DNA of 64,000 bases from Leucoraja ocellata. Taxonomy: Eukaryota. The notes below the pieces were generated by a model. The model was not told the origin of the DNA and made no database searches. It worked only from the letters and a program-made list of their open reading frames with translations. Both the position numbers and the translations under genes were made by a program. The stretch is taken from positions 9,920,001 to 9,984,000 of the forward strand of contig JAWMAR010000026.1 of assembly GCA_036785375.1 (NCBI GenBank). Reading direction: 5' to 3'. Positions 1 to 64,000 of this stretch are shown in pieces. Every line of letters starts with the position of its first letter. Positions within the stretch are counted from its first letter, which is position 1.

Positions 1-1550
1 CCTTCAATTATTAGATTCTTGTGGTAACAGAAAGTTGGAGTGAGAGTCTGAAGTAATGAAGGGGGTCATGGGAAATGTATGTCACTGCAGAGAACTAAGG
101 TTTGGCATGAGAACAGGCAAAAATATGAGTAGCATACCAGGTCCCTGAAGCCTACATTGCAATATGATCATGCTTGTTGTGCCCTAGGCCTCATTTTCTG
201 CGCCAGTTCCCCATAATCTTTGATTCCCTGACCTTTTGAGAAATGTATCAATAGGTTGAAATTCTCCAGTGCAGCACCCTTGTGACAGGACTGGTACCAG
301 GCCACCGAAATACATTTGCCCCAGTCATCTTCCTCTTAATCTTCTTTTTCAGTAAATACACCGCCTGGGTCATGTAAGGATTCCGAGGACAGATTGTAAT
401 CTAAAATTACTGAAAGGCGGAAATGCTTGGCTGAAATTGCAGATTCCACTGGTGGACTAATTAGTCACAGATCCGTACAGATCTTGGAGAATGTTAGAAT
501 TAGTTAATTAGTACAGATCTTGTAATACAGATTCAAAACCTTTTGGGTCACGTACCATAATAAAAGTAGCAGCAAATTCTGAAACCACACCAGAGTGTTT
601 CAACCTGTAGCTCCTCTGTTAATGCTCCGTCTGATCGAGCACCTCAGCCCTCTAGGGTAGAGAATTCTGAACTGGAAGAGGACTGGATTGTAGAATAGGA
701 AGGCACGGAGGAAGAGAGACACACCAATATTCACGTTGTTGCTAAATTGGTCTTGTGGTTTCAGAATTTGCTTCCCCTCTTATTATGACACATGTAGCGA
801 CCTCTTAGCACCACCCACAGCATATGGACTAAACTGTGACACAACCAGTGAGAGACTTCATTAAGCCTTACAGCACAGAAACGGACCCTTCAGAGGAAAC
901 CCATACCATCGCTTGGATTCATCGCGACTTCCATATCCATCTCTTATCAGAAAATGGACAAAATGCATCATAATGGGCACAAAGTAACCCAAGAAATTCC
1001 CCCATCCCACCTCTCTTCACAAACGAGGACCAGCAACTCATTTTTGGGCTGCATTAATCCAGGCAAATGGTGAATGCCATCCTGACTTGTAGATGATGGA
1101 ATGGTTTTCGGGTGTGAGCGGACAAGTCACCTACCACAGCATAGCAAGTCTTTGACCTGCTCTTGTAGTCTGTGACTGGTCCGCTTGAGTTTGTGGTTGT
1201 TGTGAACCTGCTGCACTCCAGATGTTGGTGCGGGCATTAATGCCATTGAATGTCAAAGATTTGTGGTTTAGCTGTTGCCGGAGATGGTTTTTCCCTGCAT
1301 TGTGAATGTTACTTGCCACATCAACCTGTTCCTGTGCCCAATCAATGACCTAGCATCATCCTGGTGGTGGTAACTCACACTGAAACATCCAAACCCCCAA
1401 CCCTGTCCTACTCCGGTAAACTGCGCAAGGCCCGGCAAGTATTAATAGTAGATGCTGCGTCCTTCCATCAATGTAATAGAGGAGATGGTATACTGAAATT
1501 AAAATTAGGTGGAACATTTGGATACCACATTAAAGACCTGGAGATAATTA

Positions 1551-1815
1551 GGGCAGCACGGTGGCGCAATGGTAGAGTTGCTGCCTTGCTCCTGAAATCT
1601 CCAACAAGAGGCTGCCAACTCCATGATGTTAGGCCGCAGTGCGTACGGAGATACGATAAGGAAAAAAAAATCACATATTCGTCGGGGTAAGAGGTTACAA
1701 AAAAGTTTCCCCATCCCCCACATAAAACAAGCTATAGAACACTAAAACATATTTAACACGTACTATAAAACAACAAAGAAGGAAAGGTTCGATCCTATCT
1801 CTAAATTAAACTAAT
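1551..1815 (+). mobile_element. Disrupted tRNA-derived SINE with an inserted fragment of the GC-rich retroposon family
   Basis: SINE head gggcagcacggtggcgcaatggtagag at 1551. B-box remnant ggttcgatcct and tail ctctaaattaaactaa near 1786-1815. The intervening sequence resembles 19600-19780. Confidence 0.6.
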
Positions 1816-2503
1816 GATATATTTTGGATTAATCTCCAAATCCTGGGATCTTCTCATTCCCTGTGGATCTTTAGCCCAAGAGGGCTGTATCTTGTAATGA
1901 ATTGCCTTGTCCACTGGACTGCAGTGGTCTCCAGAGCCCAGTAAGCCTTGCGGGACAGGGGCTGTAGCTGCCTGCTCTTAGCAGCCTCCCAAACCACTGG
2001 GACACACTCTGACAGATGACTTGTTCCAGACCAAGTGTTGGCGCATAGGATCAGAGTTTAATCAGTCAAAGCACTTAAAACCCAAGTGAAATATGAATTG
2101 GGCCTTCTACAATGCTGGAGCTTGGTCTGAGGGCCGGGTTAAAATTCTCCAGGGGTGTCTTGGCCTTCGGTTGTGCCCCTCGGATGTAATTACAATGTGC
2201 ATATGGATGCCAGTTGTGATGGAGGGGTGAAAATTGATGCCGTTTAACTCCCTACAGCAGGAATGCATCAAACCGAGGAGCCTGTGACCAGCTTTAAACT
2301 CTTTGTTAAAATATTTATGATATAAAACAAATTAGAGTCTGGGAAATTATCCAGCAGGGAAAGGAACGAGTTTGCAATTATATTGTCTCTGAGTTACATA
2401 AGCCATCTTGCAGCCAAGGAAGTACGTTATGAAGTATTTTAGTTTAAATCAGATTCCACAATAGGAATGCTATAATGGCCATCCTTGCATTTTTGGGCAG
2501 CAG

Positions 2504-2534
2504 ATGGTTCAATTGTGTGCATGGGCTACCGTAT
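2504..2534 (+). CDS. IL34: IL34 candidate first coding exon (MVQLCAWATV+t), start of signal peptide
   Basis: ATG directly follows an acceptor-like ttttgggcagcag. MVQxxxW resembles teleost IL-34 N-termini. Only the donor t|GTGTGT at 2535 gives the phase 1 needed by the next exon (T+AT=Tyr, as in human). That donor is weak and flanked by stronger out-of-frame GTs. Confidence 0.5.
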
Positions 2535-3562
2535 GTGTGTGAGTACACTCTCAGAGGGAGAAATGGAGACACAGCGAGACAGAGGGAGAGAGACTTGCGG
2601 ACAGATGGAGGGGAATACTCATGCAGGGAGTGGGAGATTCATTAGGACAGAAACCGGTCCTTTGGTCCATTAGGACAGAAACCGGTCCTATGCTGACCAT
2701 CAAGTGCCTCTATGTACTATTCTTCTTTATTCAAACTTGGACAGGAGCTTATCATGTCTTGGTGATTCAAGCGCTTGTCTAGATACATTTTAAATGTTGC
2801 GACTATCTCTGCCTCCACCCCCCCTCTCAGGCACTGCGCTTTGGATTCCAACCACCCTTATAATGAACAAATTCGTGCTTGGATCCCCTCCAAATATCTT
2901 ACCTTAAAATTATAGCCTTTGGTCTTAGAATAACTAGGAAAGATCAACGAGAGAAAGAGAGGAAAATACTGCTGAAAATCTGGAATTGGTAGGCTTGGGT
3001 TTGTTCTCATGTTGAGGATCACCATCTGCTAGTCGCATTCAGTAAACTTGTACTCTACACCGTAAAGTGACCCTCATCCCATGTCATGTTTCTGATCCAG
3101 ATCCTTCCTCAATGTCGGTCTAACACAGCCCCATATCCTGACGCTCAGTAAAATTGATCTGGGTAAAGGCCAGCACAAACAGGACCCGCCCTGGGTTGAA
3201 TGCTAAAGTTTTGGCAGAAAGCAGACTTCAACTAGCTTGACCGGAATCCAATAAACTTGAGTTTTTAGGAGACACAAAAGACTGCAGATGCTGGAATCTG
3301 GCACTCGGTGTGTTGAGCAGCATCTGTGGAGGCGGGGTGACGGTTAACATTTGGTGCAGTTTGCAAACTTTATTGACTGTGGTCAGGGGGTATTGAGTGC
3401 GGAGGTTGGAATATCATATTACAAAACCACATTTTGGTTGACGAATGGGCTGAGCGTGGTTGACCATTTTAGACGAGTGGGCTTGCCATTAATGATTGCC
3501 ATTATTTTACCTCACTTTTCACACAATTGTAAATTCAACATGTCTTACCTCTCTCCCTGCAG

Positions 3563-3663
3563 ATTTAAATCTCCTTTGGGCACTGGTCACTGCTGACTCA
3601 CTATGCATCCATCTCCAGGAACTCCATAATAAGCTGCAGTACAGACAACGGGCCAAGTACACG
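3563..3663 (+). CDS. IL34: IL34 coding exon 2 (xLNLLWALVTADSLCIHLQELHNKLQYRQRAKYT)
   Basis: ctctccctgcag acceptor, acg|gtaaat donor, 101 nt, phase 1/0. C...KLQYRQRAKYT matches human ECTVTGFLRDKLQYRSRLQYM. Confidence 0.92.
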
Positions 3664-4364
3664 GTAAATGTTGCTACACTTCGCACGAGCATGTAACCCC
3701 ATGGAAGCCTCTGACAACGCGTTAGTTCCCAACTTCACCAGGTGGAGAAGTGGCCAATTCCTCTGACCCACTCTGGGATATCAGTTTCTTTCCCCCCCGC
3801 CCCATACCCTCCTGTTTGTCCTCAACTGAAGTTACTGATCTCTGCCACATAAAAGTATTTGCTTGGCTGTGGTGCTTGTGCATGTACCAATAGCGTTGTG
3901 GTTGAGTTGTTCGAACATGGGGTCATCATAACTAATCCTGTCCCCGAGTGTGGTACCGGCTGTGTATGGGGAACTGAAGCAGCATTGCAGTATCAGGTAG
4001 TGGGAAGGTGGTTTCCCAGTGATATACCTGATCTGAGTTTGTGCTGAAGGTGGGATTGCCCACAATTACCCTCTTCCCATTTTGAGCAGAAGTTCAGGAG
4101 TCTCCCTCTTTCCCAGTCCATCTTTTTGCTGCATGAGTTTCCTGCTGATGTAAACTGTCATGGGTTCTGGGGATGATCCTTGTTCAGTGGGCCCCCATTC
4201 AGTCTGTGAGATTAGAGCGCGGATGCCAGGACATGTGTGCTCCACTTTAGCTGAATGTGAGGTGTATTTGGTGATCTTTCACCTCAGATCGTGATTGGAG
4301 CAACAGCGTGCTGTAGAGTTAAGTTGTTATGTGGGATTAATGATTGGTTTCATTTCATTTGCAG

Positions 4365-4442
4365 AAAGATTACTTTCCAATTAACTACACTGTGCAAGTT
4401 CATTATGAAGATATTTATCGAACGATAAATGTTACTCGGATG
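4365..4442 (+). CDS. IL34: IL34 coding exon 3 (KDYFPINYTVQVHYEDIYRTINVTRM)
   Basis: tttcatttgcag acceptor, atg|gtaggt donor, 78 nt. Matches human KHYFPINYKISVPYEGVFRIANVTRL with the same length and the NVT sequon. Missed by the ORF track. Confidence 0.97.
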
Positions 4443-5499
4443 GTAGGTTTGAATTCAAAAAGATCAACTTCTCTTTCCTGGTTTTCCTAACATGTCTCTG
4501 GATTGTGAACCTCTGAGCTATCAATCCATTGCGGATTCAGAGTCCTCCTCCTGCATCTTGCAACTATCCAACTATGCTCCTCTCAAGCTGGGTTCCAGAA
4601 GGATAGATATGTGGTGTTGGGGGTTACTTCTCTCCACTCTCCTGCTCCCATTCCCTCCTCTGAGGGACCATCTTCATGTTGGTGCACTTTTGTTTTAGTA
4701 TGTGGCATGCAAAACTCTTTCTGGAGTACACTGCTTTCTTTACCACAAGCCCCATCAGGTTGCCAATGTTGCGTGGTTGTGCTTGGGAAGAGGAGTTGAC
4801 TCATTGGATGAAAAACTACTTGCTTAGTGGGGCATCTATAACAAGCTCGGGTCATCATGCCTCATCATGCTTCATGCCTCCAAGATACCTTTGGAGCTTT
4901 GACCCTATTGTAACTATCAAACAAAAGGCAGCAAATTCACTTACAGGTATGTCTAACTTTAATAAGGTTTAACAGTCAGGAGTATTTAGTAGGTTTTGCT
5001 GTTTTGTAGAGATTGAATCCCGTGTTTAGTTTGAACCTGGCCAGTTACTTATGCATTCTCATCTTTATCTTCCATTCGCTGCCTGTCCGACCCATTTTGT
5101 ACCCAACTTCTGGAGGTTTTACTGATCCATTGTAAAAGCTTTTGCCTGCCGAATCAGTCATTGCAAATATGCAGTGCCCTGATAAATATGCACCAGGACT
5201 TTCTAAAGCTCTAACCTTTGGAGACATGAAACCTCACCTTCCAACTTTTCCAGTTTTTGTTAAAGAATGCCAACATGTTAACATTTCAGGTGGAATTTGT
5301 ACGTTAGTGTTGCTTCTGGTCATTTTAACGAAAACTGCTTGAACAGTCTTGTATTTCCTCAACAATAACTGCGATAGATGGAATGAATGCCAGCAGACAT
5401 CGGCCACTTTCAGTCCAGCCTTCCCTGTCTGTCAGAAAATAGTGCAATACAGACTGTTCCTTCCATTGCTGCTTCTTTCAGAAAGCTATTCTAGGAAAT

Positions 5500-6062
5500 A
5501 GAACAGTACAGCACAGGAAAAGCCTTCGCCCCATCATGCCTGCACCAATCATGATGTCAATCTAAACTAATCTCATTTTTCTGAACACGGACCATGTCCC
5601 GCCATTCAGGTGTCCTTTTAGATGCTTCTTAAACACTGCTATTGTATCTGCTCCCACCACTACTCTTGGCAATGCGTTTCAGGCATCTATCAAGGGGAGT
5701 AACTCATCTTCGACCAATGTCAGTTGGTCCCTCACTGGGAAACACTTATGTCAATGGGTAAAAGACTCTGCCTATCAAACTTGTCAACAACTCTTAATTG
5801 TATACCCCTTTATCTGCTCGCCCCTCAACCTCTGGCACCCCAGCACAACTAATCCTGGTTTGTTCAATACTTCTTATCATTGATCCCTCTAATCCAGGTA
5901 ACATCCTGGTAAACGTCTTCTGCACCAACTCCAAAGCCTCCACATCCTTCCTGTGATGGGACAACTAGAACTGTATACTATGGTCCAGATGCATCCTACC
6001 CACAGTATACACAGCTACAACACGACTTCCTGATTTTTTTTTTATACTCGGTGCCCCGACCG
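5500..6062 (-). mobile_element. Decayed CR1-like LINE 3' fragment
   Basis: Reverse complement resembles the CR1 ORF2 end and tail seen at 57394-58267. Confidence 0.7.
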
Positions 6063-6451
6063 ATGAATAAATTCTCCTCGACTCCTCCGATTTCTTTGTC
6101 GGATTGGAGTATGTGTGTGTGTGTATTCGGCAATCTAACCACGTCGAACCTCTGAAGCATTAGGGAATGAGCCTGAGGGGATGGACTTAAAATACTTAAT
6201 ACCGAAGAATGCAGTTTTTAGAGAGTTCAAGCTGACTGTGATTGGAGAAAGATGATCTTCATGAGAGGCCAGTAAAACCACACACAGCTCGATGTAACGT
6301 GGCAGGATGTTGATTTTCTGCTGGGTTTTTTTTCAGCAAGTAGAATTTAGTTTTCAAATAAAGTCTGAAGTCCTGAATGCTGAAGTGTAAATCAATTGCC
6401 ATTTGCCTCTGCTATCAGGTAATTAATATTCATCTCAATAAGTTCACTTTT

Positions 6452-6775
6452 GGGCGGCACAATGATGCAGCGGTAGAGTTGCTGCCTGATAGCGCCAGAG
6501 ACCCGGGTTCGATCCTGACTACGGGTGCTGTCTGTATGGAGTTTGTACATTCTCCCCGTGTGGGTTTTCACCAAAATCTTCAGTTTCCACCCACGCTCCA
6601 AAGAGGTACAGGTTTGTAGGTCAATTGGTGGGGTATAAAACGTCAAATTGTCCCTAATGTGTGTAGGATAGTGTTAACATGCGGGGATTGCTGGTCGGTG
6701 CAAAGACGGTGGGCCGAATGGCCTGTTTCCGTGCTATATCTCTAACCTAAAATTAAAATAACGAAACTAAAAATT
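6452..6775 (+). mobile_element. Full-length tRNA-derived SINE (HE1/V-SINE type)
   Basis: A box and B box (gggttcgatcct), conserved core, CR1-like tail gggccgaatggcctgtttcc and an A-rich end. Confidence 0.88.
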
Positions 6776-7074
6776 CTCACTGGATGAAACCCCACTGAGG
6801 TTCAAAACCCCCCACTGCACCTACTTTAGATCGCAGAATCTGGGAAGGACAGAGCAGTTGCTGAGAATGACTCTGGTTGTAGTGTTCTCCTAGGTCCTAC
6901 AAGCCACGAGGAAGGGAGTCAGTGGAGTATCGGATGGTGAGAAGCTTTAGTGGAATGATATGAATTGATATGAATTGGAGGGAGAAACTGACAATTGATT
7001 TACACTTCAGAATTTCTGACTGTCATCATTTTGGTTCCATTTTCTTTTTTTGTTCCATTATACTCATTAAGAAG

Positions 7075-7635
7075 GGCATTGACTACACAAGTTGGGATAT
7101 CATGATACAACTCTACAAGTTGTAGGTGAAACCACACTTGGAGTATTGTGTGCAATTCTGGTCACCATGTATCGAAATGATACCATTAAGTTGGAAAGAG
7201 TGCAGAAGAGATTCACCAGAATGTTTTTGGGACATGTGGGGTTGAGTCGTAGGGAGAGGTTGGATAGGCTTGCTCCTTTATTGTTGCAGCATATGAGTTT
7301 GAGGGATGGCCTTATTAAAGTACATGAGAGGCATGGATAAAGTTTTTCTTGGAGAGAGAATTTTAAAACTAGAGGGCATCTAGTTTATCTTATCTCATCT
7401 TATCTTAAGATAAGAGCAGGGAAATCTAAGTGGAACTTTGTTTACACTCAGAGGGTAGTCGATATTTGGAACAAACGACCGGAGGAATCCATCGTTGCAG
7501 ATACAATTAAGAGTCTCAAAAGATATTTGCACAGATATATGAATAGGAATGGTTTAAAGGAATAATGCCACAATTTGCTCAGCAACGACAAGTTGGGCCA
7601 TATAGCCTGTTTCCAAGCTGTATGGCTCTATAACT
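7075..7635 (+). mobile_element. CR1-like LINE 3' fragment
   Basis: KLERVQKRFTRM motif and CR1 tail. Confidence 0.85.
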
Positions 7636-7736
7636 AGTGTAGTCTGACCTACTAGGCATGTTCCACTGTTCCGTTATGACAACACACTATACAAAGAAGT
7701 AGTTGCGACAGGTACGATAACAACATTTAAAATACA

Positions 7737-8784
7737 CTAGACCAAGTGCAGAACCGTTGGGTCTGCTCCCCCAACGCAACGTGAGCAGGGCGGAGCCGAG
7801 GCCAGCGTGCGAAGCAGAGGCCAGCGTGCGGAGTAGAACCAATGAGTCGATGGTGGGTCGACCTCAAACAGTCCAAAGTGATGGTTGGGGAGCTGCTGTT
7901 TATGAAATGAGGCCCTTCCCCTGACATCACTGGAAGGTGGTGGAATATTCTGTTTCACTCTACCGTTGGGGGGAGGGCGAGGGGGGAGGGCGAGGGGGAG
8001 GGGGGAGGGGGGAAGGGGAGGGGGGAGGGGGGAGGGGGGGGAGGGGGGTGTTATGGTGTCACTGGAAGTGGTGCTTTAAATCGTGGTTTTTGCTATCCAT
8101 TGTGATTGGACGTCTGTGAGTGGCATTGTGACATCATCATTTGAAGCTGGTGGGAAAAGGCTCTCTGTGAGGTGTTTTTTGCCTTTTTTAATAAATTTCA
8201 AAGATGAATAACTTTGGAAATACAGGTGGGGATGCAACGGGAAGATGTTTATCGCCACCACGGGGAAAATGTCAGTAGGATGTGTGAAAATGGGAAGGCG
8301 TTTGTAAGAAAATAGGAAAACCAGATTGACACAGATACGCCACGTGGGCACATCAGATTCAGATTGAAACTTTATTGGCATTGTGCAGTGTACAGTACAG
8401 AGACAACGAAATGCAGTTAGCATCTCCCTAGAAGAGCGACATAGAATATGAGCAATTAATAAATATATTTACGTGCATACAGTCATAATAGTGCAAATAT
8501 TTTTTTCCTGGTGGAAGGAGGGGGGGGGGGGGGTGATTGGCAGTCACCGAGGTACAGTGTTGAGTAATGTAACAGTCGCAGGGAAGAAGCTGTTCCTGGA
8601 CCTGTTGGTCCAGCAACAGAGAGACCTGTAGCGCCTCCCGGATGGTAGGAGGGTAAACAGTCTGTGGTTGGGGTGAGAGCAGTCCTTGACGATGCTGAGC
8701 ACACTTCGCAGACAACGCTTGCTTGTGTTCTACAACACCTGTTCGTGGGCACAAACAGAACAAAATCTTTTAGTATTATATAGA
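7737..8784 (-). mobile_element. Non-autonomous Helitron
   Basis: On the - strand it starts TCTATATAAT and ends CTAG. Subterminal hairpin at 7748-7766. Inserted between A and T with no TSD, inside a CR1 tail that rejoins cleanly. Confidence 0.85.
8353..8725 (-). mobile_element. Rex1/Babar-like LINE 3' fragment nested in the Helitron
   Basis: Microsatellite-like tail with AATAAA on the - strand. Translation FTLLPSGRRYR...NSFFP-like. Confidence 0.7.
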
Positions 8785-11082
8785 TTTGGACAGGTACATG
8801 GATAACAAGGGTTTAATGGGATATGGGTCAAATGGATGTAAACAGGGGTAGTTTAGAAGCAATATCATGGTTAGTTTGGACAGGTTGGGCTGAAGGATCT
8901 GCTTCCATGCTGTATTACTTTACGACTCTAAGAAGTATAACGTGCTTCAAACTGCTGCATCAACTCATGACCTAGTAGAGACATTCACTTTGTTCAACCA
9001 CTCTACTGTTGAAAACTTTTTTTTCCTCATTTCTGACTAAGGGAATTTCACCTGAAATGTTGACTCTCCCTCTACAGATGCTGACTGTTTCCAGCATTTT
9101 CTGTTTTGTTTTACTTCAAATAATCCTGGAGTAAATCACAGGGTCATGTGTAGCTCAGTCAGAGATGCTTCCTGATCCTTTGAGTTACTCCAGCACTTTG
9201 TGTCTAACCTGGTGCATATTGGTTTATTATCGGATACCCATATATTCCAAGTCTGGTCTCTGAGTGGCTCCAGTCCCACATTGGAGATTCACCTCAAGTG
9301 CAGAATGTCAAACCACTCCAGCGGTGTGGACTGCTGCAGTTGGAAGGTTGACACAAGACAACTGGGCAGTGAATGAGTGCTGTCTTGCCAATAATGCTCC
9401 CTGTGGGAATGAATGAAATAAAACCACAACTTCTAAGGTCATTGACAATCTGAAGACAGTCTTGTGATTTTGGGATGGGTGTAGGTAGTTTGTCACCTAA
9501 CTTACAAACACTGAGCTATTCTTGAATTTCTTCCACATATTCAGCATTTATGGTTACTGTTTATAGTTCGGCAAAATACATGGATCATAATTCCCACACC
9601 ATTCAGCCCATGGAATTGATGCTAGCTTTTGGAGTAAACCCCACTTCTCTCACTTATTTCCCTGTAACCTCATCTCTTTCACATACCCATTAGCTCACCC
9701 ATATCTTCCAACCACACGCTAGAGGCAACTTTACAGTGGACAATCAAAACATGTCTCTGGGACATGTGAGGAAGCCCATGTGGTCACAAGGAGAATGTGC
9801 AAACTACAGACATACAGCACCAGAGATCAGGATTGACCCTATCGCTGGAGCTGTAATACAGCAGCTCCAGTAGCTAGATCCCTGTGTGCTGCCTCTAACA
9901 AATCATGAAAGTTGATCTGCAGAGCAGGTCATGTCCCTCAACCTGGGCCCTGTGGCTAAACCTGAGAGTGTTAAGATACTCTAACTTTAATTGGAGTCAT
10001 AAAGCGTGTCATTCCGTTGACGCAACTTATCCATGCCGACCAAGATGTCCCATCTAATCTAGTCCAATTTGCCTACCTTTGGCCCATATTCGTCTAAACC
10101 TTTCCTATCCATGACTGGGAAGGGAAAATGGTGCTTTCCACCATGCAGTAGTCTCCAAGTAGTCTGTAGTAGTCTGCCAAAACAACCATGACTTCATCAC
10201 TTGTGAGAATCTGATTCCTAAAACATCACCACTCTTGGGGCAGGCAGGAGCGGAGGGAGCTCTGGACGTCCGGGTACATCTCTAGCATGCCTGCCAGTAT
10301 CTTGCCCTGCCCTAAACTGTGTGACTGGTATAATCATTGCATGGGAGCTTTGTGTTATGAGCTATCTCAGGAATTTCTTATCATTCTTATCACGCAAATG
10401 CAATCAGGAAGTAATGCATGGCAATCAAACAAGAAAATGTGTATGGAGTAAATGGATGTTTGAGCCAATAATTTATTGTGGTCATGAACATTTTAATGAG
10501 AGTAGTAAATGAGACCAAGAAGCATATCGATCTGACCACATTCGCACAGTAGGATACGTGCTCTGTTTAAGATCCAGTGGAGCTTAGCTTGTGGCTCCCT
10601 CTACAGACCAGTGCTTTTAACCCTGTTTGTGAGGCCCACACTGGCTAATTGTTCTAGAAATAAGAGTGAAAGCTTCCTTGCCCTGAGTTAGCCCTTGGCT
10701 TGTATCGTTAAAACGAATAGCCTTTGTGAATGAGAAAGGGTGAGTATGTAGCACCATGGCTGGGTGACAGCCTTTCAAAATTCACATTTCAGCCTCATTA
10801 TCCAAAGAGGCATAAAGGGCTTTTGCAAAGATGTAAATTAAACCACCCAGGGAACATTCTGGGAGGATAATGTGAGGGGTTGAAGCTATGATTTAATTTT
10901 GTTGGAGAATTGAGATGATTTGAAACTCTAGACGCTTTGGGTTATAGTAAACTTGTAATAAAAGATCCCAGGAGAATTTAAGCTGTATGATTATATGGAT
11001 GCATGTAAATATAGAGACTCTCTGCTTGTCACTCTTGTATCCACTTCCCAATGGAATGTTTGCCTCTCCTTTTTTTTCATAG

Positions 11083-11250
11083 AGAAACAGAGGTTTTACT
11101 GAAAGTGACCTGAAGTTGTTATGGGTCTTCATTAATTCTCAAGTGTTGGAGACAATCCTTGATGTTCTTCCAAAAAGACACCCATCTAGAACCTATGTGG
11201 AGGATGTAGCCTTGCTGTTTAATTATTTGAGGATGGGTGTGGAAGAAATG
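11083..11250 (+). CDS. IL34: IL34 coding exon 4 (RNRGFTESDLKLLWVFINSQVLETILDVLPKRHPSRTYVEDVALLFNYLRMGVEEM)
   Basis: tttttttcatag acceptor, atg|gtaagt donor, 168 nt, phase 0/0. LWV...DVL..HPS..Y matches human LWVLV...DVLLEGHPSWKY. Confidence 0.95.
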
Positions 11251-11789
11251 GTAAGTTCTGCGGAGAAAGCAAAAGAGATTGATTGAAGTTCATACATGAG
11301 CAAAAATAGCAAGGTGGTTTTTTTTTTGTGTTGGAGGCAGCTGCTCAGGCAGCATCTGTGGTGGAAAAAAGGCAGACGATGTTTATAGTCAGGTCCTATT
11401 CTTCAGATTGCGGGTCTGTTCTTTTACTTATGGTGCTCCAGGTTAAATGAGATTCAATCAAGATTTGAGAACTCCTCTTTGCCCTCCCACACTCACGATT
11501 GCTGCCCTCACTGCTTTCTGTTCCACCCACAGCTCAGTTTTGAAATCTCCAAAATTTCCAAATGTGTGTTATGCGCTTACAGTTATGAGGGCGGTGATCT
11601 GCATGCTTTACACTGACATCAATCAATGGGCTATAGCAGTGGAGTCACTGCTACTTCTCTCTGACAACAATGGTTCTTACTACGATTTGGATCAGTAGTT
11701 TCCACCATTCTAAATGAAATCCCCCGTCCACACTCAGTAAAATATGTAGCCAACCATACATGCATGTAGCCAACCATACATTCCTGATG

Positions 11790-11901
11790 GTACACAAACG
11801 TTGCCTATTTCCTTTGCTCCATAGATGCTGCTGCACCCGCTGAGTTTCTCCAGCTTTTTTGTGTACCTTCGATTTTCCAGCATCTGCAGCTCCTTCTTAA
11901 A
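11790..11901 (+). mobile_element. Short Penelope-like retroposon with 15-bp TSD
   Basis: TSD catacattcctgatg at 11775-11789 and 11902-11916. Confidence 0.75.
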
Positions 11902-12087
11902 CATACATTCCTGATGATGTCCCGGCTGTTCCTTTAAAGGAAGCTTAGTTCAGCTTGCAGCTCTAAGGCCAGAGTAACTATTTGTGCTGAATGTGTTTCT
12001 ATTTAGTTTCCAACTGAATTACCCCATAAAGCCTCACAGACCTTGTGTCATTATGCACTTTCCCCTCTCCATAGACGATCATACCTC

Positions 12088-12225
12088 AGTCTGAAGAAGG
12101 GTCTCGACCTGAAACGTCACCCGAATGGAGAGCATCTCTGCAGAGATGCTGCTTGTCCCGCTGTGTTACTCCATCATTGTGTGTCTACAGTATAAACCGG
12201 CATCTGCAGTTCCTTCCCACACAGA
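12088..12225 (+). mobile_element. Penelope-like repeat with hammerhead-like core
   Basis: CTGAAGA-A-GGGTCTCGACCT-GAAAC-GTC at 12091-12118, followed by the family body. Confidence 0.65.
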
Positions 12226-12924
12226 ATATCATACACCTTGGGTTGGGACCCAGTCATCTGGATGATACCATTAGGGTTTAAATTTTGTGTGTTTCTACAA
12301 GATTTGGTGCTAAATCAAAACGTACCACTGGATAATGCCACAAGGCAAGAAAATCAGAGCAGGATTAGGCCGCTCAGCCCCTCTAGCTTGCCCTGCCATT
12401 CAGTACGATTGTGGCTGATTTTTTCCCAGGCCTCAACTCTTCTCCTGTGATAGTTACCCATCGCCCTCAAATTCCCTGATCTTTCAAAAACCCATCTACA
12501 TTGTATTTTAAATACTTCCAGTAGAGAACTCTAGAGATTCACCACCCTTTCCAAAGTAGGTTCTTGCACTCCTCAGTTTAAAATGAGGGCTCCCTTTCCC
12601 CCCAGCCCCCCAAATCTTATACCTCCATACCTTTGTTCGAGATTCTTCCATGTGTGAAAACATCTGCACATAACCATATTAAGCTCCCTAAGGATCTTAA
12701 ATGTTTCATAAGATCATCCCCTTATTCTTATTAGAATATACTAAATAGTCGAGAAATTGGGACTTTATTGAATTAATCTAGTGGAAACAATTGCAAATCT
12801 ACTCCGAAATGACAAAATCCAATCCTGGATGGCAGTGTGGTTTAAGTGTTCATTTCTTCGTCAGCTGGTGGAGTTACGTTGCTGCTGTTCAGTGAATCCT
12901 TCCTTTTTTTCATTGGATGTTCAG

Positions 12925-13063
12925 ATTGAAGACATTGAGGATGAGCGAGTGGAGGAAATACTCTATCGAATCAGTGACATGGATGTGGAGAGCAGAAGGA
13001 GGTGGATCAGACCCAAGGCTTTATTCGATAACTGTTACCGAGTATTGAAACAAATCTTCCACT
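12925..13063 (+). CDS. IL34: IL34 coding exon 5 (IEDIEDERVEEILYRISDMDVESRRRWIRPKALFDNCYRVLKQIFH+t)
   Basis: gttcag acceptor. RPKALFDNCYRV matches human RPKALLDNCFRV. Consensus donor ct|GTGAGT in phase 1. Confidence 0.93.
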
Positions 13064-13579
13064 GTGAGTGTTGGCAGCATTGGCCCCAATTCAAGGCTTT
13101 TACTTCCCAAGTAGAAGCCAAATATCGGGTACCACAGAGTTCAGTTCAATGTTAAACTTTGTAAGGGTGCATAGATTGCTGTGATAATCTTCATCTTACA
13201 AAGAGGTTCTTAGTATATCTTTAAGGGCCTTAAATATATTATAGCTTCAAATGTGGTGAAGAAATCAGAGTTAACTATATTCTTGAGCAATGTTGAGATA
13301 AAGCACCCTGCCATGGGAAGGGGTTGACAACACTGGCAAAGAAACCTTTGGGATGGTAAATCTAAAAATGTGTGACCATTAGTGTTGGATGACTATAGAA
13401 AATTCTGAAATAGACCACAGAGTTGGACAGTCTGTGTTTTATATAGCTGGTGTCAAGAAGTGTGTGTCGAGCCATATAGTCGAACAGCACAGAAACTGAC
13501 CCTTTGGCCCAGCATGTTCATGTTGATCTTTTTACTAATCTAAATTAATCCCATTTGCCCACATTAAGTCTGTAACTTT

Positions 13580-13770
13580 AAAAAAAGACACAATGCTGGA
13601 CTAACTTAGCAGGTCATGCAACATCTCTCTAGAACATAGATAGACCCCTACCATGCAGCACCGGCTACCAACAGCCACATGTTCTCCAGGATGCTGCCTG
13701 ACCTGCTGAGTTACTCCAGCACTTTGTGTTATTTTTTTGAAAACCAGCATCTGCAGATCCTTATGTCTTC
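13580..13770. mobile_element. Palindromic Penelope-like insertion with near-perfect 14-bp TSD, inside an older CR1 fragment
   Basis: aagtctgta(a/t)cttt at 13566-13579 and 13771-13784. Inverted arms. Confidence 0.65.
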
Positions 13771-14828
13771 AAGTCTGTATCTTTCTCAGACTTGCCCCTT
13801 CAAATGCCCATTTACATGTCACCTTGGACTGAATCCAAGTCATCAGCTACTTGTATTAAAAAAAGTGCCCCCTTTAAAATCCCTCGCGTTACACCTGTGC
13901 CCTGTGTTTTTTTTAATATACCTCTACCCCGACAAAAATACTCTGATTATGTACCCTTTATACAGGCCCCTCATAATCCTCTGTTCTTCTATTCGGGTAA
14001 CTCCTGAGCCTCCTCCACTCCAGGGAAAATAATCTCAGCCTCTCCAATCTCCCCTTGTAAAGTCCTCGAATCCAGGCAACATCTGATGAGTCTCCTGCAT
14101 TCTCTCCAGTGCAACCACATTTTTCATACGGTGTGGTGACCAGAAATTCATATAACACTCCAGGTGCAGCCTCACCATGCATTGCAAGTTTGCTACATAA
14201 TGTCCAAACTATCATATTCTGTGTCCCTACCTATTAAGGGAAATATGCCACGTACCTTCTTCACCACCATATCACTTTTAGGAAACCATAGACTTACAGT
14301 AAATTGCTTTTCATCAGCATTCCTTAGCACCCTACCATTTTCTTTCAGTGTGGCATTTAGAAGTGTTTAGATGAACACTTAAATCGCCCAGGTTTGGATG
14401 GCCAGACATAGTAGCTAAGTCTGGAAGATAGTATTAATTTGGTGGGGGTTCATTGGTCAGTGTGGACGTGCTTGGCTGAATGGCATGTTTCCATGTTGTA
14501 TGCCTCTGATGTTGGGTGAAGGATAAACACTGGTGAGAATTCCCTAGTTCTTCAGAAACATGATAGGATCTGTGCTGAGTCAACAGACATTTGTCTTGCT
14601 GGATCATCTTGAGGAGCCAGCTTGGGTTTTAAGACACTGCGTTGGTGTGGAGTGAGCAAGCTGCTGCTGAGTGACAGGCTAACATGTAACAGGGCAGCTT
14701 CCAGCCAGGGTTTTGCCTTTGTTGTTGGTTTCGAAGGAAGTGTTGGACATATGAGCTGAGACTTCGGGAACATCCTTGCGCTGTTACCGTCTGATAACTA
14801 ACTGTTTGTTTCCTTTGTTTTATTGAAG

Positions 14829-14845
14829 GCAACTGGGTTCCTTGA
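14829..14845 (+). CDS. IL34: IL34 candidate terminal coding exon (C-N-W-V-P-stop)
   Basis: ctaac branch point, long T-rich tract and aag acceptor at 14827-14828. T+GC restores a junction Cys as in human, followed by NW. AATAAA at 15761 and 15861 downstream. Confidence 0.55.
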
Positions 14846-15760
14846 CCCAGGCACCCAACTCCTGCATCATTACTGCCTGAAAGGAAGGCACCTGTGTTTC
14901 CAGGTTTACAATCCCTTGTTGACATCAGAAGCATCCGAAATAGTTAAGCCTGCTCTCACCCAGGACCTCGTGCATAGAGATGCAGGACTAGGTTGCCACT
15001 GGTTGAAGAATCAAAATGGACTTATGGACGAAAACCAGTGGATGATGGTGACCAGTTTGCTAACTCCTTCCCCACCCTCATCCCCAACTCTTTTGCTTGC
15101 TTTCTTTTATGAGTATGTGACATGGGCAAACCACCTGTGAGTCTCTCTGTCCGTATATACTAGAAGCACCAAGTTTGATAGTCCCACCTTCTGTTTGCCC
15201 ACCTAATCACACAAAACATTATTTTATGATGCGGGAGACCAACAAACCAAGACATCCGATTTGGTATCATGACCAGAATCATTGGAGCACACAGCATGAA
15301 GGAGGAGACCAAGGAATGGTGCTATGTGAAAGATTGATATTAAAGACTCATATGGACACTGAGCAGACCATGGTGGAGGGCATGGGTTGACGACTAGTGC
15401 TTGGTAGTTAGTGTGAATGACCTATACCCAATCAAATATTGGGAGAAAAGTGCGCAGTGGAGAAAATGATGAACCACTTGAAGCAAATATCGCCAGTAAA
15501 TCGCCTCAAAGACATTTTGTTGTTGTTTTGTTACCCAGCACAACATCAGTTACCTCGGCCACTTCAACCATTGCGTGAAGCTTCCATGGAAATTAATGAT
15601 TTTAATGCTAGAAGCACAAGTGTTCATTGGTTCTACTATCATGGATTGTCCTTGGTATCTGGGACTTGAAGATATTCTCTGCTCATTTCACTACCTTGTT
15701 TAAAAGGTCATTCAATATAATCTTCCCACCAACACTTGGTGATCAGGTCATCTACTGACT

Positions 15761-15766
15761 AATAAA
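15761..15766 (+). terminator. Candidate IL34 polyadenylation signal
   Basis: AATAAA about 0.9 kb after the candidate stop; a second at 15861. Confidence 0.35.
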
Positions 15767-17070
15767 TGTCTGAATGCTTCTAATGTCTTCTATCCCATAC
15801 AATGCTGTGACTACAGGCTGTTTGCACAGCCATGTTGTGTACTTATTGCATCTAGATATGAATAAAAAAACTATACGCTTTTTTGGGAAATAACAATGGC
15901 TGAATCCCATTCTCCCTCAAACCATGTCCTTGCTCACCGTCCTGGACTGGGAAATAGATTGTTGTTCCCTCATCATTATTGGGTCTGAATCTGGAACTAG
16001 CGGGACAGCAGCGGACCAAGTGATCACCCCTTATTCTCAAGGGCAGGAGTGGATGGGCACATTCCTGCACAATGAGTGAAGCAAGTTCAGATATACAACC
16101 ACAGGTAGCATTGCTGGGCCAATATCTATTGTCAATTTTGGTAACTCTAAGACTGCTGACTATCCTCTGTTCTTTAAAGGATTTATTTACCATATTTACA
16201 ATTCCAGTATTTACACATGTACATCAAATCAAAACGTTGACATCCTTGTCCAGGATACACTCCAGTAGTCCCACCGCTCCCAGAAGGTCTCCAGAGAGCC
16301 AGTGAATAGCTTGTGCACCCTCTCCAGAGTCACCCTGACTGGACCCTTGCTTGTGGTATCCATCACTAGGTGACGTCTGTGGCCAGACAGCCTCTTGAGA
16401 CTTCCTAGTGAGGCACAAGAGGATGCTGATTATGTTTAAGTACTGTCTGGATACACCCTGTTCCTCGTCACACAAACAGGCAAGCAGGTAGAAGGCAGGA
16501 GAACGCACAACAATTTGTACTGTCCATTCCAAAGAATAGTTGCAGATCAGGATAGTTAGCGCAAGCTGCGTCTATCTGCACATTTGTCTCAAACTGTGGA
16601 CGTATATTAATAGTTAAAATGCAAGTGGTTGACAGTATTCATGCAAGCTGACAAACTGACTCTTTGATTACCGATACAACTTCTTTACATATCTTCAGTT
16701 ATTGAAACTGAATGGATTGTTTTTCTTTGAATTCCTGATGTGCAGATTAGCCTGTGAGCACAGCTCAATGTTCATTGGCTGCTATCCAAGGCTTGCACAG
16801 AACTGAATCAATTAGCAAATGCTGTTTGAAACCTTCGGCCCTTCAGTTTGAAAACGGAAGAGTCATCGCCCTCTCACCTGTCAAAGTTGAGGAATGAGCC
16901 TTGGCTACAATGTTGTAAAATTATAGAGCACCAAAACAGGCCTTTTGGCCCAACTCGTTCATGCTGTTCAAGATGTCTATATGAACTAGTCCCATTTGCC
17001 TGCATTCGGTTCATATCCCTCTAAACCCTTTTCTACCCATGTACCTGTTCAAGTGTCTTTTAAATACTGT

Positions 17071-18355
17071 CATAGAGAGATACAGTGTGGAAACAGGCCC
17101 TTCGGCCCAACTTGCACACACCGGCCAACAACGTCCCAGCTACACTAGTCCCACTTGCCTGCGCTTGGTCCATATCCCTTCAAACCTGTCTAACTGTCTT
17201 TTAAAAGATGGGATAGTCCCAGCCTTAACTATCTCCTCTGGCAGCTTGTTCCATATACCCACCACCTTTTGTGTGAAAAAGTTACCCCTCGGATTACTAT
17301 TAAATCTTTTCCCCTTTACCTTGAACCTATGTCCTCTGGTCCTCGATTCCCCTACTCTGGCCAAGAGACTCTGTGCATCTACCCAATCTATTCCTCTCAT
17401 GTGTTTGTACATCTCTATAAGACCCCCTTCATCTTCCTGCGCTCCCTATATTGGAATAGAGACCCAGCCGACTCAACCTCTCCCTGTAGCTCACATCCTC
17501 AACATCCTTGTAAATCTTTTCTGACCCCTTTCCAGCTTGACAATATCTTTCCTATAACATTGTGCCCAGAACTGAACACAATATTCTAAATGTGATCTCA
17601 CCAACGTCTTATACAACTGCAACATGACCTCCCAACCTCTATACTCAATACTCTGATTGCTAAAGGCCAAAATGCCAAATGTCTTTTTGACCACCTTATT
17701 TACCTGCGACTCGAACTTCAAGGAACCATGCACCTGTACTCCTATTTCCCTCTGCTCTACCACACAGAGGCCTTCCATTTACTGTATAGGTCCTGCCCTT
17801 GTTCGACAATTGCAACACCTCTGTATTAAATTCCATCAACCATTCCACTGTCCACCTGGCCAACTGATCCAGATCCTGCTGCAATCTTTCACAACCACCT
17901 TCACTATCTACAAAACCACTAACTTTTGTATCATCAGCACAATTGTTAATCTTGACCTGTATGTTCTCATCCAATTCATTGATGTAGATGACAAACAGTA
18001 ACGGGCCCAGCAACGAACCCTGAGGCACACCACTAGTCACAGGCCGCCAGTCCAAGAAGCAACCTTCCACCATCACTTTCTGCTTCATTCCATGGGGCCA
18101 ATTTGCTATCCATTCAGCTATCTCTTCTTGGATCCCATGCGATCTACACTTCCAAAGCAGCCTACCATGCAGAACCTTGTCAAATGCCTTACTGAAGTCC
18201 ATGTACACAACATCTACAGCTCTGCCCTCATCGACCTTTTTGGGCACGTCTTCAAAAAAATCAATCAGGTTTGTGAGACAACCTCCCACATACAAAACCA
18301 TGCTGACTATCCCTAATCAGCCCTTGCCCATCCAAATACCTGTATAACCTGTCCC
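17071..18355 (-). mobile_element. CR1-like LINE, 5'-truncated, with RT domain and 3' tail
   Basis: ORFs contain VYMDFSKAFDKV, SGVPQGSLLGPLLF, ADDTK and LEYCVQFW. Frameshifted. Inserted in an older CR1 fragment (16920-18780). Confidence 0.95.
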
Positions 18356-18949
18356 AATGAGTCATTGTACCTGAATCTACAGCTTACTGTGGCAGCTTGT
18401 TCCAAATATGCACCATTCTTTGAGTGAAAAAGTTGTCCCTCTGGTTCCTTTTAAACCTTTTCCCTCTTACCTTAAATTTAATGCCTTCCAGTGTTAGGCT
18501 CCGTAATACTGTGGAAATAAAACTTCCCGTCATGATATAATAAACTCTATATGGTCTCTCCTCAACCGCCTACACTATATTCCAGGGAAAAGAGTCTCAT
18601 TGTAATACTCAACTCATCCAGTCCCAGTAGCTTCCTTGTGAATCCTTTCTGCTGAATGACATCCTTCCTATAGCTGGACGACCAGAAATGCACAAAGTAC
18701 TCTAAGTGTGATCTCATCAACAACAATTGTAATATGGCACCTCAACTCCTGTTCTCAATGCCCTGACTGATGAAGGCAAGCGTGCAGCGGTGTTAGTGTT
18801 ACGTTTATAGCAAAATATGACAAGGTGCTGATTGGAGGATTGGTTAGCAACACCCAAGCCATGGAAGGAGATATTAAGATATATGCCTTGAAGCTTGGTC
18901 AAAGAGTAAGAGTTTTGACCTGTTCAGCTGAAGACAGAGCCAGGAATAC

Positions 18950-19822
18950 AAGATACATTTATTTGTCATATGTACCAATTGGTACAGTGAAATGTGTGGT
19001 CACCATACAGCCATACGAGTAATAAAGAGCACAGAACACGATAGTCTATAACACAGACATCCCCACACAGCGGAATCAAAGTTTCCCACTGTGGGGGAAG
19101 GCTCCAAAAATTCAGTCATCCATCCTCCTCTGTTGTCCTCTGTTGTTCACCCGTGATCGGGGGGGGGGGGGGGGCTCCCGAACCCCTCGCTGTCACCGCT
19201 ACGAGCGGCCCGATGTTCAGGCCCTCTCCTCTCGCTGGGATGATGGAACTCCGACATCGGAACGGGAGAACCACCTCAACGGCTTGAACATCCGAGTCGG
19301 CCACTTCCTACCGGAGTCCGCGGCTCCGGAAGTCCACAGGCCGCGCTGGGCGGAGATTCACGCTGGCGGCCCTCGGCAAACGGTCTCAGGACTCCGCGAT
19401 GTTGAAGTCAGTGCCGCACGCGCTGGGCGCTCTCCAAACCCCAGCTCCGAGATGTTGAAGCAGCCGGCCCAGCGGTCCGGAGCTTCAAACGGCGATCCGG
19501 GTGAGGCATCGCCCGCTCCGCGGTGAATCCAATGTTGCGTCGCCGCTGCTGAAGCTTTGGCCGGTCTCCGGCTGGAAAGGCCGCGCCAATCCAGTTGGTG
19601 GGCTGCGAGGAGGGGGGGCGAGAACGCGACTCGAAGAATAGTCACATCCTCGCCAGGAAGTGACTGGGAAACGGTTTCCCCCTTACCTTCCCCCCTCCCC
19701 CACATAGAAAAACTATAGAAACCTCCAAACACACTTTTCAAACAGACTAAAAATGTTTTACAAGATAGAAAAACAGACAGACTGTGGGCAGAGCTGCCAT
19801 CAATGCGGCGCCCCCTAGTGGG
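18950..19822 (-). mobile_element. GC/CpG-rich non-autonomous retroposon-like element (about 870 bp)
   Basis: Same architecture as 48544-49395. The 3' end on the - strand has gtatggctgt...AATAAA and a short simple-repeat tail. Confidence 0.65.
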
Positions 19823-20719
19823 CCAAACGTCGACAAAGTTGCAAGAGAAAGATTTGTGAGGCTTGAGAAGAGGTGAGGCTGTTCAGGGACTTGGTGGGTA
19901 AAATTGGATTGGATTTTAATAAACTGGATGCTTAGCTGGTGCAACTCAGTTGTTTGCCTGAACATCTGCTGCTTGAGAGTAAACCTGGACAATGCCTGTT
20001 GGCTGCTTGCTGACTGCGACTTGTCATCGTGGAACAAGCAGGGAGTTGACTCTCTGGTGCTCTGGTCTCTTGACTCTCTGGCTGCACCCTCCCTCCCCCC
20101 CACCCAGCCCCCCCTCCTCCCCAGAGAGAGAAAGGCCATCTCTTACACCACTTTTGCCGTGCAGATCCTGAGGTGGTATTGGTTGAGATATATTATTGTC
20201 ATGTGTACAATGAAAAACATTTGTCAGTAATCTTTATATTTTTAATGAATGAGCAAACTGATTTGATTTTGTGGTTTGTTCTACCTGCATCAGGATGTTG
20301 CTGGCATCAATCACTGGGGTCTCAGGACCCCGGGGACTGAGTCACATCCAATGGGAGAACTGAGAGAAAGTCACATCCAATTTTCTGTTTTCGCCTTCGT
20401 ATGAAAGCCTTTCCTTGAAATAGGCCAATTTCATGCGGAAAAGGAGAGTGGCAATTAACATTCTCATTTGCACTGCCAGTTCAACCAATGCAATTACAAT
20501 GAAACTCTAACAACTGGGTCTTCAACTGTTCAATGTGGTTTAGCTTTTGGCTATATTATTAGTCCATTGAAACCATGTTGGAGTATTCATACGAGTAACA
20601 TCCAATAGTCCACAAAAGCCACCACCACCCAAACCCAAATCTACAAGTAGTTGTGAATTTGGCTCGTGTTCTGTGCTTGTGAGAGAATTGGCCATCCACC
20701 AACAGATTACTATTTTAGT

Positions 20720-21045
20720 CACAGAGACGCACAGCACAGAAACAGGCCCTGTGATCCAACAAATCCGCGCTGGCCATCAACAATCGCTGAACAATAAGCC
20801 TACATCAATTTCAATATTCTTTGTCTTCTCAATTCCCCCAGATTCGACCTCTCATCTGCACACTGGCTCCAATTTATAGTCACCCTTAAACCTTCTAATT
20901 TACCCATCTTCGGGATGAAGGGGAATCCAGAGCACCCGGGAGAATCCCAAGCGGTCACAGGGAGAACATGGGAATGGAGGTCAGGGTTAAAGCCGGTACT
21001 TTGGCGCTGCGAGGCAGTGGATGTCCAGCTGTGCCAAGGCGCTGT
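20720..21045 (-). mobile_element. tRNA-derived SINE, decayed
   Basis: Reverse-complement similarity to 6452-6775. Other decayed copies lie near 9600-9890, 31240-31520, 41770-42120 and 49750-50110. Confidence 0.7.
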
Positions 21046-21574
21046 CCTGTCTTACTGCTGGGTAATCCAGCAGTAACAGGCCTCACAACTGAATATGACC
21101 ATGTCCTCAATCAGCCATAACCCTTGGGAGGGTATAATCCTTGGAGTTTAGCATAATCCCTTGCACTCGATCGCAGTGAGAGGCATGGTATGATTGTAAT
21201 CTGGGTCAGCAGATTTTTACAGATGGTTACAGATTACAGAGACGGATGTACGTTGGCAGAGTATGTATGTTAACGCTCAGACAGTCTAATAAGTAACGGC
21301 CATGATCATTGCTAAGGTGCCCAGTCTCAGTAGTTTCTACAGGTCTGTTTCCATCAAATTCTGTACAAGGCACATGGGATAGGGCAGGGGTTGTCATGAC
21401 GATGAGTCATGATGATGATATGCAAATACCTTGACCTTTGTATCAGATGCCTAGGAGGTCAGATCGCATGTGCACTGTGGAAGCCTAGGCAGGAGGTCAT
21501 GGCTGAGTGAGATATTAAACACGGAGACAAAGGGATATAACCCTTACCCCTGCCCCCCCCGGGATTTGCGCCCC

Positions 21575-24090
21575 TGGACTGTGCGTTGACATGAGGAGAG
21601 GTAACAAGGCAATAATCAGAGAAAGACACCCAATTCCTACGATTGATAAGGTGCTACAAGTGTTATCAACCAGTAAAGTGTTTTCCAAAATTGATCTCGT
21701 GGGGATATCATCATTTGGAATTACAACCAGAGTCAAGAGTCATTGACAACATACGTCACTCACTGTGGATTGTACCGATACAAAAGACTGATGTTTGGAA
21801 TCAATGTTGCTCCCGAGATCTATCAGTATAAAATCCACAGAGTGATTGAAGGTGTACCTGGAGTAGCAAACATATCAGGAGACATCATCGTCCATGCATC
21901 AATTCGTGAAGAGCATGACAGGAGGTTGAAGCTAGTGTTGACTAAACTTCAAGAAGCAGGTCTCACTGTGAATGAAGACGTGCAAGTTTGGCGTCTCTGA
22001 GATGGATTTCATGGGACATAGACTCACAAGTGAAGGGCTGAACCCAGCCAAAGCTGAAGTGAAAGCTGTTGCAGATGCACGTGAATATCAAAATGCAATC
22101 GAGATGAGAAATTTTCTAGGACTGGTCAATTATTGTGCAAAATTTATTCCAAATTTTGCCACACTGGCAGACCCGCTGATAACGTTGACCAGGAAAGACG
22201 TACCGTTCCAGTTTGGGAGTGAACAGAGACAGTCGTTCAAGGAACTGAAACAAAGTCTAATGAGTGCAGAAACCCTTGGATATTATGATCCAGCTGCATC
22301 AACAAAGGTCATGGCAGATGCTAGTCCGGTCGGATTAGGAGCAGTGTTGGTACAGACACATGCAGATGGACCCAGAATCATAGCATATGCCAGTCGATCA
22401 TTAACCAGCGTGGAGAGAAGGTATTCTCAAACAGAGAAAGAAGCACTGGGACTAGTGTGGGCCTGTGAAAGGTTCCATGCTTACTTGAACAGCATTGAAT
22501 TTGAACTTGTTACAGATCACAAGCCCCTGGAAGTGATCTATTCGACAAGGTCTAAGCCATGTGCCAGAATAGAACGTTGGGTGCTGAGACTCCAACAGTA
22601 CAAGTACAAAGTAGTCCACATTACTGGGAAAGCAAACATTGCGGACCCGCTGTCGAGACTGTTGAAGGATGAACAGCTGGAAGCAACATCCACACTAGAG
22701 ATGGAAGCAGAGAACTTTGTGCGATTCGTCGCAATTCAGTCAACGCCAGGAGCTGTGACAATGATGGGTTGAAAGGGAATCAGAACATGATCCTGAACTC
22801 AAAGATATCAGAGAACGTATCCACAGTGGGCAATGGGATAAATGCCCTTACAAAGCACATGTTCCCATAAAAGATGAATTTTGTGTAATTGGTCAGTGTG
22901 TGCTGAGAGGTGGCAGAGTGGTGACCCCGCAAGCACTACGACCAAGGATTGTGTCATTAGCGCATGAAGGACATTTAGGCATCGTCGGTTGTAACAGAAT
23001 TTGAGGAGCAAAGTGTAGTGGCCAGGTTGTGAGAAAGATGCCGAAAAATTTGTCAAGACAGGTCACGGATTCCAAATCACAAGCAGGAGCAACCCACCAG
23101 TACCAATTAGAAGTACAAAGTTGCCAACAGGACCATGGGTTGACATAGCTGTTGACCTTCTTGGACCACTTCCAACAGGTGAATCATTTATGGTAGTGGT
23201 AGACTACTATAGTAGGTCCATTGAGTATGCAGTGATGAAGACAACTACAGCAGAAAAGACTGTACAGGCATTAGCAGAGATCTTCACCAGACATGGGTTG
23301 CCTGTTACATTCTACTCCGACAATGGGCCACAGTTTGTTTCTGAGACATTTGCTAAATACATGAGAATCACAGGCATCCATCATCACAAGGTGACTCCGA
23401 AATGGCCACAAGCTAAAGGAGAAGTAGAGAGACAAAACCAGTCCATGGAGAAGAGGATACGAATCGCCCATGCCGAAGGGAAAAATTGTTAGCATGCGTA
23501 GCTGTATATTGGGCGATCACTCACTCAACGACAGGGAACAATCCAGCAGAAGCTCTGTTTGGAAGGAAAATTCGCACTAAAATACTAGAAGTGCGAGTGA
23601 CCAGGAGCTGAGAGACTGTGATGCTGAAAAGAAAGCTGCGGCAAAATGGTACGCCGATTTGAAACGAGGAGCCAGGCACTCTGAAATAATGCCTGGGGAT
23701 GATGTGCTTGTGAGGCGAGATGATGGCGGTAAGATAGACACTCCTTACCATTGTCAGCCATACAATGTTGTATCGAGGAGCGGCAGCGTGGTGACAGTCA
23801 AGTCTCCAGTTGGTATTATCTACAAGAGAAATATATCGACCGTCAAAAAGTACTTGTCCAGGGACACACAAAACGACGTGGCCCAAAATTCACCAAGAGC
23901 TACTGATTCAGAGGGGCCAGACGACATTTCCGAGGTGGAGGGCAGAGTTCCAGTGGCAGCTCGCTACAACGCTGGATTCAACAGGCTCTGATGCTTCTGT
24001 GCCAACTTGTAGTCAAACTGTGAAAGGAGAGCCCCAAGCGATGCAATGATTTTGTGTTATAGATTATGATACTGTTTATTATGAGCAAGG
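21575..24090 (+). mobile_element. Decayed Ty3/Gypsy pol (RT, RNase H, integrase), frameshifted, no LTR pair seen
   Basis: FGINVAPEIYQ and degenerate NISGD in RT; DASPVGLGAVL and RRYSQTEKEAL in RNase H; AHEGHLG, VDLLGP, SDNGPQF and GEVERQN in integrase. Stops and frameshifts between segments. Confidence 0.93.
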
Positions 24091-26489
24091 AGTTTATTAA
24101 GGTTACAAGAGTGTAAAAAGTTGCCACCCAGAGTAACGCCCCGGCCAGGGTAAATTCACCCTCTGGAGTAACTGTCCATTTAGGGTGACTCACTGTCAGG
24201 GGTAGCGCACAGTCAGGGGTAACTCAGTGAGTCGCTCTGGGTGGTCAGTTGCCCTGCAATGGAGCTGCCTGCTGCAGCACCAGTCTTTGTATGAACCGCC
24301 ACATCCTCACACTGTGCTCGTCCTTGTGAATGCCCAGACAGCAACAAAATACCTGCCTGCTTTAGGGTTAACTGCTGGCTTGGCAGTCGGATTATTCATG
24401 CATGGCAGTCAGGTTATGCAATGTTTGTACTTATGTTTTACCATAGCGTGCTAGTTGAATTTAGAAATTGCAAGTGGCCACGTCAAGCAGACTGAAGTAT
24501 GTAATTTGCTGCCAACAGTTTAATGTACATTACAAATTAAAACAAGGCTTTGGACAGAGACGTTATTCCCTGTAGTTTACTCAGGATGTTGAACATGGTT
24601 GATCAGTGGGAAAGACATGATTTAAAATTGTTCCTTCACTTTGCACCAGTACACAACATCATTGGGAATGGAAGAGACTATTTCACCCCTTGAGCCTATT
24701 GTGGCATTCTGTTAGACCCTCAATGGTCTGTATCCCCCTCGGATTCATTTATCAGTCTCATGGAAACCCCACCCAACAAAGAATGACCCATTTAATTCTT
24801 GGAGGCAAGAACAGTCCTTTGGGGGGAGAGAATTCCAGTTTTTCACAACTGTGTGGAAAAATCCATCCCATTTTTACTGTTGAACAGCCAGCTCCAACGT
24901 TAAAATTAATCCACATAATTTTTCATTTTTTTAACAAAGGAAAAATGTTCCTACAACCACCGTTTAAAACATTTTACACACACTGATCAAATCTCTTCTC
25001 ATTCTCTGTAACTGAAGGAATACAAGCCAGGGTGTAACAGTGAGAGGCAAGAGAAAATAAGATACTTTACTGTGGATGTGGAAAGGATGTTTCCTCTCCT
25101 GGAGAGAATTGAGAACTGGGGTGGGGGGGGGGGGGGGGAAGGGGAAGAGGAGGGGGGGGAAGAGAGGGGGGGAGGGGGGGGGAGAGTGGGGGGGGGGAGA
25201 GGGGGGGGAAACGGGGGGGGGAGAAGAGGGGGGGGAAAGAGGGGGGTCAATGTTTCAGCAGATTGCCATTTAATACGGAGATTAAAGCTGAAGTTTTCCT
25301 CTCGGAGAGTCAAGAGGCTTTAAAACTTCATTCTTCAAATCCCGGTGGAAGAAGAACATTTAACTATTTTGATAAAAGAGGTAGACAGGTTCATAACAAA
25401 TAAATGGGTGAAAGGTTGCTGGCTGGAGGTTGCTGGGATTTGAGGTTACAATTAGATCAGCCGATTCTTGCTCCTGGTTTATGCAACCTATTCTGATATT
25501 ATTCGGGTGATTTGGTTCAAGGGTCTTGAACGAGGCTGATGCCTGGGGCTGAAGCTGAGGTCCGGAAGTCCTCTGCACTTTGCACACCTACACCATTGTG
25601 TGTGGGAAGATCAACACTTAGTGTAGTCAGAGATATTAACGGCAACTGTTCTTCCTAATGATGCCGGACATTTACCTCCCTGGACATCTGAAGTTTGCAT
25701 AAATTCTACAAGACAATGAAAAGAAAAAGCATGAAAGCAATACACATGCTTAAAATCCCATTTCCTAAGCTGGCTGCCAACTTAGCTTCACAAAGTCAGA
25801 ATGTAAGAAGACAGGTGTTCTTGTGCTGAAAAATCCCTCTCTGGAGCCACCTTGACTCACTTTCCACCTATCCCTCAGTTCCCGTAACATGCAGACGTCT
25901 ATCAACCTCTGCTTTGAATGCACTCAGTGAGTGAGTACCCTTCCATGTAGAGAATTGCATGGGATCCCCTCTGAGTAAAGATATCTCGTATCATCTCAGC
26001 ACCGATTAGCCGGTCCTTATTCTGAAAATAAGCCCTCCATTTCTAGACGCCTCATCCAGGGAAACATCATCTCGCATCAAATCAGTCAAGCCCTTCAGGA
26101 AGTTTCAATGGGATGTCCTCTTAAACTGGAAAGAAAACAGTTCCAGTCTGCTCTTTATATAATAAACCCATCACTGGAACCAGTACAGTTATTCTTCACT
26201 ACACCTTCACTACATTGTCTCGCTAAGAGCATCCTTCCTTAGAGAGAGAGCCATAGAGAGGTATACAGCCTTTGGCCCAGCCATGTTGACCAAGATGTTC
26301 ATCTGAGCTAGTCCTATTTCCCTCTAAGTTATCTATCCATATACCTGTCTAAATGTATTTTAAACATTGTATTGGCACCTCCTCCACAGCTTCCTCTGGC
26401 AATTGATAAGGAGCTGAATACCATATAATACTCCAGATCTTATCTATATAATTACAATGAGAATTCCTTACTGTTGTATTGAATCCTCG

Positions 26490-27470
26490 ATGACCATCAC
26501 TACAGGAGCGCCTCAATGCTGTGTGTTCAGTCCCCTGCTTTACTCTCTCTATACCCATGACTGTGTAGCCAGACACAGCTCCGATGCCATTTTTAATTCA
26601 CCAATTATACCACTGTCGTTGGGGTAACTAACAGGTAACAACGAATCAGGATACAGAGGGAGGATGATAATCTGATTAAAGGGTGCAAGAATCTTGATCC
26701 CAATGTTCACATGATCAAGGAGTTGATGGTAGACTTCACTCAAGGGAAAGTTGAGGATCCATAAACTTCTTTTCATCAACAGGACTGCGGTGGAGAGCGT
26801 CAACAGCTTCAAGTTCATGTCTTTGAAGATCTGTTCTGGCTCCAGCATACTGATGCAATCAGAAAGAAGGTTCATCAACACTTCTACCTCCTTAGAAGCT
26901 TGAGGAGATCGGTATGTTGCTGAATACGCTATTGATCTTCTATGGATGTTTGGTAGCGCAAACCCCCAGGAATGAGGGGGCTGCACAAAGTGGTAGACAT
27001 TGCCCAGTCCATCACAGTCATTGACATCCCCTCCATTGAAGGGATCTACAGGAAGCGCTGCCTCAAAATGGCAGCTAACATCATCAAAGATTCACTCCAC
27101 CATGACCATGCTCTAAACTCACTCCTACCATCAGAAGAAGAAACAGGACACTGAAAAACATGACCCCCCCCGGTTCAAAAGCAGCTTCTTCCCAGCAATC
27201 ATCAGACCCTGAACTGTACACACCAACCACAATTCGACAGCAACTAGGATCTAGTATGAACTTTATTGTTTGTCACACCACATTCTTGGGTTTTGCACTA
27301 TTATAGCTGGTTACCTTGCACTATTGATTATTCATTTATTGCATCGTTGATTATTATTGTTGTTTATTTATTTGTTGTGGTGCTGCAATATTGCGCCTGT
27401 AAAACTGCAGCAAGTAAAAATGTCATTGCTCTGTCCCGGTACATCTGACAATTAAACACCCTTGACTCAT
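26490..27470 (+). mobile_element. Rex1/Babar-like LINE RT and 3' end, decayed
   Basis: GAPQCCVFSPLLYSLYTHDCVA RT motif and a typical 3' tail. Confidence 0.8.
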
Positions 27471-28920
27471 TGCCAACATCCAAGGAAGCATCAGTGTCTA
27501 TAGATTCAGCTCAGTAAAACTCAATATCACTGGCCATGAGGAGAGCCCAGGAAGAGCAATGCCAGTGCCTATCATCAGTGAACATTATCAACTTAAGCAA
27601 AAATTGACAAAAAAATAATTATATCTGAAAACAACAAAATTCTCATCAAATAGATCTTACAGAAAGGTGACTGGTGTAGAAACAATGGAAAATTATGAAT
27701 TATTTTGGGCTGAGGCATGAAGGGTGTAGATTGGAGTCCTGGCAAAGAATGAGCTAGTCTTGTGGATTTGTCACTTTTTGGTCACTTACATTGTATTGGC
27801 CTGAGATACGTGGAGAGCTGGTCTTTCTGATTCAATATTCCTCCACTGTAATTACTTGCACTAAACATGCATTCAACATGCCCACCACTTCCTTATATTC
27901 ATTTACAATGGCAATACCATCACTTTCCGAGGAGCTCATATTTCTCCTGACCACTCAATTTTCTCGAATGTTTCTTGCTTTGATGATTCTCTAATTATCT
28001 TTGCATGCTTCTTTTTAGTAACTCTGATGTTCTTTGTAACTCACCCAGACATCTTATTTATTGTCATGTGTTGGATTTACAAACATTTTTCATTGCCCTA
28101 TATGTTATCTGTAGTTGGGGAGCTTGTGTTGTCTGTGTTGCTTGGAATAGAACATTCTTGCCTCTTGTGAGCACAAACTGGTTTTGAAAAGCACAAAGAT
28201 CGATTTTGTCATGGCATCAGGACCAGAGCCGACCTACCTCTCCTTTTCCGGGGTTATGTCCATGTCCGGGTGCCCCCTGAAAAAGAACACACATTGTCCA
28301 TGGGCACCATTGAGTGGTTCTGGGACTGCCGGGCACTGCGAGGGATTAACTGTATCCTGAGTCAAGACTGTACTATAGTAAGTAGATGTTCAGCAGTAAG
28401 AATACTTGCCATTTTTGTATTATGGTGGTGGGTGCTTTGTCATTGTTCATTGTATAAATATTGTTGTAAATAATTGAATAAATATCATTTTTTTTATAAA
28501 GAAAAATTTCCATCTGCTCGTCTGTTCATTTTGCCTAAAAGGATGAATACGATAGAAAGACAGAACCTTTTTCACCAGGATGAAAAAAATAAATACTAGA
28601 AGGCATAGCTTTAAGATGTCAGCCGCAAAGTTTGAAGGAGATGTGCAGGGCAAGGCTTTTCTTTATGGAGGGTGGTGAGTGCCTGGAATGTGCTGCTGGG
28701 GGTGGTGGTGGAAGCAGGTAAAATAGTGGCCTTTAAGAGACTTTTAGATAGGCATATGGATATGTAGGGTTGAAGGGATATGGATTATGTGCAGGTAGAT
28801 AACAGATGGTCTTGGCTTCAGGTTTGGCACAGACATAGTGGGCTGAAGGACCAGGTTCCTGTACGGTCCTGTTCCAGGTTCTTTTACGTTGAAGTCAGAC
28901 AAAAATATATCTAGGAACTT

Positions 28921-29069
28921 CTGCTTCTTCTTCTTCTTGCGTATGGCATGCACAGCCTAAGGTTGAAAGACAATTTATTCTATTTGATCTTATTTGATTG
29001 TGCACGCCAGGTTGATTGCATTTGTCGAAACAGGGCGGACCACGTGAAGGTTGCAATCTCCCCCCCATA
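28921..29069 (-). mobile_element. About 150-bp short retroposon with (GAA)n tail and 9-bp TSD
   Basis: TSD taggaactt at 28912-28920 and 29070-29078. (TTC)n at the left end. Confidence 0.7.
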
Positions 29070-30287
29070 TAGGAACTTATAAACTCCTTCACATTTATCC
29101 CTTTTAAACGCAACATTTAACTTTAATTGAATTTGGACAGATTACTACTGGAGAATAGAAACAGGAAATGCTGGAAATACTCATTAGGACAGCTCACATT
29201 TGTGGGAAGAGAAACGGAGTTAATGTTTCAGGTAGAAGATCCTTTGTCAGAATTGGGAAAAGAAATTTAAAAAACTTTAAAAAGAGAAAGGAAAATCTGA
29301 CGGTAGTTTTTTCTCTTTTTTTCTGCACATTTTTTTTCTTTTCCCTCTCTGAGAGTGGGAGACGTATCTAGCCTGACCTGCAGGCACAACTTTCTGTTTC
29401 GCATCTCACAACTACCACATTCTTTTGTCTGTGTTCTCACTCTCTAACTGTTCCGATCACATCATTGACCAGATAACGTTTTTACCCTGACCTTTACCAC
29501 CCTCCCTACAGTTTAACAAGATTATTTTGTCTCTTTCCCAGATTTGACAAAAGATCTTCGACAAGAAATGTTAACGTTGTTTCTCTTCCCTCAGATGCAG
29601 CCTGGTTGCTGAGTATTTCCAGCATCTGTAGTTTGTTTTTGACTTACCACAGTTAAAGTTAGAAATCAAATGTAAAAACAAAATACTAAGCAGGTTGGAT
29701 AGCATCTGTGGAGAAGCATTTTATGTTTCAATTTGAAGACTCTTCATCAGATAAGTGAAACGTTAGTCTAAGTAGCAGAGCAAGTGGGGAAGTGTCTTTT
29801 TTCAGATTTTCATGATCTGCAGTTCTCTTGATTTTCACTCTTCTCAATTAAATCAAATCTGTTTTAAATGTAAGCAGCGTGAGGAGGGGTGGGGGGAACA
29901 AAGAGAATGTCTGTGATGGTAAAAACCTAAACGAGAAAGGTATTGACCATAACATGTCCATGGTATTTATTCTCTCTTGTCCACCGTTCTATCAGATAGT
30001 CCCTCCCTCTTTTCTTTTCACCCCAAACATCTTCTCTGCAACAAAAAAAAGTTTCCAATATTTTCTGGTTCTGATGAAATGTCATTGGCCTGAAACGTGA
30101 TCTGTTTCTACCACCACAAGCAGTGACTGACCCACAGTATTTCCAGCAGTTTTACCCATTTTGATGATAATTCACAAGTTATCCTTGTTCTTGTCACTTT
30201 TAGAATATAACTTCCACTAGTTACAATCCATTGTGGGGCAACTGAAAATACTTTGCCTTGCAAATGAATTCCAATTAAAGTTTCAAA

Positions 30288-30500
30288 TTGTCTTCCACAG
30301 AAGGTAGTTGAGGCCAGTTCATTGGCTATATTTAAGAGGGAGTTAGATGTGGCCCCTGTGGCTAAATGGATCAGGAGGTATGGAGAGAAGGCAGGTACAG
30401 GGATACTGAGTTGGATGATCAGCCATGATCATATTGAATGGCGGTGCAGGCTCGAAGGGCCGAATGGCCTACTCCTGCACCTATTTTCTATCTTTCTATC
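30288..30500 (+). mobile_element. CR1-like LINE 3' tail, second subfamily
   Basis: gatcagccatgatcatattgaatggcggtgcaggctcgaagggccgaatggcctactcc; also at 50700-51070. Confidence 0.8.
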
Positions 30501-33500
30501 CTGTAATTTTTATTTTCCAATTTTAGAGTTTGCTTTTTGTTTTTATCTGTATATTAATATGTATATCTCCTATATTAATTACTCTCTGCATAGTGTTAAT
30601 TAAAGGTAAAGAATTTTACTTCCTGGTTTTTTGACCATCAGAATTCATCATTTGGATTGGTAGCTCAGCCAACGTTGACATTATTGTTGACATTCTTGTT
30701 ACTGGATGTCACATAGTCCCAAAAAAAGTGTTCTACAACTACTGATGAAGCGGAAAACCTATATTTCACTGACCCTGCACATTCTTTGCGGGCAAGATGG
30801 TCCACGTTTGGAAGATCACTTCCTTGCCTTGACCAGAAATTCTTGCCTAATGTTGTAGAGGTTATGCTGAGCACACAGGGTGTTCAATATATTTCTGACA
30901 TATATGAGGTTATCCCAAACATTGTGATCATTTAAAACCATCATCAACTTTTACTGCCTTTGTTCCGTTACACAGCACCTTCCCAAATACCACACCTGGC
31001 CTTCACTACAATGTTAAATCATTTTCAGTGCTGGTGTGCACAGGTCTCCCTCAGAAACAGTCACTGCTGATGTCTCTCTACTCACAAGCAGTACCTTTAT
31101 CCATGGGCCTAAACCAGTAAAACCATGCAAGTGGGACTGACGTGCCTCTATCTACCTCTCAATCTCATAGCTGTGGATGGGCCCCGTTAATAGCGTCATG
31201 GAGAATGGGCCATGTTTAATGGTCAGCATGGTTTCCATGGGCCAATCAAACACGCATTTACACACTAAACTGATGTAATTTTATTCTGCCACTTTTCTTT
31301 AACCAACCACTCCACCCCCCATACCACCACACACCAGGGGCAGTTTACAGCAGCCAATTAACCCTCCCCACACGAAGAGACTGGAGCATTTGGAGGAATC
31401 CCACACGGTGACAGTGTGAGCGAGCAAACTCCACAGAGGCGGCACCACAAGTCTACTGTCTCGGTTGCTGCAGCGGTGAAGCAGCGAGTCAGTCTACCAG
31501 CTGCACCACTGTGCCGCCCCTCTGTTAATGTACCTGCAATAATACCAGTGATGGTGCCCAGGGAACAATCTCATGAGATCAGTGTCCATGCAATCGTTCT
31601 AGTTTCCTTCAAATCACTGGAGTTTCCACACCAATGACATTCTACAGAAGATAAACACAAAAAGCTGGAGTAACTCAGCGGGTCAGGCAGTATCTCTGGG
31701 GAGAAGGGATGGGTGAGGTTTCGGATCAAGACCCGTCTTCAGACTTCATGACATCCAATGCTGGCTGTTGGCGGTGCCGAGGGAAATCTCTCCCTGCAAA
31801 CACTACTACTCCATCACACCCAGACCCATCATTCAGATTGATTCAGCTTGCCGGGTGTAGTTCTATCCAACTGCTCAGGAGTCTGGATCTCCTGGTTACG
31901 GCGCGATAGACTGGGGCGCCTGTGCTCCACTGGACGGGAAGGTGGATGGGGAGAGAATGAATCGGGAGGCTGTGTCAGGCCGGGGAGGGGGTGGAGAAGA
32001 AACATAGGCTGGCAGCTTTCTACAGTACAGCTTTATTAATACTGGAAACATCACAGTGCGATTGAGGCTTCAGCCGGTGAGAGTAAACAAATTCACATGA
32101 TTATAATATTACAAAAGAGGGTGGAAAAGACGGTTACCAACAGCACCGGGAACATCACTTCAGTGTTTCTTTTTACTCTTTGTCTGTACAAAAAAAAAAT
32201 GGTGACGAGTGCTGCTCCCTGAAAATGTCCCGAGAATGGCCGTGGGGCAGAAGAGCGTGGAGAAGCAGCGGTCGGTGCCCTGCTGCCGGGAGGGACAGTG
32301 GGCGAGCTGGGCTGTGGGGCAGGAGGTTGGCGGAGCTCTGGCAATGTACCCACTTGCCGACCATTCCTCAGCCGGGCCGAGCCCTATTGCCGGTGCCCCA
32401 CGCTGGTTTTCCCTGTTGCCCCCCACCCCACATGCTGGAGCTGATTCCTATTCAACGTGCCTCTTGAAGTTCTCCACACCACAGCCTCGTCTTCCAATCC
32501 CAAAGCCCCTCTCCATCCCTCCACCCGAGAAATACTTCTGGCAAGTCGTAATCTTAAAACAAAAAGGCTGTTTAATGTGCCATTGCAGAGAACGTCTGCG
32601 CCCTGTGGATGAAAAAAATAAATACAAGGCCGACTTAATCAGGATAAAGCCGAGACAATCTGAGACATACACTAATTTGAGAAGCATCTTGGTGATTTGC
32701 CACTCCCGGTCAGTTTGTCCAATCTATAGGTTACCATCAGAAAGATAATGTATTTTGCAAGTTTGTATTTCTATAGCACCAAGTCGCTTAACAAAGACTT
32801 TACACCCTCAGATAAATAAATACCAGCGCCAAGCCACACACAAGAGACACTGCGACCGACGTGGCAGAGAAGTAGGCGATAAGGAGCATCAGAAAGCAGG
32901 AATGCACTTAACTGGGATCAGTGATGTTTGGGGAAGGGAGCGCCGCAGATGGGATTTCAGGCAGCCTTTTGGGTAACTCTTTCTTCGTTTTTAGCTCATG
33001 TTAACAGATCTTTAAACGCTCAAATTCAGTAGCCCCGATGTACCTTCCAATTGCCTGCCATACTCCAATTAATAGGTCTACCCACCTGGATGCGTTTATT
33101 GTGAAATGATCCCCCTTCACATGAAAGCACGGCAGTTGTTGGCGTTGTTTCTACGGGGTCTAGAGACCTTGTCCGGTACTTCACGTTCGTTCTGGTTCTG
33201 AGTAACATTGGGCACCAGACCACGGCTATTTCGCAGCTAATGACAGCTGGTTTCTGACAATCCCTGTTCGCGTGAATCTTAGGAGCAGTGTTTCAGCAGA
33301 CTGGAACTTTGGCTGACCATAACGCACGCGTTTGACCCATATCCCTTCAAACTTTCCCTATCATGTAGTCTGAATTGAACCTGAACTCCCTTGTACAACT
33401 CCAGTCTGGGACATGGAGGTAGATGGGACTTGGCAGCTAGTAGTGAGGCCAGTCATTTCAGGCGAAAAGAACAAACACAAGAAGGGGCTTTGTCTGCAGA

Positions 33501-34369
33501 TTGAGCCATAACTCCTAACTCTAACCCTAATTTCACCCACGGCTGATTCACTCATGTCACGGGTTTCCTTGTTTTTGCATCCTCACTGAAGGAAGTTGAA
33601 CGAGTACGTTTAAAGCCTTACTTGCCCTCGAAGGAGAGCTGCTCCGTTGCCAACTGCTGGCACGGAAGGGAACTGTTTAGTTTTGCTTGACCTCAGCACA
33701 ATATTTGCAGACGCAGAAATCTATCCGTCAAATAAAAACGCCGGCTTACTTGGTCACCAATAAAGTAGCAAGCCAAAATATAACTGTTAATTCACAACAC
33801 AGCCAATAATCCCAGTATAACACATTGTGACACAAAACTGGCTTATTCAGCAACAAAAACATAATGCTTGCCTTCTTTATAGGGGCCCCACTGAACTCAA
33901 GCTGTAGGCATTAAATTATCATTGTCACTTTGTTTAGTGGTCTTAAACATTTTTGATTGAATTTTGGCATACCTCCTGTCCTTCCTATCTCCTATAGTAA
34001 GCAGCAGTTTCCTTTCCCAGCCAGGTCTGTTCCTTCCATCCAAGTACAGGTACCATCCTCCAATCCTCACTCTCTCTGCCACCCTCCAATCCCCACACTC
34101 TTCTCCTAACGAGTTGGCTTCTGTCACATTTAGATGTTCACATGACGCAGAAATAATAATGTTATACAGATGTTTACAATTATACATGACTCATTTGGAA
34201 AACTTCATAAAAATATATCTATCTGCTCTACAACAGAGGCGATGAACCTCACTGCCTTCTCCTCACTTCCCTCAGTATCTGCAACAATGGGGCATTCTGC
34301 AAATTCTCCCAAACTACAGATACCATCAGCATAATGAACCTTGGACGGTGTCATAACCCAGTCAATTCA

Positions 34370-34640
34370 TTGGCATCCATCCCAAACTCTCCCTCTCCTG
34401 TGCCTCTGTACCTCTCCATCCTAAAGTCTTCCCTCCAAGTACCCATACACCTCTCCATCCCAAACACTCCTTCTCCAGTGCCCGTATTCCTCTCCATCCC
34501 AACCCTTCCCTCCTCGTGCCCCTATAGCTCTCCATCCCAACTCTGCCTTTCCCAGTGTCCTCTCCCTACATCTCTTCCATCTCAACTTCCCTTTCCTGTC
34601 CCAGCTGATGTACCTCACCATTCCAAACCCTCTCTCCCCT
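34370..34640. repeat. Degenerate C/T-rich minisatellite
   Basis: Recurrent ctctccatccc units. Confidence 0.7.
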
Positions 34641-37600
34641 GTGGCCTGCCTTGGGGAGCTCAAATATTGTAGGAAGACTGAGGAGAAATTCCATTCGAGA
34701 AAAATCCTTCACACCCTATACCACAACTGCAACTCTATAACATTTCTTTCAGCAGCTGCTCGTTTCAAACTAAAACTCACAATTAATTTGCATCCTGATG
34801 TATTTATTAAATTATTGCACAACTGTAACAATATAAAATGTTGCTTAAAGTGAGCTTATTAGATCTGAAGCCATGAGGCAAGTTTTAATTCAGGGTCTAG
34901 CATTATACAACTCTGAACCATCTTTAACAATCCTCGTTTCACAAAAGGTTAGCCAACTCAGTCACGGCATCAATATATGCCTCCATTCAAGTTCATTACT
35001 CTTCCATTTCATTAATTTCTTACCCTGCTAAATTAAAAATAAATGATCATTGGTGAAGATTGTGCTGGTCACTTAAATGGATACAAATGTAAGACTGGAG
35101 TTGGCAGTTATATCTAAGCAGGGTCTATTGCAATTATAAAGTCTTAGGCTGGGCTTTTACTGAGGGAACAGGCCTTTGACAACTCACCCTTGGGGGGGGG
35201 GGGGGGGGAGGTCAGCAAGAGATCTCCAGACCCAGCTTTTTGGTCCCTGGGTGCGGGTCTAGATGCCACTCAAAATAATTGGGACACTTCTAAGCTTAGA
35301 AACAGTTACAGTGCTCAATATTGGTTGACACTGCCCAACATTGCTGACACAAGCAATAACAAAACTACTGAAGCAACCCAACCAGTTGAGCAGTATCTGT
35401 GAAACCAAAGGGACAGTTGATATTTTGGGTCGACAACCTGCATCAGTACGGCAGGGTTTCGTTTGAAATGCTGACTATCCCTCTGCCTCTACAGATACTG
35501 CCTCACCCGCCGAGTTCCTCGAGCATTTGTTTTTCCTTTATTATAGATTGCAGCATCTGCAGTTTCTTGTATCTCCATTTTATTGTAGACACCAGGATTG
35601 GAGCTGGCATTTTGCACACTTACTCCATTTTCAGTGCTGTTTCTACCAAACCTTGAAACTTTGCACAAAAAATACCAACAAATGTCTTTCAGACAAATGT
35701 CAAAATATTCAATTTGTAGATTTGAAAAAAAAATCTAAAAAGCTATTAAAAATCACAATTTGTATTCATTTTCTGGAAACGTCTATATAATATTAAAAAC
35801 CTTTTTTTTCCCTGCAAGTGATAAAGGATTATACAATGACTAATGAATCATACAATTTCTCATACACATTATTTCACAAATATCTAGCTAATAAATACAA
35901 ACCATTTTCCATTAAGCAATCATTTAAGGGTGATATAGAATATAAGCCTTATTCTGTGTTGCACATCACAACATGTTTTGAGGGTGTTTGCTCACTGTTC
36001 AACAATGGCATCAAGTACATGCCTCATCCCCTGCAATCCAACTGTTCAATGGGGTGAATCTTGACTTTAAGAGCTGTTCTTATGCTTTTGAGTCATAAAG
36101 AGTTAAGTTCAATTCCTTTCCAAGCACACGATCCAGACTGGTGTTTCAAAGAAATATAAAGTGCTACAAGTTGCTGTCTTAGACCAATGCTCCAATCTGA
36201 CACATGCTATAATTTAAAACAGTATTGGCAATCTCTTGCAGTACAGTAGCCACTCCTTATATCTTGCCCTGTATCACTGATACAGATTACTGGGTCATCC
36301 TTCTCATTTGTCTTTGTAAGACTTGGGTATGCATTGTGTTTTTGTTATACAACACATGTCACAATGCATTTTATTGCAAATCATCATTTTCTACCCTTTG
36401 TTCGAATTACTGAAGTAATTATGGCTAAAACGAAAGATCCAAATGAAAACCAGGAAAGATGTAATTCTAAAACAAGCTGAAAATTAGAGACAGTGCTTAA
36501 AAGGTTAAAAGATGGAATTGTCATTGCTCGGAAGATCCCTCACCAAACTGCACTTGTCTCTTAGGTCATTTCAAGGTGAAGGACTGACATTGAACATCGC
36601 TTCATGACCAATAGAGTACTGTGGTATAACTAAACTCTTACCAATCCACTAGGTTATTTGGCGCTCCTGAAGACCCTGGAGCTAGACTAGCCATGTAAAG
36701 AACTGGACTAATAATCCAAAGAAAGCCTGTCCAAATCCCAAGTTAGCTTCTCTTGGTTTTGAATCCTTTTTTAAAAAGACAGCATTATTTGTAGATTAGA
36801 CCAACATTCCAATTAACTAACTAATATGGTTTAGTGAAGGAGAACTTTCTGACTATCCTCTTCCTTTTTATTTGTAACCATAACACCTCAAGCAATATAG
36901 CCACCTGTCTTCTGAAGTATCCAAGTGAAACACTTAATTATACTGAAAGCCGTACAAAGAGAATTAAATTCTAAATCAATAGCATCACCATCACTGGCTC
37001 CAAGTCACCTTTCCAACAATGAGGGAAGGGGAATAAATGCTGGTCTTGTCACACCTTCTGATAGATGCAAGGGTGATGTGGAGGGGGATTTAATTCACCT
37101 CACAGTCCAGAAGCCACAGGGGTGGACAAAGAGCACAACCTTTACCCGTGTTCTACTTGGATCAAGTGTGTAATATTAACTAATGTCAGCAGTTCTTTCC
37201 CACAGCTGGGAATTCCAACTAATCCAAGAGTAAAGAGAATGCAAGATATATCTACACAGGATAAGCTCTCCAGAACATATCTAGACAAACATAAAATTGG
37301 GGAGTCCTCAGAAGTCTGCTGTGATGAGTAAACACTAAGTTGAAAAATATAAAATGCTCAAAACACTGCAGGTCAGGCAGTATTTGTGTGTGAGGAAGTT
37401 GCAGGTTATTGATCTTCTGAATGTTCCCAGCATCTTCTGCTTTTATTTCAGATTTTCAGCAGCTGCAATTTTTTGATTTTCAAACACTGAGAAGTGTTTG
37501 GTGCCCAAAACAAAAAAAGCACATCTTACATCTGCAGCCTCACTTTATTCCAATAAAATCTAAGAATGTGCTGGTTACTGCCCATAAGCCCTCTGAACAA

Positions 37601-38384
37601 GGGCATCAGTTGTAGCTGAACCCATAGTCCTCTTCTCACTCCATTAGCACATTAACCCAAGAGAGACTCTTCTATTGTATTTGATAATGAGAATATTGGA
37701 AATGGGATCACAGGGTTCTGGTCACAGTGGGTACATGGAGCTATGGAATTGCACTGTCCTTCCAGAAGTCAGTGAGGAACAGAGAGGGCGAGGGAAAGAA
37801 AGAGAGAAAGAGACCTTGTACCTATTCCATCACTATGAAAAATTATTTCCACATCCTTGACATTGTCTGCCTCTGCCCTGCCTCAGCCCACCTGCAGCTG
37901 GCTGGCATCACCTCTTGTGGGAGGAGTCACTCAGGTAGATCATCTCACACATTGAGGACAACTAAAGCATCTGTTACCTTCCCAATTTCCCACTGATCAC
38001 CCTTCTGGCAATGTGAGCCAATCCAAAACTGCTTGTGCCCTAACTTGCATTGAGTTCCATTCACGGATTGGTCACTGACCTTCTCTAAATACTGGTTAAG
38101 TAATGCCCTAATGTTACAATTCCCATCCGTGTTTCCAATTCCTTCCGAGATCCCTCTGTAATCCCCATCGCCACCGCCAATTTTAACCTCCAGCACGTTC
38201 ATATGTAACCATTCCATCACTGGCTCCAAGGCAACAAACTCTGGAATTCCTTCCCACATCTCGTCCTTTAAGATGCTCCTTAAAAACTGCCTCTTTGACT
38301 AAAGATTTCATCTTCCACCCTGAAATCTCCAAATGTGGCTTGGCATAAGTATTTTTTGCTTTCTAAAGCTCCTGGGAATCACCC

Positions 38385-39190
38385 TGGATAGAGTGGTGAA
38401 GAAGGCCAATTGCATGCTTGCCTTCACAGGTCGGGGCATAGAATATAAGAGTTGACACATTATGTAACAACTGCACAAAACACTAGTTGAGCTGCACTTA
38501 TAGAGTACTGTGTGCAGTTTTGGTCACCATACAATAAAAAAGATGTGGTTGCACTGTGCAGAGAATGTCGCTTGGATCAGAGGACGTTAGTTATGGGGAG
38601 AAACAGGATAGGCTGGGCTTGTGTTCCCTGGAGTGAATGAGGCTGAGGGGTACCTTACAGCAGTGTGTATGATTACGACAGGCATGGCCAGGGTAGATAG
38701 TCAAAATCTTTTGTCTGTGAATGGGGTATCAAAACCAGAAAAGCATGGATTTAAGTTGAAAGGAACTGAGGGCAAAGTATTTTACACAGAGGTAGACAAA
38801 AATGCTGGAGAAACTCAGCGGGTGAGGCAGCATCTATGGAGCGAAGGAAATAGGCAACGTTTCGGGTCGAAACCCTTCTTCTGAAGAATGCTGCCTCACC
38901 CGCTGAGTTTCTCCAGCATTTTTGTCTACCTTCGATTTTCCAGCATCTGCAGTTCCTTCTTAAATATTTTACACAGAGAGTGGTTGATATCTAGAACTGG
39001 CTGGCAGAGGAGGTGGTGGAATTAAATACAATTCCTATGTTTAAGAGGCAAGTAGAAAGACTCTTAAATAACCAAAGCATAGGAGGATATGGACCTAAAG
39101 CTGGCAAATGGGGTTAGTGTAGATGGGTATCAAGGTCAACATGATGTGGTGGGCTGATGGGACCCTTTCTGTGCTGTACGACTATGACTA
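38385..39190 (+). mobile_element. CR1-like LINE 3' fragment carrying a nested palindromic insertion
   Basis: EYCVQFWSP-like motif and CR1 tail. Confidence 0.8.
38792..38964. mobile_element. Palindromic Penelope-like insertion with perfect 14-bp TSD
   Basis: TSD tattttacacagag at 38778-38791 and 38965-38978. About 42-bp perfect inverted arms gtagacaaaaatgctgg.../...ccagcatttttgtctac. Confidence 0.8.
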
Positions 39191-40766
39191 AGAAATCACC
39201 CTGTGGCATTTCTTGCTACGTTAAGGGGAATGTAGAAATATAAGTAATTTTTGGTCGAAGTTGATGGTAATGTGCCTGGAGCAAGCAGCGGGGATGGGGT
39301 TACAATTTCAGGTGAGGAACTGAATCTTTCATGCAGGAAGTGGCTTGCACAGTGATAAATCCTACTGGTTGAACTGACTTGTTCTCCTATGCACTAATAA
39401 ACCTGTGTCAACAATCGACAAGGCAGGTTTTCAAGAGGAGAATATGCACAATTCCTAAAAGATAAAAATAACAGCACATGGTGATAAAAGGGAGATTACA
39501 CAGGAACAGAACAATTCTTCTGAGAAATGTTGTCAGGTGTCTGGGTTAATACAGCACCAAACAACTTCATTACATTTTCACTGACTCCTGTTCTCCATCA
39601 ACACTCCCCAGTGTGTAAGTATAGTTGTGCAACAAATCCCTATCTTTGTTCTGGGATCGATTCACGGGAGACGGCACAGTTTCATTGATCAGTTCTATAC
39701 TAAAGGTGGCCAATGATAGGTGTAGCCCGCAGCTATCATGCCGAATCCTTACCCAAAATGAAATGAAAGTCTGTTACAAATAAAGATACGAGGCAGGGCC
39801 AACACTGACTTACAATTTGAGGTGCATTGAACCGATCTGACCAGCACAGGTGCCTTTTCAAATGAAAACTACTAAGTTAGTACTCTTACATAAAAAATGT
39901 CACGTTAGCCACCAAGCATCCAAATCCATCAAAGAAAAGACCAACATCCATTTGCACCATTTGTCACAGGTGCAAAGGTTGGCTTTTATTTGCCATAAAG
40001 CTTGGCTCTTGGATTGGAAAGTTGGATGGGGACAAATCCATTGCATAAGTTTAGACAAGAATGCAGGGACTTGGTAAGTGTTCCCCACAAGACAGAGAAC
40101 TTCAAGTTTAAATTTGGTTAGGATAGGGAGCAATTCAATAGTCATTCACAAATGATCTTGAAGCAGCCCCTACAATGTGAAGAAATGCGAGAAGGATGCG
40201 ATGCACCAAAAATACTTCCACCCGGCACCCCTTCCTCTGAACCAGCAGAACGCTTCTCCCCTTGTAACCTTGGCTCCCTCCCTGCTCTCATTTTTGTTAC
40301 TGTGGCAGAGCAAGGCGGTGGGTCTGGGGCACACATTGAGGACTGACGTACATAGAGGATGATTGCGAATCACCACAGTGTTTGAAGCTACACACACAGA
40401 GCACGTATAGAACATTTTTGTTTTGCACCAAATACCGCAAAAGCTGAAAAAGAAAGTCACACAGTGAGTCAGTTAAATGGCCAATAGAATATCTGTAAAG
40501 AACAAAATGTTAAATTCCTCTTTTAACGACCATTTAAAACCTGCCACGTCTTAAATTAAAATATTCTGTTCCACCACACCAGTAGGATGTTCTTGCTTGG
40601 TTTAAGGAAGTTCATGGCACTGTATTGGAAACCAGCCTTGTGAAGTCAAGTGTCTTTTAGTCCAATCTTCTGGTCGTATCTCACAGAGTCCATCTAATGA
40701 TGCACTTGGCCTGCTTTGGCCTTCCTTCCTGTCAGTACGAGTCAGTTCTGAGCGCTGGTTTTGTTG

Positions 40767-41515
40767 TCACAAGATCCTTGGTGCAGACCTGTCATTGGTG
40801 ACGGTCCTCCTGAGCTTAACTCCTCGGCGGATGGCAGTGAGCATGTCTTCGGGAGACTCGCTGGGAGACAGTGGGGGTGGGGGGAGGCCCAGGTCTTCGT
40901 CGGAAGCGGTGAGCACCGAGGGAAATGGGAACTGTCCTTCACCCAGGGCCTGGGCACTGGCGACCAGCTCGCCAATCTTCTCCACCAGGCTGTGGCGGTT
41001 GGCAGCCAGTTGTTGCTGCTCCTCGCTCGACAGGTGGCCGCCCGGGTAGACGGAGATCTCCACCGTCCCCCCGCCCCCCCAGGCCGTGTTGGGCAGGCTC
41101 AGCCTCTTGGGCGAGGCCTTGGCAAGATCCAAGGCATTTGGCGAGGTATCATCGCTGAAGAAGACGCTCTCCTCACTGCCCACCCGCACTGGGACCTGGC
41201 CGTCTGGCACGGTGGGCGTCTTCACTGGCACGATGGGGGGGCGGATAGGGATGGGGCCCGCGCTGGACAGGGCTCGACGCACTGAGGGCTTGGTGGATGG
41301 AGTGCGCCTGATGGTGGCCACTCCCGGGGTGACCGAGGCGCTCTGCGCAGACCCCGTGGGCAGTCCAGCTGTCGAGGCGGGGCGCTTGGTCTGGAACATT
41401 CTCCGGTAGCTCTGTGTGATATCACTGTTCCTTGGGATGGTCGACGATCTGTCAAACTCACTTTGGTGATCACCCTCCGCATCGCCATTGACAGAGTAGC
41501 AATCGTAATCTGAAA
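40767..41515 (-). CDS. MTSS2: MTSS2 terminal coding exon (Pro-rich region and WH2 domain, stop)
   Basis: SDYDCYSVNGD...QQQLAANRHSLVEKIGELVA...EDMLTAIRRGVKLRRTVTNDRSAPRIL* is the MTSS2-type C-terminus. cccag acceptor, 749 nt, phase 1. Confidence 0.97.
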
Positions 41516-43173
41516 CTGGGCGTAAAAAGGCACGATTAATGCTTATTAATGCCAATGGCATCAGAGAAAATATTCAATGCAGAAGCTTTCTTTGGAATGC
41601 AATGGATAAAACAGAGACCAGAGATACAGATTCCTAGGTTGGTCACTTATTGTAAATGGAATACACGCTGGGCAAGGCTATGCTCATCAAATGCATCAAT
41701 GAAACATTTGGATAGCTCCCTAACATTGCCATGGAGGTCTCGCATCCAAGACACTCTATACAAATATAGCTCTGGAGAGATACTGTATGAAAACAGGCCC
41801 TTAGGCCCAATGTGTCTGTGACGACCATCAGCCACTCATCTACCCTAATACTACACTGATTGCATTGTTTTTATTCTCCCCACATTCCCGTCAACTCTCT
41901 CCAGATTCTACTCCTCATCTACACATAAAGGGCAATTTACAGTAGCCAATTAACTAAACTAAACTAAACTAAACTACCAGTCTGCATGGTCTTGGAATGT
42001 GGGAGGAAACCTTGTGAGTTTGAAGTCACACGTGCAAACTCTATATTGACAGCACCAGAGGATCAAACTCAAGTTGTTGGTGCTGTGAGGCAGTAGCTAT
42101 TACCTGTGCTGAGTGCCGCACCATAAACAGCCAGATCAACAACTCCGCACTATGAGCACAGACCAGAGCAAAAACAACTTAATGGGTAAGATGTATTTGC
42201 CAAGCCAATTTCCTGACACTGAAATGAAAGTGGCAACACAGGGTGGATAGGATGATAAAGGCAACCCAGTGTGTGGTTCCAATTCTCTTGACATTTTATT
42301 TACCTGATGAGTGTAGGCTGAGAGGCCCTTGTATGCATATCTTATGTAAGCTGAAGTAACCACTAATATATACAGTAACACCACCAGGAACCACTGTGAT
42401 AATTAGAGCCGCCAGCACCCTTTGCTTAGTTTTGACTGCTGGAACCATTAAAACACTATATCATTGCACCTTCTGAAATCAATTGTTTTATTCAAGGAAA
42501 TTCCCTGATCCTCTTCCTCCTGCTTCACAGTTAAAGGTTCAATCCCACCAGCTTGCAATTTATGGAAATTTATCTCAAATCCCACAAGAAGATTTTGTTT
42601 TGAAAGTTTTTGCCATTTTCTCACACTGCACTGGGAACAGTCTACCACACAATCAAAAATGAAACAACAAAATATTGTGGTCACTTACATGACACACACT
42701 ATTAATGCATGCATCCCTGCAGCAACACATTAGTTTGCTCACTAAAGCAACATGTGCTCAACAAAGCAATGCACTGATGCGCAAGAGATAATTTCTATTG
42801 AGCATATTAATGCCGTCAGTTTATTAGCACATTTGTAAATTGACTTGAACAATCGTGAATCTGTTAACATAAATGTGCTGATAAATTACAATATTCCTTG
42901 GCATAGTCATTAAAGTCATTGAGCATTGGGAAAGTTATTAAGCCCACAATGTAATTTGTAATATAGAGGAGATACTCCAATTCATATTTGGCAAGCTCCA
43001 ATTTATCTCCCATAGGCAATAGCAGAAAACGGTAATTTGTCTGAGTCATATCACATGGAAAGTGAGCAATTAGGTCTCTGTATATATGGTCTGGAATTGA
43101 TGCGTAGCGTGATACTTGTGCAGAAGGTAAACACCTGGAAAGGGAGCACAGAGAGATCTCCTGACGGAAGTAC

Positions 43174-43339
43174 CTTGGGAAGGAATAGTGTCTTCGGAGC
43201 AGGAGGGTGTGGTGGTTTGGGTACTGTAACCACTGGAGTACTGCAGAGAGTCACGGCTGCTCTTCTGGTGTTCTAAGCTCAGGCCCCGGGTCAGCACCAT
43301 AGCCAGGTCACTGGCTGCTGTGGATATCTCCTCCCCATG
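43174..43339 (-). CDS. MTSS2: MTSS2 exon (HGEEISTAASDLAMVLTRGLSLEHQKSSRDSLQYSSGYSTQTTTPSCSEDTIPSQ+g)
   Basis: ttaacag acceptor, g|gtactt donor, 166 nt. Near-identical to the human MTSS2 segment. Confidence 0.96.
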
Positions 43340-43984
43340 CTGTTAAGGAAATGAGGCACAACAAATAGTTCTTTACTGTTCAATGCGGCAAATTGTACTG
43401 TAATATATGTTACTTTGCACTGTGACACATTGCTCCTTGTAGCATAATATACTGTCCCTTGTACAGTGATAGTACGTTCACACTATATCGTAATATATTT
43501 AAAAATAAATTGGATAGTTATATGGATGGGAAGGGAATGGAGGGTTATGGTCTGAGCGCAGGTATATGGGACTAGGGGAGATTATGTGTTCGGCACGGAC
43601 TAGAAGGGTCGAGATGGCCTGTTTCCGTGCTGTAATTGTTATATGGTTATATTATTATATGGTTAATATAATATACCTTGTTGTGAAATACTGATTATTG
43701 TATTGTGATACACATCCCTTGACAGTAATAAATTTACCTTACAGTTTAATATATTGTACCTTAGACTGTTACATGTACCATATTATTTGTACTCTAGTGA
43801 TATACGATACTCTGGACTATGACATAGTGTGCTTGGTACTGTTACAATTGTATTTTGTACTGTATTGTACTGTACCCTGTATAGTAATGTACCGTTCCCC
43901 ATATACCAATAAACTGTACCTTGCACTGTAATAAACTGCACAGTGTATTGTAATACACCATGCCTTGTATGTAATATACTGTAC

Positions 43985-44161
43985 CTTAGCAGCCAACGAT
44001 GCTGCTGTTACACGGGACCTCTGCCCATCCTCGATGCTGATCCCCGGATAGACCATTGTTGCCGAGACGGCCTCTACTTCGCGGTAGCGTTCAGCTGCCT
44101 CCTTGCGTCTCTGTAAAGTGTTCACTACCGGCTGGTCATAGGGACCAGGCTTCGACCAGTC
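43985..44161 (-). CDS. MTSS2: MTSS2 exon (DWSKPGPYDQPVVNTLQRRKE...SRVTAASLAAK)
   Basis: tttgtag acceptor, aag|gtacag donor, 177 nt, phase 0/0. DWxKPG/TLQRRK is an MTSS family motif. Confidence 0.95.
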
Positions 44162-45274
44162 CTACAAAGTTGAGGCAAGCAGGCGGTGAATAGAAACATT
44201 AGTGTGGGGGCTGGGAGTTCAAAGCCCACAGAGAGGAGGGGAATTTCATCTGATTGAGATATTACAGCAAGGCAGCCAATTAAATACTAAAGCAATTCTG
44301 GATTTGCTTTAAGGTAGCTTATGAAAATAGCTCCAATTAATAGCACCCAATTTTGCACCCATGTCTGCCACCTGCTCACTCCTTAGTCACTTATCCGCAC
44401 ATTGCCCAGTAAACTGCTTTCTGTAACTAAAACCAGTTCAATCCACAAACAGACATCTCTCATTTAGTCCTGTTGCACAAGGCAGCCCTTTTCCTCCTGC
44501 TCTATACCAACTGCTGGCACTCTTAATCTGATCTACTGCCTGGGCCTTAGGACACCTCCCGAACCTTTAGTCACTTCATCCACAAGCCTGGACAATGTGG
44601 AGTGAGAGTGGCTGAACAAGTGCTGGTCATTGTTTCCTTATCAACGGGAACTGGGACTAGATCATCCAAATTAATTTCATGCAGTGCACAAAATGAATGG
44701 AAAATCCAGCAGCATGTATAATAAGTAGCCAATAAACTACTGCATTGTTTGTGCCCAAAGCAGATATTCTCCAAAAGAAAATCTAATTTATTCTATCCCT
44801 GCATCACTGAAAATGTTCTTCTTTGATCGATGATCATTCATCTTATTGCATAATCTTCTGTTTTAAGTAAGTGCAATGTCACTTTTTTCTATTCACAGCT
44901 TCTTCCATTCTTTTATCTTAAGCTGTTTCTTCTTCCCCCGTGCGGTCCACCGCATTTTAAGTTATTTCTTCCTCCCCCCCCCCCCAGCGGTCCTCACCAC
45001 ACCTCTCCCTAAGGAGTTCTTGCCTCTGATTTTTCACCACCATAGATCATGATCGAATGGGCAACATTCCAACCTCCAGATTTCAGGCTGCTTTGGAATT
45101 ACAGTGGAACAATTAAACAAAAGCAGTCGCAGGAAAGGTGTTAATGTGTAGTTGATTCTGAGATTATGCATCCATGTGATTGGGAATCAACAGCACATCC
45201 ATGAAGAGAATGTAATGAGAGATGAGGCAAAATTAAATGCAAGTTAAAACAAAACTAAAAGTGAAGAAACAAAC

Positions 45275-45466
45275 CTTCCAGCTAGGAATCGTTGATGAGC
45301 GTGCAGTGCCACCTCCAAGTGAGTGGTTAGAGGGTGGGTTATCAGGGAAAACAGCAGGGAAACGCCTAGTGTAGGCCCCTGTGTCAGGGATAGTGGGGGT
45401 AGAGCCAAACAACACGGGTGAAGTGCACTCACTAGGCAGATGGTAATACACATAACCAGGCATGAA
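45275..45466 (-). CDS. MTSS2: MTSS2 alternative cassette exon (FMPGYVYYHL...SSTIPSWK), MTSS1-like
   Basis: catctgcag acceptor, aag|gtttgt donor, 192 nt open, phase 0/0. Ends IPSWK like the MTSS1 exon that precedes DWAKPG. Confidence 0.8.
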
Positions 45467-47429
45467 CTGCAGATGGAAGAACATGATGTCAGCATGGGCA
45501 ATAAGTGGACAGCCATCAGACGGTTTTCAAGAGAATGGTTCGGGAAAACACAACTTAACCATATATTTTCCAAAGGAACGCACAAGTTGCATGGCCAATA
45601 GTTCAGTTTGCACTGCTCAAAATCCAAAAATTGAATACCGAGGGATTCATAGATACAACCTGGTAATTAGCTAACCGTGGTAATAGATTTCTCCCCAAAA
45701 AAATGTATGCATAAGTTTCCGATTGGAGTTGGACTGAAGGAGTGTGGCTAATTGATCCAACTGCAGAAAAATGGTTGCCAATATTGAATCCACTGAAACC
45801 ACAAACATTATTATTATTATTAGACAAGGGTTGCAAAATGAAGATGATTCCCTTGCTACAAACGCAACATCTCCAGTGAGGTTGTCCGTGCCGAGAAGCA
45901 ACTTCCCTGTGTTAATGGGCAACAGGTCCCATCGCATTGATGTACCAAAGTTTCAAAATCTTAAAGCAATGTGCAGTCTTCTTCAATCAGGGCAGGCAAG
46001 CGAAAGCTACCACAAGCAGCTAATCAACAGATTAAGTGCTTGCTTGACAAGTTGTGTTTTTGAACAAATTCCCTTGAAACACAGGGTCTCCAAAACCAGA
46101 GAAACACTTTCCCAGCCCCCCAACAATTCTCTCTCCAACTCCGTAAGTGATTACCCTTTAACCTCACATCCTCTTGGATGCAGATCAATACTGTAAGTTT
46201 TCAAAGTATTCACCAACCAGTTCTTGAACTCAACATTTTCCTTTTGAATCCTTCTGCAACTCTTTCCTAAACTTGTATAACTCACATCATCTCAATTTTG
46301 TAATAGGTATGCAGGTATTTTAAGTCAACAGGATATATACACACTCAATCCAATTATCATTCCCAAACGTGCAGTAGTACGACATCTCTAATCACGTTTA
46401 TCATGGAAAAGTTAATTTTTTGTACGGAAAGTGTTTTTTTCTGTGCGTCCTCTATTTTTATTGCTTTCCTCTGGGGTTGGCAGTTTGAAATTGCTTTGTA
46501 TATTTTGTGATGTCTGAGAGGCTCAGCCAAATGAAGACACTTTGAGCTTTAAACTTAGGACGCTCCCTTTGGCCCTGTGAATGCTACCTTATAGAATTGT
46601 ATAGATCTTTTACAAAATGAAGGAATGTTAACCTGAATGGTATGGTCTTAACATTTTAGAGGTGATCTAATCAAGGGGGTTTACATGAAAAGTGCTTTGA
46701 CATGGTGCAGAAGGGGGAATTCAAAGTCATGAGAAGGCATGGATAGGGTGGATAGTTGGAAATCTTTCCCTGAGGCAGTTGTGTCGGAACGCAAGTTAAC
46801 TTTGGCATAGAACTGGTCACCTAGGCATCTCCCCATTTGACCCTGTGATCTGTTGTTTGCGGTATGGCATAGCAGCTTTAGAAGGGATCTGAGGAAGAGT
46901 TTTTTTCAACAAGGTGGTTGAATCTAAAATGTAATGAAGAGATGATGGAGGCAGATACTAATATTTAAGAAGTATCTTGATGAGTACTTAAAATGGTAAG
47001 ACTTAGAAGGCTACAGGCCAACTGAGGGTCAATGGCTACTAGATTGTCGAGCCAAAGCTCATATTTCTCTGTAGTATGACTACATATCTTAGCCCTCATT
47101 GAACTGTTCAGTGAAAACCTTAATAGAAATGTCATGGCTCTATTTCTCTGAAATAAGGACTCTGAATAATGATTGTTGGATTGGGAATGCAAATATATCC
47201 TATCGACTTTGCTTAAACAAAGCTGAACAAGATATTGATAGAAATGTAGTTACTTATGGAGTACATCTAAAGAAGCAAACACTTTAAAACTTACAGTATC
47301 ACAAAGAGGGGTGGAAATTGGCCCCAAGCACATGGATTGTTGATTAACCCTAATGTGCTGTACGGCATTTACTTGTTGGTTCCGCAGGCCCGGATGGGAG
47401 AGAATTAGCGATGGGTATGGATGATTCAC

Positions 47430-47549
47430 CTTTTCACCACCTGACCACGCTCCGGCTGTGGAGCTAGAACTAACCGAAGTGGGTGAGCTACACTCGCTGA
47501 CAGACTGACACGTCTCCGATGCCTCAGAGGAAGCCGAGCTCGATGACTT
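47430..47549 (-). CDS. MTSS2: MTSS2 exon (KSSSSASSEASETCQSVSECSSPTS[VSSSSTAGAWSGGEK]) with two possible donors
   Basis: atgcag acceptor. Donors tcg|GTTAGT (exon 47475-47549, 75 nt) and aag|GTGAAT (120 nt), both phase 0. Confidence 0.93.
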
Positions 47550-48534
47550 CTGCATTGGATCCGGCGTCAAAGGAGACGAGGTGGAGCAATGAAAGAGAAA
47601 GAGACAAAAGCTGGTTAGAATTTCATTATTCAGAGACAGCCCGTTTTTCATGCAATCTCATCGGTTGCTCGTGGGTGTTCCCGTTTCCTCGCATTCCCCA
47701 AAGATCCGTGGGAGGGTTAATGAACCCTATTGTAGGCAGATGATGGGAGAGTTGGGGAAGAGTGGAGAGAGCTGATGAACATGTGACAGAGAATAAGCTG
47801 CAGAAGTGAGAGGTTGAGGGAATGGAATTGCACTGCGAGGAGTCATAAACCCCGTGGGCCAAATAGCCTACTTTTATATAATTCTGCAATCTTTAAATCG
47901 TACTGCAAAGAATGAGTCCGGAGGAGCAGGTTTTGATGGCTATTTAGCTGAATGGGTGGAGACAACTTTGGATGAATGCTTCAAAACCACAGAGTTACAA
48001 GTAACTTCAGAGCTGCTAAGCTGGTTCAGCAAACTTTGCCGGTTTTCAGATGTGTGAAACTAAAAAGCAGACATTTAAATAAAACTAATAAACAATTCTA
48101 ACTTCATTCCAATTTTTTATTATACTCAAATATTGCTTTCAAGGACCCAATTGCTTAGAATCTGAGTAATGCTTCAGTTCTGAATTGTGTGTTGATTCCA
48201 TAAATATCTCATTATGGCATCAAGTCAAGTTCTTGGATGTATTGTGTACATTTATAGGTAGTGTCATATAGCATGGAAGCAGGCCCTTCGGCTTAACTTG
48301 CCCACGCCGAATAACATGTCCCATCTACACTACTTCCCATATCCCTTGAAACATGCATCACTTGTTTAGAATGCACTGCGACAATTCACAGATTTTATTC
48401 TGTGATTTGAAAAAAGAACTTGTCGAGTGCAATAGTTCAGTGGTCTGCTGTGTGCTGTGGTTTCTCGAAAGGCCTTTACTTCTTCAGACTGCTGCAAAGT
48501 TTGTGTTCTCTGTCTAACATGTGTTGCCTCTTTA

Positions 48535-49617
48535 AGGGCCTGTGTTGCAGCGGCCCCTACAGCCTGTCTGTCTTTTTTTTTTTTGTCTAGTTAAATGTAG
48601 TTGTTTGTGTTTTTTAATAATGTTTTTAACAGTGTATATGTGGGGGGCGGGGGGGGGAGACTTTTTAAAAGCTCTTCCCTGTATGGGAGACCCGACCTTT
48701 TTCCTGTCGGGTCTCCGTTGTCGTTGGGGCCTAGCACCGTGGAGCGGCCTCCAGCTGGAATGACCTGGAGGCTCCAGTCCCGGGGCCTGCGGAGCTGAGG
48801 ACTTACCATCGTGGGGCTGGCCGGCATCGGAGTGTGGGGAGCGGTGGTGACTCGCTGCTGCAGCCCGACCACGTAGCTCGGAGGCTCCAACTGCAGCTGC
48901 AGGTCCGGTGGACTGGGACATCGGGAGCTCGCGGGTCCGGGTGAGAGACCGCTTTCCGGAGCTCCCGCAACGCGACTTCTCCAGCCCGTGTCGCGGGGTT
49001 GGAACGACCCGGAGCGGGGCCGTACATCGCCTGGCGCGGCTATAATGGCCGTGGGACATTCCAGCGCCCGCCGAGGGCTCCAACTTTGTGACATTTAGAC
49101 CGGGAGCGGGGCCGTACATCGCTCAGCACGGCCTAAAATGGCCGTGGGACTTATCATCGCCCGCCTGGGGCTTTGACATCAGGAGAGAAATGGAGAACAG
49201 GGGAGAGAAAAGACTTTGCCTTCCATCACAGTAGGTTCACTGTGATGGATGTTTCTGTAAATTGAATTGTGTGTATGTCTGTAGGAAATTGTCTTTGTTT
49301 GTATGGCTGTGGAAACGGAGTTTCGTTTGAACCTCACTGAGGTTTAAATGACATGTAATAAATATTGTATTGTATATTGTATTGTTTTGTATTGTACTTG
49401 GCGATTTTTTTCAGCGACTGTCGGCATCATTGACTGGCGTATCAGGGTCGGTGAAAGATTTTGAACATTTCAAAATCCAGGGGCAACAAAAAAAAAAAAT
49501 GTTGCGACACTTGAAACATCGTGTATCAATACGTCACCATGCCACGTCACCGCCACGACTTTTTCGGTAACCTGATACGTCAGTCTGCGAAAAAAATCGC
49601 CAAGTGGGACAGGCCCT
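48535..49617. mobile_element. PIF/Harbinger-type MITE with TTA TSD; left TIR split by an insertion
   Basis: tta|agggcctgt ... acttggcgatttttttc mirrors gaaaaaaatcgccaagtgggacaggccct|tta. Confidence 0.8.
48544..49395 (+). mobile_element. GC/CpG-rich non-autonomous retroposon with (TATTG)n tail
   Basis: Internal direct repeat gagcggggccgtacatcgc. Ends aataaatattgtattgt. Related to 18950-19822. Confidence 0.7.
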
Positions 49618-50337
49618 TTAGGATGTTTGTGCTGACAATGTTCTCAGTCTATTGTGCATTGTGGATTTAGAATGCTTGCACTGAGAACTGTGACTAACAA
49701 CATCAAGTCTGTTTTGTATAAGCTATAAGTATAGAATCACATCAGAATTAATAGAGAGATAGAGCTGGAAAATAGGTCCTTCACTGAATCTGTACCATCT
49801 CCCATTTTCCCTAAACATACATTGATCCCATGTCTTATTCTCCACACCGTCTCATGAACTTCCCCAGATTCTACCACTCTCTAATTTAATATACCACCGG
49901 AATAATTTACTGTGGCCAATTACAGCAGCCAATTAACCTACAAACATGCAACTCTTTGCAATATGGAAGGAAACTGGATCACCCAGAGAAAACCCATGAG
50001 GTCACAGGGAGAATGTGTAAACTCTGTACAGAGAGCACATGTAGTCAGGATCAAACCTGTGTCTCTGGCACTGTAAGGCAGCAACTCTGCCGCTGCACCA
50101 CTGTGACGCCCAACAAATGGGTTGGTGTGGATTTAATGGATCAAAGGACTTGCTTCTGTGCTGTGTGGCTCCATGATCAATTGTGCTTTTACTGAATGGA
50201 GGAGCCTGTGCGAGGAACCTATTCTTGCTCCTGGGTGTAGGCTCATATCCTTCATTTCATCTACAGGTCCCCACTTGTCCATCTATTGCTAAACGGTGCA
50301 GTAACATTGGTCGGTGTCAAAGCTAAAAAGCGCTTAC

Positions 50338-50548
50338 CTGACTGGTTATATCCGACGGCATGGGTGAGGGAGGCTTGGAGTACATGGCGTCCTGGGATAT
50401 GAAGCCGGAATCGTGTGACGAGACGCTGGACAGCCGGTTGCTGGAACTGGCAGGCTGGGCCAAACTACGGTAGCGATAGTTTGAGCTTGGCGAATGTGTC
50501 TGGGAACCACTGGAGCGGGAAGTGCTACTGTTTGTGCTATTTACGCTG
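50338..50548 (-). CDS. MTSS2: MTSS2 exon (..SVNSTNSSTSRSSGSQTHSPSSNYRYRSLAQPASSSNRLSSVSSHDSGFISQDAMYSKPPSPMPSDITSQ)
   Basis: Tandem CAGCAG acceptor, cag|gtaagc donor, 211 nt, phase 2/0. RLSSVSSHDSGF motif. Missed by the ORF track. Confidence 0.95.
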
Positions 50549-51995
50549 CTGGGGAAGGGTGCAGAGGGTAAAAACGGGTGAGGGAGGGGAGGAAGGAAGA
50601 CAGTTTAAGTCATCAGACTTACCAATAACAAAATTACAGCAAAACAGGAGGCTACAGTCAAAGGGCGGCACAAATTTATTTCCTTCATTTGTCTTATAGA
50701 AACATTAAAAATTCTTTAGGGATTGGGCAGGCTAGATGCAGGTTAAATATTCTCCATGTTTTGGGAGTCCAGAACCAGGGGTCACAGTTTAAGAATAAAG
50801 GGTAGGCCATTTAGGACTGAGATGAGGAACATTTATTTCACCCAGAGAGTTGTGAATCTGTGGACCTCTCTGCCGTAGAAGGCAGTGAAGGCCAATTCAC
50901 TGGATGTTTTCAAGAGAGAATTATATTTAGCTCTCAGGGCTAACTGAATCAAGGGGTATGGGAAAAAAGCAGGAACGGGATACTGATTTTGGATGATCAG
51001 TCATGATCATATTGAATGGCAGTGCTGGTTCGATGGCCCAAATGGCCTACTGCATCTGTTTTCTATGCTTCTGGTATAGGTTTTCCCTACTATTTCAAAG
51101 GGCATTAAACCAGCATGCTGATGTGACTGGTTAAGGAGGGCAAATTTCCCACCACTGAATGGGTTTTTGCAACAATCCACTTGTTTGGGAGTCTAGCTGT
51201 TCTTAGTTTTCTTTTTCTGAATATTACATATTATTGAATTTATTGAATATTGAAAAGAATTGAATTTAAACGTCACAGCTACCATGTGAGATTTGGACTC
51301 AGGTCTCTGGATGGTTAGTGCAGACTTTGGGGGGTTATAAAGTTGGTAGCTTAATTACTGCATTATCACCTCACCCCATTGATAGGACAATTATGGTATT
51401 AATGTTAGGTGCTTGGCACGTTTTCCTCCCTCCTATCCTCTCTCCTCGTTTAGATCACAACTTATAACAAGGCCATATCAACGTTCCTACCTCTGTGCAT
51501 CAGTTAAACCTATTGCAGGGTATAAAGCCCCAGTATTGAGAGCCTTGGTAGAGGCAAAGATCCACCAACTTTTCCAGGGACAATGAAAAGATGCCCTTGT
51601 CATTAATAGCAGAGGCATTAGTCAGATAAGGAAGGATATCATGCTTGGACTCACTATTGAATTCCAGATACTTATGAATGAAGGACATTGATTCCTTGAC
51701 AGGGGTGCAGGAAGGATTTACTGAAACAGGACTTCTGTAAAAAGACTGAATCTGTGTTGCGGAAGACATGAACAAAATCTTGAGTAAAATACAAACTGCT
51801 CGAATTACTCAGTGGGTCGAGTTATGTAGAGGAAATGGACAGTCAACATTTTAAGTGTGGACCCTTCTTCAGACAGCTGCTTACCTCCACATTCCCCACT
51901 GAACCCGTACTACATAACTCCTGCTAGTTATACGCCAGTCAGGATTGGAAACGTTAACAGCTAAACATATGCGTTGATCTGTCAGGCATACACAC

Positions 51996-52093
51996 CTACA
52001 CATGCTGGACTTTCGGGATCCAGAGCTGCTGGGGGAAGACGGTGGAGTCTGGTAAGACCAACTATAGTCAGAGCCCTTCAGGTCCTTAATCAC
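51996..52093 (-). CDS. MTSS2: MTSS2 exon (VIKDLKGSDYSWSYQTPPSSPSSSGSRKSSMC+ag)
   Basis: cctgcag acceptor, ag|gtgtgt donor, 98 nt, phase 0/2. Confidence 0.96.
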
Positions 52094-52309
52094 CTGCAGG
52101 AGAAACAGAGGCTGGTTATTCTGGGAATATTGGACAAGGAAGGCTTTATGGGAAACAGAGTCCAGGGGTTCAACCAGTAATCTGCAAAAAAATCTTTTAA
52201 GATTTTATTTTATCAAAGGTTTTCTCACCTTTCTTTCTACACAAAATGTAGCGTATCATAGAAAGTATCTGCAGATGCTAGTGGTTGGAGAACATCAGAT
52301 AAAGGGTGG

Positions 52310-53210
52310 TCCCAAGAGACTGTAGGAGTAGGTGCTGTTTATTATATACATTAATGATTTGGTTGACAAGCAGTGAACATTGTTCATAAATTTGCTGAGG
52401 ATACCAAAATTAGTGAGAAAGAATAACTAAATTTACAACAAGATCTGGATTAGTTGGGACGGTAGACTTTGAAATGGCAAAAAAAAAAAGTAATTCTTGA
52501 CAACTGTGAGATGTTGCACTTCTGGATGTCAAACCAGGGTGGGACCTACACGTTAAATGGCAGAGCCCTGGAGAGTGCTGGAAAATAAGAGAGATCTGGG
52601 AGCACTGATGCATGGTTCCATAAAAGAGGCGAGTCAGATAGACAGTGTGGTGAAGATGGTGCTGGGCACACTTGCTCCATCAGAAAGGATATCTGATACA
52701 AAAGTTGGGACATCATGATGCAGCTGTCCAATTCATTGGTGGGACAATGTGCAGATCCACTGTTATTGAAAGGATGTCATCAAGTTGGAAAGGGTGCAGA
52801 AGAAATTCACCAGAATGTTACCTGGGCTTGCAGGCTTGAGTTATAGGGAGAGGTTGAGAAGGTGGGGACTTTTTTCTTTGGAGTGTATGAGGCTGAGGGA
52901 CTACATTATTGTGGTTGCAAGATTATGAGGGGAATAGATAAAATGATTGCTCAGTCTTTTTCTCAGGGTAGAGGTTTTCTAAACTGGAGAGCAAAGGCTT
53001 AAGGTGAGAGGAGAGAGATTTAAGAGGGACTTAGAAGTGGATTCAAATATGCTTTTAAAAGCATTTGGAAAGATATATGGACAGGAAGGGTTTAGATGTC
53101 AATAGGCCAAACGCAGACAAACAGAACTAGCCCAATATGCCAACTTGGTCGGTCTGGACAAGGTGGGTCACAGGGCCTGTTACCTTGCTGTATGGTTCTA
53201 TGACTTTAAA
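52310..53210 (+). mobile_element. Decayed CR1-like LINE 3' region
   Basis: KFAEDTK and KLERVQKKFTRMLPGL-like segments plus tail. Confidence 0.8.
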
Positions 53211-53869
53211 AATACCCTGAAGACAATTTGTAGCGTCATACAGACTCAGATCCCCACTAGATCTCTTCCCCTTATCTTACATAATGCTCTCCAGTTCTAT
53301 CTACCTAAAATTGTCATATCTATTACAACTAAAACATGGCAATCTGGAAAATCACAGCCCAGTCTGCAGGTACAGTATACCACTATTCCTGGCAGGCGAT
53401 GAGCAGAGCAAAATGCTCAGACATTCAGAGCCAAAAGGCAGGTACAGGGACTGGAAGAGCTTTCTGTTCAGGCAATTGCAGCCAGGATCAGACATTCCGT
53501 TGCAGAGTAACACCATGCAGAGACGCAGCAGTGTCAAACAGAACCCGAACCAGGTATCAATCACATGGACTAAGCACTGAGCAAAACTCCCTTTGCAATG
53601 TTCAAAAGCTTCTTTGAATGCTGCCCGGGGGTTAAAAAACTGGGCAGTGATTTGAACGGGATTGAGGTTGTGATTGCTAATCAAGCAGTAAAACGGCCAC
53701 TCTATAACCATCGGTTATGGTCAAATCTACACCAACCAATAGTTCACAGCCTGAATCAGGAGCTGAGCCAGAGGCAATCACATGCTCGACGTGGTCACGT
53801 TGTGTGGTGATGCCGCATGTACTTGAGATCTGAGCCGTGCCTGTAGCCTAATTACACCAACTAGCGCAT

Positions 53870-54180
53870 CCTAAATGCACACTCCCCCCGTACATGCACC
53901 TACCCACCCATGCACGCCAGCCACTCGTACACCCACGCTGCCATGTGGCCTTTTCCCACCCATGCACGTTTGCATTCACTCACCCTCTCACGCATTCATT
54001 CAAACTGATGCATCCACTCACCCACCGATGGATCCAGTCACCATCCACACATCAATTCACCTGTACATGTAAGCACACACCCACTCATCCTTGGAAGCAC
54101 ACAGTCACCCATACATGCAAGCACACAGCTGCTATACATGCAGGTATGCAGCCACCCATCCACTCACCCACCCACCCATG
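53870..54180. repeat. CA/CAC-rich low-complexity tract
   Basis: Repeated cacccatgca/cacac units. Confidence 0.75.
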
Positions 54181-54226
54181 TCACCAGAGGAAGTGTAAGA
54201 GAATGTGTATCACTGCCTCTCCTTAC

Positions 54227-54334
54227 CTGTTCACTGGCCGGAGGCAGCTTGTGTGGCTCTGCCGTCTGAACGACGAGGTCATCAACAATGGCCTGGAGGT
54301 GTGTGATCTCCCCCAGCATCGCAATCTCCCCATC
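54227..54334 (-). CDS. MTSS2: MTSS2 exon, end of IMD/I-BAR (DGEIAMLGEITHLQAIVDDLVVQTAEPHKLPPASEQ)
   Basis: ctccag acceptor, cag|gtaagg donor, 108 nt. Confidence 0.97.
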
Positions 54335-55525
54335 CTGGAGAAAGAGAACTGTTTCAACCTGGCACATCTGGCGAAGTCAGCAAATGGCTGCCCTCTTCCT
54401 CCTGCCCCAAACGTGAGCTTGCAAGGAAGTAAAGATACAATTTCCCATCTCTTAGCATGCAAATCCAGAAAAAAATCAAAGTAGGGCATCGCGGTCAAAA
54501 CCAAACTTGCTCGCAACTGCAGCTCACTCACTACTACAAGATTCCAACGTAGCTACAGACTGGTTTTAATCCCTCCCTTACTTAGGGAATGCAGTAAATG
54601 TACTAGGGTTCCACTTTCATTGGGGAATTGGGATGCAAGTACGATTATTGAACCTCCAGTGTGTACTGTATGAGTCCTCCAATCTACCATGTGCTTTAAA
54701 TTCAGAATAATGGATTCCTGAGAGTAAGTCACAGGGCTCCATCTATTTGAAGGGTGGTTTTCAGATAGCGTGGTAGACATTGAGGTTGATGGTAGACTTT
54801 ATGAGCAGTTGATGACCCACTTTACATGCTTCCCATCAAAGTATTTACCAGCACGCTGCTTCCTGTTCCAAACCAGCAATTTAAGCCACCATTAACCCCC
54901 AGGTGTCCAATTTCTGCCAATGGATTCTACTTACTAATGGCTGGACAGGATTATGCTCACTCCTGACCGGGTATTGGCAAGTGTGATCACTGCCATAATC
55001 CAGAAGGTGTTAGTGCAGGCCAGATTATAAAACACCACACACTGGTTCTCCCTAAAGGGGTTAAGAGGTACCAGAGTATGTTGGTGGGTTTTTTGATGGG
55101 GATGTCACAGTTGCATTTCATCCAGTTACAGCACTCCTGGACCAGACGTGGTCAAATTGAAGCAGCTGCCTCTCTGACAGGAAGAGAGCTTTTAAAGACA
55201 GAATTGGTGAATCTATTCTACCTGCTGAGAACTTCCTGCATCTTTCTCATGATGTAATTGGTCAAGGGGCAACAGATTGGCACCTAGGCAGGGTGCCCAC
55301 TTGATGGTCACAACCAGTAGGCAGGTAGAGATAGCGAGGGGAGGGGGTAGATTCAAGTAGTGGGGATAGTTTTGACCTGCAGACTAGGCTGGCTTAGTCC
55401 AGTTTGAAGGAACAACATATCAATGGAAAATGTTGGGAATAACTCAGCAGATCAGACAGCATCTGTTCATCTGATTTTGGATCGGAGGCCCTTCATTAGA
55501 AGTCTGTTTATGTCAGGCTCCTTAC

Positions 55526-55683
55526 CACCACAGGTTGTAAAAAGGTGATGAACGTGCAAAAGCGGCCTCTCTCCTCGATCAGAGCCTTGCGCACGGCCTG
55601 CTTCTCCGTCTCCTCCAGCAGCAGGTACATGTCATTCACATCCTGCACGGCATTCTCCACCTGGGGCCTCAGGTCTCCCTTAC
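55526..55683 (-). CDS. MTSS2: MTSS2 IMD exon (GKGDLRPQVENAVQDVNDMYLLLEETEKQAVRKALIEERGRFCTFITFLQPVV)
   Basis: ctccag acceptor, gtg|gtaagg donor, 158 nt, phase 1/0. Confidence 0.97.
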
Positions 55684-57393
55684 CTGGAGCAGGAAAGACA
55701 ACACTAGGGTTTCACCGCAGAAACACTTGGGGGTCAGCGTGCCAGAGAACGCCAGAGACGGCTAGGTTAGCTTAGTTCAGACATTGGAAAAAAATGTGAC
55801 TGACCAAAAATACGGGAAAAGAAGGTTTGTGCAGAGAATAGTGCACTAAAACCTGAGCTGAAACCCATCAGTAAATGTGCAAAGAACTACCAACTGCAGT
55901 GCCAATTATCAGGAAGAATGTTGGAACAGGGTGAACCCTACTCGGGCTTGGAGCAGCGGAGAATAGGCCATAGAGCTAAAGAGAGAACAGGGAAAGGAGG
56001 GCATGGCTCTCTCCTCCGTGAGTGTGTGTTTTCTATACGTATGTACTTGCATGCATATATGGACGCATGTACATATATAAGCATTTGCGTGTCGGATTTA
56101 TAGACAGGTTCAGCATAGAAGCTGGCCCTTTGGCCCACTATGTCTATGCCGAGCATCATGCCTCTTTATATTAATCTCACTTGCCTGCATTAATTCCATG
56201 TCTCCGTTTGCCTTGTTCATTCAACTCTTTCCAGGTGCCTCTTAAATGTTTTTACTGTTCCCACTTCCATTACCTCCTCCAACAGCTCATTCCTGATCCG
56301 ATTATACTTTACATGAAACAGTTACCTCTCGGGTCCTCCTTAACATCCTCCATCTCATCTTAAACCTTTATCCTCTGGTTTCACACACCCCTACCGTGGG
56401 ATGTAGATTCTGCCTATCTACCTTATTGATGTCTCTCATAATTTTATAGACCTCCATCATGGTACCTCTCAGCTTCCTTCACTCTATGGAAAGACACATG
56501 CAGTCTATCTATCTATTATGATTATTCAAGCCCTCCAAATCCAGGCAACATTCTTGTGAATCTGCACTCACTCTAGCTTAAACATATCTTTACTTTAATG
56601 TGTTTGTATATGTGTACTTTTGTGTGTATATGTGCATGCATATGTGTGCGCGTGCACGTGTGTGCATGCATGCATATTGTGCGGTGGTCCAGGGAAAGAG
56701 AATGCAGTGTACTGATGTAGCTGAGGTGGGAGGTGGAGAAACAGCATGGGAATCATAAAGGAGGATTTAACAAGCTGCCTTGTGACGGCTTTCATCATAA
56801 ATACTGAAGCTGGGAGATGCTGTGTGCAAAGCATTGACACCATCAAGCAGAGCTACGCAATGACCTGCTGTGAGCAATGTGCTCCTCCTCCTTCAGTGAG
56901 GGATCAAAGAAGGTCAGTGACTGCACCCGAGGTTCCCAGGACAGAAATGTGGCCGTTCCCGTGATGCTGGGTCAGTACATAAGGTTAAGTGCACACAGAT
57001 GTCCTCAGACCAATTCCACCCAGGCACGATCACCAGTGCAATTTAGCCTGGGAGAAGACTGCGCAATTTACACAGGGTCAGCCAGACCCAATGGATCAAT
57101 TTTCCAGAAAGCGCAAGTGTGCCACCTGCAGACCAGTACTGGTACTGTCTCCAACTTTGAATGACGCACTGCTTTTGTCCAGAGTTTGCAGTATGCCAAT
57201 AAGCTTGAGGAAATGTCTGGTCAACTGTTTGCAATGTCACCTTGTCAGTAAAGAAATTAAATTGTAAATGCCCTGGTTTCAGTTCTGCTTTTCAATGCAT
57301 TTTTCATTATCTGGGCATCAGTGGGCAGGGCAGTTACTGCCCATCCCTCATGGGCCTTGAGAAGGTAGTGGTAAGACATCTTCTTAAACTGCT

Positions 57394-58267
57394 TGTGAAA
57401 GATTGCAGCAGGATCTGGATCGATTGGCCAGGCAGGCGGAGGAATGGTTGATGGAATTTAAAACAGAGAAGTGTGAGGTGTTGCATTTTGGGACGTCGAA
57501 CAAGGGCAGGACCTACACAATAAATGGTAGGACTCTGGGTAGTGTTGTAGACCAGAGGGATCTAGGAGTACAGGTGCATGGTTCCTTGAAGGTCGAGTCA
57601 CAGGTGGATAAGGTGATCAAAAAAGCTTATGGCACTTTGGCCTTCATCAGTCAGAGGATTGAGTATAGAAGTTGAGAGGTCATGTTGCAGTTGTATAAGA
57701 CGTTGGTGAGACCACATTTAGAATATTGTGTTCAGTTCTGGGCACCATGTTATAGGAAAGATATTGTCAAGGTTGAAAGGGTTCAGAAAATATTAACGAG
57801 GATGTTGCCAGGACTAAAGGGTGTGAGCTATAGGGAGACGTTGAGTAGGCTGGGTCTCAATTCTATGGAGCGCTGGAAGATGAGTGATGATCTTATGGAG
57901 GTGTACAAAATCATGAGAGGAATAGATCGGGTAGATGCACAGAGTCTTTTGCCCAGAATAGGGGAAGTGAGGACCAGAGGACATAGGTTCAAGGTGAAGG
58001 GAAAAAAATTTAATAGGAATCCGAGGGGTAACTTTTTTACACAAACGGTGGTGGGTGTATGGAACAAGCTTCCAGAGGAGGTAGTTGAGGCTGGGACTAT
58101 CCCATCGTTTAAGAAACAGTTAGACAGGTACATGGATAGGACAGATTTGGAGGGATATGGATCAAGCACAGGCAAGTGGGACTAGTGTAGCTGGGACATT
58201 GTGGGCCGGTGTGGGCAAGTTGGGCCGAAGGACATGTTTCCACACTGTATCACTCTATGACTCTATG
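57394..58267 (+). mobile_element. Young CR1-like LINE 3' fragment
   Basis: Nearly open ORF2 C-terminus (LEYCVQFWAP, RTRGH, WNKLP) and ctctatga tail. Same subfamily as 17071-18355. Confidence 0.95.
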
Positions 58268-60339
58268 CTGCAGTCCATCTGGCGAGGATGCTGTTGGAGA
58301 AGGAATTCCAGGTTTAGAAGAGTGAAAGACCTGGTAATATGTTTCCCAGTCAAGATTGTGAATCAGCGGGGAACCAGCAGGAGGTGGTGTTCCCCTGCCC
58401 CTGCTGCCCTTTTCCCTCCTGGCGTCGAGGTCAGGGATTGGGAGTGCAGCTGAGAAGGGCCAAGGATATATCATTTATATAGTTTAGGAATGTGCAAAAC
58501 ACACGGCAGTTAAAATGCATGCTGAAAGAGGTTGACTCTTTCCCCCCAGAAACTGCTGCTTTGCCAGAGGTTGGGGAAAAGTAGTCAACGCGGGTAGGAA
58601 TTGCAACAGAAGGCAATTAATTCTCTCCTCCATCAGTGCTGGCAGTTCCATGCCTTCCTGCAAAGGGCAGCAGAAGCAAGGATCCCGATAAGAGCTGAAC
58701 TGCAGTAATTCAAGCCACCGGCTATCTGCCACTCCTTGAGCGTAAATAAGGATGGATGAACAATAAATGCTGGCCCTGAGAAATGGATTTAGAAAATGAA
58801 ATCCTGGCCGTTCCCTTATCCACCTGTTGTCACATTAAATGCTGCACTGATTAGCAAACACAACACAGGTTGGGAGCAGATAGACCATAATAAATGTTGC
58901 AGTTTCTGTCCGATCTTATCAAAAACTGGGACAGTTCACCCCTCAACATGCTGATAAGAATTCAGGAAGTCATGTTATAGCTGTATAGGACTTTGGTTAG
59001 ACCACATTTGGAGTACTGTGTGCAGTTCTGGTTGCCCTATTACAGGAAGGATGTGGAGGCTTTAGAAATGTTGCAGATGAAGTTGATCAGGATGCTTCCT
59101 AGATTAGAGGATACTAGATATAAAGTGAGAGTGGATTAACTTGAATTATATTCTCTTGAGCATCGGAGGCTTTGGGGAGACCTGATAGAAGTATATAAAT
59201 ATATGAGAGGCATAAATCAAACTTGTTTGGTGGGGTGGCAATGTCAAAGATGCGAGGGCAAAGCTCTAACATCAGCCGTTCTGAACTGCAGATGCTGGTT
59301 TAAATCGAAGGTAGACACAAAAAGCTGGAGTAACTCAGCAGGACAGGCAGCATCTCTGGAGAGAAGGAATGGGTGACATTTCGGGTCAAGACCCTTCTTC
59401 TGTACCGTTCAATGTTTCATGTGTACATAGATACACCGAACCACAATTACAACATTAGACACAGATACAGCACACCATAATAATAAGCATTATATATAGA
59501 TAAGCCACATGGTAAAAACAAGCAAATTACATAGATTCACCTCACTGCATAAACAAAAACTGCACAAATAGACTACACCATAATAACAGGCAAATTACAC
59601 ATGCAGTAATATTGAACACTGTAAACTGCGACAGTCCAGAACAGTCATGCACAGCCAGAGGAAACACAGCAAGCAGGCAGTCCGTCCAGGTGCAGTATGC
59701 CACATCCAAATGAAATGATGGTTGAACAGTCAGTGTGGAGAGCAAGTGCTAGGTCAAGGCCTGTTGAAGCAAAATTCACGGCTACACTCTCACATCTCCG
59801 CATGTACCATCATCATTCTCCCACTCATCATCATCCTCAGCCCACAGCCTGGACTGGGGATAGACGCAGAAGGAAGATCCCTCCACCCTGTCTCATCACA
59901 CACTCCCAGGGCACGTGTTGGACTCCCGTGTAAAGCCCCCTCTACAGTGTCCCATCACACCTTCAGGGTCGGACATCGAGAAGAGCTCAATCGGTGAGCT
60001 GTAATAAAACGCTAGAAATTGGTGAAACTTTGGAAGTCGGCTATGACAATGGACTACAAAAGGTTTTCTTTTCAGGAGATTACTGCTTTGCAAGGTTTTT
60101 GTCTGTTTTCGAGTATTGTGGGAGGGGCATGGCTGACAGATTGTCAAAATGAACTTCTAAGCTCTGGTGGGAACTGAGAAGGACTTAATTTTGATTGTTC
60201 ACATCAGGAGTACTCCGACACTCCAATTGTCTAGCCCAGTTTGCTGGGTGATGGCGATTTTCAGCGATACCTTGGGCTTTCGTGAAGTCTGGGAAAGTAG
60301 ACTTCTTCTGACGCTGCAGAATCGGCTCAGAAAATCAAC

Positions 60340-61075
60340 ACGGAACAATCCTGCGAGAATTGGAGGAGCAAATATGCCAAGAGATTGCAGGCAGCTGCAA
60401 GGTTAATGAGTAAGTCATACGGGGCGATTTTAATTTTACCCAATATAGACTGAGACTGTAATAGTGCCAAGAGCTTGGATGAGGTGGAATTTGTAAATAG
60501 TGTTCAGGAAGTTTCCTTTGACAATATGTAGAGAAGGCATGGCTGGGTCTACTCTTAGAAAAATTGGGAAGGACAAGTGACTGAAGTGTTGGTGGGTGAA
60601 CCTTTTGGGATCAGTAATCTCTGTTCTATTAGCTTTAAGATACGGATGAAGCCAGGGCGGGCTATAAGGAGAGATAGAGCAGGGTAGGACTTTATTCCTT
60701 GGAGAGCAGGTGGGTTAGTGGTGGTCTTGTAGAGGTGCATAATATCTTGAGGGGATTAGATAGGGTAAATGCACAGTCTTTTACTCACAGTAGGGGTATC
60801 AAGAACATGGGTATGAGGTGAGGTCAAGAAGATTTCATTGGAAACTTAAGGACAACTATTTTTATACAAAGGGTGGTGGATGTATGGAACAAGTTGCCAG
60901 AGGAGGTAGTTGAGGCAAGTTCTATCACAACATTTAAAGGACATTTGGACAAGTACATAGTTAGGATAGGTTTACAAGCATATGGGACAAACGCAGGAAG
61001 GTGAGACAAGTGTAGATGGGGCACGTTGGTTGGCGTGTGCAGGTTGGGCTGAAGTCTATGCTGCATGACTATGAA
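60340..61075 (+). mobile_element. CR1-like LINE fragments (endonuclease remnant fused to 3' end)
   Basis: GDFNxPNIDW-like segment at about 60420, then WNKLPEEVV and tail. Confidence 0.75.
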
Positions 61076-61569
61076 TATGGAAAGTGAAGGGGGGGGGGGA
61101 TATGAGGGAAGGAATATGGGAGGGGGGGGGGGGGGTTCAGGAGAAAGAGCCTTGGAGTCTACGTGTCCTGGGGTTCAGCAGGGGACTGAGACGTCGGGCA
61201 ACAGGACAAAGTTACGGAGGCAAAGGATTCCCCCATAATGGAGGTTTCTGAGACTGCAGTTGGTCAAAAAGGAGACACACATTCTCTAAGTCGTGGATGA
61301 CCTTGAGGTACAGGGGCCTCAGAGGGGGTGATTATTCCCACCAAGACCCCATGCTCAGGTATCACGGCCACTGGGTTAGAGGATGCAGTACAGAAACCAC
61401 CTGAGGGGGCAGATTTGGTTATGGGGGTGGGTGGGGTGGGTGGGTCCCTGGCCAGATTGTGTGCCCAGTTGACTGGTTCCCCTTTCCTCTCTGCCTGTGT
61501 TTGTACAGGTGGTGGTTCTTTGCCTGCACAGATACCTGTACACCGAGCACCCCCCTCCATGGGTAGGAA

Positions 61570-61735
61570 AGGACTGCAGATGCTGGCTTAAATCGAAGGT
61601 GGACACAAAATGCTGGAGTAACTCTGTGGGAGAGGCAGCATCTCTGGAGAGAAAGAATGGGTGACGTTTCGGGTCTGAGGAAGGGTCTCGACCCGAAATG
61701 TCCCGCTGAGTTACTCCAGCATCTTGTGTCTACCC
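61570..61735. mobile_element. Palindromic Penelope-like repeat with hammerhead-like core
   Basis: CTGAGGA-A-GGGTCTCGACCC-GAAA-TGTC at 61675-61702, between inverted arms. Confidence 0.65.
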
Positions 61736-62399
61736 TCCTACATGGCATGTGTTGGTGATGTATGTTCTCCACCAGGGTCATTGCTTTTTGGTCAATCAGC
61801 TCCTGGTAGTGGGCATCTGCTGTACTGATAATTGTGATTATGGAATAAAAACTCCTTTGAAAAAGGTAAAAGAAGTCAGGCATAGAGAATATTCTAATTT
61901 ATATGTTTTTGTGATAATATTCCAATTATGGTATTATAAAATGAATCAGGGCTGTGAATAAAGGTTAAGAAAGAGCAGGGGAAAAAAGTAGGTTAGACAG
62001 AGTATAGCTCCACCTAGGCAGTCCTGATACACCCCAAACGCTGGGACAGCATGGATGACATAGAGAGTAAAGCACCCCAAACCTACCCCATCAAACAAGG
62101 CTGGGGCAGCGTGGATAAGATACAGAGTAAAGCACCCTGACACTGTTCCATCAAATAGGGTTGGGAAAGCAGGCCTTATACAGATTAAACCTCCCTCTAC
62201 CATATTTCACCCACACTAGGCTGACGTTCATACTTACTGCCCAACTATAACCTTTCCATGTGAGACACGGGCTCAGTTCAACGTCACAGGACAATCTTAT
62301 CGTAGCACTTGCGCAGACTCTGACTGTACAATGTAACAACGTGAAGTCACAAATGTAAGAGAGAAAACGCGAGCTGCATCCGTGAGAGAAGAGACTTAC

Positions 62400-62408
62400 C
62401 GAGAAGTT
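62400..62408 (-). CDS. MTSS2: MTSS2 9-nt micro-exon (ELL)
   Basis: Long pyrimidine tract then tgtag|AACTTCTCG|gtaagt, phase 1/1. Gives KARK-ELL-GKGDL as in mammalian MTSS2. Confidence 0.9.
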
Positions 62409-62724
62409 CTACAGGGAGGGGAGGAAAGGAGGAAAGGAAGATGGTCAGTGGAGGTAGTGGGAAAAGCAGTATTAGTGACCGAGGACAATTCATTACGGAA
62501 GAGGGCGTGTGCAGACAAAGTGGCACAACTGACTGAGTATCGGCACCTGTAAACACCTCACTTCTAACGTCACAGCTGAGGGTGATCTTGTTGGAGTTAT
62601 TTCACCATTGTCGGTCATTTGCCAATCTGAGATCCAGACCCCGGCAAACGGGTCAAGGACATCACCCGAATAAACAGCAGCCCCCAGCACTCAGGGAGGT
62701 GCAATGCCCTAGGTACTGCCCATT

Positions 62725-63030
62725 ATCTAGAGAGGGACAGTGATCCGGGTAGCCCTGTGTCCATAGAGGGGTAGTGGTCTGCATACTGTCCATGGTCGTG
62801 AGAGGGGCAGTGGTCTGGGTAATACCCATGATCCAGGGAGGGGTACTGGGTAATGTCCCGGTGTCGAAAAAGGGGCAGTGTCCTTAATGCCCAGTATCCA
62901 GAGAGGGGCAGGGCCTGCTACTGACCAGCAATGAGAACAGCAGTGTCCTGGATAATGCTCAGTGCCCAGAGTAGGGCAGTGGTCTGGATTCTGACCAGCC
63001 CAGGGAAGAATGATGCCCTGGGTAATGACC
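62725..63030. repeat. About 29-bp degenerate minisatellite
   Basis: gagaggggcagtggtctgggtaatgccc-like units. Confidence 0.75.
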
Positions 63031-63178
63031 AAAGAGCTGAGAATTTGTTGTTTGAAGTCTCACAGGAACATCGGTAGGTTCAGATTTATGAGGTTTATAC
63101 ACTGATAAACTCTCATGCACTTACAGCACTGTTGAGGCAGGTCAGTGCAAACTCAAACCCATAAACAGATCCACTCAC

Positions 63179-63253
63179 CTTTCCGTGCTTTCTTCTGAAG
63201 TTTGAGAGTGTCAGATGATTTCTTCTTAATCTCATGTCGAGCTCTCTTATACT
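63179..63253 (-). CDS. MTSS2: MTSS2 IMD exon (EYKRARHEIKKKSSDTLKLQKKARK+g); upstream exons lie outside the window
   Basis: cttcag acceptor, g|gtgagt donor, 75 nt, phase 1/1. Encodes the basic I-BAR tip. Confidence 0.97.
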
Positions 63254-63394
63254 CTGAAGTAGAAAAAGCAATGTTTAAATGTGGGTTGGGAAATCAGTGC
63301 TATTTAAGTAATGACAGTTCCAGCAAGTATTGCATGCAGCAATGTCGGAAATCTTTCCCCTCTAACCGCCATCCCAAACTACTGGGACTCCAAA

Positions 63395-63790
63395 CACTGG
63401 AAATGGGGGGGGGTTTCAATCCATTGGGATTCCATAAACTGGAAATGGGGTAAGATTTCAGTTCATTGGTATTCGATAGATTGGAATGGGATAGGTTTAA
63501 GTCTATTGGGATTCAACAGACCAGGAATGGAGACGATTCAGTCCATTGTAATTCAATAGAGAACGAAAGAGGAGATATTAAAATCCAATGGGATTCTATA
63601 AACCAGGAATATGGGTGGTTTCAATCCATTTACACTGGGAATGTGGAAGGCGTCAATCCATTGGGATTTTATAACTGGCAATGGAAGGATTTGTTCTATT
63701 GGGATTCAACAGTGAGAATGAATGGGAAAAGTCTGGTTCTCTGAAATTCTACATATGAAATGAATGGGATAGGGTTTGATTCTGTACAAT
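63395..63790. repeat. About 30-bp degenerate minisatellite
   Basis: ccattgggattc...gaatggg-like units. Confidence 0.75.
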
Positions 63791-64000
63791 ACGACATACA
63801 GAGTGAGATTTGGAGAGATATGGACCAAACTTGGGCAAAGGAGTGTAGCTTAGATTGGGCATCTTGGTTGGTATAGGCGAGTTGGGTAGAAGGGCCTGTT
63901 TCAGTCCTGTATGACTTATGATTCTATGAATGGACAGGGTTTGATGCTCTCCACATTAGAAATAATTTTCTAGTGTTTGAGACGCCATGTGTTCAGGGTG

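Follow-up and report, generated by a model that had tools for sequence, protein, structure and literature searches.

The closest described counterparts of the motif analysed here are the minimal hammerhead ribozymes of Penelope-like retrotransposons (PLEs), which, as set out in PMC4209133, are type I motifs without helix III, with a palindrome at 15.2–16.2, an extra base between positions 9 and 10.1 and a G10.1–C11.1 pair, and which reside in pLTRs and occur mostly singly or as close opposite-strand pairs; the skate family shares all of these traits. Single motifs did not cleave in that study and dimers cleaved at a low level, and rolling-circle copying was proposed by its authors, Cervera and De la Pena (PMC4209133). 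The dimer-cleaving PLE hammerheads of Lunse, Weinberg and Breaker (2016/17, cited in PMC6765202) are likewise characterized by a very short palindromic stem III and predicted dimer cleavage, a likeness drawn from the description in that review and not from sequences or rates. In the anole Poseidon element PAc (Frangieh et al. 2024, PMC11167929), cleavage by the ribozyme required the protein of the element, and insertion in vitro proceeded without a functional ribozyme, mutations in it having no effect; uncleaved RNA was the main template, and no RNA-seq ends were seen at the cut site, as is also true of the relative's RNA described below. Taken together, PMC4209133 and PMC11167929 describe the same motif, with low activity, protein assistance and uncleaved RNA as the main template, and the role of PLE hammerheads is called unclear in PMC8557442.

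Three further systems bear on the comparison. Neptune and Nematis EN+ PLEs (Craig et al. 2021, PMC8557442) have a single ORF with RT plus a C-terminal GIY-YIG domain, a CX2-5CxxC linker, partial tandems, an inverted 5' copy and a 30–40-bp tail, and the element described below resembles them in each respect; it differs from them in a long Pro/Ser-rich N-terminal part, its ORF being 1,221 aa long, and in a sharp 5' stop at the hammerhead that does not figure in the available passages of that paper. PAc is alike in having two RT start sites that bound the tail, 3' of the hammerhead (PMC11167929). It belongs, however, to the Poseidon clade, and its ATG overlaps stem II, whereas here the ATG lies 164 nt past C3 and the tail is non-coding. 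Non-LTR retrozymes, reported in one chondrichthyan (PMC7229834; preprint 10.64898/2026.07.22.740005), also combine a type I hammerhead with homology to PLE pLTRs, but they are short non-coding tandem units, whereas the present copies occur scattered, as monomers or head-to-head pairs, and what stands in tandem is a 3.9-kb coding element. A search of the supplement of PMC4209133 found no shark or skate entry, and a literature search, with Repbase/Dfam and subscription journals outside its scope, turned up no publication that treats the family in rays or a stop at G2.2.

The window, a 64,000-nucleotide stretch of Leucoraja ocellata DNA, had been described in a preliminary description, made from the letters alone, as carrying at 12088–12122 a minimal hammerhead of the PLE type in which A9 is followed by an additional A and helix III is replaced by a palindromic stub. 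The sequence at these positions is as given there, and both features are present. C3 is 12091, the extra A is 12098 and GAAA is 12111–12114; helix II (12099–12102/12107–12110) has a G–U at 10.1/11.1 in place of G10.1–C11.1, the ACGU palindrome is 12114–12117, and the predicted cut is at 12118|12119. On the scale used for the family, C3 is 0 and the predicted cut lies before +28. Helix II and helix I are 4 and 2 bp here vs 7–8 and 4–5 bp in Schistosoma, and a 2-bp helix I also occurs in D. virilis (PMC4209133). The core CUGANGA / GAAA / UH of the PLE type is present in the pLTR in window copies, at locus L053 and in subfamily majority sequences, and an Rfam scan of the whole window returned zero hammerhead matches at E<=10.

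Table 1. Family copies, hammerhead motif and host gene in the window (strand "." denotes head-to-head pairs; starts are given relative to C3 = 0).
Feature	Position	Strand	Remarks
Minimal type I hammerhead	12089..12120	+	CUGAAGA, extra A, GAAA, GUC; read from sequence, fold computed
Whole insertion, pLTR stub with ~35-nt tail	12087..12223	+	IL34 intron, sense
Young pLTR stub (96%) with tail	11796..11903	+	begins within GAAA, CUGA half absent
Old decayed pLTR stub	11338..11410	-	antisense, same IL34 intron as 12088 copy
pLTR stub without tail, start at -3	31648..31745	-	16.2 mutated, palindrome lost
Head-to-head young pLTR stub pair	38790..38964	.	99% on - arm; core lost at junction
Old decayed pLTR stub, start at -2	51792..51875	-	
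pLTR stub with tail, start at +2	59283..59400	-	CU of core missing
Head-to-head pair	61557..61730	.	+ arm = 61673-61730
Two decayed stubs	9033..9206	+	IL34 intron, sense; one broken core, one coreless
Four old stubs, more divergent subfamilies	29166..30152	29166-29252 -, 29549-29626 +, 29684-29751 -, 30070-30152 +	
Old head-to-head pair	35362..35528	.	
Host gene IL34	4365..13077	+	three exon matches to PF15036

The seven places listed earlier all hold family members, but their cores are mostly broken, and the two termed decayed (near 11375–11408 and 51843–51874) are family members that both lie on the minus strand; a profile search of the window gives 23 matches instead of seven. Every one of the five main listed cores carries a defect. 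The 31712 core has C at 16.2, the 38855 and 59372 cores have lost CU from CUGA, and the 61675 core has U at 15.2 and no helix I, with N7=G and an internal deletion on its arm; among the listed cores it alone passes the strict core descriptor, which ignores helix I. The window copies are stubs of 70–135 nt, each defective, and occur as monomers or head-to-head pairs. The stub that holds the 12088 core is 85% identical to its nearest ORF-linked copy, with its 5' end near G2.2 (12083–12089) and a degenerate 7-nt flanking repeat (12078–12084 and 12228–12234), and 14-bp target duplications flank both the young stub at 11796 (11776–11789/11903–11916) and the pair at 38790 (38778–38791/38965–38978). 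A tblastn search of the window for a GIY-YIG remnant found none, and since the window holds no GIY-YIG or ORF remnant, the link from its copies to the element rests on homology.

The 12088 copy does lie in sense in an IL34 intron, as had been stated, between the exons at 11095–11253 and 12940–13077, the first exon match being at 4365–4451. At 40767–41573 on the minus strand is the last exon of a WH2-domain gene (PF02205), which we take to be MTSS2, the neighbour of IL34; the copies at 31648 and 38790 sit downstream of its stop. The window also contains a broken LTR-retrotransposon pol remnant (21972–23991, plus strand) with RNase H matches and, by eye, an integrase-like frame, as well as two opposite-strand LINE 3' fragments, presumably of CR1/L2-like class (17064–17897 and 57390–58266), about 90% identical and 40 kb apart.

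Across the 3.44-Gb genome, the family is found far beyond chance. A 27-nt pattern of one core variant has 25,571 exact matches, with 0 for its reversed control, and a second, young core has 29,634. In a 1.2-Mb sample (120 stretches of 10 kb, chosen blindly from large contigs), the profile of the repeat gives 527 matches, with 0 in reversed sequence, which extrapolates to about 1.5 million pLTR pieces, so that the family has likely left over a million of them. The strict descriptor has 38 matches in the same sample vs 0 in the control; the resulting estimate of 100,000 descriptor-positive cores genome-wide compares with 4,000–9,000 in coelacanth and Xenopus (PMC4209133). A first look at the genome with the GIY-YIG and RT pieces gave 156,081 and 35,866 hits, which are candidates and not copy numbers, and at a strict threshold a GIY-YIG end lies upstream in 14 of 186 core-spanning matches.

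The link to an RT and GIY-YIG ORF, which had been named as a check, was found. In eight of the first ten core loci, the 3' end of a GIY-YIG frame lies just upstream of the core; at L053 a 777-aa open frame ends 109 nt before it, and generally the core is located about 110–120 nt 3' of the stop and 164 nt 5' of the ATG of a frame encoding RT, linker and GIY-YIG. Locus L057 comprises, in order, an inverted truncated copy, a 463-bp pLTR, an ORF interrupted by a single frameshift, another pLTR and a tail of 38 nt, with 100% identity among its repeats, an arrangement drawn in the legend of Fig. 2 of PMC8557442. Two arrays, C300 (L221–L222, four cores) and C8 (L223–L224, three cores), consist of near-identical head-to-tail units with cores 3,946 nt apart, from which three complete 1,221-aa frames were read. 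This single ORF carries DKG, YIDD, a CxxxxCxxC linker and C-terminal GIY-YIG-like motifs; its Pfam matches, RVT_1 (E 1.6e-6) and GIY-YIG (E 0.013), are both below the Pfam cut-off, and of 305 relatives the best 120 are 42–54% identical, most with RVT_1 and the same layout. Thus, the element shows the hallmarks of EN+ PLEs, namely a pLTR from tandem or partial-tandem units, an inverted 5' copy and a 30–40-bp tail. The CX2-5CxxC linker between RT and EN, known in Neptune and Nematis (PMC8557442), is present in the 1,221-aa frame, and on this motif the element is likely of Neptune type. The family is likely active now, or was until very recently. A separate, non-autonomous, retrozyme-like system, as had been envisaged, finds no support: the pieces are dispersed rather than arranged as short tandem units, and they are truncated ends of an autonomous element that has full units.

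Three observations concern the make-up of the element and its derivatives. The N-terminal part of the protein (L221:3587-5000), about 480 aa, is largely Pro/Ser-rich with no Pfam match, and most of the listed relatives are 700–950 aa long vs 1,221 aa here. At L003, L006, L012, L017, L019, L021, L024, L028 and L029, two different pLTR-bearing pieces recur in a constant partial-tandem arrangement with a spacing of about 700 nt, which may represent a non-autonomous PLE subfamily that arose by deletion. At L239, a fragment from the beginning of the element's ORF is followed immediately by a stub whose 5' end is G2.2, a junction for which a template jump or a nested insertion is possible.

How the core is conserved differs between source sequences and inserted copies. 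In subfamily majority sequences, the catalytic positions are fixed apart from CpG sites, and differences fall in loop II, 11.4, N17, 1.1 and 1.2 with pairing retained, the helix changes being one-sided; N7 is variable in older copies. The claim that helix II stays paired while its loop varies therefore stands for the majority sequences but not for single copies, in which 85% of cells are paired. The downstream boxes, a comparison also proposed earlier, are about as conserved as the core. Among 54 chosen copies, 82% of helix cells pair, the covariation score is 0.278 (matched by one of 500 shuffles) and both-side changes make up 13 of 311 cells (as high in 11 of 500 shuffles), both statistics ignoring kinship. 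Decay was followed in 295 near-complete copies out of the 527 matches. Within subfamilies, CpG decay in the core amounts to 65/232 (28%) at G12, 66/235 (28%) at C11.1 and 57/220 (26%) at G16.2, compared with 65/263 and 63/262 (24–25%) downstream. All 12 core bases are kept in 96 of the 295 copies and 22 are fully intact; the 10.1–11.1 pair is G–C in 167 and, via CpG decay, G–U in 69, like the 12088 copy. The non-CpG mismatch is lower in the core (156/2607 = 6.0%) than downstream (1012/12073 = 8.4%, p 2.7e-5; 7.3% when only subfamily-invariant columns are used), which may reflect the filter on the core together with unresolved subfamilies, or weak selection. Selection on the core of inserted copies is not supported, as decay is about neutral (G12 CpG 28% vs 24% downstream); in our reading, constraint would act on source elements, with little or none on inserted copies. 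Three decayed copies read by eye (L162:5101-5163, L167:340-402 and L189:7875-7937) carry one more C in front of CUGA, and in them the cut site is followed by GAC, which suggests a longer ancestral helix I that may have shrunk in younger subfamilies.

Of the 527 matches, 456 were aligned with flanks, and 172 of these reach the 3' box at >=88% identity. Their 5' ends fall at -6..+1, around G2.2, in 73 cases and at +25..+31, around the cut site, in seven, so that the stop rate is 0.134 per nt in the G2.2 zone vs 0.007; 47 of 108 copies with plain flanks start in that zone, and other starts scatter 3' of G2.2. The 3' ends peak at about +90–97 and +127–132, the two ends of the tail. Among the first 100 of the 29,634 young cores, examined by eye, 47 continue upstream, 23 start at -2 and eight at -3, a pattern expected if there is one stop, at G2.2, and some flanking bases match by chance. 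In 20 of the 23, which were retrieved for reading, a script found a flanking repeat of at least 7 nt in 15 (at least three spurious), the target duplication abuts G2.2 in seven of the 20 by eye, and three (L225, L241, L244) belong to the youngest 3' subtype. Several other causes of the peak were considered and rejected. An alignment artefact from unrecognised upstream sequence would leave pyrimidine-rich flanks, which are seen in just eight of 172, and the peak persists in plain flanks; a stop fixed by the distance from the RT start is at odds with tailed and tailless stubs sharing a start point; insertions templated by cut RNA are not above background (7/172 near the cut site); and the base before G2.2 (C11, A8, G6, T6, by eye) does not indicate a cap-G at the junction.

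Full-length copies behave otherwise. A second-pass sample was built from a query present solely in such copies, the 5' UTR plus ORF start, which gave 2,053 candidates; 40 matches were scored, and the top 30 of these were used. Three of the 30 end at +80..+89, and 27 cross the cut site and G2.2 without stopping, of which 11 end scattered from -38 to -1301 and 16 extend past -1367. Given the first-pass rate of 0.31, the probability of 0 stops in 27 is 4e-5, and it is 4e-4 if the insertions are counted as 21 independent ones, the two samples differing in subfamily mix. It follows that the two classes cannot both derive from one linear RNA that begins at G2.2 and that templates exceeding unit length gave rise to the long copies. 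One 13-bp target duplication bounds the C300 array, which measures about 13.3 kb or 3.4 units, and units differ per 2,300 bases by 0–1 within arrays, by 6–7 between C300 and C8 and by 15–21 between these two and L057. These findings fit rolling-circle copying; they fit equally a master array that is itself uniform and is transcribed by read-through, duplication in place, or polishing of the assembly. Stubs and full copies together fit two templates, linear RNA plus a circle or multimer. The sequence TCAGTC, presumably initiator-like going by the initiator consensus, would place the RNA start at -3, one base before the stop. That the genome records both templates of an active PLE, with linear RNA from the foot of the hammerhead giving hundreds of thousands of strong-stop stubs and unit-length circles, cut and ligated by the hammerhead, being copied repeatedly into uniform arrays in single events, we regard as rather unlikely.

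Folding predictions are not favourable to cleavage in monomers. A rival hairpin, in which the 5' strand of helix II pairs with bases past the cut site, is predicted at -7.1 vs -2.0 kcal/mol for the hammerhead at 12087–12124 and at -6.7 vs -4.5 kcal/mol in the young core; the palindrome duplex, a 4-bp intermolecular helix, would contribute only -3.1 kcal/mol, and fold z-scores are unremarkable in five of six stretches. In four RNA runs of a relative, of each of which 1–6% was compared, the repeat is abundant (24,780–42,539 reads placed, runs of 11.5–17.6 million), and no pile-up of RNA starts or ends occurs at G2.2 or the cut site. In the relative's single-cell run, reads of the hammerhead region (L027:1780-2270) are biased about 7:1 towards one of the strands.

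The reading that we consider highly probable is that the motif is a minimal hammerhead in the pLTR of an autonomous PLE, likely of Neptune type, and that the window copies are its 5'-truncated ends, likely made by reverse transcription, decaying and likely inert. The element protein would nick the target, and reverse transcription would begin at either of two positions immediately 3' of the hammerhead, in the way demonstrated for the anole element (PMC11167929). On a linear RNA with its 5' end at or beside G2.2, RT would run off after 95–135 nt and leave a stub, and on a longer-than-unit template, be it a circle or a read-through multimer, it would produce arrays and full units. Any ribozyme activity would be confined to element RNA, as a dimer or with the element's protein, and the core would be under selection in source elements but not in copies already inserted. 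The stubs could instead be an independent non-autonomous SINE- or retrozyme-like unit of 95–135 nt with its own start at G2.2, mobilized by PLE protein in trans. The sharp 5' end, the two fixed 3' ends (about +93 and +131), the target duplications and the large excess of stubs over ORF-bearing copies would fit, and the preprint 10.64898/2026.07.22.740005 derives retrozymes from pLTRs; this is nevertheless quite improbable, as the stubs read, those of the youngest 3' subtype among them, match ORF-linked subfamilies at 88–100%, 47 of 100 young cores continue upstream, starts scatter 3' of G2.2, and no short tandem arrays of the unit were seen by eye in the 1.2-Mb output. Inserted copies might also be dimer ribozymes cutting host pre-mRNAs such as that of IL34, given the sense intronic position, the abundance of the family in the relative's RNA and the estimated ~100,000 descriptor-positive cores. 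We hold this to be very improbable. The 12088 copy has G–U at 10.1/11.1, a predicted intermolecular helix of just -3.1 kcal/mol and a stabler predicted rival fold, none of the other IL34 copies in sense orientation has its core intact, decay is near-neutral, and single motifs remained uncleaved in PMC4209133. The working ribozyme proposed for the IL34 pre-mRNA would thus be a damaged copy (G10.1–U11.1, 2-bp helix I) with no intact sense partner, none being found elsewhere in IL34 among the profile matches of the window, and its cutting is unlikely.

It is hardly credible that stubs start at G2.2 because of a 3' splice site or a capped-start artefact, with an intron ending at helix I: a sequence resembling a donor at the stop of the ORF and, ahead of the core, some 100 nt of pyrimidine tract with CAG at its end would suit this, as would the D. 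virilis Penelope intron that ends at helix I (PMC4209133), yet there are 0 spliced-junction copies vs 8,841 unspliced donors, the spliced joint is absent from the 15 of 214 RNA joints listed, the base before G2.2 is by eye neither exon-like nor cap-G-like, and the youngest subfamily lacks a GT donor. More weight belongs to the view, less probable than not in our estimate, that even the active element carries no more than a vestigial hammerhead, kept through overlap with a promoter or protein-binding site, with the arrays arising from read-through transcripts or local duplication. Helix I has only 2 bp, and in the youngest subfamily its first pair is U–G and the triplet is GUU, which is weak for hammerhead cleavage. 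Monomers are predicted to prefer the rival hairpin, older copies (three, by eye) suggest that helix I was longer, the downstream boxes are conserved to the same degree as the core, and few insertions begin at the cut site, where no read of the relative's RNA ends; moreover, the anole ribozyme mutants were without effect on insertion in vitro (PMC11167929). Against this, the young subfamilies all keep the catalytic positions, the extra A, G10.1–C11.1 and the palindrome, N7, loop II and N17 vary as a hammerhead permits, the covariation score of 0.278 is reached by only one of 500 shuffles (by a statistic that ignores kinship), and the arrays are uniform inside and distinct from each other. A vestigial hammerhead is compatible with the stub part of the preferred reading, that of truncated ends of an autonomous element.

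Both the motif and the class of its host element are already known, and what is new is a family member. As a very young vertebrate PLE with about a million end pieces, it is a useful system in which to test PLE replication, since the start and stop points of copying are documented in great number. The sharp stop in the first pass, set against none in the later one, makes the circle model directly testable in one species, and the two-template reading, if true, would provide genomic evidence for the rolling-circle model and for a role of the PLE ribozyme in vivo.
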